Source: Raja brachyura
Lineage: Eukaryota
Direction of reading: 5' to 3'
Assembly: GCA_963514005.1 (NCBI GenBank)
Contig: OY740808.1
Location: 24,428,001 to 24,492,000, forward strand
DNA: 64,000 nt
A program made the translations under genes and the position numbers. The first letter of the stretch is position 1; every line of letters begins with the position of its first letter. Shown one piece after another: positions 1-64,000 of this stretch. The notes under the pieces were generated by a model that did no database searches, had not been told where the DNA came from, and saw only the letters and a list, made by a program, of their open reading frames with translations.

Positions 1-135
1 TTTTCTATTGTACCTTGCCAAATTCATCAGGATGATTCTGTGTGAATTACATATAATTATTCTCAGAACTTAAGCATCAGTGTAACAATGTAGAAACAAG
101 GAAGTACATATGCTGGTTTACACAAAAGGAAGCAC

Positions 136-800
136 GCAGGTACAGCAGGCAGTGAAGAAAGCTAATGGCATGTTGGTCTTCATAACAAGAGGAGTTGAGT
201 ATATGAGCCAAGAGGTCCTTCTGCAGTTGTACAGGGCCCTGGTGAGACCACACCTGGAGTATTGTGTGCAGTTTTAGTCTCCACATTTGAGGAAGGACAT
301 TCTTGCTGTTGAGGAAGTGTAGCGCAGGATCGCGAGGTTAATTCTCAGCATTTGCTGGACTGTCATATGTTGAAAGAATGGAGAGACTGGGCTTGTATAC
401 ACTGGAATTTAGAGGATGAGAGGGGATTGTATTGAAACATATAAGATTATTAAGAGATTGGACATGCTAGAGGCAGGAAACATGTTCCTGATGTTGGAGT
501 GCAGAACCAGGGGCCACAGTTTAAGAATAAGGGGTTTGGCCATTTTGGACTGAGATGAGGAAAAACGTTTTCACCCAGAGTTGTGAATCTGTGGAATTCT
601 CTGCCTCAGAAGGCAGTGGAGTCCGATTCTCTGGATGCTTTCAAGAGAGAGAATAAAGCTCTTAAAGATAGCAGAGTCAAGGGATATGAGAAGGCAGGAA
701 CCGGGTACTGATTGTGGATGATCAGCCATGATCACAGTGAATGATCATGATCACAGCTGGCTCGAATGACCGAGTGGCCTACTCCTACACCTATCTGTTC
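136..800 (+). mobile_element. CR1-type LINE, 5'-truncated 3' fragment
   Basis: Degenerate ORF2 C-terminus ([12 protein letters not shown]); near-identical to 19480-20150 and the reverse of 59640-60310. Confidence 0.88.
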
Positions 801-1275
801 TGTAGACACACTGATCTGTTCTGTAGTCATGCCTACTATGTTCTGTTGTGCTGAAGCAAAGCAAGAATTTCATTGTCCTATCAGGTACACATGACAATAA
901 ACTCTCTTGAATCATGCCTATTGACACAAAGTGCTGGAGTAACAGCAGCTCAGCCAATTGCTCTCAAAAGCATGGATGTCAAGAGGCCAGCTTTGTCCAG
1001 GAGGACCATGTTGAGTTTCTGACGTTGATGTTGGAAGTGCAATTACCCAACAAGCAAATTTAAAAACAAAAACTGCAGGAGCTAGAGATCTGAAAAATAA
1101 ACAAAAATGAATATAAATGTTGAGTTACACCAGCAATCCGTGTCCATCAGTATAGAATGTAGGAGCTGGCGATCTTAAATATAAATGAAAATGTGCTGAG
1201 TTTCACCAGCACTTTGCGTCCATCAATGTAACAATGTGTGGACCAACACAGAGCACGCAATGAATCGTACCTTCG

Positions 1276-1365
1276 ATTGGTTGCGTGCAATCCAATCAGC
1301 TACGTTTGTACTGCCGTTCGACCAGCCCTTGGGAACCGGTTCGTTGTAGCCTGTGTCCTAGCAAC
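1276..1365 (+). promoter_or_regulatory. core promoter: two opposed CCAAT boxes and an RFX X-box-like motif
   Basis: ATTGG 1276-1280, CCAAT 1292-1296, GTGTCCTAGCAAC 1353-1365 (good TAGCAAC half-site); CpG-rich ~1260-1680; RFX control is typical of ciliary genes. Confidence 0.6.
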
Positions 1366-1410
1366 AGCAGTGAGCCTGGGGCCCTGGCTCTGCACCAGAG
1401 GAGCCGCTGG
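1330..1410 (+). other. CFAP251: probable non-coding exon 1 of CFAP251 (5' start approximate)
   Basis: Strong donor TGG|GTAAGT at 1410/1411 just downstream of CCAAT boxes and an RFX-like motif; the first coding exon has an acceptor only 9 nt before its ATG, implying an upstream exon. Confidence 0.6.
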
Positions 1411-1594
1411 GTAAGTCATGATCATTCTAAAGCGGCAAACTGTGGGCGATATTGTTGAAAACGTATCACTCACTGCAAGCAGAGATGCAGAGCCGACTGA
1501 GCAGGGGATGAGGAGCCGGCCGGCGGATAGACCCGGCTTAGGCCCCGGGGACCGTGCAGCCGGTTCCCCGACCCCTCTGCATCTTCGGGCTCAC

Positions 1595-1670
1595 CATCGT
1601 TTCGTCGCCGTCGCCCTCGTCCAAAATGTGCTGAGTGCAAACAGGCAAAAAATAGCGTAGATTCCCGGAC
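1595..1670 (-). other. candidate first exon of an antisense gene, coding only the ATG (5' start approximate)
   Basis: Minus strand reads GGCGACGAAACG-ATG|GTGAGCC (ATG 1597-1595; A at -3) inside the CpG-rich stretch, followed by GC-rich intron-like sequence. Confidence 0.5.
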
Positions 1671-3653
1671 AGACACTGGGTGTCTCCAGCATTTTCTGTT
1701 TATATTTCAGATTTCCAGCTTCTGCAGTTTTTGTTTTCAATTTTGTGTGATGGGTGATTGTAGGTCCAACGTCAACTTCAGAAACTCCACGTCGTCCAGG
1801 ACAAAGCTGGGGCCTCTTGACTTGCAATTTACCTGCCGCTAAATTTTCACTCCCTGCACTTCGCAGTATGTAGTGGCTGCAATATTGTCTAAAGGAAACT
1901 GTCAATGCTTCTTTATTTCCACAGCCAGCTAAAGGGATAAGGATAGCAAGAATATGGGAGAAGCAACACTAACGTTTCCACCAACCAACCACATGTTATA
2001 ATGAAGACACAAGGAACTACAGATGCTGGAATCTTGAACAAAACACAAAAGTGCTGGAGGAACTCACAACTCAGAGTGTCAGGCAGCATTTGTAGAAGGA
2101 ATGGATAGGCAACATTTCAGATCGAAACCCTCTGATGGAATGGGGGGTGGTGAGAAAGTTGGAGTAGAGTGATGTTGGCAAGATAAAGCCTGGCAAGTGG
2201 TGGGTGAATGCAGGTAAGGGGGGCGGGGTTAGCAAATGGGTGGAGTGAGTGACAAAGGCTGGAGGTGAAAAGGGGAATAAGGGATTTGTGGATGGGAGAA
2301 AAGTTATGAAGGGGGGGTAATGAATTGGACATCCATTACTTTTCCTTTACCACTGGGGAAAAATTCAGAAGTTATGGGATAGTCTTCATCACATCTGCAC
2401 AAAGGCAATTAGGAATGAACAATAAAAATACTGACATTGCCAGAAATGTCCAAATCCTGTAGATTACTTCATTGTAATTATGGTTGAAAACATGTCATGG
2501 TTCCAATCTCAGAATGATATAGAAAAAATACTTTTCTCTTAGTGGTTAAATTCCTTCTCAGTTGTGCCTTTTGAGAAAGAGGGTTGTTTGTGACAACCCA
2601 TATGTCTCCAAATGGATTTTAATGAGGAAACCTAAATATGGAAAATAACCAAAATACAATGGTAATGCCCAGTTAAGTGCTCATTAAACTGTGGCCGTTC
2701 AATACAATAGTTGGAGATATGACAACAATCTGGTCAACAAAAAGAGATAGGGTATATATTCTATTGATTATGATTATAGATTTTCTTGAATTTGGCATGG
2801 CATGCCATGTTTTGACCTCAGTACCTCTTGCCTTCAGTTTTGCCAGAGCTCCTTAATAGCACACTTGGCTTAATACTGCCTCGATGTCAAGAGCTGTAAC
2901 TCCCACCTCATTTCTAAGATTGAGCTCTTTGGTTATTGTTTAATCAATTGTGGTCTGAAGCCAAGCAAAAGTGAAACCCAAAGTATTAGTGAGCTGGTCA
3001 TCTCCACCTTTTTCTGCATTTATTATGAATTTCCCAACCTCAGCAGTTGTTTGCTTTTCAGTTGTAATGGACTGCCTCCTCTCTCCCAGGAAAGCCCATC
3101 TTGCAGAGGTTCTCTTCCACTCTTTGCTGGGACTTCACCTATCTCTTTCACTTTGCTCATCTTCAGTGGTTTCTGTTTCCCTTCTTCTCCTAATTAACAT
3201 TGACAAAAACTCTCTCCTTTGGCTATATCACTGTCCTTATCAAATATCTCTGCCACCATCCTATTCCATGTGTATTTAAAATGAACCTTCACCCCTTCAC
3301 AGTTTCAGATACATTCATGATCGTAAGCATATTCAAACCATCCTGGATTCTTGTATTTGCCAGGGTATTCCTTGATGTCTTCCTTTTCTTCTTTGCATCG
3401 ATTCTTCAATTGAAGTAATTTATTTCCCTGTCTTTAATTTACTGTACTTCATCTCCTTGATAGCTACATTTCCAGGCAAATTGCCTGATTTTGTAATCAA
3501 CTGATTAAATTGTCCACTATTTTCCCTGTTGTTTTCGTTCCACTTTGTATCAACTGCTAACCTCCAATCTTCTACACAGATTACTACAGCTGAGGTGGGA
3601 CATTTACAATGTGGGAAGTTACAATGTATGAAACCTTTTGTCAGTGATCAAAT

Positions 3654-4208
3654 ATGGCTGGAAGTGAGAAGGAACCCACCAATAATATAACAAGTGAAGA
3701 TACAAGTCTAATGTCTGAAGAACCTCAAGAATTAATGAAGGATGTTGAAGAACCTTTGGACGAGGAAAAAATATTGAAACCAGAGGAAACTCAAGTTTCA
3801 ACTCAAGTTTCCTCTGATCCTGAATATGCTGCAGAGAGTGAAAGAATTTCATCTCCAGAAGAGACTGGACAGACTATTAATAATAATGTGAATGAAAATA
3901 TAGACACACCCAAAGAAATTGACATTATTGATCAACATAATGAAATAGTGTCTGAAGATGTAGGCTCGGAAAGTTCTGAACAGCACTTCACTACTCCACC
4001 ACCTGATGTTGATACACAATCGGATGAACATACGGAAAACATACAAGATAATGAACGTGAAGAACAAATTAAAGTTGAAGATCAATTGGATCAGGTTAAA
4101 CCAGAAAACCAAGGTCCACCACCAACCCCAATAACAGATCAGCCTCAGTCTTCCCCAGAAAAGATTCCAGAAACAGAGAGAGATACGAGGTCCCTGGATA
4201 CAGAACAG
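3654..4208 (+). CDS. CFAP251: CFAP251 coding exon 1 (MAGSEKEP...SLDTEQ), acidic low-complexity N-terminus
   Basis: Acceptor ttttgtcag ending 3644, ATG 3654, donor CAG|gtcagt; 555 nt, phase 0; E/D/Q/P/S/T-rich like the WDR66 N-terminus. Confidence 0.8.
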
Positions 4209-7200
4209 GTCAGTGCAAATATTGATACATGTTATTTATTGTAGGGGTGCCAGGCTGGGAACATGGGGAAGGAAACAGTAGGGAGACGTGGGCAAAGAGA
4301 AAAATTAGTGGATGAGGGAAAATACGTTTAGAAAACGATGATGGATGGTGAGAAATTGGAGATGGGGATAATGGAGGAGCAAGAGAGATTAGGAAAGAAG
4401 ATAGCAAGAGGAGCCGGGAGATTAGGGTAGGGATCATTCAGAGAGGGTGAAACAGGTTGAAAATGGGGAATCTCAGAGGAAGGATAGATTGGCTGAAGAG
4501 ATGAATAAGAGATATTGGTTGGTGGATAATGGGAGCTGTGTGGAAGATGATCATGAAGGGGTGAGAGGAATCAGGAAGAGGTTCGTGAGGACCCAAAGTG
4601 ATTGGAAACGGGGATTGCAGTGATATGAGAGATTGGGGGAAAAGAGTCATGAGGAAGGATTGATGGCGGACTGATTTGGTTAGGCACATAAGTGGGAGTG
4701 GGATTTGGTTCATGGAGTGACAATTGAGAAGGGTTAAGAAGATATTTTGGGTGGGGGAATTCAGGCACAAGTACAGCAGGGGATATGGGCATTGTGTTCC
4801 CATGGCTTCGGCCCTTGAACCAACTTTGACTCGGCCCTCTGGTTAAGACCTTATTCAGAGGCTGAGGCCTGCTGCATTCATAGTCTCATGTTGACAGTAG
4901 AATTTTTCAATCTGATGCCAGTTATTAATTGTTACTCTGTATCCTTGTAGTTCCATGCTTAAATATCTCATATTTAGTTTAGTTTATTGTCACGTGTACC
5001 GAGGTACAGTGAAAAAGTTCATAGAGAACGCAGAAAAAAATCATAATTAACTGCTTTTAGTGAAATGTATTCAAATGGTGGACAGTAGTCTTGTACATTG
5101 CATTGTTTCTGACAAGCCCATAGACAGAGGAGCAGAATTAGGCCATTCCGACATTGAGTCTACTCCGCCATGCAATCATAGCTGATCTTTTTTTTCCGCT
5201 CAACCCCATTCTCCTGCCACCCAAGTCTTTTCAAACATTAGGTGAATGATTACCATGCATTATTAATTTATAATTCAGATATTGTTTTGATGAAAATTCT
5301 TTTTAAGTTTAAGATATTTTAAGTTTAAGATGATTTTTGTGTCTGCCTCATCATTGTTTCCAAATGTTTGTATGGTTCGTGTGCAGGAAAATATACTAGT
5401 TGGGACTAATTAAAATTGTCTGCACAAAACAGTTTTGAGTGCAGATCAATAATTGTTATTTTGCTTTACAGCGAGCAAAGGATGATTTAGGATTGGTTGG
5501 TCCTAAAACAGATGGACCGGAGCGGCTTGCTTCTGCTCCTGCAAGGCTGGGCACCGATGAGATGTGCCAAGTGGACACAATGTTACAGGATTTATGGCAC
5601 TGTGCAGTGGCAGTAGGAACAGACTTTCCTCTGACAGAATGTCTGACAGAGACCTCAGTGGTTGATACTGCAATTTGTGACACTGTGTTTGAAGAGCACT
5701 CCTACATTAAGCAAAATTCTTTGGTAAGAACTACCTTGCTACAACTACCAAATAACATTAATTTGTCCAGCGGAAAGGAACATTGCCTGTTCCCTCCTAC
5801 CCTAATCTAATATTTGTCTCACCTTTTAAATTCTCTCTCCCATGCTATACAGTGAGCACTTCAAGAAGGCTGACAACTATTACCAAAACATTATTGTTAC
5901 GGCTTTTTAAGAAGTTACCGGGAGGTATTTTAGATTAGCTATAACAGCTGAGATGACATTGTGGAATAGAAGAATTAGTTTTGAAAAGCCATGTTGATAT
6001 TCTAATACACTATGCCAATCAGAATCTCATTTTAACATATTTACTTTCTTTCTCTGGTATTACTAATCATTTAGTAAATTAAAAAAAAAATTCTGCTTCA
6101 GTTCTTTTGGGTAAATCTGTTTTGGATAATTTATTTCATAGGAAAGAAATCCACTGAAAATGTTGTATGGATAGTTCATCCAAACACAAGGAATATTTAC
6201 ATCTTTGCAGTTTATATGGCTGTACATTGCAGTCATGCCTAGAGCAATCTCTCTATGTTTAATCATCACACCCAATAATGCCATGTCCTTTTACATTGTA
6301 TGCAAAATAGATTTGGTAGGTTTGGCATTACAAAAGAACTCCCTTCCTGCATCCCACGGAATATTCTCCTTGCCCTTCCAGCAGGACGATTTCATGGACC
6401 TTGACTTGTATTGCTCAGGAGTATTCCATCCATAGGAAGACAAAGATTTTAGGCAGACCACAGCTTTTTCCAGACTTAGAATGTGGAACATAGAACAGTG
6501 CAGCACAGGAATAGACCCTTTGGTGCCAAACATGATGCCAAGACAAACTAATCTCATTTGCTTGCATATGATCCATATCCATCCATTCACTGCACATCCG
6601 TGCCTATCCAAAAGCATTTTAAATGCCACTGGACCAAGTGGCATTTAAAAGGAGGGGTGAGGGGGGAAAGGGGGAGGGGGGTGGAAGAGAGGCAGTGGGG
6701 GAGGGGGCTGGAAGAGAGGCCATGGGGGAGGGGCGGTGGAAGAGAGGCCATGGGGGAGGGGCGGTGGAAGAGAGGCCTGAGGGGAGAGGGGGAGGGGGGA
6801 GAAATGCCGGGGGGGAGGGGGTGGTGGAAGAGAGGCCGTGGGGGAGGGGGGGAGGCGGGAGAGGTAGGGGGGGTGAGAGGTGCGTCTTTTGAATAATGGG
6901 GGGAGGAGGGAGAGGTGGGGGGCACGTCACTCGCAGCAAGCGGACCCAAGACAGCAGCACGCAGATCCATTGTGACATCATCAGCGAAAGCTGACTTTTA
7001 ATAGTTACTAGACCAATTGGGGGGGGGGGGAGCCTGCGCACGCACACACTTACCACCCCCTTCCACACACACTAACCGCTCCCTTTGATATTATATTAAT
7101 ACAGATGGATTATCATATCTGCCTCCACCACCATCACCACAGGCAGCCCCCACCCGCTGTGTAAAAAAACATACATTGATGATCTCGCGTTGCATGTGGT

Positions 7201-10200
7201 ACAAAAAAACAACCAGAAAATTATGCTTGCATCAAAAATACGAATTTTCACACCGTGCCTTCAATGTTATACACTTATCTTGCATAATTGTTTAAAAGGG
7301 AAGGAATACAAATATTTATATTAGGCAATTGAAAGATAGAACAAATTTGTTTTCTTTTAATAGAACTTAATATGGTCTTTTGGAATTAATAAAGATTCTC
7401 CAGTGTATGCTCTGCATATTGACAACAGGAGATTGATCCTTTATGCTTCTTCGCATACTGCAGTTATGAATAATTTTTCAATTACCCGTCAACATCTCTT
7501 GCAGGCAAGTTACTTGAACATAATTTTGTTTTTGTGTTAATAGAGTGATATGTGAAAGTGTGGTAAGGTAGTTCAATACTGGCAAAGATCTGTTGGGCCA
7601 ATTGCTCTGTACCGAGCTGAAATATTTTAGGTAATTCAATACAATTTCCTGAAAGAATCAAGATTTGTCAGACATAACTTGTCTTGTACAAATCCACGCT
7701 GAATGTTCTTAACTAAACTGCACTTTTGCCAATATATTAATTTTATCTAGCTTACTAGAGAATTAAGATTTTATACCAATTGGTCTATGCTTATCCATTT
7801 TGTCTTCTCTCCCTTCCTCAACGATACCTCATCGCCTTTTCCAGCATCAGGCCAAAATTTGTACGTTAAATATTCAAAACAAAAAGTGGCAAAATCTCTG
7901 CTATCATTTTTCATGTTTTTCAACAGCCAAGGTGTGAATGGAATGAGGGCGATGACTTCACTATCTTAGTACGACGAACACCATACACTCATGACTGTAT
8001 TACACCATTTACATCTGACCACATTCTGTAATAACTCCAAACAACAAAGAGTCAGAGGACAGGAAGGAGATGGCGAGCTAAGTAGCATGGTGTCAAGACA
8101 ACAACTTCTCCCTCAATATCAGCAAAACGAAAGAGCTAGTCATGAACTTCAGGAAGTGGGTGGAGTGCTCACCCCTGCCTGCATCAGTGGTGCTGAGGTA
8201 GAGATGGTTGAGAGCTTCAGGTTCCTTGGTGTAATTATCACAAACAATTTGTTTTGGTCTGACCATATTGACATCATGGTTAAAAGAAACCACACTACTT
8301 CCTCAGAAGTCTCTTAATGTTTCTTACAAATTTCTACAGATGCACCTTAGAAAGCACCCTATCCAGGTGCTTCACCATTAGTAGTGCAAGTGCTCTGCCC
8401 AAGACCACAAGAAATTGCAGAGTTGAGTCCAGTCCATCATGCAAACCAGCCTCCACCCCAATCAATGCTAAGGGTCAAGATTTGATATCCCAATTTACCT
8501 CAGTGAGGGCCTGACCACTTGTATTCTATGTTCACTTTCTCTGCAGCTGTAACACTATTCTGTATTCAGCTTCTCTTTTGTACTACCATGAGATACTTAT
8601 GTATGGCATGATTTGCCTGAATAGTACACAAACAAAGTTTGTAATTGAATCTTGGTGCACATGGCAATAATAAATCATTTTCAATAATTTCAGAAAGATC
8701 CCTTACCAAAGGCATTTCAGTTGTTCTTACTGAAGTGGACATGCATTCATATTACACCCATCATTTGTAAAGGTCCATACATTATTTATTTAATAAGGAT
8801 ATCAATTCTATTATATATATTGAGATTCATTTTATTCATGAGTGAACCCACTATTTGAATAACATTAAAAACACCAATTTAAAATGCAATTAGCACTGAA
8901 TGTTTGAGTAAAGTCAACTGTAGGATTGCTATTAATACGAAGCAATGAATTAGTAAATATAAAATGCACAATTTTGTATTAAATCCATTTTTAATCTCCT
9001 TATATAACTTACAATTCTTTAGGGTCATTCTAGCCTCATTTCATGTATAGCTGTGTGCGGCAACAGGAGATGGGTAGCAACAGCAGACCAAAGCCCAGAG
9101 AGTTTAGTTATTGTATGGGACACTTTCTCGGGGTAAGTTTAAGTATGTAATAATTAGTTTCATTAAATTACTTTTGTATATGTCTATCATCGGTGTACTT
9201 CTAACATGCGATATCTAACTTATTTTAATTGCAGAATTTAATTAATTTGATTTTTCGTCCTTTCTCGTTTCTGCTGGTCTCCGTACATTATCTGTATCTA
9301 AGAAGGCAGAAGCTCTATTACAGCATAGTTTGCCAGGTCTTACACCCCTTCCTCAACTATCTATCTACATTGGCTAGGTCCTCTCTGCACTTTCAGTGCA
9401 GATAAACCGTCCCAACTTGAAACATCGTCAGTCTACTAAGTTCCTCTAGAGGGTTCTTTGTTTCTCCACAGTCAAACATTTGCAGGACACTCTTATGTCT
9501 CCTGTTTCCAATGATGGAATGTAACTGGGCTGTTGGATAATATATGAGAGAATTTTTGGTAAAACTAGTTCTAAATTTTCCATCCAACCCATTTGTGGGG
9601 AAATTCATGGTCTTTGGCTGATATTGCCCATTTATAATTTTAACAAGTACCACATCATAGTGAGGTATTATAGACAGACGTTTCGGAGATTGTGAAGTAT
9701 ATATATTCAGGACTACATAAAGAATTATGATGAGTTAGAACATTTGATATCATGCATCTCAAACAAAAATTATAATAATCAGAAAAGTGAACTGCCAATA
9801 TTGGATTAGACAATTTCTCTGTCAAGTTGCTATTCTGTGGTCTTTTGTATTAAAAAAAAATCTATTGTCCAGCAGCAGAAAACCTTCCATTGTCGTTGAT
9901 TATTAGCTTGGTTCATATTACATTATTTGCTTGGTTATCTTTAGCAAAGCTTGAGTGTCTTCATCGCCTCATGTTTACCATGCACATCCAGTCCCTGTAT
10001 ACCTCCATTCTCAAATCAGGAAGCCCTTGGGGTTCTTCCTTGAACTAAGGCACAATTAGATAGCCTCAACTAATACTCTCCACTGCCAGAGTGAGGCCAC
10101 ATGCAGAATGCAAAGGGTTTCTCGAAGGTGGCTCACCACCATCTTCCCAAAGGCTATTAGAGATGGATAAAATATGCTGGTCTTGTCGGCAATGCCTGCA

Positions 10201-13200
10201 TATTTTTTGAATTCCTACATTATGTAATAGGAAAGGGTTTTCTTGAATTTGGTACTCCAGTCAGAGCACTCTTGCTCTTGGGATATAAAATTGTAGGTTC
10301 TTATTTCACTTCAAAAACTAGATCATATAAATCTAGGCTCTCCAGCTGCAGTGATTATGAACCATTAAAGATGACTGTCTTTTAAATGAAACATTAAACT
10401 GAGACACTCTCAACCTTCCTGGTGGAAGTAAAAGATCCTAGGCACTATTACAAAGATTAGATTTCTGGTGTAATGTACGTCCTTTGAAATTTGTGAAAGT
10501 TGTTTGGTAATCCTAAAGTTTCACTCTTGGTGATAAAATGCTTTGTAATTTACCTGCTGTCTTAGTCAATATTTATCCTTGAGGCAATGTCTCAAAAATT
10601 ATCAATTAATTATCACAGTTGAGTGAGAAGACAGAGTGCTGGAGTAGCACAAGGGATCAAGCAACATCTCAGGAGAAAATGGATAGGCGACGTTTCAAAT
10701 CGGAATTCTTCGTTAGACTGCTTGCAGGGGGGTGGGGAAGGAAGCTGGAAGAGAGGAGGGGCAGGACAAAGCCTGACAGCTGCGTGAGTGAGCTTGCTGT
10801 GCACAAATTGGCAGTCATATTTCGTACCATATAATAATTACTAAGATTTGATTAAACCATACGGTTACAAGGCTTTTGTGAGATGGTGAGGGGTCATGAC
10901 AAGCGCTCTGCAAATACAGTATTTCTTTCAAGGAGTGCACCCGAAAATAGCATTTGTGTGAGAATTGAAGAAAATGCACTTTATTAGAATCAATGTCAGG
11001 AATCAATATTTGTTTAAAAGTATGTTTTTTTACATATCAAAAAGACTGATTATTCCTATCATGTAACTTGCTGTCATCAAATATCATAATAAGTAATAAC
11101 ATTATTTATGTAATTTGGAGTATTGAACTTAGTTTACAACCACTAAGTGTTTACTTCTTGGCTTGCAGTATACCTGTACAAACACTCTTTGACTGTCACC
11201 CTGAGGGTGGAGTTCGAGCTTTAGCAATGTCTCATGATGCCAAGTACCTTGCAACAATTGGAACAGGAGCAATTCAGGTACATAACTAATAATTTATTAT
11301 TTTTAATCAGTTTTACTGCCTTTCAAAATATTTGCATTCATGAACTCTAACATAATATACAAAGGAATATTTTAACCCTGTATGTACAAATAGCATTTTT
11401 ATTGAATATGAGGCACAGAAGTTTGTGAAGGCGGTCAATGGTTATTTTTAATTGATAGATTGATAGATTTTTGATTAGCACAGGTGTCAGGGGTTGTGGG
11501 AAGAAAGTAGGAGAATGGGGTTAGGTGGAAGAGATAGATCAGCCATGATTGAATGGTGGAGCAGACTTGATGTGCCGAATTGTCTAATTCTGCACCTATC
11601 ACATATCCCTTATGCAACTCGTTCATTTGTCACTTTGCTATTTTTCCCTGTAATTTACATTATTTTCAAAGAGCCAAGTAAACAATGAATTGATATGAAA
11701 TAATAATTGAATTCATACAATCATACATCATTAGAAAATATTTGTGCAATATTTCATTGTTCAAGAAGGGAAAGCAGAATGTTATGTCACATACTGCAAT
11801 ATGAAGTTTAATTTTCCCTGCTACAGAGAGGAATGATAGGTCTGTTAATTTTTGTTAGCTTGTGACCTCTGGCAGAAAGTGAAAGCATTGAGTGCTTGGA
11901 TGAGAACAGATTGCACCTGGAAGTGATCCCTTTTATTGCTTGGTTTAACTGGTCTATTAATTCTTGACGACTAAGCACATGTAACAAGATATGTCCACAT
12001 GGATCAATAATTGTTGGTGTGTAAACCTGGAGCCCTGGGCAACTCCGAGGCTTTTGGAAAAATGCAAAGTGGAAAAACAGCAATAGAATGAATAAGGCTG
12101 ATTTCTCATGGCTCATCTCTGTTCAATATCAGCCAGGGGTAGGGTAGGTACCCAAAGACAGGTATTCCCATCGCAATTTTGGTACGTAATATTTAAGGAG
12201 TATCTGGGTGAGTTTGTACGCTATAAGCGATACCAGCAAATTGGATTTGTGTAGGTTGGTACGAGATGATCAGCATAGACAGGGTGGTTTGAAGGGCCAG
12301 TTTATTTCCATTAAAATTATATGACTCTATCCCATAGAATTATCAGAACACGGACATTTTGACAATCAATCTTGTCCACTGGCTTCCGAGGCTTGCAGCT
12401 GCATGTTGGGGTTATGTTGAAATATTTGGCTAGTGGTATATCCATGAATTCTAGGAGGATGGAGACAAAAAGTCTTACTTAATGAGTCCGAAGAAGGATC
12501 TTGACCTGAAACATCGCCTGTCCATTTCCCCCAGGAATGCTGCCTGAGCAGCTGTTACTCCAGCATTGTGTGTCCTTTTGTTTCTTACTTAACTTATATT
12601 TTCATCCTGTTAAATTGGTTCCCTGCAGATCCTCTTGTGGGCGGAAGTTAAAGATCAGATTGCTTAATTGTGACTGCCAGCATTACATTGGAATTGTTCA
12701 GTCTACAGGTGACAATGGTATGGAGGAGTGTTTTAGTAGCAGATAAGCTGAGGTGAATTTGGAGGCGGTTGATGTTGCATGGGAAAGCAAAGAGATTTTG
12801 TGATGAGGATTTGAAAGTTAAATAAGTTATCAGGCGTGCATTCGGGTTGGTTGCAATTGTTGGTTAGGTTGATCAAGTTATTGACGGGGATCCTGAGATA
12901 ATACCAATGTATTTGTAATTTACAATATTTAGCTGCAGGAAATTGCAACTCACCCTGAACTGAATTTGGAAAGCACTCTGATAACATAGATAGTAGAGGA
13001 ATTGAATAAGATGGTGGGGAGTGCTCGTTGGTTATAAGTGACCTCATGACTTAATGGCATAATGTTGCCAAAAGGCAGCATGTGTACAATAAAGAGTGCA
13101 AATAAAAAGTCTTGTGAATTGCAAAGGTTAGATGCTGTTGTGATTATTTGATCATACAAAGACATTCAAATGAAGATTACCTAGTAAACTGAATAACATG

Positions 13201-16200
13201 TTTTGTGTGAAGGGAGAGGAAGTATAACACAAATGCTGTTTGTGAGAGCTTGTAGTCACAAAGCATATTTTGTGATTCTGGTGTGAGATGTTGCTCCAGG
13301 ATATTATGATTTTTGTGCCTTGGAATTAGTCAGACATATTTGCATCCTTTTTATTGCATGTGAATAAAACTATGTGTTTTGTGCTACTCTTTTAAGCGAG
13401 TATGTATATGGGACTGGAGTTCAGAAAATAAAGGATCACTTTGTTCTGTGGACCTGAGTCCTGCCTTCGATCCTCAGGTATGGTTTAAGTTATACATTGC
13501 AATGCTTTTTCATGAATTCATGGAGATAGAGTAGGACAACATAGAAACATGCCTTTTGGCTATTAAGTTCATGGTGGACATTTTGCCCATTTATATAAAT
13601 GCCATTTGTCCTCATGAAGATCATATCCTTCTATGCCTTGCTTATTTAAATATCTAAATGTATTGTAAATGTATCTGATTTCACAGCCTCCTTAGGCAGT
13701 GAGTTCCAAAAAGTGACTACTCTTTGTGTAAAACAAAACTTACCCCTCAAATCCAATTAAAAATGTTATTCTTACTAAATGTAGTCCAACCAGTGTTTTG
13801 TAAAGTTGCAAACTGAAATCCCAGTTTTTATATTCTATCCGTGATCTATGAAGGCAAGTTTGATATAGTGCTTTCCTCACCACTATATCAGTGGTGAGGA
13901 GGAACTTCAAGTACTTTAACTTCAAGGTCTCTCTGTTTATTTACATTCCTTAGTTACCTAACATCTACTCTACATATCTTATCCCATTTGACTTCCAAAA
14001 GTGGATCACTTTACAGTTGTTGCGAATAAATCTCATCGCTAATACTCTGTCCAAATTCCATCAGATCTGCATCCTGCCTGGACATTTGACTAACTTTGTC
14101 TCTATTTACATCGCCAACTGTCTTGTCATCTACAGACTTGCTTAGCAGTTAAGATATTTTAAAATATATAAACAAAATCAGCAGCTATATCATAGAGTAT
14201 ATGCAAATATTTCAGATTGAATGGCATTTTAGCCAGCCTTCTTCTGTCATTACAATAAAAGATCAGACACCTTACAAAAAGCTTACTTTGAGTGTGATTT
14301 ATAAACACACTCCAAATTATTCAGTTTATTCAGTGTCGTTCGTGATCTCACAACATCCTAAAGCACTTGACATATAATGAAATACTTCGCAAATATTATT
14401 ACATTGATCATGAAGAATGTGACAGTCAATTTTTGCATGTTCCCACAAACAGTATTTGCAGTATTGAGGTATTCTGTTTCTGTGATGTTGTTTAAAGGAA
14501 AGACATTTGACGGGACATCAGGGAGACCCCTCCCTCTCATTAATTTCTATTGACTTAACTTTGTTGTCTCATGATTATATTTTTGTATCTTAGCTATACT
14601 TTTGATTATTCCAAGGCTTACATTAAAAGTTAATCTATTGCTATGCTTACAATACTTTATTTTGAGAAAGAGGCCAGTTGGTCATTAGTTATCAACACTA
14701 AATTTCCATATTTCTATGGTCTTAATATTTTTTCTGTTGTGTACTTTTTGATCTAAAATTAACTGAATGGGAACATTTTCTAAACTGCAAAAGCCTTGAT
14801 CTTGCATTGATCATTTTGTTTTTGTAAAGATCTTCAAAGTGATTAATAACAGATTTTAAACATGATAGTTGACAATTGCAATTATTCATTTATTCAGTTA
14901 TCAGGAATGAATCTGTATTGGAAATTGATTTTGGATTTTTAAGTTAAATCCCCTGTATGATAATCATATGGAGTTGATGTAAAATGTTGAAAAGTAGATC
15001 ACTGGCATATTTTGAATATACTGTTCTTTTAGACTTTTATAGCATTTAATCCTGAAGATAACACTGAGCTACTCAGCAACAACAAAACTGAAGTTGTATT
15101 CTATAGTTGGGTGAGTAGTAGAGAATATTAGCGGAGCATGATCCATTCATTTTCTTTGTCCAAGTTTTACTTTATTTTGAAGATAGATACAAAAAGCTGG
15201 AGTAACTCAGCGGGGCAGGCAACATCTCTGGAGAGAAGGAATGGGTAACGTTTTGGGTCGAGACCCTCCTTCAGACTTTACTTTGTTTGGGACATCAGCA
15301 AGTGTATACAGAGAAGCCAGAAAACACTTCCAGCAAAGTTCTGCATGATGCCTGGTAGTAGGCAGTTTCATCTAGGATAAAACCTTGTTCATGTTTAATT
15401 TATTGACTATTCTATATAGTAAAATATAATATAGTAATTTCATTACTTTAAAAATGTCTTTAGTAAAATATTTCACAAAGAAATTGGTAAATTTACCTTT
15501 GACACCTCATCTATTTTAATTAGAAGGGATGTGAAATAAAAAAGGGGACGTTTTTAAAAATGTTATACATTTAAATACATAGCATCGTAGAAACAAGAAC
15601 AGAAATTAGCCATTATAGTGCAGCTCATCCATGCCGACTGTGATACCTGTCTATGCTAATGTCATTTGCGCATATTAGGTTCATATTCCTCTACTCCTTT
15701 CCTATTCATGGACCTGTCCAAATGACTTTTGAATGTTGTAATCGTACCTGCCTCCACTGTCTCCTTTGGCAGCTGATTCTAAATAATCATAATCTTCTAT
15801 GTGAAAGATTTAAGGGCCTGTCCCACCAGCATGCAACTCTATGCGATTAGCGCGAACTAACGTGGTCGCTTGAGCCGTCCAGTGTCGCGGGGCCGGTCCC
15901 ACCGATCGCCGGAGCCGTGCGGAATTGTGCGGAGTTCGTCCCGACGCCGCGCGGGGCTCCGAAAAACCGACTATGTCCAAAAATTCCGCACGGCGACGGC
16001 TTGCCGGCTCTCAGTCACCTCGACATTTACACACTGCCCGGACATCGTGCCTCCGTGAACCTATTTGTAAGTGCCTCCGTGACCCTCTATGTGTGTGGCT
16101 CCATGGCCCTGTGTGTGTGTGTGTGCCTCGGTGTCCCTCTCTGTGTGCTCCTCTCTGTCCTGGCGAACTTACCTTGGACTTCGCTCCAAGTTCGCCTCAC

Positions 16201-19200
16201 TTTGCGCCGTGTTGCGCCACTCACCCGACCTCCGCGCGGCCCCTGCTGCCGGTTTGGTTGCGCTTGCCGCATGCAGGCGCATGCTGGTGGGAACGGCCCT
16301 GTACAGGGGATCACCCGACCTCCGCGCGGCCCCCGCTGCCGGTTTGATCGCGTTCATCGCATAGAGTTGCATGCTGGTGGGACAGGCCCTTTAGTCTTGA
16401 AATCCCTTTTAAATTTCTTCCCTCTCATCTTAAACCTGTGCCGCCTATTTTTAGACTCTCCTCCCCTAAGGAAAAGGTACGATTCTCCCAGGCTCATAAT
16501 TTTGTAAACCTCCATAAGATCACCCTCGGCCTCCTACACTCCAATGAAATAAACCCAGCGTATCCAATCTCTCCTTATAATTACAGCCCACTATTCCAGG
16601 CAACACCCTGATGAATCTCTTCTGCATTCTCTCTATTCCTATCACATTTTTCCTGTGAATCTCTTCTGCACTCTGCTCTCTGTTACATTTCGGTATTGAA
16701 TCCATTTTAAATTGGATTAGAATGCGACAGAAAAATGAAATATAATTTGGTCCCTATTTAAAGTCAAGCTTTCTTTCCATTACTTAGAGTTATTTGATCC
16801 TATTTAAAATGCAAGATGTAAATGATCTTTTTACCACAGATTTTATATCTATTCCAATCAATACCAATATACTTACCTAAAATGTTTTTTTTAAACTGGA
16901 TTCTGATATTACAAATTTCATATGGGACTATAAATCACATAGAATTCAAAGAAGACATTTGTGCAAACCCAAAGAATTTGGTGGATTAACACTCCCTAAT
17001 TTTTCATATTATTATGGACAGCAAACGTCAAAAATGTGATTCACCTGTTGGACAACTGCCCAGCGGGTGGATTGGATAGTAATGGAGAGAGAGGATTGCC
17101 CCCCTTTTGATATAGGAACGATCCTTCTCTCACCAACAAAATTGAATAATACAATATGTAGTAAAAATCCAATTATTCATAGTACTATTAGAATTAGGAA
17201 ACAAATAAAATTAACACTTAAATTACAAAATTTATCCCTTCTCATATAGTTAATAATCCGTCATTTAAACCTTCTAGTATTGATAAATCATTTACATATT
17301 GGGAAAGAATAGGAATTGAATTGTTCAGAGACATGTATGAAAATTCAAATTTCTTATCATTCCAACTTAAATACAACTTGAGAAGTAATCAATATTTTAA
17401 ATATTTTCAAATTCGTGATTATTTGAAAAAATATACACAAGAATATCAAAATTTGTCTCCAGACTTATTAGATGAAGCAATGAACGTAAAGGCAGATTCA
17501 ACTAATTTAATATCATATTTGTATAATATTATCCTAAATATAGAAATACCATCATCTGATAGAATTAGAAGATATTGGGAACAAGAACTAGCTATAAAAA
17601 TCTCGAAAGAGAGTTGGGATAAACACTTGCTATATGTGCACAAATGTTTGATCAATGTATTTTAATCCAATTTAAAACTTTACATAGACTATATTATTCA
17701 AAAACTAAAATAAGTACATTTTTTCCAAATGTCTCCCCAATTTGTGATAAATGTCTATCCCAAGAAGCAACCATAGCACATTCCTTTGTTTTTTGCATGA
17801 AAAATCCAAAAATTCTGGAATGAAATCTTTGAAATTTTTACAAAATTATTAAAATAAAATTGAAACCGAATGCAGAATTGATTATTTTTGGAACAATGGA
17901 AGCCAGCTTTGGGCTGACTTCGTTCCAAAAGAGCTTCCTTAATTATGGCTTAATAATGGCAAAAAAACGTATACTTAAATTCTGGAAAAACGCTCCCACA
18001 CCAACGATAAAAATGTGGATTTCAAATATGTCCGAAACGTTACACCTAGAAGATATGAGATTCCTCCTTGCAGGCAAATCAGACCATTTCCAAAAGATTT
18101 GGTCTCCATTTATCGACTTATTACAAGCATAGGGTGCAACACAACTCTCTCTATAAATGGTATCAGGACCTGGTGAGGGGTGTGTAAAGATACGAAGGAA
18201 GTACATCCCTTTTATCTTAGCTTATTTTAATTTCTCATATTTTCTGTCTTCTATTTTTTTTTCTTTCTTTTTCATATTTTCCTTTGTTTTTCTTTTTTAG
18301 TCTTTCTTGTGTCTTACGCTTTTACGGGCTCTTCCAGATCACTCTCTCACGCACTTACTATCCTATCTAACTCTCTCTATTCTTCTTCTTCTTCTTCTTA
18401 AAGTATAAAATAAGAAGTGGTAGAGGAAATGTATTGTGTTATTTTTGGCTTATATCATTGTAATGTACAATACTTCTAGTAAAGAAAATTAAAAACTAAA
18501 ATAAAATAAAATGCAACATGTATTCTGGAATTATCAGGGATGCAAAACCTGCCCGGTGAAGGATTCACTAAAAAGTCTTCCTTCCCAAGTAATAGTTCTG
18601 CTATTTAAAATCCCGAATAAACAACATTCAAAACCTGAAAGTTGATATGAATAAAATGTACTTCATGCCATTAGGAATTAAATTTGGTTGTCATTTTTTG
18701 CTGGTAATTTATGCAAATTTAAAAGTCAATCATATTTATTTTACTATCAACTTTTTCTTAATCTATGTCTGCAATGACTGCCTTTAGAAAGAGAACCAAC
18801 TGGAATTTGCATCACCAATTCTTACAGATGAAGTAAGTACAGATAAAATGTTCAAACATCAAAACTTGAAACAAGCTACGAATGTAAAGAGCAAGTCAAA
18901 AATTAACGTAGACTAGAATAACTAATAACCAATTACTCCGTAAAATTTCTGTTTACATTTTCAAAAATCGCCTGGTTTAAAATGAAGATAAATGAAATTA
19001 AGCTGGAGTTTAGAAGATTTCGGTCAGTGGGCAAAATTAAGGCACATGGTATTGGGGGTAGAATGCTGACATGGATAGAAAATTGGTTGGCATACAGGAA
19101 ACAGAGTAGGGATTAATGGGTCCCTTTCAGAATGGCAGGCAGTGACTAGTGGGGTACCGCAAGGCTTGGTGCTGGGACAAGCCTTACAATATACATCAAT

Positions 19201-22200
19201 GATTTAGATGAAGGGATTCAAAGTAACATTAGCAAATTTGCAGATGACACAAAGCTGGGTGGCAGTGTGAACTGTGAGGAGGATGCTATGAGAATGCAGG
19301 GTGACTTGGGTGAGTGGGCAGATGCATGGCAGATGCAGTTTAATGTGGATAAATATGAGGTTATCCACTTTGGTATCAAAAACAGGAAGGCCGATTACTA
19401 TCTAAATGGTGTCAAGTTGGGAAAAGTGGAAGTGCAATGGGATCTGGGAGTCCTTGTTCATCAGTCAATGAAAGTAAGCATGCAGGTACAGCAGGCAGTG
19501 AAGAAAGTGAATGGCATGTTGGCCTTTATAACAAGATGAGTTGAGTATAGGAGCAAAGAGGTCCTTCTGCAGTTGTACAGGGCCCTAGTGCGACCACACC
19601 TGGAGTATTGTGTGCAGTTTTGGTCCCCTAATTTGAGGAAGGACATTCTTGCTATTGAGGGAGTGCAGCGTAGGTTTACAAGGTTAATTCCTGGGATGGC
19701 GGGATTGTCATATGCTGAGAGAATGGAGCGGCTGGGCTTGTATACTCTGGAGTTTAGAAGGATGAGAGGGGATCTTATTGAAACATATAAGCTTATTAAG
19801 GGTTTGGACACGCTCGAGGCAGGAAACGTGTTCCCGATGTTGGCGGAGTCCAGAACCAGGGGTCACAGTTTAAGAATAAAGGATAAGCCATTTAGAACGG
19901 AGACGAGGAAACGCTTTTTATCACAGAGAGTTGTGAGTGTGGAATTCTCTGCCTCAGAGGGTGGTGGAGGCTGGTTCTCTGGATACTTTGAAGAGAGAGC
20001 TAGTTAGGGCTCTTAAAGATAGCGGAGTCAGGGGATATGGGGAGAAGGCAGGAACAGGGTACTGATTGGGGATGATCAGCCATGGTCAAATTGAATGGCG
20101 GTGCTTGCTCAAAGGGCCCAATGTCCTACTCCTACACCTATTGTCTATTGCAGAAAAGTTGCAGAGGTTAAAAAAAAGCCTTTAGTTTATTGAATAGCAG
20201 AGCAAGCATAAGTTGCTGTGCAGCTCATTCGTGCTTATACTTATATTCTTCTTGAACCTACTCAGGAAATCACAAAAAAAAATTTAAATATGTCTCAGTT
20301 AACTCACTTACAACAACATCTACAGGGTTGAAAGATGGTGTGGCAATGTCAAATGTCAGCAAATGATTCTTGTGTGACTTGGTGGGAACAGGCAGAAATT
20401 TGAGTCTTGCTTCGATCAGTTCCTAATTTCAGCCAAGTTGACAACATTTGACCTTTCCCTGAAGTGGAAAGTCAATGAGACAGGCAGATGGGCAGTCTCC
20501 AACATATCCTGATGGGGGCTGCAGAACCATTATACCACTTGGTGCAAGGCATTCAGCCAAAAGACAAGAGCTATATGTATATAAAACAAACAGAATAACA
20601 TAAGCTACATAAACAACTATTAATCAGTGATATGACCTTTTACAGAGAGTACTATAACCCTTGCTTTTTGAAAATAAATGATGCTGATTCAATTGTTATG
20701 ATTATAAGGATACCAATTTTCTACTTATGTTCAATTGTTAACTTTCTAAACTTTAGCACTGTGACCTTTTCATTCACAGACATTTAACAAAGTTGTGGGA
20801 ATCTACTGTCAATCAGTTTTCCATCTTATTCCTTCACAAGTACTCACTGGCACTTCTGCAGGGAATTTGGTTATCTGGGACACTGTTGGTACAACTCATA
20901 GTCAATTTGATGCAATGAAATTATACAAGAAAAAACCTTTAAAACTCATGAATCTACAGAATGATGGTATTACAGTGGTCGAGGTAATGGACAGGTAAGG
21001 GAGAGGTGGGTTTTCATCAGGGAATCGGTATAGAATTCAGATGTGCATTTAACCTGTATTGTAGTCACTCAAAGTTGAATTAGAATACTGATATTTTCTT
21101 GTTTAAATACGGTTCTCCCCCCCAAAAAAAATTCAGAGAAATCACACATTTCAAAGTTGAACTTTATAATTTTCTATATTTTGTGAGAAATAAGTTATTC
21201 TTGCGAGGACCCTTCCCTCAAACATGGAATTACTTCAATCTTTTTTATCCAAGTAAAAAAAAATCTCAATCAAAGAATGTCGATCAATCCTTTTGGTTAA
21301 TATGCAATTATAAACAGATAATGATATATTTAGAATGTTGATCCGGTGAATCAGAGGATGATATCCTTAAATGTTTATCTTTACAGAGTTCAGACAAAAG
21401 ATGATTATTGTATAGGTATTTCCCAAAAATGATTTTTATACATTTTATACATGTTTATTTAAAAAAAAGTAAATTGTAGCAAAGTCCACAATCCTTCACC
21501 AGATTGTGTTGATGTCTCAATGGATCGGCATTTAGTTCACCAGATATTAATCTGTGCATTACTTTTAACCCACCAGAGCCTCAGTTCATGCACTCCCTTT
21601 AACACACTGGGCTCTATTTCCCATGCCCCACTTTAACAAACTGGGGCCCCATTTCCAGCACTCCTGTGAAACGCACCAGGGCCCCTTTTCTGCACACTCT
21701 TGAAACTAATTGTGACTTTGTTTTCATTGCCCCTTGGAACTGACTAGAGCTCCATATGAAACTCACTTGGTTTTGTTTACTGTGTTGCCTTTAAATTTAC
21801 AATGTTTGTTGGAAAAAAAAATCTACTACTATGAAACACCTAAAAATTAAAAACTAATTAGCAGTGTTTTGGAGTATTAATTTGGAATAGCATCCAATTG
21901 CCTGAAAAACTATTTGTTGCTACTGAGCTATCTGAATAATCTTAATATCTGCGACCATAATTATGCCAGGATTTACAAAATGATTACAAAATATTTTCTT
22001 GGAGATTAGAATAATGGATAGCATAAAGTGCTACCTATGTTATTCCAGCTGACAACTTTAGATGCCATCACTCATTGTGTGCTGAAAATCATTCCCTGTG
22101 GTCTGATGCTGCTTTGAATTGTGTAACCCCTCAGAGCTGAGATTTTATGAAAGCACAAGAAACTGCAGGTGCTGGATCTTTTTTCAGGAATAAGTGAGCT

Positions 22201-25200
22201 CAGTATCTCGTGCGCGCAATGAATCATGGGATTAAGTCAAATGTCATTCGGGATGAACAAAGAATGTATTGGATTCATACAAGCGAGCAACCACCGAAAA
22301 CAAGCCACGTTATCTCCGACTGCCTTAATGCTGTGGCACAAATTGCAAGCTTTGCCCCAATACAGCAGTAGGTTTTCACCAAATCCAACCCTTATCGTTA
22401 ATGCTACCATAATGTGATCTGCGGGCTTGGGGTGCATTGCAAACTGAATAGTTCACTATGGAGACTGGACTGCCTCCCTCAAGTTTCAGACAGCGGAGGC
22501 ATGAAGGCAAGAACACCATTCTCCGCTAACTTGAGTAGCCCTAAGCTAATTGGAGCAAAGTCTGAACATTCAACATTGTTAGCACGCCCTGCGATGAAGT
22601 GGACCTGAGCACTCACTCACCCGAAGCTACCGCTGTTGTTGTTATCCCCGTCGGTGTGGTCTGGTCTCAAGACGATGGTCCAGGTGAAGGGAATCGGGTT
22701 GAGTCCGGCGTCACCTGCCAAATCACTGCAGGTGGTCACTGAGTAACCATCTGGCTGCCTGGCTCTGGCAGCAACTTCCCCACCACGGCCAAAGTCAGGC
22801 AGCAACTATCCCCACTGGAGAGGCTGCGAACACCACTCCCCGCAACCATGTGTACACGTGAACAGCTCTCCGTGGGACGATGCAGCACCCTATCTATCTC
22901 CGCACACAGGTCGCTAGGTCCAAAGTCAACGAGGCAAAGTGGGGAGACCTGTGACTTGGGCGAAACAGCAGCTATGCAGGACATTTTGATGCGCCTACTG
23001 AGGTGGGTTCCCCACAACGCAAATCTTCCCTGTGCCAACATGCCGATGCTGAAACTTTCTCTTTGTGTTGGGATAATGATTACGTTTAGTCTAATTGACT
23101 CCCACGAGGGTGGAAAAGCGGAAGAAAATAGTAAGTTTATGTAGCAGTTAAGTCTCTAGGAGCTGAGCTAATTCTCCACCTCTGTGAGGTCCTACTGATT
23201 GCTTGCCTTCATGGTTAAATATTTACTCTGCTGCAGAAGCCACCAGCCAGTAGGTGTTAATCAGAAGTCCTGTGTGATTAGCCCAACTAATTTTCTTCCA
23301 TGACTTGACTAGCTCTAAGCTAATTGTAGCAAATCAATTGATTAGTTAGGAGACTCGTGACTAAGTTTTGTACTACACAACTTTACTTATGTACATGCAG
23401 AACTCATTCAGAAGTCAACAAATGTGCATACAGCCTGTGGCCGTGAACTAGTATAATAAGAGGTGAAAACCCCACAAAACCTGTGCACAAAAAAACAGAA
23501 TAAAATGGACCCGAGTTCTTGCCCCAGAACCTTTGCTATTATGTCAGAAATGCATCCTGTTTAATTTAAGCTTAAGTGCGTGGGACACATTAGGGTAGAC
23601 AGTCAGAACATTTTTCCCGGGGTGGAAATGTCGAAGTCAAGAGTCAAGTCAAGAGAGTTTATTGTCATGTGTCCCAGATAGGACAATTATATTCTTGCAT
23701 AGCTTTAAGGTAAGAGGGGCAAGTGTATATGAGATGTGGGGGGCAAGGTACACAGAGAATGGTGGGTGCTTGGAACGAACTGCCAGTGGTGGTGTGGGGG
23801 CAGAAATGATATAGGGACATTTAAGAGATGTTCAGATAAGCATATGGATATGTAGGAAATAGAGGGGTATAGATCATGTGCAGTCAAAGGAGATTAGTTT
23901 GTTTAGTTTAGTTGAGTTTATCGTCACATGTACCGAGGTACGGTGAAAAGCTTTTTGTTGCATGCTAACCAGTCAGCAGAAAGGCAATACATGATTACCA
24001 TCGATCCATTTACAGTATAAGGGAATAGCATTTAGCGCAAGGTAAAGCGAGCAACGTCCAATCAAGGATAGTCCCAGCTTCATCAAAGTGGAAGATATTA
24101 ATTCAGGACAGCTCTCTAATTGTGGTAGGGTGATTCAGTTGTCTGATAACAGCTGGGAAGAAACTGTCCCTGAATCTGGCGGTATGCATTTTTACACTTC
24201 TATACCTTTTGCCTGATGGGAGAGGGGAGAAGAGGGAGTGGCTAGGGTGCAAATTGTCCATGATTATGCTGCTGGCCTTGCTGAGGCAGCGTGAAGCATA
24301 AATGGAGTTGGCATCATGTTCGGCATGAACATGTGGGCCAAATGGCCTGTTCCTGCGTTGTACTGTTCAATATTCTATAACACCAGTAGCCTGTGGTATC
24401 AGACATCTAAGAAATGTTGTAAACGTCACCCCAGACCTCTGACGCAGCCTCTGTCACTGCTACAGTGACATCTGCCCGAGTAAATGTTGGCAGAAGAGAA
24501 GGTAGCACATGAGCAATTCCAGCCAACATCTTCAATTGGATTAAAGGACTCTGAATCTCTTGAAGAATTTAAGGCAGTTGCATGCAAAGTGGATGCATAC
24601 TGATTTGGTGGTTCCTCAGTCTGAGGGATGAACACAAATGAATGTGATGACCCAAATGTTGATATTTTTACATTTGTGAATAGAGTGTGTTGAAATATTA
24701 TTTAAGGCAAGGGTAAGTGCGTGTTCATACGTTGTAAACTGATTATATTTATTTCGATAGTTATTGTATCTTTCATATTTATTACAGGTACATTGTGACT
24801 GGTGATATCAAAGGTTGCATCAGGTTTTATGATGAAGAAATTTGTTTACTTAATTGGTACAGTAATTTACACCTGGGACCCATCCATTCAATTTCCTTCT
24901 CCAGTCAACCAGCTAGCAAAGCAAATGAGAAATCCTCTTACCCGTCAGAATCCACCATCAAAGCTCAACAATTTGTTGTCAGGTTAATAACAGTAATACT
25001 TTATTTAACTGCTACACAATTAAACAATATGGTTTAAAAATCTCTGTGTAATAATTTCTTAGTTATATGCACTATTGCACCTTTTAATTCATAGGAATAT
25101 TATGCATAAATCAGGATAGTGCAATAAATTCAAGCTTATATTTTCTATCCTGTATTTGTTCTTTTCATTTCAGATATGCATCAATGTTAACTGACTATTT

Positions 25201-28200
25201 TATAGGGACTGTTTAATTGCTTCTGTTGGAAAAATAAATGGTAAGGACAGAGAAAGAGAGCGTAAAATGTTATTATCAGGTTCATATGGAGAAAGAAAAC
25301 ATTCACACAGGCTTAGAGACACGAGGAGTTACAGATGTTGGAATCTCGAGCAAACAATAAGTGCTGGAGGAACAGTGGGTTGGGCAACATCTGTGGAGGA
25401 AATGGGCCAATGATGTTTTGGTTCAGGAACTTTCTTCCAACTGATCAATTCTGCAAACTTCAAATTCTGAAGAAGGGCCTCAACCCAAAATATCGTCTTT
25501 GCCATTTGCTCCACGGATGTTGCCTGACCCGCTGAGTTCCGCTTTCTGTTTTATTCTCACAGGCTTGATGAGCTCATAGGCCTAATCTTGTGAGGCAGAC
25601 CTATTGTCCATATGCGACTGGATTTACTTGGGTCTTGTCATGGATGTCCAAGTTTCCAATGCTAATGTAGACCTAAGGTAGCTACAAAAGGTCCTTCACA
25701 GCACTGGTGGATTCCTTGGAGTTCAGCCTGTGCAGCACAAACCTCTGCAAGTTTCCCAACAATCAGACTGGGAAACCTTGCTGTCCCTGTGCCAGTTTAA
25801 ACCGTGTAAGCACAGTGGTCCCCATTCAAATCATTGGAAGAAAATGGTTGCTTAGAAAGTTGTAAACAGCTATACTTTAAATATTTACCAGAGTTTTAAA
25901 TGTTAAATACTAACATCTTTGATAACCAATACGTGCAGGAGGCTGGGCTTAGGGACTCATCAGCTGTCAAAACAATTCTTAGTACATGCAACTGTCTGCA
26001 TTGAGATAGCTCTTATGTTATGCTGAGCCATGCCAGAGTGCTGGGAGCTTGGCTCTTAACAACGGATCATGCCAGGGAACGTGCTGGAGCAAAGAGCACG
26101 ATACCGGGCAAGTGGCTGGTAATTTCAGGAAAATGGCAGTCATGGTGTCATACCCTTCTCTGACTTGCTTATGTGTGCCTGTCTACATACCTCTTGAAAT
26201 GAGTAATTGTATCTGATTCCACTACCTCCTTTGGCATTGTTGCAGATAACAACCATGTTCTGTATAAAAACAAAACAAACAACCAAAGTGACGCAGCTGA
26301 TAGAGCTGCTGCCTCATAGAGAGACCAAAATTTGATCTTGACCTCATGAACTGTCTGTGTGGAGTTTGCACATTCGCCCTATGACCGCGTGTGTTTCCTC
26401 CAGGTGCACCCACATCCCAAAGACGTGCGGGTTTGTAGGATAATTGGCATCGGTAAATTGCCCCCGAGGAAGTAAATGTGAAAGTGAAGTGGGATAACCT
26501 AGAACTAGCGTAAATGGGTGTACAATGGTCAGCCTGGACTCGCTGGGCGGCAGGGCCTGTTTCCATGCTAATCTGTAAGTTTAATTCCAAATCTCCCACT
26601 TCTCAATGTAAAACTATGCCCTCTTACTTTTGATACCTTATACCATAAGAAACAAAATTGACCATCTAACCTATCTATGCACCTTATCAACTTCTATCAT
26701 GTCCTTCCTCAGCTTCCATTGCTCCAGGGAAGCTATTTACCTTTTATAAAAGCAAAATAAGTACTAAAAATGTTTTTTTTTGTCCATTTATTCCATGTAG
26801 AAACTTTGTTGTGTCTACAGTTGATGCTACAGTGGCTCATGTAACTGGAGACGGGTGCAAGCTTGAAATGTTATTGCAGGAGCACAGTGCAGCATTGCAT
26901 GCCATAGCATGTCATCCCTCTCTGCCTCTCATTTGTATGGGAAGCTATTGCGGACTTCTGAAAGTCTGGGACTATGAGAACAAGGAACCTGTTTGCAGCA
27001 GGCTGTTTGGAACTGGGAACTTTATTCATTGTGTGACCTATAATAAAGCAGGTATGAGCAATAAATTTAACGAGTAGATATTTTAGTTTTTAGTATTTCA
27101 AGCATTCACGTAGATACTCTCTATGAGGCAGTATCAAGGTCTTCGATGTCGGGTATTGGGTGTAAAAATAATGCTTCTTCAAAAGGTCCCAAACAAGAAC
27201 CCTTGGTACTCTAATTTCATTTTTTTAATGTCTCACAACTCCTATCTGCTAGTCGCTTTCAGTGAGACTTCTTATTGAGTGCTAATTATCTTGAATTTAA
27301 TGTTGTGATTCATGTTTGTTGGTTAGTGGATAGATCGTGACTCTTAGTGACTGGATTCATCAGCCAGAGTTAGATTTGCATCTTGGTCCTAGATGTTAAA
27401 TATAATAAAAAATAAAAAGAAGATGTTACAGAACAATGGATTATTCAATCCCTTGAATCATTGTCCTGGAGTTTGCTGACAAATACAGTAGGTTCTGTGG
27501 GTTTCAGCTGATGGACACAATCTTGCTGAGATGCCTCAGACCACTCAAACCACTGGTATTTTAATTTTTTGATTGTTTGATATATCAAAAATTGATTTAA
27601 ATAGGTTTGCAGGGTTGGAGAGTAGAGTAAAATAGAAGATAAATCATTTTTATTAAATACAATTTACGTATTGAATTGAGAATGATTTTCCCAAATGCCA
27701 AAGCTTGTAAGGGAACTTTAGGGGCAGTGTGTCATGGGAGGCCCCATTGCCTCTCAGGCCATGCTGCTGGCAACAAGGACACTTCTGGCTACAAGTTAGG
27801 CCCCCTACATCTGCCACAGGTAAGTATGGGCATGTGTCATGTACGTGTTTAATAGTAAGATTAAACGAGAACTTACCTGTTCAAAGTTTGATCTTTATTT
27901 TATGAGGAGTTACGATGAGGGACGTGAAGAAGCCTGGCGCATGATCGGCATACTTCAAAGCAGCTGCATGAAAAACACAGAACCAATAGCCGGAGTAAGA
28001 TAGTAAGGCTCACATAGACTAGAACTACCAGATGATCATTTATATTATGAGGGTTGGAAGCGGAGGGCACGTAATCCCTCATCGTAACTCCTCATAAAAT
28101 AAAGATTAAACTTCGAACAGGTAAATCTTGTTTAATCTTACAATTTTACTTCGGAGTCACGCAAGTGACTACGTGAAGATTTTAAAGCTCAGTGTTTTTT

Positions 28201-31200
28201 ATGTCGTAGATTCATTCCATATGACACTCTGTTTCAGTCAACACAGTAGTGAGTAAATAATATATTTTTAAAACATTGTTTCAGTTTATGTAATAAGTCT
28301 TTTAATCATAAAAGAAAAAAAAATAATCACCCCTCTATCCCAGGGGAAAGTTTACAACAAAAGTGATAATGATATAAAGTGATGACATAAATCAATAATA
28401 TAAAACAAAGCAAACATTCAAAGAGAACCCAACACTGCGTGTCCAAACCCTGGCACCGTGAGAACAGGTTTATCGTAGAACTTTGAAAAAACTACTTCTT
28501 TACACCACCCTGCGGCGTCTAAAAATTTGGTCGAGTGGCACGTCCTGTACCTTTGCCGCGGACGTAGCTGCTGCCCTGGTGGAGTGAGATTTAAACACAT
28601 CAGTGTCTACTCCTGCTAAATCCAAAACCTGTTTTAACCATCTAGAAATGGTTTGAACTGAAACTTTTAATGCATTTTTTTGTGCGTAATCAGTAACGCT
28701 GTCTCACCACCCCGGAGACTCTTGGTTACTTCAATATATTGAGTCAAATGCATAACTACACACAATGTTTGATCGACAGTGTATGCTTTAAACATTACCT
28801 TGGTTCCAGTTTTCCCTGGTCTGCTTTGTTTGATTAGATCATAAACATAAAAAACAATGTTATCTGAAGCCACATGCATACAATCTAAATGTAACATTTG
28901 CAATGTTTGAACTCTTTGTGCTGACACTAATGCCTTTAGCATTACTACTTTAAATGTTAACTTCTGCAAAGACAAATTGACGTAATTGGAGCCCATTGCC
29001 TAAGCAAAGTAAGAACAATGCTAATATCCCAAATTGCTGTTTATCTGGGTTTGGGAGGATTTTTATTAAAAATTCCTTTCATAAACCGGGATATTAATGG
29101 ATGAGACCCGATTGATTCCCGGTCAGAAATTTGTCCTAAATAGGACGACAAAGCACTACGAGCACTATTAATGGCACTATAACTTAAGTGCTGATCAAAA
29201 TGTAACCCAGCAGGGAACTCCAATACATTTGATATGTTCGCAGTATGATAATATATTTTCTACAGAAGACTTCCCATTTCTTTATATGCAACATATTTTG
29301 TTTTTTAGTGTTATTTCTCCAAGCTGCAGCTATAACATCCATGGACCTATCCGACAGTCCAAGCCCTTGCAATGGTCTGGTCAGAACCTGCAGATTAACA
29401 AATTCATATGATCATGCAATGGATGAATTTATTTTGTTACTGGTTGTACCAACAAATCATTGCAACTAGGAATCGTCATAAAAGGTTCAATAATCATTCG
29501 AAGCATCAATGGGAACCATGACTGTGTAGGCCAATTTGGAACCACCAAAACGCCCTTGGCAGTGTCTTGCGCTATTTTCATGAGACATTGCCCAATCAGG
29601 CAGAATGGGGGAAAAGTATAAAAGAAAATATTCCCCCAATGTAACAAGAGTGCATCCACCGCTACTGCTCCTGGGTCGGGTTCCCATGAGACGTATTTGG
29701 GCAATTGGTGATTTAATCTAGATGCAAACAGATCAATGTCCGGTAATCCATACCGACTGACAATATTTTTGAAAACTTGTGGATTTAACATCCATCTTGT
29801 ACTGTCTTTGAATTTTCGTGATCTGTTGTCTGCCACAATATTGTCTCTCCCTGGGAGATAAATAGCTAAAAGCCAAATATTCTTACCAATACACCAATGC
29901 CACATCTGGTTAACCAGATAATCACATGATAATGATCTTACTCCACCCATGTGATTGATATATGCCACAGCTGTGGTATTGTCTACTTCTAATTGGACAT
30001 GCAAATCCTTCATAGTAGAACAATAAGCTTTCAATCCATAAAATACTCCAAATAACTCCAAATAATTAATACCATATGCTTGGAGAAATATGTCCTCTTG
30101 GACAGTCCATCTGCCACCTCAGCTGGTGTCATTGTCCTTAGCCCCCCCCCCCCATCCGAGAGCACTTACATCAGTTTGCAAAACCACTGCTGGTTGCTGA
30201 ACAAATATTTTTTTAGCAGCTTGTGGAACATTCTTAATCTACTACTGTAATTCGGATAAAGCTTCCGTTGTTAATTGCATGGCCTATCAAAATGGCCTGC
30301 ACGTTCTTTTAGTGCTTGTGTTTTTGCCCTTTGAAGGTTTTGATAATGCATTGGACCAACTCAACTGCAGGAAACGCTGCTACTAATTACCAATAGCCTT
30401 AGCTACTTCTCGGATGGAGGGATAATGTTTGTCAACAAGGCAACGACACACATTTCTAATATTGACAACTTTCTCTATTGGTAAAGTTACTGACATAGTA
30501 ACTGAATTAATCACAAACCCCAAATAGTCAATTGTTTGGGATGGCTGTAACTTAGATTTTGTTGGATGGATCAGAAATCCTAGCCTTTCAATCAGGCTTA
30601 TAGTTGCTGAAACTGATTTTTCAGCTGATTCCTGCTTAGCATTGACAATTAAAATGTCATCAAGATAAGCCATGACAATGTGTTGTTGTGCCCTTAGCAG
30701 TGCAAGTACTGGTTTCAACAATTTTGTGAACAGCCTAGAAGCTGAGCTTACCCATTAGGTAATGCCTTATGTTGCCACAGCTGACCCATCCAATTAAACT
30801 TCAAATACCTGTGAAAATGATGATGAATTGGTACTGAATAGTACGCATCTTTCAATTCTATAGTAGCCATGTAACAACCTGTTGATAACAACTGCCTTGC
30901 GGTGTTGAAGGTATCAATTTTGAAATGCTTATACTGGACAAATGTATTAACGTGTGTGAGGTCCAGAATGACTCTACCACCCCCATCTTTCTTTGCCTGG
31001 GGAAAATATTTGACACAATTTGTTGTGGATTATTAACCGTATTTTCAATTACTCCTTTTTCAAATAAAATGTTTACCTCTTTTTTATCTGAGATTTTTCA
31101 GGTGCAGAAAACACCAAAATACGATTAGGTTTATTCTGTACAGGTGGATCAATTTCTTCTACAAATTCTATTGTAGATCCTGACACAGTATCTATCATAA

Positions 31201-34200
31201 AACAATTGTAATCTACCACCAATCGGAGGTTCACCAAAAGATTCCTCTGTGATAGAATGACGTTTTTGTACGTCCAAATCTCCTTTTCCCAACATACGGG
31301 TTTGCATTAGGCTGTGATGGGTAATAATACCTCCTCACCATACTCCTGCCTCTGCTTCATAATTAAATCCCCTTCTCATTGAACCACACCTTTTTTGACC
31401 AAATATGAAAGGTTTCATAAGGCTTTGTCTGATAGTCTTTGCCTCTTCACCAATTTCTTTGATTTGTTTAGGCACGTTTTCTTCGAATAAATACCCAGGA
31501 GTTTGAATATTGCTTGATCTGCACAGACCTGTAAATCTAGGGTGCAGTATGGGCCGAATGGTGATTATTCTCATACAATTAACTCAAAGTATGAGTTACA
31601 AAACAATGCCAACATATCTTTTTGAACTTTGGTCATTGTACATCCTTCCACTTGCTCCCCAAAAGCAGTGATGCCACCCGCAATTTTAAGCTTGAATTCT
31701 TTGGAATCGTATTTCCTGCATTATTGAAGACATGGGTGCCCAAATAGTCGGATTCACCGTTGGCACCCTTAGTGAAGCACAATTCACAGGTGTTTCATAT
31801 AATTCTGCTGTTTCAACCATAACAGCCTCCTGAAGCTGGTGAGAAACCAATTAATGTTGGCCCCCAAGGTTATCTTCCGTGGCCTCACTGCTTCCTTCAG
31901 GTATAGCACTTTGTGCCTCATCAAGTATACCTGGATTAATATTCTTGTGCTGTGGTGGGTACTCAGACTTTCTCAGACTTTCTTTACTTTTCTCCCCACT
32001 GGAGATTCTTCCGCGGCTTCTGGTTTGTGGAGCGACTAAAGACTCACTAACGGGTAATTCAATGGCCACCGGTATCGGAACCGTCTCCGCACTAATCTGC
32101 CGTCACGATCGCTGTGCTTCTACCCGGGACGCACGTTTAACCCGCACCAAATTTTTCCGGAGTTTTTTCCCTTTTTTCTTTCAAACTCTTCCTGGCTTTG
32201 CACGCCAGCGTCACGGAGTTTGAAAATGCCCTGAAGGTAATTTAATCCACTTACCTGCGGGCCTGTTCCTTACCGCTGGTGGAGCTGTGCTCTGCAGCTC
32301 TTTCCCTACCGACAGCGTCGATGTAATGGCCGATCATGCGCCAGGCGGGGCTTCTTCACGTAGTCACTCATGCAACTCCGAAGTAAAATTGTCATATAAA
32401 CTGTTGTTGCATTTGATATGCTTTATAGGCGTATTAAATAGGCTAGACCACTAGGGGCGCTGCATTGAAAGCGCCTCTGCCTACAGCCTGTCCGTTTTTT
32501 CCCCTTTTTTAAATTTTAGTTTGTCTAAACTGTTTTGTTTTGGGTACACAAAATGCTGGAGAAACTCAGCGGGTGCAGCAGCATCTATGGAGCGAAGGAG
32601 ATAGGCAACGTTTCGGGCCGAAATCCTTCTTCAGACAGAGGCGCTTTCAATGCAGCGCCCCTAGTGGTCTAGCCTATTGTCTGAAGAAGGGTTTCGGCCT
32701 GAAACGTTGCCTAGAGTCTGAAGAAGGGTTTCGGCCCGAAACGTTGCCTATCCCCTTCGCTCCATAGATGCTGCTGCACCCGCTGAGTTTCTCCAGCATT
32801 TTGTGTACCCTCGATTTTCCAGCAAATGTTTCGTTTTCGGGTTACTTTAGCTTTTCTATGTGTGGGGAGGGGGGCAGGGTAAGGGGGAAACTGTTTCCCA
32901 GTTGCTTCCTGGCGGGGACGCGACTATTTCTTAGAGCCGCGTCCTCACCCCCTCCTCGCGGCCTACCACCTGGATCGGAGCGGCCTTTCCTGCCGGGGAC
33001 CGGGAACCGGACCAGAGTTGCAACCGGATCAGAGTCGCAGCACTGAATTCACCGCGGAGCGGGCGATATCTACCTGGATCGCCGTTTGGAGCTCCGGAGC
33101 GTTGGGCCTGCAGCTTCGACATCTAGGAGCTGTGGGTCGAGGAGCTCCCAACGCGGGCGGTGCTGACCGACATCGCGGAGTCCTGGGGCCCTTTGCCGAG
33201 GGCCGCCAGTGTTGAGTCTCCGCCCGGCGCGGCCCGGGGACGTCGGGAGCTGCGGACTCTGGTGGGAAGCGGCCGTTTTGGAGGTCCAAATCGCTGAGGT
33301 TGGCCTCCAGTCCCGACGTCGGAGAGCCAACATCCCGGCTAGCAGGCTTGAGTGGCGGGCTGCCCATAGCGGCGATTGCGGAGGGCTCCAGAGGCCCCGA
33401 CCATGGGGGAACATCAGAGGAAGAGACTGATTTTGGTGCCTTCCCTCACAGTGGGAAATTTTTGATTCTGCTGTGTGGGGATGTTTTATGTTTAAATCTA
33501 TCGTGTGTTGTGTTCTTTATTTTAGTGTATGGCTGTATGGTGATCACATCTCACTGTGCCATCTGGCACATGTGACAAATAAATGTATCTTGTATCTTGT
33601 AAATGCAACACCACACATACAATAAATTATCAGTTATTTTAGATAAACCAGACCATGATCGTGCAAGTCATAGTGTGTACCATTGTAGCGCCAAGTCCAT
33701 TGTAGCTTGGTGCGGAAGTAGGGTTATGCAGGGTGGTTCAAGAGCCTCTTGATTCATGGGAAGAAGCTGTTTCTGAACGTGAAGGTAATGGTTCTCAGGC
33801 TCCTGTACCTTCTTCCTGATGGCAGCAGTGAGATAGGAGCATGGGTGGTGTGGGCTTTTGATGATATTACCTTCCTTCTTGTGATAGTGCTTTCTGTAGA
33901 TCCTTTCAATGGTGGGGAGGCTATTCCATATGATGGACCAGGTAAAGTCCAGTATGTTCTTGAGCATATAGGCCTAATTACAAGTTTAGACTGATACCAG
34001 TATGATTTATTTCATATCAATGGAGCAGTCAATCTTGGACACTCTAATTACTGAACTGAGTGAGATACAATTGGTCAATGAGCTCTCCATCATACACATG
34101 TAGAGGTTCCATGGCGTATTTGATGACGTGCCAAATTTCCTCAAATTTCTGAGGAACTAGAGGCATTCCTGAGCTTTATTTGTATTTGCATCAATGTACT

Positions 34201-37200
34201 GGGCCCAGGTGACTGTGAGGACCAAACTTGTTCCAGCAAGATTTGTCTGTAGGTGTTGCATATAACCTATGTCAATTGTAAATGGATAATGGGTTTACAC
34301 TATATTTCCTGTTTCACACATCTCAAAACTAACATCATATTTGAATGAGAAATAAATTTTGTTAAATAATTTCATTCCAAACGTGTTTCATTGGCAAAAT
34401 ACAATTTCCTTACTTCCATAGGTTCACTGTTGGGAGTTGGACTTACTGATGGATGTGTTTACATCCTTGATGCGCTTTCTTTGAACAATGAGCGCTCCGA
34501 ACCTTTCCAATATGCCAAAGATGCTATTACTGACATTGCCTTCTCACATGACTCAAGATACCTGGCAACAGTTGTGAGTATTGAAAATATTTTTTAAAGG
34601 AATTGAGGCAGTGGATGCAGAAATAATCAACATTTTTTTGACCATCCAAATATAAAATAGGCTATAGTTTTTTAGAAATAATTTTAAAATATATAAATTT
34701 ATTTGCTCTTTCGAACCACTAAATCTTAATAAAGAGACATGCAGATATAATAATTTCAAGCCCTTCTGTAAACATGTTCTAAGATGTGAATTATTCTAGC
34801 ATTTCCACTTGCTTGTGTGAACATTATGTACCTGCAAGAGTGGGCTCAATTAAGATGTGACAAATTTAGAATAGTTCATGTAAATGTACACAAGAGGAAA
34901 GGTTCGATTTAATAAACTATTGAGGTTACTAGCATTTTTGCAATTGTAACTCACCTTTCAAGAGAGTGTCTTGCATCAACTCAGTATCTGCCATGTTGAC
35001 ATACCACTATCTGACATACTGGAAATTCACATAATCTTTCTAGTAATTAAAATATTTGAGAAGACCAATCTAATTTACAAATTGAAAAGTTTCAGTGAGA
35101 CACCACAAGTTGTGCAGAGCATGGGAGCTGTAAAGTTATAGTTGTTGCACATTCTACAAGATGGAAGCAAGATAATCGGTTGTAAAAATGGTGGTTTTAT
35201 ATGGTCAACCATTTGAATAAAAAGCTTTATTGGATGATTATTGGTAGTTTCTTCTGAATACAGTATTAACATTTAATTTCCGACTTCCAATATCGTATTG
35301 CTATATTCGAAAATGTTCTGGATAAATTATGTAATAACTTGTATTGTCCAACAACCAGTTTATTCCAGATTAATAGTAAACCACAGATGATTCAATGGCT
35401 CTTGCATTAATCTGTTCTTTGTGTTGCAGGATAGTAAAACCACAGTGACAGTGTTTCATTTTCGCAATAATTCTTGGATGTATTTAGGAAGGCAAAATGC
35501 ACACTTTAAACCAATTAAAACTCTCATGTTCGGGATATATTTGGATGATAACAAACCCAGACTATTGTCTCTTGGAGAGGACAGGGTACTGGTAAGTGAA
35601 TGTTTAATGCTCCATCTTGGGTATCTTCTTTCATTACTAAAAATCATTATTTTTTAAATATTGCCCAGAGTAGCAAAAGGGAATATTAAATGTGCAGTGA
35701 AATGGTCAAATATGATTTAGTGGTGAGCAATTGCCTATTATCAAGTTATAAACCAAGTAAGAAATATACAATTGCTAGCTTCATAAATCTGTTAGTCACT
35801 AATTTGGTGAAATTAGCTTTTGTGCTATTTAGAAGGTATAAAAATAACAGGAAGTAAACGAGAAATCCGTGTTTAATCTTTTCAAAAATCGCTTTGATGT
35901 TGATATATTTCTAATATTGGTTTATTTTGTAGTGGATACCCATCTGGATCCCACTAACTTAAGTTAAATATTTTGGAGTTCACCTCATTCTGATTTCTTC
36001 CTAAAGTTTCATAATTAAATATCATGGATCATTTGTAGATATTTGAATCATTGCATATTCAGTATGCAGATTTTTGATTATACTGGGCAAAATGCAGGCA
36101 AATGACACCAACCTATAATGCCAATAATGCCAACTTGGTCGGCATGGACAGGGTGGGCTGAAGGGCCTATTTCAATGCTGTATTGACTGTGACTTGTTTT
36201 GTATTCTTTACTTGATAGTACAATGTATGTGTTGTTATTATTTCATTTCATCCATTTCTTGTTTTATATTTGATTCAATGCTACTTTATTTGTCACGTAC
36301 AGTGGTACAGTGAAATTCATTTTTGTATACAGTTCAGTACAAGTATCAGTATTGATAAGCACTTGGATATATCTTAGATAAGCATCTCAGATACAGTACA
36401 AGTGAATGGCAGTAGTACGTTGAGACAGTATACAGAGTCATCAGTTTGCTGCCATTTTCAAGTCCCAGTTGTTGTAAGTGCAGGGTTCTTGACCTGACCA
36501 TGAAGGTCCATTACCCTGGTGGCGTTGTTGGGGTGGGCCTTACCAAGTGTGGCTGTGGTGTCCTCTTTTACTGCAATTTTAATCAATGACTATAATTTTT
36601 TTCTAGTTTTGAAAGATATAAGAAAATAATAGCTGTACACCTCATTTAACAAATGTTTTTTTTAATTCCTCAGGTAGAGTATGATCTGGAAAATAGTACT
36701 GAGGTTGATTTGCGGATCTCGAGTAGTGAGAGAATAGAACAAAGTGCTATACCCATGTGCATGGCCTGGTATCCACCGATCACTAAAGAGAGTTTCATTA
36801 TCACAGCCAATGACCAGTATAAACTAAAACTCTACAACGCCACAACCAACATGTGCAGGTTTGTGAAACCCATTCATTCATACATAGCATAATGACTTTG
36901 CTTCAAACACAAATCTTTTCAAGGCACTTACCTGACAACTGGATCATGCTGATGGTTCTATTGTAAGCTGGCCTCAGTCTAAAGGGACCAGATCCGAAAT
37001 GGCGTCTGTCCATTCCCTCCACAATTGAAGCTTGACTGGCTGTGTTATTCGAACAGTTTTGTGTCTTACAAAAGATAGATATATTTTGACTCCTAAATAT
37101 TTTGAATTTTCTCTACCATAGTGGTCATTGAGAACATTCAAATCTGAGATCGATGTTTTGAAATAAGAAACATGTAGAAACATAAGAAAATGTAGGGATT

Positions 37201-40200
37201 GGGTAGAAAAGTGGATTTGAGATCTAAGACAACTCATTGTTATTTTGAAAGACAGGGAAAGCTCAAGAGGAACTGTAACCTACTGCTACGGTTTCTTATG
37301 TTAATTTTATATCTGTTGCTTAGTTCTATGGATAACCTTTACAGAGTCAATGTACATTCATGTATCAATTCTGAGGAATTGATCTCCTTTGCCCTTGCAT
37401 GATTTGAAGAAAGCAACTGTTGTCTTAATTTCATTGTGATTTGTTTATTAATCCAATCCAATCCACTCGTGCTTATTTGGTATACTGTTGATTAGAAATT
37501 GATGCAATTTTGTAATTTTAACACCTGATGTGTGTTGATATTGTGCAATTCTCTTTACCCTGATGTGTTTAAATTGTTTCTTTCTCCACAGAAAGACAGT
37601 ATTGGGTCCGGTCTATGAATCTCCTTTAAAAAAAATTAAGATCCTCCCTTTCTCAAGCACCAATGAACCTAAAGTTGGTTATTTAGCCTATATCACAGAT
37701 AACAAGGTATACATTCATCTATTAAAAAAATTTGTAGCTGTGATACAATTTTCAGTTTTCACGTTGAGAGAATTTTTTTGTAATATTCTTCAGGATGTAT
37801 TTGAAAGTTTCCGAAAATACTTCTTCAATTTGCAGACGCCACTAAATCTCATGACCGAAAGTAAAGGACAAACGAGACCAAGCTTTGCCTCCTTTATTCC
37901 AGAACACCCTTTTAACATAAAATATCCTCAGAACTCCTCGTGTGCAGATAAGGCCATTTAGTGTGTCTGCCCTCGGAGTTGTTATCCCGCTCTCTTTTCT
38001 CCGCCATCACCTCCGGTTCTGGCTCATCCCAGTGGTAACAAGCTGTATGAAAAACCACGTGGGCATGAAGTCGCCACAGTTCCCCCCTTAGCCACCGAGT
38101 CACACAAGGTGGCGACCAAAGACTGCTGGCTTTGTCCTGACCCGTACCGATCTGGCGGATTGATTTTACGGCCTGATCTCGTTTGGTACTGCAGTGTGGG
38201 AGGTCTTTGGCAGGAAGTGTTTGTGTCCTGTGACTTCGCCCGCTCATTGAGTGAGGTTGTTGGTTGGTTCTCGACATGTGCTGGCTTTAACCGGTCGACG
38301 GATACAGTGTCTGTTTTTCCGTTCCGATTGATTATGAAACTCTTAGGTAGGCGTTGGATGACTTGTGTGCTTGCAGAAGAGGTCGGTGGATGGTGTCATG
38401 TCGGATCAAAACATGTGTGCAGCTTTGTAGCAACGTTACAAAATTGTGAGATTTTAAAAATCAAGTCTGCAATTTATCCCATCAGATAAAGCATAAAAAG
38501 AAGTTTAATTTGACACCTAATTCACTTTCATATCTTCAGTATTAAAAAAGTTATGGCCATTTTCATACTCTTAAATTAGCATCTTGTTCCCCATTGCCTT
38601 TCCATTGACATAAGTCAAAAGCTGTGATCTGGGACAGTCAAAAGCCCATAACATTCTTAAAAATTAATAGAACTCAATGAAATTTTCAGTTTTTATAGAT
38701 TGAAGCATTCTGAAACAAATATGAAACAATCTTACTTGGATGACCTGAAATTAAAGCATATAATTAGTTAGTTACCTAATTGGAGCTAATTCAATTACTA
38801 GATCTAAACATCTATCCATTTCTTAAGAAATGATAAACATTTTTAAATTGCCTAAGTATCCAAATAACATTCACACAATAATCCACAATATAAAATGATT
38901 TTTAAATCTCATTTTCATGAACTTATAGGCCAAATGGAAGGAATTTAGTGTTTAATTCCTGTAAATTAATGGCCATTTAAATCAACTTGCGAGTGGGTTT
39001 TAGTGGAACGCGGTGGATTGGAACGTTGCGGTTTGCGGTGAATTTAACCCCCATTCAGCAGGAAAAATACAGCCGGTTTGTATATTTTTTTTGTCCCCTT
39101 TTCGCATTATGAAAATTTGATTAAAGGCTTGCTAAGAAGCACGTTTTTATGTAAAAATAAACTTTTATCGCCTACGTTAGGTCCGTTACGCAGTCGGCGT
39201 TCAGGGCTTTAGAAGATGATTTTTAAACTACTCTAGCTAATAAATGATCTATCGTAGTTTAAAAATACTTCATGAATGAAATGTCGGAGCGATTTCTCTT
39301 TAGCAATGAAATCGCCTGAGATTGATCGATTTGGACTGTCTAGGGAAAAATGGCATTTTAAACCGCCCCCCTCTGAAAGCACCAAAGTCACGCACATGGG
39401 GAGTGGCAGAACTGCAGCGCTGCTAAAAGTAGGTATTGTAACATACCTAAGCTTTGGAGATCAGCAAGCACGTAGACCATTGCAGGTGTTTGCCGCGTCG
39501 GTGTCGATCTGAGTAGCTGCATAGTTCGCTGTAATCGATCGACATACCTGTTTGGGTCATAGGAGGTACACAAAAGGCTGGAGAAACTCAGCAGGTGCAG
39601 CAGCATCTAAGGAGCGAAGGAGATAGGCAACGTTTCAGGCCGAAACCCTTCTTCAGACTGATATATCTGTCTGTGGGAATTGGTTCATCTAATTCGCCGG
39701 GCAGCTTCAGAATTATGCCGTAAATGAACATCCTAGGTCTGCTTTCACCGCCGTACTTTTTTTCTGAATTATATTCAATGCGGTCATAATATTAGTATCT
39801 AGACGGGAACAGCCAACAATTTCTGCTGTACATATTTTGATGTGAATCTAAATGAAAACATGAAGGGAAATACACCTGCGAATGAAAAATAGTTTTCATC
39901 AAAATAATTTAAATGAATCATTATATATGTGAATCAATTGATTGACCAGGATATATTTGTATAACATGATAGATATGTAATTTAATAATCTTGCTATTTG
40001 TAAAAGGCAATGGATATGTCTACTAAGATTTTCTGGTTGAAGTCATGGATAAAAAGCTTAAATCCTGACTTACCTTGGTCCCGAAGAGATCCCGTAGTTT
40101 TTTTAAGCACCAACTTTTTATGCACTGACTTTTTAGTGCATCAACCTTTAAGCACTGACATTTTACTCCCTAAATGTTTTATGAACTGCCTGACCCTGGT

Positions 40201-43200
40201 CCCGAAGGGATTCAAACATTTATTACGCTATTTGATTGTGATCTGCTACAAAAACTATAGCAATAGAAATTTGGGGTAAATTCTTTTTGGAGAATGATTG
40301 AAATAAGTTTTATTTTCAGAACCCAAACTCTTATAGAAGAGTCATGTACTAGTGTTGTGCTTTGCTTATTAGTACTGTAATAAAAGCATTTATTTATACC
40401 TTATAAAATCTAAAATTGTACTTTCTTGCAATGTGTTGTCCAGGTGGGTTTACAAACCCTGCCGTTGGATGGAAATCCCCATAAATCCTGTGCACTCGTC
40501 TGCCATGGAAGTGTAGTGACTAATATTGCCTGCTCACATGATGGTCGTTATATTTTTACAGCAGGAGGAGATGATTGTACTGTACATATGTGGAAAGTTG
40601 ACCTGGAGTAAGTAAATGTATTTATTCTTTCTCGAAAAAATTGTCCTCAACAAAAGGACTTTACTAGAATCTCTCAAATTTGCTATGTGTGGACAGACAC
40701 AAATTGCTGGAGTAACTCAGCGGGTCAGGGAACATTCCTGGAGAAGATGGATAGGTGACGCTTCAGAGTAAAGGTTCCAACCAGAAATGTGACCTATGGA
40801 TTCTGCCTGACCCGTTGAATTACTCCAGCATTTTGTGCCTATCTTTGGTATACACCAGCATCTGCAGTTCCTTTTTATTGTTATGTAGGGAGTGGATCCG
40901 AAAGTGAGATAGTATAGAACTAGTGTAAATGGGCAATTGATGGTCAGCATGGACTCTGTGAGTAGGAGGCTTGTTTCCAAGCTATATCTTTAAATCAATG
41001 CTTTCAAACAAGTACAGATATGACAGTTTTAAGGCACTAAGGGAGTTTGACATCAACATCATGGAGATAAGCTTGCTAAGTGTGCATTGGAATAGTCAAA
41101 ATAAAAGGCAAGACAGACTAGGGTGAAGGTTTTAGGTGTAGATGAGCAAGAATGGACGGGCATTGTGAAGATGGCTCTCGTTAGTGATAATGTGATAATC
41201 AATGTAAAAACTTAGCAGCTCAAATGTAAAATCAAGGTAGCAAACAAACTGGATTTGTTTCAGATAGTTGCAGAAAGAAAAGGGAATAAGTGGAAAGGGG
41301 TGCAGTTTCTGATGGGAATTCATTACTAAATATCAGGCAAACAGCATAATAATTTGGTCAAGAGAGAAATGGTGAAAAAAGGATGATACAAGTGCCAAAA
41401 TTCTTGTTTATACAATCTTGATTAGAAATTATAAATTGTTACATTGGTCTATGACTTAAACTAGAGATACATACAATTGTCTTTATTTACATTGATAGAG
41501 AATTATATTTTTCCAGACTTTGCTGCCAGAATAATGCTTAATATGCCCGATTTTATTTTTTTTTTAATTATCCAGCAATTTATGACAACAATTATAGTCT
41601 GTGAAGAGTGAATTGCCAGAAGTGTTGGATGATATGCTGTGAGCCACTAAAACATAATTCATAATCTCACTGTTGTATTAAATTGTCACATATTATTTAC
41701 TAATATAAATATTGACTTTAAATGATAGGATTGCTACTAAACAATTATTGGACCTTATTTAAAAAGAGGAATTTAATGGCAAAAAAACAATCTGATTCTG
41801 AAAGCTTAAATGGTGGAGTTTCAATCCTATAAATAGTAAATTGTTCAGAGAATTATAAAGTTATAATTGAAAAGATTTTTTAATTTGTACAGTTCCTTTG
41901 CCCTCTCAATCCAGTCTTTCTGCAAGATCAATAAGTTTCATTGGTCACCTTGATTCTCTCAGCACTTGCTGCTGATTTAGTCTGACAGCTGTATCCTTCA
42001 GGATTTGACCAGCTACATCATCTGTGGATTTTCAGAACCACTCTCAGAGATGATCATCGATGTTTCCCATCCAGAACATATTCTGTGCTATTCTCAGTGC
42101 TCCTATCAAGCATTATTCCACAAGAGCACTAATTCACCACTTAGTGGAGTGGTAACAAACAGATTTCCTTCTCCATCTTTTGGCTAAAGTATTGAGGTTT
42201 TACAGGATTCCGAGCAACACTTTCTGACCATGTGGCATTGTGGCACCTCGCATATATTGTCTGTCCTAGTAATGACATTGCTAGTAATGATGGAGAAATT
42301 CGGCTGATTTTCTATTTTTGGGATCTACGACCATAAACCGCAAGGTTTATTTAATTCTCCCATCAATCACTCGGTTTCTATTCTGATTAGCATAGAATAA
42401 CCTATGTTAGGTTGTGCACAAATATAGGAAAAGTGATGTAGGACCAACAGTACCATCCACATTGCCATGCTTTGGTAATAACTAAACATAGCACAACAAT
42501 ATGAGTACATTGTCCAATGCATAACTCAATGCGTGTGAAATTTCTTTCACACGTAAAGGAGCAAAAGATTATCAGAAATATCATTTTTGCATCAGTAATT
42601 ATGTTTGCAGTTGACTCAATCTGTAAGTACAATTGAACTTTTACATTATGTCTCATCAGAAGAATAAAGGTTAAGTAAGTATAACTGTTATTTTGTGGCA
42701 TTAAAGGGCTCATGAAGCAGTAATTGCACTTGGAGGCGAGGATTTGATACCATTTTATGGTTTATTGGAAGGTGGAAGAGATGGTGAATTATTTAAGGTA
42801 ATAACCTTTCAGGATTTTTCTTGATTAATTTGTTGAATTTTGTAAATGATAATGAAAGTTACAGGAACAATTATGTAATCTGCCTGTCGCTTTCATTGTT
42901 CTATAGATTGGCGTTTGTAAGAATTATTCATTTTAACATGATAATCTTGAAATCCTTTAATACATGCTGTGCTCTGAAAAGTAATTAAAAAAATTATCCT
43001 TTGCACAAATATTCACATAGACACATACACACTAATATACAAATGTTTACATGCAAGCACGCAATTATAAAAATCAATATTTATCCTATTTTGGTTCTGT
43101 TATGTATATCTATCAAGGTTTGTGAATGTAATTCTATACTGTTGTATCCTTGAGATATATAGTGCTCACATGATTCATTACATGTATTTTAAGCATTATT

Positions 43201-46200
43201 GGTAAAAAAAATCTGTCCAAATAACTGATGAACAGTTCCACATTTTATATAGAATGCTTGCAGATACTTGCACATGAAGATGAAAACTGATCCCCCCACT
43301 TGGAATTAATTGAGAAACTTATTGCATTTGGAACGTCACACTGTCTGAAATGGAAAAGACAAAGAATTGGAAATTCTGTCAATATTGCCGTGATCAATTA
43401 ATATCTTGTGTTTTAATGTTTCATAAAGGAGATGGAGAACTATTTCTATTACTCACAATTGCGCTATCAGCATATCAGTACCAGGGAGACCAGGAAGGTC
43501 TCGACTCATATTCCCCTGCAGGAGATTCCATTTATCATGAGGGCATTGGGATTCTATCCCACAGAGAAAGAGGTACGTTGTATACATTGATTCCAGAAAA
43601 TTACATGCAGTTCTAATATGTGTTTATGTGAAGTTCCTTGACAATGAAAGCTAAACCAAACACTAGGCTGAAGTATCATGCTGTAGAATTAAGACGGAAG
43701 GTCTTGGGCAAAGAAGTGATGGAACATTAAATTTGGATTGGTTCAAGAGAAACTCCAGATGTTTGAACCTGGGAAATGTGGGAAGCTACAGTGAAGTTAA
43801 AGAAGATTCAGTATAATGTAAATGATGTTTACAGCTTGTGAACAGTGTGAGAAATGTAGAACAGGATAAGATTGTTGTGTTAAAAGCTTGAACAGAACTA
43901 TAAGGTAAGAGCAGATAACAATTGATAAATGGTCTCAACTTTCCTTAGGAAGGTACCTTTACACAAGGTATTTAATTCATGAAAGACACTGTCTCCTACT
44001 AATGATCCTGTTGGTTTTCAGCAGATAAGATATCAATCATAACTTTTATTTCCATGTGCAGGTTGAGAACATGCTGAATGAGGTTAAATTCGGTAAATAT
44101 GTGGAAACAGGAAAATATGTAACGCATATTGATTTAGGTGATTTCATTAAACTGTATATAAATCATCGTCCAGCTTTTGGTATATCTGCTTCAGACCTGG
44201 AGAAAACATTTGATATTCTTGGTTATCAAAATGAGAAGGAAGAAAAAGCAATAGCCTTAGAAGAGCTACTACAACTGTTACAAACTAGAGGTAAGTCGAA
44301 GAATAATTGAAATAAGCGCTAAAATATTCACTAAATTAATAATGGTGTATTAAAAGTGGCTTTTTACAGAAATAAGTACTTAAACCTTTGTGGTAATGCC
44401 ATTATCCCCATTTTTCCATCGAACTTATTTTTAGATTGAGATTTGTAAATTATAATAACTTACCATGAAGAAAATGAATGGAAATAATTTAATTATGTAA
44501 ACTTAAAACAATAATTATAATTATTATGAACCCAGCAAGTGGATGGAGTTCCATTTCCTCTATTTAACTTTTATATGTGTTAAAAAAAGCGGAGTTGAAA
44601 ATATAATTGCATCGGATTTGCTTTGTTTCTGCCCATATCCAATCCAGGGAACACATTAGATAATGAATCTGTTTTTCACCTTGCTTTTTAGGTGAATGCA
44701 TGTCGGAGGAAGAAGTTGCAGAAACACTCTCCACACTGCTTGGCTTGAATCCAGAGGGAGGAAGTTCCGAATTTGATGCCATAGGTGCCAATTGTTTTGA
44801 TTTTGTTTCGCTTAATGCTTTCTCTATATTTAGATAGTTCCATTGCATTTACCATTGCTGTGGTCTTTTGATTCAGTAACATTTTAAATAAGAGAAATAA
44901 TGCACTGATGTTCCCAGATAAGGAATTTAGAACAAAAAATAAACTGCTGGAAGAACTCGGTGAATCAATCAGCATGGTTTAGCATGGTGGAGGCAAAGAG
45001 GCACGGTAGAGGCAAAGGTTTATTATTGTCACGTGTACTGAGGTAATGTACAATGAAAAGCTTTGTCTTGCATGCTATCCAATAAAATCAGTTTATACCA
45101 TACACAGACACAATTAGTTCAAACTAACAGATACCAAAAGTCTATTCAGCATCCATAGCACGAATCAGGCACATGTGGAATATTTTCCAGCTCCACAAGA
45201 TTGTGAAGCTTGATATGTTCAAGGTCAAAGTACATCACTTGATTGATCCACCACCATGAAAATTTGCTTACTCCATCAATGACACACTGTGGCTGCAGTA
45301 TGTGATCTATTAAATCTACTACAGTCACTTGGTTACTGGTCCATGATATTCCAGTAACACCTTTAAAAATTGTGATCAGCATCACCAAGAAAGACTAGAG
45401 CATCCAGCGCATGGAACGCCACCGTCTGCTGATTTCTGTCAAAGTCACAGACCATCCTGACTGGAAAATATATTTTCACAAAGTCTAAATACTAAAAATC
45501 CCAAATGTAATGGGAGAATCTTTACCGAAAGAGCAGTCAAACTTCAAGAATGTGGGAACTCCATCTAAGAAAAGCAATTGGAGATAAGCAATAAATGCTG
45601 ACCTTGCCTATAATACTTGCATCTCATATAATCAATAATTTAATAAAAACAAAATAATATTTTAGTTTATATGAATGTTGTCTGTTCAAAATGCATTTTT
45701 CTTCTATTTTTCCATTTTGCAAACATTTCACCAATGGATTAATCATACAGTACAATGACAAAAATATTAGGAAACCCCCTTCTTATCCTTTCATGCATTT
45801 ATCACAAAACTTGGGCAGAGAAAACTTTCAGCTTTCAGTTGCATTTGAGATTGTGCTGACTAATGTACCATCACAAATATAGATCCTGTGAATTTAAAGC
45901 CAAATGAAATTTTGCATCCATTGTGATCATAATTTATCTCAACTCATTGGAAGCAAACATATTCTGTAATTATTAAGGCAGTGTTTTCATTAAGCTATAG
46001 TCAATGTATAACTTAATTATTGGTTGTAAATTTTTTTTAACTGTTTTGCAACATAAATTAATAACTTCATTAAGAGCCTTGACTATTTGGTTTAAACCTG
46101 AGCAAGTTCAAAATCACACAACAATAGGAATCATATTATGTGCTTTGACTGAGTTGCAGTAGCAATAGTTGATAACAGCATAGAGCTAATGTTAACCACA

Positions 46201-49200
46201 TTAAATAGAAATAGTGCTGTCATTATTTCACACAGATCTAAATCAGATATTATACATCTGTGTATCATTTTTCTATGTTTCTATAACATTTTTACCTCCA
46301 ATATAATCAACGCAAATGTGCAAACAAAACCATAGGGCATGACAGATGTCATACCTTTACACATACATCACATGGATTGTAAAACCATCATTTCAGTATA
46401 TAACATAATCAGCATATGTCCCACAATTTGTCAGACCAAGATAAAATAACATTGAAGTTGCATGAATCGGGACTTCCGGTGGCGCTATGGAGTAGGAGGA
46501 ACTAGCGCCGTCCAGCTCCGTACAAATTGTATTAAAAACGGGAGAAAACGGGGTTATTTAAAGCTACTCACCAGAGAGGTACGTTTGTGAACGGCACCGG
46601 CAGCTAGATAAGGTCTGTGACATCATCAGGCGCGCGACTTTACCGGCGTTAATGTCGACTCAAAGGACCCCCCCCAAACCGAAAAAAACAGTGCTGAAAA
46701 GAGAAGTAGGCCCAGCTGAAGCCTCGGCCTCTAGTTTGACTGGCTCTCTGGAGGATATCCCAAGGAAGAAATCTGAAATGGAAGATCTGAAAACTACCAT
46801 TATGGGTGAGCTTAAAAAAATGAAAAAAGAATATAAAGAAGAATTTAAGTTACTCACAGCTGATATTGAAGTATTTAAAGAGCAAGTTAAAGAGGAATTG
46901 AAAAAAGAAGTTGTAACCACAGTAAGAATTATGATGGATGAATGGAAGATAAAAGCAGATGCTGATCTAAAACAACAGATGGACGAAGTAAATCACAAAG
47001 TTGGTGGTGTGGAACTCGCGGTTGATCTCAAGTTGGAATCTATTATAAGAACACTTGATCAACAACACGAGGTAATAAAGGAATTGACCAGTATTGCTGA
47101 CTCAAGTGCTAAGGCGAATGAGAAACTTCTCTCCGAGAACAAGCGTTTAACAGATTTATTGAATAAAATAACTGAGAAATGTATTGACTTGGAGGGAAGG
47201 CAACGGCGCAAGAACTTGCGTATCGTGGGCGTGCGTGAAGGCAAGGAGGGAGTACAAGACACCAGAGAGTTTGCTGCAAATCTTCTGAAAAATGTCTTGA
47301 ATCTGGAGCAAGCACCCCTGCTTGGCCGAGCGCACAGGGCACTGAGACGACGTCCAAAGACGGGTTCACCACCAAGACAACTGATTGTGAAGGTGGTCTA
47401 CGTTCATGTTTTGGAAGATATGATGAAGATAATAATTCGTAAGAAGAATCTGCTTTATGATGGCGACAAGATCAGCATATTCAGAGATTATCCTGCGGAA
47501 GTGGCCAAGAGAAGAGCCTTATTTACTGAAACAAGGCACATCCTCAGGAATATAAAGGGCCTGAAATATGGCCTGATGTATTCTGCCACATTACGAGTAA
47601 GCTATGAGAATAAAGAGCACCACTTCATTAAGCATACCGAAGCTCTTGAGTTCGCTCATAATATCGAGAAGGAGCTGGAAGACGAAGAAGGAGAAGCCGA
47701 GGGAACACAGAGAGAAGATGAAGATGAGGATGAAGAATAATGAACTTGAATCATATTCAACACTTACCTGATGCCGATGTTTACCCAGCAAGAAGGAGGA
47801 AGAATGATGAACTTTTAAAATCATTGGACATGGAGAGCATAATGATTATTAATAATAAATTAATATACAATAGTAATAGTTTAGTACTAACCATTATTTA
47901 CAAATGTATGTTACTCCTCCTTAAACAATTTAAAACGATAGTAGTAGTTAAAATAATAAAGCATTAATAAGTATAGAAATGTAACGCCCCGCCCCTAAAT
48001 ATATTGCCCTTAAGGCATTTACGGAGCTGGAATTATAAACATCTTTTTTTTTCCCCAACGGAAGTCCGTAGATTAATAGCCACGCTAGTGTGGCTTACAC
48101 TAATCACACTTAACGTAGTAATAGACACTTTTTTTCCCCTGCACTTTTCTACTAATATTATTAACTTTTTTTATTTTTATTTTTATATTGTTTTTTTTAT
48201 ATGTTATACGTTGAATTATATTATTTTACTTATGAATGGTATTATACAGTAGACTGGAGGAGATACGTATGTCAGATAAAGTTATTAGTATTAACATTTG
48301 TTGATCACAAACTAGGGTACGAAATTGGGATGTATATGCTGAGACATCTACCTCATTATAATCCACCATAATACCAAAATGCAAGACATTAATAGGAAAA
48401 AGGGGGGTGATGGAATCACCTTCTGTAGTTGGAATGTAAAAGGTATAAATGAACCAATTAAAAGAGGTAAGGTTTTGGCACAATTAAATAGAATGAAAAC
48501 AGACATAATTTATCGTCAAGAGACCCATTTAAAAAAGGACGCACAATATAGATTAACGGCAAATTGGATTTCTAGGGTGTACCATTCATCATTTACTCAT
48601 AAATCTCGAGGAGTTGCCATACTTATTCGTAAGGGTATTCAATTTAAACATAGTTCAATAATAGAAGATCCTGAAGGTAGATACATAATAGTTACTGGTG
48701 AACTATACTCGAAGAAGGTTGTACTTATGAATATATATATGGACCTAATTTTGATAATCCGCTGTTTTTTAAGAAAATATTCAACACTATTCCTATAGTA
48801 ACACAGCACAATTTAATAATTGGGGGTGACATAAATTGCACTTTGGATAATTATTTAGATTGGGGGTGACATAAATTGCACTTTGGATAATTATTTAGAT
48901 AGATCATCAACTAAAAGGAAGGCTATATCTAAATCAAGTGAATTCATAAATTTGTTTATTAGTTCAGCTAATGTCAAGGATATTTGGAGAAATGATAATC
49001 CCAATGGTCGAGAATACTCATTTTACTCTCCGGTATTTGGAACTTATTCTAGGATAGATTATTTTCTAATAGATTCAAAGCTTGTCCCATTTACGTATGA
49101 TTCTAAATATCATAATATTATTATCTCGGATCATGCTCCATTAACATTCAAGATTAATTTAAAGGGTATAACTAATAGATATTCGCAATGGAGATTTAAT

Positions 49201-52200
49201 CCTCAAATATTAAATGATAAGGCTTGTTATGATTATCAGGTTAAACAGATTGAATTATTTTTTGAGACTAATGATAAACCTGGAATTTCATCTTCTCTTT
49301 TATGGGACACATTTAAAGCTTTTATACGGGGTGCTATAATATCTGTGCAGGCACATCTGAATAAGGAAAACCGAAAGATTCAACAGAATTTGGAAAATAA
49401 AATAAGGCAGTTGGACATGGAAAATGCTGTGTCTCCATCTAGGGTTATACATAACAAAATTGCAACATTAAAATATAAGTTAAATGAGATACAATCAAAG
49501 TATGTTATGAAACTTTTTCAAAAGACCAAACAAGTATATTTTGAATTCGGGGATAAACCACATAAATTGTTAGCTCGTCAACTAAGAAAATCAGATGAAG
49601 AAAAAATGATATCTAAGGTCAGATCTGAACAAGGAGAAATATTAACTTTACCAAAAGACATTAATGATAGATTCCAACAATACTATCAAAAACTTTATAC
49701 ATCAAAGGTGATGGATCAATCCGATGGAATGGAAGCATTTCCCCAGGAATGTCAGATTAAGACATTGAGGAATCAATTAGATCATTGAAGAACGGTAAAG
49801 CTGCAGGCCCCGACGGTTTGGGTGTTCAATTTTATAAGAAGTTTCATGATTTGATCGCCCCACGGCTACAAACTATATATAAAGATGCCTATGAGCAAGA
49901 ACAGCTTCCAGAAACCCTAAAAGAATCAACAATTACACTTATTCCTAAAGCAGGTAAAGATCTAGAAGACCCAGGATCATATAGAGCAATAGCTCTTTTA
50001 AATACAGATCGAAAAATATTAACAAAAATTTTATCTCAAAGGTTAAGTTTAGTGATCAATAAATTAATACATCATGATCAGACAGGTTTTATTCCTAAAC
50101 GATATTCCACTTAGAATTTAAGACGTCTATTTAATATCATTTATTCGAAAAGAGTGAATGATATTGAATTAGCATTTATATCCCTGGATGCGGAAAAGGC
50201 GTTTGACCAGGTCGAATGGCCTTACTTATTTAGGATAATGCAGAAATTTCAACTGGGAGAAGGATTTTGCAAATGGGTTAGAATTTTATATTCTGGCCCA
50301 ACAGCAAGAATCCTAACAAATCAAATGTTATCAGCAAAATTTAATCTTTCTAGGGGTTGTAGACAAGGTTGTTCGTTATCACCCTTATTATTTGCACTCG
50401 CTATAGAATTGTTGGCCGAAAGGATTAGATCAGAACCAGAAATTTATGGATACAATACTAAAACCACAATTAACAAAATATCTTTATATGCAGACGATGT
50501 TTTGATATACATAACAAAACCGGAGATTAGTATTCCTAAATTACTTGATGTTATAACTGAATTTAGTATGTTCTCAGGATATAGAATTAACTGGAATAAA
50601 AGTGAAATTATGCCTATAACAGGAATAAAATTGAATAAATTACAAAAATTTCCATTTAAAATAGTTAATAATCAAATGAAATATCTTGGAATTAATGTAT
50701 CAAAATCTTATAATTCTTTATTTAAATCAAATTTCCCCCAATTACTAAATAAATTAAAAAATAATATCTTATATTGGAAAACATTACCGATATCAATGAT
50801 TGGCAGAATAAATGCCATTAAAATGATTTTTTTGCCACAATTACTATATTTATTTCAAGCCATCCCGCTATATCTTCCTAAAAATTTTTTTTTAAAAATT
50901 GATTCCATTGTCAACAGCTTTATTTGGGATTATAAAAATCACAGAATAAGTAAAATACACTTATGTAAATCTAAGATAAATGGTGGCCTAGCCCTACCTA
51001 ACTTTTTATATTATTTTTGTGCGGTTCAGATTAAGAACTTTAATTATTGATTGGTACATATGGAACAGGACCCGGTTTGGTTAAGAATAGAAAAGGAAGA
51101 TTGTTTACCATTCGATATAAGTACAATACTCCTTGCCCCAAGGGTGGTACAAAAAAAACATATAAGGAAAATCCTATAATTTTAAATAATATACGTATTT
51201 GGAAACAAATCATTAAGACTTTACATTTAGAAACTATGCCGCTTTGTTTACCAATTATGAATAATCCTCTGTTTAAGCCCTCGACATTGGATGTGGGGTT
51301 CAGACATTGGAAAAATTTAGGAATAATAAGGATAGAACATCTTTACAGGAATGGGAAATTTCTCTCATTTCAGGAGTTGAAAGAGATTTATGGATTGCAA
51401 GCAACTAATTTATTTAGATATTTACAAATCAGAGATTATGTCAAATTAAATACGCAAGATTACAGAAATAGAGATCCAGGTTTACTGGATGAAGTACTTA
51501 ATAAGCATCCAAACACAGAAAAATTAATAGCATATATATATATAACATTCTTTTGGACAGGGAAATACCAACAACTGAATCATTTCGACAAAAATGGGAA
51601 AATGAAACTGGTTTACCGATATCAGAAGATTTTTGGGAAGAAAGCTTACAACGAATTCATCGCTGTTCGTTAAATGCCAGACATACTTTGATACAATTCA
51701 AAGCATTACATAGATTACATTACTCAAAAAAGAAATTAAATAGAATTTTTCCTAATATATCACCATTGTGTGATAAATGTCAGCACATAGAAGCTGATTT
51801 AACTCATAGTTTTGTAATATGTACAAAACTTAATAGTTATTGGATTGAGATTTTCAAAATTATTTCCATAGTTCTTAAGATTACATTAATTCCTGACCCA
51901 AAATTAATAATATTTGGTGTTTCAGATTCAAATCAAACATTAACAACAAATCAAATAAACTTTCTGGATTATTGTTTAATAATTGGAAAAAAATTAATAT
52001 TAACATTTTGGAAGGGACCATTATCCCCTACAATTAAAATGTGGACAGTGGAAATGTTGGAGACGTTGCAATTGGAGAGAATTAGGTTTATCCTAATGGA
52101 TAAACATGAGCTTTTTGAACAAATATGGTCTCCATTCACTGATTATATGAAGGGGTAGCTGGGCTCAGCATTGAAACTCAATAAGTACCCGGTGGTAAGA

Positions 52201-53538
52201 TCAAACGAAAATGTTTAATCTGAGATTTATATACTTGTCTCCATATATTATAATTAGAAATTGTTCCATTCATTGATAAGATGTATACTGGTTTTTTTTT
52301 CATTAAGTATAATAATTGTTTATTAGTTATGTTTTTTCCTTTTTTTTTCTAATCTTTTTCTCTTCCAATCAAAATTATAATCACACTCTTTAAATTATTC
52401 TCTATTCTTTCTTTATTCTTTTTTTTTCTCTTTTTCACACTATTTAAAAAATTGAGGCCTATATATATGGCTTGGTAATATTTATATAATTTTGGAAAGA
52501 TGTAATATGTATATCTGAAAAAAATTATCATATTATTTGTAATACGTATGGCCTCTAATAAAAATATATTTAAAAAAAAAAGAAGTTGCATGAATCATTT
52601 CTTCTACAGTAAAACCAAAAGAAAAGCAAATGAAATAAAAATCCTTCACTTTGTTCTAAATTCTGGATAGAAATATCTAATCACGAGATTCATGGGAGAT
52701 GAGTAAATCTAACCTTTGGCAATTGTAATGCAGAGATATATTCCAGGGAAGATAGAATCCTTCCACTATATTTTGGGAAGGATTGGAAAGATCTTTTAAA
52801 ATCAAGGTCACAACCTACAGGATGTTTTTTCCTGAATGCTAGATGTACTGAATAAAGTATGCAAATACAATCACAAACTAAAATCTGAACAGGAGTCCCG
52901 ACCTGAAACGTTGCTTATCCATTTCCTCCACACATGCTGCCTCACATGCTGAGCTACTCCAGCACTTGTAAAAACAAGGAACTGTTGATGCTGGTATACA
53001 CAAAAGGACGCAAAGTGCTGGAGTAACTCAGTGGGTCATGAGAACATGGATATGATGTTTTGGGTCAAGAAACTTTTTCAGACTGATTGTGGGGGGGGGG
53101 AGGGGGAGGGGGGGGGGAGAACAAAGCATAGCTACCTATTACCTATTACAACCATGCTTTGTCCTGCATCTCCACTCTCATAGTTTACACTCCCCCAACC
53201 CCCACAATCAGTCTGAGGGGTCCCGACCTGAAATGTCACCTATCGATGTTCTACAGAGATGCTGCCTGAAACACATTCTGTGTCCTTTTATTCCAGCATT
53301 TCATGCTTATGTCAAAGCAAGAAAGCAAAAGTTGTAAATGTTAAAAAACACAAAATTATTAAACTCATTTTGCTTCTGTTGTTTGGGTTTGATAGGTGCA
53401 ACAAAATTGCTCGAACAGCAACTTCCGCAGGAGATGACAAACGAAGTTTTTGTTTATGAGGTATTGGGGTTCCCCCGCAATATACCTGTAAACCCTTGTG
53501 ATGAGGTGATGAATATGACTGCAGATCCATCAACATAA
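3654..53538 (+). CDS. CFAP251: CFAP251/WDR66 whole spliced CDS span, 21 coding exons, ~1169 aa (acidic N-terminus, WD40 repeats, C-terminal EF-hand-like region)
   Basis: Exon translations match recalled WDR66 motifs in order ([66 protein letters not shown]); all splice phases are compatible; exon lengths sum to 3510 nt with no internal stop seen. Confidence 0.96.
5472..5723 (+). CDS. CFAP251: CFAP251 coding exon 2 (RAKDDLG...IKQNSL)
   Basis: ttgctttacag acceptor, TTG|gtaaga donor, 252 nt open, phase 0/0. Confidence 0.8.
6680..6850 (+). repeat. G-rich minisatellite, ~28 bp unit (GTGGAAGAGAGGCCATGGGGGAGGGGCG), ~5 copies
   Basis: Directly visible tandem copies. Confidence 0.85.
7364..7504 (+). 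CDS. CFAP251: CFAP251 coding exon 3 ([15 protein letters not shown]...RQHLLQ), GC donor
   Basis: ttttaatag acceptor; 141 nt; ends CAG|gcaagt. Confidence 0.9.
7930..8680 (+). mobile_element. degenerate LINE 3' fragment (Rex-Babar/L2-like)
   Basis: [21 protein letters not shown] and [13 protein letters not shown] motifs; AATAATAAA tail. Confidence 0.7.
9023..9132 (+). CDS. CFAP251: CFAP251 coding exon 4 ([22 protein letters not shown]...WDTFSG)
   Basis: WD40 GH...WD repeat; ttctttag / gtaagt; 110 nt, phase 0/2. Confidence 0.93.
11169..11277 (+). CDS. CFAP251: CFAP251 coding exon 5 ([14 protein letters not shown]...[15 protein letters not shown])
   Basis: ttgcag / gtacat; 109 nt, phase 2/0. 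Confidence 0.93.
13397..13477 (+). CDS. CFAP251: CFAP251 coding exon 6 ([27 protein letters not shown])
   Basis: cttttaag / gtatgg; 81 nt, phase 0/0. Confidence 0.9.
15033..15110 (+). CDS. CFAP251: CFAP251 coding exon 7 ([26 protein letters not shown])
   Basis: ttcttttag / gtgagt; 78 nt, phase 0/0. Confidence 0.92.
15813..16390. mobile_element. PIF/Harbinger-type MITE inserted in an old minus-strand CR1 fragment (~15580-16680)
   Basis: Perfect 35 bp TIRs AGGGCCTGTCCCACCAGCATGCAACTCTATGCGAT (15813-15847, 16356-16390); TTA TSD on both sides; CpG-rich interior. Confidence 0.9.
16821..18506 (+). mobile_element. 5'-truncated L1-clade LINE (ORF2 C-terminus, 3' UTR, A-rich tail)
   Basis: [15 protein letters not shown]...CDKC..H...WSPF homologous to 50820-52158; flanked by TAAAATGCAA(G/C)ATGTA at 16805-16820 and 18507-18522 (TSD, one mismatch). 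Confidence 0.9.
18788..18832 (+). CDS. CFAP251: CFAP251 coding exon 8, small ([15 protein letters not shown])
   Basis: cctttag / gtaagt; 45 nt, phase 0/0; resembles the recalled human segment APLLTEK. Confidence 0.85.
19030..20150 (+). mobile_element. CR1-type LINE, 5'-truncated
   Basis: [31 protein letters not shown] motifs with stops; (CTATTGT)-type tail. Confidence 0.92.
20780..20994 (+). CDS. CFAP251: CFAP251 coding exon 9 ([16 protein letters not shown]...[10 protein letters not shown])
   Basis: cattcacag / gtaagg; 215 nt, phase 0/2. Confidence 0.93.
21563..21800. repeat. degenerate ~34 bp minisatellite
   Basis: Recurrent CTTTAACACACTGGGxCxxATTTCC-like units. Confidence 0.55.
22200..23190 (-). 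mobile_element. possible decayed 5' end/ORF1 (SGNH-esterase-like) of a CR1/L2 LINE
   Basis: GC/CpG-elevated block; minus-strand remnants [11 protein letters not shown] and DNVACF...LFIPNDI*LNPM loosely resemble esterase-type ORF1 blocks. Confidence 0.3.
24788..24982 (+). CDS. CFAP251: CFAP251 coding exon 10 ([15 protein letters not shown]...QQFVVR)
   Basis: attacag / gttaat; 195 nt, phase 2/2. Confidence 0.93.
26286..26575 (+). mobile_element. tRNA-derived SINE
   Basis: A-box-like GCAGCTGATAGAGC, core TGTCTGTGTGGAGTTTGCAC, LINE-like tail GGGCCTGTTTCCATGCT; similar to 62958-63240. Confidence 0.8.
26801..27051 (+). CDS. CFAP251: CFAP251 coding exon 11 ([11 protein letters not shown]...LKVWDYENK...YNKA)
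   Basis: ccatgtag / gtatga; 251 nt, phase 2/1. Confidence 0.93.
27851..32389 (-). mobile_element. DIRS1-type tyrosine-recombinase retrotransposon, complete termini, decayed ORFs (gag, RT, RNase H, methyltransferase-like, YR)
   Basis: [10 protein letters not shown] (30383-30721); RNase [15 protein letters not shown] plus DLFAS...FPPF...[10 protein letters not shown] (29429-30061); [32 protein letters not shown] (28420-29372); inverted termini (27923-27949 vs 32329-32360) and ICR at 28075-28178. Confidence 0.95.
32440..33600 (+). mobile_element. CpG-rich non-autonomous retroelement with L2-like tail, interrupted by the hammerhead cluster
   Basis: GC-rich body without a credible ORF, ending CACATGTGACAAATAAA(TGTATCT)n. 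Confidence 0.5.
32542..32810. repeat. cluster of Penelope-type short repeats with hammerhead-ribozyme cores (one inverted, two tandem)
   Basis: CTGAAGA-AGGGTTTCGGCC(C/T)-GAAACGTT at 32681 and 32718 (+) and a reverse copy within 32542-32636; 95 bp inverted repeat with 2 mismatches. Confidence 0.8.
33670..34210 (-). mobile_element. degenerate Rex-Babar/L2-like LINE fragment
   Basis: LPTIERIY...NIIKSPHHP motif on the minus strand. Confidence 0.65.
34422..34573 (+). CDS. CFAP251: CFAP251 coding exon 12 ([11 protein letters not shown]...[11 protein letters not shown])
   Basis: ttccatag / gtgagt; 152 nt, phase 1/0. Confidence 0.93.
35430..35591 (+). CDS. CFAP251: CFAP251 coding exon 13 (DSKTTVTVF...[12 protein letters not shown])
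   Basis: gttgcag / gtaagt; 162 nt, phase 0/0. Confidence 0.93.
36674..36858 (+). CDS. CFAP251: CFAP251 coding exon 14 (VEYDLEN...WYPPITKE...NATTNMCR)
   Basis: ttcctcag / gtttgt; 185 nt, phase 0/2. Confidence 0.93.
37592..37706 (+). CDS. CFAP251: CFAP251 coding exon 15 ([11 protein letters not shown]...YITDNK)
   Basis: tctccacag / gtatac; 115 nt, phase 2/0. Confidence 0.93.
37960..39800. mobile_element. unclassified non-autonomous interspersed element, termini not resolved
   Basis: CpG-rich ends around an AT-rich core, unlike the surrounding intron; no TIR/TSD found. Confidence 0.35.
39565..39660 (-). repeat. Penelope-type short repeat with hammerhead core
   Basis: Minus strand CAGTCTGAAGAAGGGTTTCGGCCTGAAACGTTGCCTATCTCC, close to 32542-32636. 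Confidence 0.8.
40444..40607 (+). CDS. CFAP251: CFAP251 coding exon 16 ([14 protein letters not shown]...WKVDLE)
   Basis: gtccag / gtaagt; 164 nt, phase 0/2. Confidence 0.94.
42707..42797 (+). CDS. CFAP251: CFAP251 coding exon 17 ([30 protein letters not shown])
   Basis: ttaaag / gtaata; 91 nt, phase 2/0. Confidence 0.93.
43429..43572 (+). CDS. CFAP251: CFAP251 coding exon 18 ([12 protein letters not shown]...[12 protein letters not shown])
   Basis: cataaag / gtacgt; 144 nt, phase 0/0. Confidence 0.94.
44062..44290 (+). CDS. CFAP251: CFAP251 coding exon 19 ([11 protein letters not shown]...LLQTR), EF-hand-like region
   Basis: gtgcag / gtaagt; 229 nt, phase 0/1. Confidence 0.94.
44692..44784 (+). 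CDS. CFAP251: CFAP251 coding exon 20 ([31 protein letters not shown])
   Basis: cttttag acceptor; weak donor TAG|gtgcca, so the 3' end is less certain; 93 nt, phase 1/1. Confidence 0.85.
46652..47740 (+). CDS. L1 ORF1p (coiled coil, RRM, CTD), 362 aa
   Basis: Uninterrupted ORF with [20 protein letters not shown] and IFRDY motifs. Confidence 0.88.
   Translation: MSTQRTPPKPKKTVLKREVGPAEASASSLTGSLEDIPRKKSEMEDLKTTIMGELKKMKKEYKEEFKLLTADIEVFKEQVKEELKKEVVTTVRIMMDEWKIKADADLKQQMDEVNHKVGGVELAVDLKLESIIRTLDQQHEVIKELTSIADSSAKANEKLLSENKRLTDLLNKITEKCIDLEGRQRRKNLRIVGVREGKEGVQDTREFAANLLKNVLNLEQAPLLGRAHRALRRRPKTGSPPRQLIVKVVYVHVLEDMMKIIIRKKNLLYDGDKISIFRDYPAEVAKRRALFTETRHILRNIKGLKYGLMYSATLRVSYENKEHHFIKHTEALEFAHNIEKELEDEEGEAEGTQREDEDEDEE
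48379..52158 (+). pseudogene. L1 ORF2 (EN-RT), broken by several frameshifts/stops
   Basis: Six ORF pieces in changing frames that together cover EN, RT and the C-terminus. Confidence 0.9.
52883..53300. repeat. cluster of degenerate Penelope-type short repeats in alternating orientation
   Basis: GTCCCGACCTGAAACGTT..., AAAGTGCTGGAGTAACTCAG..., CAGTCTGAGGGGTCCCGACCTGAAATGTC. Confidence 0.7.
53396..53538 (+). CDS. CFAP251: CFAP251 last coding exon ([26 protein letters not shown]...DPST*)
   Basis: tttgatag acceptor, phase 1; resembles the recalled human C-terminus [21 protein letters not shown]; TAA ends 53538. Confidence 0.88.
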
Positions 53539-53984
53539 CTACAGAATTAAATGTGGAAAGAGAAGCTGTTAACATTGATTGTCAAAGTCGCTTTGTGAGA
53601 ACTGTTTGCAGCATGTTCTTTTTGATTTCGGATTTTTAGCTTCTGCAGTTTTCTGGTGTTCACAAGGTGAATTATTTTTATTTAAAATATTTGTATTCTT
53701 TAATTCTTTAATTTTAGCTTTCAAATATAAACTATTAACTAAACCCAGAAATTGTTTGAATGTTTGTTAATTTAGTACTTCAATCTATGCCGATACTATA
53801 TGTTGCAATTTTACGTAAATGTAAAGTTCTTGGGCTTTAACATTTGTTGCAAGCCAAGATTTCTGAAGTTAGATGAACTACATAAAATGTTGAGAAGATT
53901 CAGAATATTAAGTGGTGAGAAGGACCCAAGTGAATGACAAAAACTGTACAAATGGTATCAATTTCATTCTTACCTCTTGCAAAC

Positions 53985-53994
53985 ATTAAATAAA
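53985..53994 (+). terminator. candidate polyadenylation signal (overlapping ATTAAA/AATAAA)
   Basis: ATTAAATAAA ~450 nt after the stop codon. Confidence 0.4.
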
Positions 53995-55595
53995 TTAGAG
54001 AATGCCCTAGTATTGCTTTGCTTCCAATTCAGATTCAGAATATTTTATTGCCATATACACATGGTGCAATGAAATTCTTGGTTCGCATCAAGTTCATAGA
54101 TGCAAACAGTATACATGGTAATGATAAATACAGCGATAAAGACAACAATTAGTGCAAAACAGCAGAAGATGCAAAGACTGTAGTTCAATCTGGAGTAGTG
54201 ATAAGAAATATTAAAGCACAATAACAAACAACTGAGGTGGAGGTAGGAGTACATGACAACACTGGGAGGGGTAGTGTGAAAGTGATGAGCAGTTCTGGCG
54301 TCTGATAGCAGTGGGAAAGAAGCTGTTTTTAAGATTTGGATGTACAGGCTTTTAAGCATCTGTATTTTTGCCCAGAAGGTAGAAAATTCTCCGATTGTTG
54401 GCCAGATTAATAACATTGTTGACAGAAAAGAGATTGGAAACGTTACTTCTGAACAATTGTGTTTTCTTTCTTTTGGATATGGGAGGTTTGACATGAGAAA
54501 ATATATAATAAATCTTTGAATGCTTTCATGTCTAATGACAACTTATTTTCTGATTAATTTGTTTGTTCACTGAACAGCTTGGAAATTGACCTACATTATT
54601 TTCAACATTGTTATAATTCCATCGTCCATTATTTCAGTTGTAAAGAAGAATATAACCAAGAAAGATTATTAACATGAAAGGTCAACTCTGTTTCTCTCTC
54701 TCTACAGATGCTGTCTGACTTCCTGAGCATTACCGGCATTTTCTGTTTTGTTTTATCTTTTTGCTTTCCAGGACACGATGTTTTCATATTTCATTGGAAT
54801 TATTGTCCATTTATTATAGATTGTGTTAGAACAGTGGTCTTAACAGTTTCTGATAAGGTAATAATACACAAAAGGCACTTAAGGCATGATTTAAAGCAAT
54901 AGCACCCAATTACATTGGAAATAGTGCCAATCACAACTTTAGCCCTGGCAGTTCCAGATGCTCAGGTGGCAAGTGTGTTTAAATACTGAAACCAGAATAA
55001 TTGAATTCTTACTTGCAGCAGTTTTACAGGCCTGTAAACATAGTACTCAGCATGATTTTTTAAAAAAATCAATACATGAACAACCCCAATATGAGTCAAA
55101 AAGCCCAAAGTCTTTTGTGCAGCCAAGGCAGTTCATAGTTTAGTTTGGGTTTATAGTGTTCAAGAGCCTGACGGTTGTTGGGACGAAGCTGGTCCTGAAC
55201 CTAGAGGTCACGGTTTTCAGACTTCTATACCTTCTTCCTGATAGCAGGAGTGAAATGAGAGCGTGACTTTAATGTGATCAATGTTTTCCATAGCAACTGA
55301 TATCATCAATTCATTTCCAAACTTAATGGCATAAATTGGGTTTTGGCTGCAACTTGTTACTTTTGTTGCTTTGTCCAATGATCACAGTACTTTTTTACAT
55401 CTTTGTGATTTAAAGAGACTACTGACAAATGGACACCCAACATGCCTTCTCAATATGCTGTACAACTTTCCTGCACAATCCATCACCTAACAATGAACCT
55501 CATTCATCTGAGCCTTTTCATTTAACTGTGTGCTGTCTGTGTGGAGTTTGGATGCTCTCCTTGTGACCATGTGGGCTTCCTCCAGATAGAAACAT

Positions 55596-58500
55596 GTTCC
55601 GGTAGGCGGCAGAGCATGGTGGCTGATTAAACAGAGAGCTCCGTACAGTCAGATAAAGAAACCTCCCCTAAATTCAAACTAAGCAAGTATTTAAGTTTTA
55701 ATGAGTACAGTATGAGTGGGGGAGTCAAAACAAAGAGCAGAAAGTTGCAAGAAAAGATGCTAGAAAAGCAAGAAACAGAAGGTCAGGCCCGAAGCGACAC
55801 AGACGAAGACAAAAACAAACAGGCTGCTGGAGACGATGCAACAGAGGCCCTCCATGAGGGATTGAAAAGCATAAGTACACAAATCAGCAACTTGAGAAGA
55901 GAATTAAAAGCGGACTTCACATCATTTAAAGACGATTTCAAGCGGGATATGAGAGAAGAGCTGGCCGAATTTAAACATGAAATGAATCTTCAGATGGCAG
56001 CGAATGCACAAGCAATACAAGACCAAAAAAAAACCGGAAGAAGTCGCCACCCGAATAGAGGAGCTGGAAACATGGAGTGTCGCTGCAAACACCATACTCC
56101 AAGAAACACTGAAAGACCAGAAGTTACTTGTCGACAAATTGAATGATCTGCAGTCCAGATCCCGAAGAAATAATCTGCGGATATACGGTGTGCCAGAGAG
56201 TGCGGAAGGTAGCTCAGTACCTCAGTTTGTAGAGAAACTGCTCAGAAGTGAAATGTCAATCCCTGAAATGGCAGATTTACAGATTCAACGAGCACACAGA
56301 TCCCTGGCACAGAAACCAAGCCCCAGTTCCCCTCCGAGATCCATAATTGTCCACTTTCTCCAGTTTAAAGTTAAAGAGATGGTTCTCAAACAGGCATGGC
56401 AAAAGAAGATCCAACTTGGAGAACGAATGCTGTCTTTTGACCATGACTATACTACCACTGTAGTACAACAAAGCAAGGCATACAAACATATTAAAAGCTT
56501 CCTAAAAGAGGAAGGAATCCGCTTTCAGACACCATTTACCAAGATACATATTCACTGGGAGAGCGGACACCAAACCTGCAACAACGCAAGGGAAGCCATG
56601 CGAGAGCAACAACGGAGAGGCTATAAAGTGGAAGAGCTGCGAGGAGACACGGACATGCCGTCACTGCATGAACAACTCCACCAAACGGCACGGTGGAGCT
56701 CGTCAAGAGACACGGAGAATCAGAGACAGACAGTCAGACAGGCATGGGAGTGCCTTCAAGAATTCCAACGAAGACTCGTGCTTGAACTGAGATATGATTA
56801 TGAAGGTACGTACAGACATGGATAACACAGTGGCTTCCGCCACAATATGTTAGAATACTGAGTTCTTATGGAATCCTAAGTTTATAAATATGTGTATAGA
56901 TATGTATATTCATAGACAAATCTGTTTATAAGCCTGGTTCTAAAAATATCACCAAGCATCACAGACCTCATGTGAGTGTAATTAATGTTGATTTAATACA
57001 ACTTTCTGTATTAGATAAATCCGACTGTTAGGGAGATTAGCAAAATATTAGAGCTAGAATGAATGGAGGGACCCATAAACCCCCCTTATCTAGGAGAGGG
57101 CCCTTTCTTAGTGTTAGGCTTCCCCCCTCAATTCACAAAGGGATTCTGGATCTATGGAGGAGAGAGAATACCCTTTTTTGGGAGTCCATATATGTTTTGA
57201 TGTTTTGCCAGGTAAAACACCTTTGTTTGTTCATATGTTTTGGTTTGTTGTTCAGAATGGTTCTGGTATTGAGTTGAGGGGATACAGTGAAATTAATCAC
57301 ACTAAGTGTAATGATGCAATGTCAAGAACTTAAGCTGATGTCTCTAAATGTTAATGGTTTGGGTAATCCAATTAAGAGGGCTAAAGTCATGACTAAATTG
57401 AAAAAAGTGAATATGCATATTATTTTCTTACAAGAAACCCATTTATCACGACAAGAGCATGAGAAGCTGAAAAGATTTGGATATAAAAACACACATACTT
57501 GCAGTCATAAAAGAGGAGTGGCAATCTTGATATCAAACTCAGTTAAATTCAAAATGTTTAAAGAAATAAAAGACAAAGAGGGAGGTATATCATAGTAAAG
57601 GGTAAAGTTGATAATAATATCCTGACACTGGTGAATATCTATGCTCCCCCAGTTGGTGATAAACATTTTTTCAAATCCCTATTTGATATTATTGCAATGG
57701 AAGCAGAAGGAATTTGTATATGTGGAGGGGATCTGAATATTGTACTGAATCGTAGGCTTGATAAGACAAGTAAAAAGAAGAATAAGAACCAGTTAACAAA
57801 ACTACTAAACACTACCTGTGAAGAATTTGGTTTTCTTGATGTCTGGAGAAATTTTCACCCTCTAGAAAGAGACTATACACATTACTCAATACCACACTCT
57901 GTTTACTCCAGAATAGACTATTTCTTAATGCAGAAAGAAGACTGTTATAGGGTAACGGATTGCAGAATTGGTGTGGCAGATGTATCAGACCATAATGCCA
58001 TATACTTAACAATTCAAATGGACAGTAGAAGGAAAAACACAGTGTGGCGATTAAATGTTGGAATACCGAATGATAAAACAACTGTTGTAGAAAGGTGGTC
58101 CACCTACCCAATGGATTTTAGTAGTAAGATAAATGTGGTGAAAATGAATATTTTGTCAAGGCTATTGTACTTGTTTCAATCTCTGCCAATAGAGGTACCA
58201 TTAAAACAATTCACCGAATGGGATAAATATCTAGATTTATTTGGGGAGAAAAGAAGGCCAGAATTCGATACACTACACTCCAGTTGCCAAAGGACAAAGG
58301 TGGAATGGCACTTCCAAATTTTAGGATATATTTCTATGCAGCCCAACTTCGACCACTAATTAATTGGTATGAGGACAGCTATATAGCTAGGTGGAAAGAG
58401 ATTGAGACATATATCCCTGACTCCACATCCAAACACTTTTGGGAGAAAAAGCACTTTCTGGACATATCAGGAGTATAATAGATCCAATAACGATATTTAC

Positions 58501-59629
58501 TTTAGAAACCTGGTTCACTCTTACCAGACAACTTAAACTGAATAAATGACAAAAAGTTTTAAGATGGATAGCTTTGGATAATGAATTTAAATCAGGGATG
58601 TATGACTCAACATTTAAAGAGTGGATGAAGAAAGGAATGACTGCATTTTGTACTATTATTGAAAATGGAGACCTAAGAAGTTTTCAAGATTTGAAGAATA
58701 GATTTGCACTTCGGAACCAAGACTTGTTTAGATACTGAGAGATTATTACAATAAAAAGGTAAAAAGGGAGGCACTAGAAGAAAAGAATCCAGTGATAGAA
58801 GTGATAGTTAATGCATATCATCAAAAAACATTAAGGATTATTTCTAAACTTTATCATAGTTTAATGGAATGTCAAGCTAAAACTACATTTTATGTAAAAT
58901 TTAAGTGGGAAAAGGAATTGAACATTACAATCTCAGAAGAAGAATGGTATGATATGTGTGTAACACTACAGACATCCACTAATTCACAAAATTGGAGAGA
59001 ATTTAATTGGAAAAACTTGATTTGTTTCTTTATTACGCCTAACATAAAAAGCAAGCAAATTCTAAGGCAGCAAACATGCTGGAGGCAATGGGGTCAAACA
59101 GACGCAAATCATGCACATATCTTCTGGAGTTGCCCAAAAATAGAACTATTTTGGGACAGAGTGAATTCAGAATTAACTGAGGTATTAGGATATATAGTCT
59201 CCAAGAAGTGTTCCATTTTATACCTAGGTAATATAACTACAGTGGTGCTGAAGGAAGACCATTAATTGGTTAAAATCCTACTCACAGCTGGCAGAAAGGC
59301 CATTACAAGAAACTGGCTTGCAGAGGACACACCCAGACTTAGACAATGGGTAGACATAGTACAGGAAATATTTGTCACGGAGAAAATTACATCTTCTCTA
59401 AGAGTGAAAGAAGACGAGTTTAACAGAAAATGGATTAGGTATAGAAATAAAGACATCAACACTGTATAATTTTATTGACAATAATGTAAGTTATTGGAAA
59501 ATGTTTTAATTCTAATTCTAAACTGAACCCCCCGCTACACTGTTGTACATTTCATTATATTGTATGTTTCATTGTTATATTTGTGTTTTATTTGTGTATA
59601 CATAAAATCAATAAAAGCTAAAGTGGAAA
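55596..59629 (+). mobile_element. second L1-clade LINE, 5'-complete, RT domain deleted
   Basis: ORF1 55712-56825 (frameshift in A-run; DLQSRSRRNNLRIYGV), EN 57287-58080, then directly the post-RT region; flanked by AGAAACAT (55588-55595, 59630-59637). Confidence 0.9.
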
Positions 59630-59637
59630 AGAAACAT

Positions 59638-60968
59638 AGAAACATAGAAAATAGGTGCAGGAGTAGGCCATTCGGCCCTTCGAGCCTGCACCGTCATTCA
59701 ATATGATCATGGCTGATCAACTCAGTATCCTGTACCTGCCTTCTCTCCATACCCCCTGATCCCTTTAGCCACAAGGGCCACATCTAACTACCTCTTAAAT
59801 ATAGCCAATGAACTGGCCTCAACTACCTTCTGTGGTAGAGATTTCCAGAGACTTACCCCTCTCTGTGTGAAAAATGTTTTCCTCATCTCGGTCCTAAAGG
59901 AACTCACCCTTATCCTTAAACTGTGACTCCTTGTTCTGACCTCCCCAACATCGGGAACAATCTTCCTGCATCTAACCTGTCCAACCCCTTAAGAATTTTG
60001 TACGTTTCTATAAGATTCCCCCTCAATCTTCTAAATTCTAGCGAGTACAAGTCGAGTCTATCCAGTCTTTCCTCATATGAAAATCCTGACATCCCAGGAA
60101 TCCGTCTGGTGAACCTTCTCTGTACACCCTCTCTGGCAAGAATGTCTTTCCTCAGATTTGGAGACCAGAACTGTACGCAATACTCCAGGTGTGGTCTCAC
60201 CAAAACCCTGTACAACTGCAGTAGAATCTCCTTGCTCCTATACTCAAATCCTTTTGCTATGAATGCTAACACACCATTCGCTTTCTTCACAGCCTGCTGC
60301 ACCTGCATGCCTACTTTCAATGACTGGTGTATCATGACACCCAGGTCTCGTTGCATCTCCCCTTTTCCTAATTGGCCACCATTCAGATAATAGTCTACCC
60401 TCCCGTTTTTGCCACCAAAGTGGATAACCTCACATTTATCCACATTATACTGCATCTGCCATGCATTTGCCCACTCACCCAGCCTATCCAAGTCACCTTA
60501 CAGCCTCCTAGCATCCTCCTCACACCTAACACCGCTCCCCAGCTTCGTGTCATCCGCAAACTTGGAGATGTTGCATTCAATTCCCTCGTCCAAATCATTA
60601 ATATATATTGTAAATAGCTGGGGTCCCAGCACTGAGTCTTGCGGTACCCCACTAGTCACTGCCTGCCATTCTGAAAACGACCCATTTACTCCTTCCCTTT
60701 GCTTCCTGTCTGCCAGCCAGTTCTCTATCCACATCAATACTGAACCCCCAATACCGTGTGCTTTACGTTTGTATACTAATCTCTTATGTGGGACCTTGTC
60801 GAAAGCCTTCTGAAAGTCCAGATATATCACATCCACAGGTTCTCCCTTATCCACTCTGCTAGTTACATCCTCGAAAAATTCTATAAGATTCGTCAAACAT
60901 GATTTACCTTTCGTAAATCCGTGCTGACTTTGTCCAATGATTTCACCACTTTCCAAATGTGCTGCTAT
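59638..60968 (-). mobile_element. CR1-type LINE, 5'-truncated, young
   Basis: [50 protein letters not shown]; (TTTCTATG)n tail. Confidence 0.95.
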
Positions 60969-61136
60969 CCCTCTGGTTCTGTGGTTTTCTCCCACATCCG
61001 AAAGCCATGCAAGTTACTTGGCCTCTGTAAACTGCCCCTCATTTGCAGGTGCGTGAAATGTTCTGAGATGGGAGGGGAGTTAATAGAAACAGGTGGAGAA
61101 TAAACTGGGATTAGCTTTACTGTAAATTTGCCGTTG

Positions 61137-61266
61137 ATGGTCGGCAGTGACTTGATGGGCCCAAGGACCTGTTTCAACTATCTTAATGATTCTGTGACTT
61201 TATGGTCGGCAGTGACTTGATGGGCCCAAGGACCTGTTTCAACTATCTTAATGATTCTGTGACTTT
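61137..61266 (+). repeat. perfect 65 bp tandem duplication
   Basis: ATGGTCGGCAGT...CTGTGACTTT at 61137-61201 and 61202-61266. Confidence 0.95.
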
Positions 61267-61736
61267 ATAACCACTCTGCCAAATGGGAGTCTCCAACTGA
61301 AGGGTAGATGCGCACTTTACAGAAATTGTTGCATCTCTTTGTCATGAATCCATGCCTCAGAAATGGCAGTGATAACAAATTTGAACTCAGAATAACAGGG
61401 AGGGGGGTCACATGGAAGGAAACCACCTTCTGTTGGTGAAAAGATGCAATTATTGTCAGACAAATGCACGAGGATACATACTCAAAATAAAAAGGCCTAC
61501 AGGCATTTGGCCATAATCTTCAGTGGGAGGGGTGGGGTGGGAAGGGGAGGCATCATACAAATCAAGAAGTCTTGAATTTAAACAGCCTAGTTAATTTTGC
61601 TACCTCATGCTGTGGTTTACAAATCTTAGCCCTACTTTACAGTATTATTTGTGCGGTTATATTCTGGCTAATTAAGAATGGTTACCATCATTTATACTCT
61701 GCACTTGTAACATAGATGATCCCCAGTATACTCTAC

Positions 61737-62315
61737 TGAAATAGGTACTTTTATAACTAAACAAACAGGTTTGCTTCTTAATAAACAGACAACATACAAA
61801 CTGGTTTGGTAGACCAGTTCAAAACTTTACTTATTATCGGCCGATGGAAGGGAGCGAGAACGCTAGTCAATTGAGCAATACAGTCACTCCACTGTCGTCC
61901 TCCCCCTTCTCCGAACAACAGAATTACATTGGATTATATAGTGTTTTTTTGTCACCTTAGCACATTCCACAAACAATAGTCATGGTCAGAGGTACAGGAA
62001 ATAAAGATCACTACAGGATGCGCCTGCGTGGTCTCGTCACATCAAAGGATTCAACCATTTGTCATTGCCCCTTACTGGGATCAATCTAACTTTCTCTCTC
62101 GGCACCTCCTCCCTCATAAACATCGGACATTTGTCCCAATACCCCCTACTGGGATTAATCTGGGCTTCCTTTCTTGCCAAATGCTAAACGCATTTTAAGT
62201 CATTCATTATCTCACTACACAATAACCTAAGGCAAGCCTAATTTGAGAAGCTGTAAACTAGCCCAGGAACCAATTTAATATCTTCTTATATTTTTGACTT
62301 AATTCCGCCTTATCA
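61737..62315 (-). mobile_element. probable solo LTR (ERV1- or Gypsy-type)
   Basis: TG...CA ends with imperfect terminal IR (TGAAATAGG / CCTTATCA), 4 bp TSD CTAC (61733-61736, 62316-62319), minus-strand TATATAA near 61935. Confidence 0.6.
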
Positions 62316-62957
62316 CTACCATGGAAGGTCCGGCATCAATTAGCTGCCACACCCAATTGAATGAACCCTTTGGGATTGCTGACTGTATGGAAAGGTGATC
62401 ATGCTGGCTAAATGGCTGTAGGTCAAAGCAAATTGGTGCCCATTTGAGAAGGGTCATCAGGTGTGAACCTGCACACCCTACAATCTCTCAGAAAAGTGTG
62501 AAAATATTTATGTAACAATTATTAGCTGTCTCCATCTGTGCATCAACCTCCAGACTAGATGACATTGTCTTCACTCCTCAGATATATCTCTGGGCACAGC
62601 CAGAGAACATGCTCATGATGAAGAGGTGTGTACATCCTGAGTATGTTTGTCCCTCTCCTGCAACTGTCACCTGATCCAGTAAGTCTTTTTTGAGTACATC
62701 TTCATGTTGTTGCTGCATTACAAGAGAGCAATTTGCGATTTAGTTGGAGGGGATGTAATCGCCATTCTAAAATATCAATATATATATAACTGGCAGATGT
62801 TATGTATCTTCTCTAATTCCAGTGGTCCAAGACTCAGTGGCCTCTTGGCTTAGATCCCGTTTAGTGAGACAAATACCCTGAGAGGAAGCCGCTGAGGTCC
62901 AACCAACGTTTTGACCTCCAATGTGATAAGTCATTTTTTCTAAACAGAAATTAACTT

Positions 62958-63240
62958 AGGGTGGTACAATAGGGCAGTGGTAGAGTTGCTGCTTTACAGT
63001 GTCGGAGGCATGGTTCAATACTGACTACGGACGCTGTCTGTACGGAGTTTATACGTTCTCCCCGTGACTGTGAGTTTTCTCCAGGTGCTCCTGAAGACAT
63101 GCAGGTTTGTAGGTAGGTTGGTTGTGTTCGGTAAAATCGTCCCTAGTATGTAGGATAGTGCGAGTGTATGGGTGATCATTGATCGCATGGACTCGGTGGG
63201 CAGAAAGGCCTTTTGGCCACGCTGTATCTATAAACCTAAA
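62958..63240 (+). mobile_element. tRNA-derived SINE
   Basis: A box GGCAGTGGTAGAG, B box GGTTCAATAC, core TGTCTGTACGGAGTTT, tail GCTGTATCT. Confidence 0.85.
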
Positions 63241-63352
63241 AGAAACATGATTATAAGATTTTATTGAATTGTATTGAATTGAACACATGTATTAGCCAAA
63301 AATGTATACAGATAAGGAATTTGCCTTGGTGCTTTGCTCGCGAGTAACAATA

Positions 63353-63675
63353 CAGTGCTCACCATAATGTTTGGGACAAAGACCCATCATTTATTTATTT
63401 GCCTCTGTACTCCACAATTTGAGTTTTGTAATAGAAAATATCACATGTGGTTAAAGTGCACATTGTCAGATCTTAATAAAGGCCATTTTTATACATTTTG
63501 GTAGAAATTACAGCAATGTTTATACCTGTACATAGTCCCCACATTTCAGGGCCCCATAATGTTTGGGACACAGCAATGTGTCTCACATTTTTTCTATTAC
63601 AAATCTCAAATTGTGGAATACAGAGGCAAATAAATAAATGATGAGTCTTTGACCCAAACATTATGGAGGGCACTG
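63353..63675. mobile_element. Tc1/mariner-type MITE
   Basis: TA|CAGTG...CACTG|TA with ~85 bp TIRs and an internal third copy of CCATAATGTTTGGGACA. Confidence 0.9.
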
Positions 63676-64000
63676 TAGACAATTAAAAATAAAACATTAT
63701 GAGTCTTTTATTGGTCTTTACTGGGCTAAATTTTGAGCCAGATCGTGTTTCAATACCTTTAATCTAAATATTGAAATCCTCATTTTGGTTATGTTATGAA
63801 TTTCTCATTTTGGTTTATATGCCCCATTGAAATTGTAGATGCGAGTTCTCGTGTTCCACCTGGTAACTTTTACACAGTACCAGATGCTAGATGGAACAGT
63901 TTTTTTTAACATTATGTTGCTGAAATGAATATACTCATGGTGGATGACCAAAGTGATTTGTAATGTTCATCTTTCACACTGTTAGGTGATTCTGTGTCAG

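What the first reader, a model, noticed from the sequence alone, without database searches (positions are those of the whole stretch)
32681..32752. Tandem pair of minimal hammerhead-ribozyme motifs on the sense strand of a CFAP251 intron
Seen: two copies 37 nt apart of CUGAAGA-A-GGGU(UUCG)GCC(C/U)-GAAACGUU-GCCUA. Knowledge: this is the type I hammerhead core order (CUGANGA, helix II, GAAA, UH) with a palindromic AACGUU in place of helix III; such minimal hammerheads are described in Penelope-like elements and retrozymes, where they act as dimers, and an extra A after A9 is tolerated in some natural hammerheads. Inference: the adjacent copies could fold as a double hammerhead and cut the pre-mRNA. 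Caveat: helix I is weak (2 bp, or ~5 bp with a bulge in copy 2).
Basis: partly seen in the sequence, partly recalled or inferred. Interest (0 to 1): 0.75.

Follow-up and report, generated by a model that had tools for sequence, protein, structure and literature searches.

The report
Twice-copied Penelope hammerhead in an intron
Two tiny self-cutting-RNA motifs do sit 37 bases apart in a CFAP251 intron, but they are the front end of a very abundant Penelope-type jumping gene, likely copied twice during one insertion, and are predicted not to fold into a working ribozyme here.

Summary
The two motifs are real and lie on the sense strand of a CFAP251 intron (27052-34421). They are not a host element. 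Both are the 5' end of the terminal repeat (pLTR) of an RT + GIY-YIG Penelope-like element, whose minimal hammerheads are published (PMC4209133). The genome holds 49,363 exact 30-nt motifs and 936 close tandem matches.

One composite insertion inside another repeat holds all three, between target-site duplications.

The double-hammerhead fold is predicted 24 kcal/mol above the ensemble, and 69 with the antisense copy. Helix I is 2 bp and copy 1 lacks the G10.1-C11.1 pair, so cutting of the pre-mRNA is unlikely.

The tandem most likely arose when the reverse transcriptase ran off the capped RNA 5' end, re-primed about 35 nt in and copied again. Across 92 tandem loci, 36 of 80 clean junctions fall at nt 33-40 and only 4 at the cut site.

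The scan has found this family before on other DNA, including this genome. Verdict: a new member of a known kind. The junction pattern is the only mild novelty.

The parts
32679..32715 (+). Upstream unit: pLTR nt 1-35 plus linker GA (likely cap-derived G plus start-site A of the next unit). Holds min-HHR copy 1 (C3 at 32681, helix II 32689-32700 with G10.1.U11.1, predicted cut 32708|32709).
   Evidence: cap-G reading inferred
32716..32810 (+). Short pLTR copy, nt 1-95. Holds min-HHR copy 2 (C3 at 32718, intact G10.1-C11.1, U17, predicted cut 32745|32746).
   Evidence: 97-99% identical to dispersed genomic copies; found at the 3' end of RT-EN ORFs in L009 and L024
32811..32824 (+). First 14 nt of the roughly 36-nt PLE tail
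   Evidence: same sequence continues in L011, L022 and in full-length elements and in loose ends of contigs from other runs
32542..32636 (-). Antisense, tail-less pLTR copy (head-to-head partner); third min-HHR, with helix II broken at 10.3; pairs with 32716-32810 in a transcript
32633..32678 (-). Inverted 46-nt copy of flanking DNA 32437-32482, joining the two pLTR heads; likely a template jump onto the target DNA
   Evidence: 98% complementary; mechanism inferred
32531..32541 (+). Left target-site duplication (11 bp, perhaps up to about 14)
   Evidence: compared with empty copies of the host repeat L032-L042
32827..32837 (+). Right target-site duplication (one mismatch to the left copy)
32446..33603 (+). 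Unrelated interspersed repeat (about 870 nt without the insertion) into which the composite inserted
27052..34421 (+). CFAP251 intron that holds the locus; the pair lies about 1.7 kb upstream of the 3' splice site

Best explanation
The pair is the 5' end of a Penelope-like retrotransposon's terminal repeat, present twice in one composite insertion, likely because the element's reverse transcriptase copied the front of its RNA twice, and it is predicted to be catalytically silent at this locus. Shown: the unit is the pLTR of an element with a 1203-codon RT + GIY-YIG frame. The insertion reads TSD, antisense pLTR without tail, inverted flank copy, pLTR nt 1-35, pLTR nt 1-109, TSD. Inferred: transcription starts at an initiator-like (T/C)CAGT just ahead of the hammerhead. 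[quoted passage not shown] On running off the capped end, one cDNA re-primed near nt 35 and copied to the end again; the other jumped onto flanking DNA; the two ends were then joined. The hammerhead belongs to the retroelement's own cycle, probably as a weak, protein-assisted dimer.
For: Identity: pLTR follows RT-EN ORFs; full-length copies with pLTR-tail-ORF-pLTR; RVT_1 and GIY-YIG hits. Abundance: 180,563 exact 14-mers; 49,363 exact 30-mers; 574 exact tandem junctions; 936 pairs at period 13-43; 507 at period 8-16. Single event: of 48 tandem clusters retaining 27-40 nt, 32 have an exact TSD of 7 bp or more around the whole composite (control 9 of 300), and 2 show the rest of an older copy downstream. 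Of the 25 with an inverted partner, 19 carry the tail on exactly one end. Capped start: where 0-2 parental bases precede the repeat, the next base is G in 37 of 59. Different junctions in 9 of 11 arrays of three or more units. Silence: gaps of 24 and 69 kcal/mol, rank 31 of 39 among intact tandem pairs. Internal priming at two tail sites, protein-dependent HHR cleavage and HHR-independent insertion are shown for an Anolis PLE (PMC11167929).
Against: No enzyme or RNA experiment was possible. 12 of 39 linkers equal the bases in front of the first unit, which DNA-level duplication would also give, and some arrays have identical units (L104, L120). Pfam scores are below the curated cut-offs. Nearest-neighbour energies omit tertiary contacts, protein help and co-transcriptional order: the 46-bp flank hairpin could form first and trap the antisense copy in a loop. 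All 15 long-ORF loci examined belong to the sister subfamily (92-94% identical in the ORF), not to this one.
Confidence: 0.8

Rival explanations
1. The pair folds as an intramolecular double hammerhead and cuts the CFAP251 pre-mRNA to a degree that matters.
For: Both cores are complete and on the sense strand. The fold is nested and can be drawn. Dimers and trimers of a Schistosoma min-HHR cleave weakly in vitro (PMC4209133). Subfamily differences keep helix II and the first helix I pair paired.
Against: Helix I is 2 bp at both sites; copy 1 has G.U at 10.1-11.1; the fold is worth -2.7 kcal/mol against an ensemble of -26.9; with the antisense copy the core of copy 2 has unpaired probability 0.0. 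8 of 9 predicted Xenopus dimers showed no cleavage (bioRxiv 10.64898/2026.07.22.740005). The insertion is young and sits inside another repeat.
Confidence: 0.05
2. A single sense pLTR inserted, and its first 37 nt were duplicated later at the DNA level by slippage or unequal exchange.
For: Some arrays in the genome have identical units (L104, L120). 12 of 39 linkers match the upstream flank.
Against: Here the linker (GA) differs from the bases before copy 1 (TT), and the duplicated unit starts exactly at the RNA 5' end. 27 of 39 linkers differ from the flank. Successive junctions in one array often differ.
Confidence: 0.09
3. A new pLTR copy inserted into or next to an older one (nested insertion), leaving a stub of the older copy upstream.
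For: PLE endonuclease cuts its own pLTR in vitro (PMC11167929). 2 of 48 clusters show a downstream remainder.
Against: No remainder of a pLTR follows 32824; the host repeat resumes, with one TSD around the whole composite.
Confidence: 0.03
4. The dimer is a copy of a non-LTR retrozyme with a 37-nt unit, spread through a circular RNA.
For: It is a tandem repeat with a hammerhead in two consecutive units, close to the working definition in bioRxiv 10.64898/2026.07.22.740005, which derives retrozymes from pLTRs.
Against: Junctions differ from locus to locus and within arrays, so no fixed unit is being propagated. The last unit is a normal pLTR with tail. Reported units are 51-972 bp (same preprint) or 150-450 bp with canonical hammerheads (PMC7229834).
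Confidence: 0.03

Closest known systems
Minimal hammerheads (min-HHR) in pLTRs of metazoan Penelope-like elements (Cervera and De la Pena 2014, PMC4209133)
   Same: Type I core without helix III, palindromic 15.2-16.2, extra base after A9, G10.1-C11.1 (copy 2), location in a pLTR, mass dispersal as truncated copies, nearby copies on opposite strands.
   Different: Helix I is 2 bp (as in D. virilis, not 4-5 bp), helix II is 4 bp, and this subfamily has U17. Exact copies number 49,363 against about 4,000 and 9,000 descriptor hits reported for coelacanth and Xenopus (different methods). Two motifs 37 nt apart are not described in the main-text parts I read.
EN+ Penelope-like elements of the Neptune (or Nematis) type (Craig et al. 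2021, PMC8557442; Adineta elements, PMC3846280)
   Same: One ORF with RT then GIY-YIG and a CX2-5CxxC linker; partial tandems; inverted copy at the 5' end; 30-40 nt tail on one end; TSD.
   Different: The locus holds only pLTR fragments. The extra upstream unit is 3'-truncated (it keeps the RNA 5' end), the reverse of the usual 5'-truncated partial tandem. Clade not tested by tree.
Poseidon element of Anolis, PAc (Frangieh et al. 2024, PMC11167929)
   Same: Internal reverse-transcription starts at the two ends of the tail; both strands cut and extended; HHR near the start of the transcript.
   Different: In PAc the ORF starts inside the HHR; here the first ATG is about 165 nt downstream. Repeated copying of the 5' end is not reported in the parts I read.
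R2 5' junctions with template jumps, untemplated bases and short repeats (PMC3774820, PMC2718515)
   Same: Run-off at the RNA 5' end, extra bases, re-priming by microhomology; a figure legend lists junctions with short repeated stretches.
   Different: R2 repeats are of 28S target-derived sequence and use an HDV-like ribozyme; here the repeated unit is the hammerhead itself, with a preferred landing zone at nt 27-40.
Non-LTR retrozymes (PMC7229834; bioRxiv 10.64898/2026.07.22.740005)
   Same: Tandem hammerheads derived from PLE pLTRs; the 2020 paper also mentions axolotl PLEs with minimal HHR copies in tandem (its Figure S7C, which I could not see).
   Different: The unit is 37 nt with no fixed junction and a minimal rather than canonical hammerhead; no evidence for a circular RNA.

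Membership tests
PLE minimal hammerhead (min-HHR) | Core CUGANGA ... GAAA ... UH in type I order, no helix III | tested here: met
PLE minimal hammerhead (min-HHR) | Extra base between 9 and 10.1; palindromic 15.2-16.2 | tested here: met
   A and CG in both copies; A in 0.92 of 95 sampled copies
PLE minimal hammerhead (min-HHR) | G10.1-C11.1 pair | tested here: inconclusive
   met in copy 2; G.U in copy 1, likely CpG decay. Family: GC 71, GT 15 of 95
PLE minimal hammerhead (min-HHR) | Short helix I (4-5 bp typical, 2 bp in D. virilis) | tested here: inconclusive
   2 bp only; pairs beyond the second are not kept in the family (2.3-1.3 paired in 18% of 95)
PLE minimal hammerhead (min-HHR) | Structure supported by covariation | tested here: inconclusive
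   only one-sided compatible changes (U-A to U.G at 10.4-11.4 and 2.1-1.1); no two-sided change; shuffles equal the observed values
PLE minimal hammerhead (min-HHR) | Lies in a PLE pLTR | tested here: met
PLE minimal hammerhead (min-HHR) | Self-cleavage as a dimer | not testable with these tools
   energy model predicts the fold is disfavoured
EN+ PLE, Neptune type | Single ORF, RT followed by GIY-YIG | tested here: met
   1203-codon frame in the sister subfamily; RVT_1 E 5e-4 and GIY-YIG E 2e-3, both under cut-off; 1291 homologues at E up to 1e-30 among 7995 candidates scored
EN+ PLE, Neptune type | CX2-5CxxC linker between RT and EN | tested here: met
   C-X4-C-X2-C motif; shared with Nematis according to PMC8557442
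EN+ PLE, Neptune type | pLTRs, inverted 5' copy, 30-40 nt tail on one end, TSD | tested here: met
EN+ PLE, Neptune type | RT phylogeny with named Neptune members | not tested
   no named reference sequences were in hand
Non-LTR retrozyme | Fixed tandem unit (51-972 bp reported) propagated as a family | tested here: not met
   unit 37 nt; junctions vary between and within loci
Non-LTR retrozyme | Expressed as self-cleaved linear and circular RNA | not testable with these tools
   no raw RNA reads were offered

The most novel reading that the evidence does not exclude
The Penelope reverse transcriptase, sister of telomerase, adds repeats: on reaching the capped 5' end of its RNA it realigns at a preferred single-stranded zone just 3' of the hammerhead (nt 27-40) and copies the end again, several times in one insertion. 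This has written over a thousand short tandems into this genome, hundreds of them double to quadruple minimal hammerheads. They would be a genomic record of telomerase-like repeat addition by a retrotransposon and the seeds from which non-LTR retrozymes arise.
Probability: 0.3. Interest if true: 0.6.

Novelty: new member of a known kind. Interest (0 to 1): 0.25.

Why it matters
For CFAP251 it probably does not matter: the locus is one of hundreds of similar by-products. For PLE biology, the family's insertions give a large natural data set on an unsolved transposition cycle. They show a capped start just ahead of the hammerhead, two internal priming sites, head-to-head joining, and re-priming near nt 33-40 on RNA that still spans the cut site. 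If the re-priming is realignment on the same RNA, it links PLE enzymes to telomerase repeat addition and gives a route from pLTR to retrozyme that can be tested in the existing in vitro PLE system.

Tried and rejected
Rfam: no match at gathering in the window and no hammerhead at E up to 10 in 32400-32900; the miRNA hits there only reflect the inverted repeats.

Free folding of the pair, or of each copy, never gives the hammerhead and is no more stable than shuffles (z -1.0 to +0.7).

RNA evidence: no RNA holder listed. Four runs held as contigs (X6, X8, X10 and X1, the last only guessed to be RNA) contain the family in bulk, but no listed piece spans the locus, so presence in relatives, expression and RNA ends stay open.

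Junctions at the cut site, as expected from jumps onto cleaved 5' fragments: only 4 of 80 (1 of 63 by a simpler rule), so rejected as the main route.

Pure microhomology: the longest match to the upstream bases of subfamily A lies at nt 18-21, where 0 of 80 clean junctions fall, so rejected as the sole cause.

A paper search for GUU cleavage rates gave nothing usable; that U17 cleaves more slowly than C17 is recalled only and carries little weight. No published description of this family in cartilaginous fish came up (two of three supplement files of PMC4209133 searched). The supplement of PMC7229834 could not be read and may show closely spaced tandem min-HHRs.

Full report
OBSERVATION. Two copies of a 37-nt unit lie at 32672-32745, 92% identical. 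Each reads CUGAAGA, an extra A, a 4-bp helix II with a UUCG loop, GAAA, CG, UU. The predicted cuts are 32708|32709 and 32745|32746. The motif matches four times in the window against none in 100 shuffles. Three + strand exons match CFAP251 chains in the PDB in order. The splice sites put the pair in a 7.4-kb intron (27052-34421), about 1.7 kb before the acceptor. Rfam does not detect the motif.

WHAT IT BELONGS TO. Copy 2 heads a 95-nt repeat (32716-32810) with about ten relatives in the window, on both strands, and copies 97-99% identical across the genome. In many of the 29 other loci fetched it follows a polypyrimidine tract and the end of an RT + GIY-YIG frame. A protein search returned copies with frames of about 1200 codons. 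Among the 15 such loci fetched, the full-length ones read: hammerhead pLTR, tail of about 36 nt, ATG about 165 nt from the start, ORF, 3' UTR, pLTR again. The protein has weak RVT_1 and GIY-YIG hits, both under cut-off, and a C-X4-C-X2-C linker. PMC8557442 (passages) gives that linker for Neptune and Nematis. These 15 loci belong to a sister subfamily, 92-94% identical in the ORF to the subfamily of this locus. The genome has 180,563 exact 14-mers and 49,363 exact 30-mers of the motif. 39 hammerhead-bearing hits in 170 kb sampled at arbitrary positions suggest roughly 600,000 copies.

ANATOMY OF THE LOCUS. The composite sits inside an unrelated repeat, whose empty copies define the site. In order: TSD 32531-32541; antisense pLTR without tail, 32542-32636; an inverted 46-nt copy of the flank, 32633-32678; pLTR nt 1-35 plus GA; pLTR nt 1-95 plus 14 nt of tail, to 32824; TSD 32827-32837 with one mismatch. 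An inverted copy and a one-sided tail are standard PLE features (PMC8557442 and PMC3846280, passages). PMC11167929 (parts 1-2 of 4) shows that a PLE enzyme cuts and extends both strands and starts internally at the two ends of the tail.

IS THE TANDEM UNUSUAL? No. There are 574 exact junctions of this type, 936 matches at period 13-43, 322 at 44-73 with some double counts and 507 at period 8-16. I examined 92 loci: all rows on contigs 1 and 2 except three (two near-identical copies of L171 and one double-period row). They gave 106 distinct junctions; 26 with linkers over 6 nt were set aside. Of the other 80, 10 fall at nt 13-26, 17 at 27-32, 36 at 33-40, 9 at 41-50 and 8 at 51-70 (p about 1e-11 against uniform, bin chosen after looking). 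Only 4 fall on the cut site at nt 30, so most templates still spanned it. Of 48 clusters retaining 27-40 nt, 32 have an exact TSD of at least 7 bp around the whole composite (control 9 of 300), and 2 have the rest of an older copy downstream. Of the 25 with an inverted partner, 19 carry the tail on one end only. In 9 of 11 arrays of three or more units the junctions differ; L058, L065, L130, L134 and L141 are clear cases, while L111 and L120 may differ only by point changes. Against this reading, 12 of 39 linkers equal the upstream flank, and some arrays are uniform.

THE 5' END. Among 90 young copies in all loci fetched (a set enriched for tandems), most keep 0-4 parental bases ahead of the repeat. 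Where 0-2 are kept, the next base is G in 37 of 59. That fits copying of a cap at a (T/C)CAGT start; the initiator consensus and cap copying are recalled knowledge. The GA before copy 2 fits the same pattern. A transcript starting there has only two or three bases before the core, so helix I cannot exceed about 2 bp.

CAN IT CUT? In the double fold the shared helix III is 4 bp and each helix I is 2 bp, because helix I partners are exchanged between copies. The fold is worth -2.7 kcal/mol against an ensemble of -26.9 for 32670-32760, a gap of 24. With the antisense copy the gap is 69 and the core of copy 2 is fully paired; the region folds as a -250 kcal/mol hairpin. Among 39 tandem pairs with intact cores in the fetched DNA the median gap is 18, and this pair ranks 31st. 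Copy 1 has G.U in place of G10.1-C11.1, a pair that PMC4209133 (parts 1-2 of 4) calls highly conserved. That paper found no cleavage for a monomer and low cleavage for dimers. PMC11167929 found cleavage only with protein, and no need for it in insertion. The 2026 preprint (parts 1-3 of 5) found 8 of 9 predicted dimers inactive. Caveats: the energy model omits tertiary contacts, proteins and folding order.

FAMILY-LEVEL STRUCTURE. Of 134 copies found through the pLTR's 3' part in 450 kb, 95 had a recognisable 5' part (at least 22 of 37 bases, which favours conservation). Large two-way splits occur in loop II, at 11.4, 17, 1.1 and downstream, all compatible with the fold. Core positions vary less, mainly at CpG sites and by 5' truncation. 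23 of 95 cores are intact. No two-sided covariation was seen. This is weak support for a selected ribozyme in the master elements, and none for this copy.

MECHANISM. Shown: identity, anatomy, TSD, abundance and junction statistics. Inferred: capped start, two-strand internal priming, run-off, re-priming near nt 35, the jump onto flanking DNA, joining. Why nt 27-40 is preferred is open. Candidates are realignment on the same RNA (nt 33-44 is predicted single-stranded in subfamily A, a post hoc fit), end-to-end jumps onto short paused transcripts, or a jump across helix I in a dimer. Template jumps and untemplated bases at 5' junctions are known for R2 (PMC3774820, passages and Discussion part 1; PMC2718515, passages), so the process is not unique. 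Searches returned no title or abstract describing repeated copying of a PLE 5' end; the library lacks most subscription papers. PMC7229834 (passages) mentions axolotl PLEs with minimal hammerheads in tandem, in a supplement I could not read.

VERDICT. A new member of a known kind. Earlier notes of this scan report the same family on other DNA and in this genome. None came up for this place or for re-priming. Interest 0.25. The repeat-addition reading has probability 0.3 and would merit 0.6. That the host is a cartilaginous fish is my recollection of the repeat and the wording of the earlier notes, not a result of my calls.

Noticed in passing
window 32446-33603: Uncharacterised interspersed repeat of about 870 nt with a sharp 5' end, a predicted 5' hairpin and a short tandem 3' tail; 1238 first-look candidates in the genome, and ten of eleven copies fetched align at 78-87% over most of it. 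Class not determined.
   Followed up: partly
window 2043-2131, 10631-10719, 12484-12573, 15189-15280, 25466-25538, 39565-39659, 40697-40879, 52878-53038: Further pLTR copies of the same family on both strands, 70-95% identical; those near 40.7 kb and 52.9 kb look like decayed inverted pairs.
   Followed up: partly
L193-L198, L203 (for example L195:3042-7122): Many near-identical full-length copies with open 1203-1204 codon frames, longer than most homologues listed (about 660-1100 aa) and with a proline-rich stretch before the RT; the subfamily looks recently active.
   Followed up: partly
L045, L053, L109; rows: Very short repeats of the first 6-16 bases of the element in front of otherwise normal copies, inside the TSD; 507 exact cases at period 8-16.
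   Followed up: partly
L120, L111, L073:about 3300-4800: Minisatellites grown from pLTR pieces: at least 16 units of 24 nt, many units of 34 nt, and an array of 66-67 nt units from pLTR nt 23-90.
   Followed up: no
L195:3042-3176: In the predicted fold of the subfamily A 5' RNA the hammerhead core pairs with the tail, which would hold the RNA 5' end next to the second priming site and keep the ribozyme off.
   Followed up: no
window 125-794, 19032-20148, 59644-60771: Another dispersed repeat in three copies, 74-83% identical; not examined.
   Followed up: no
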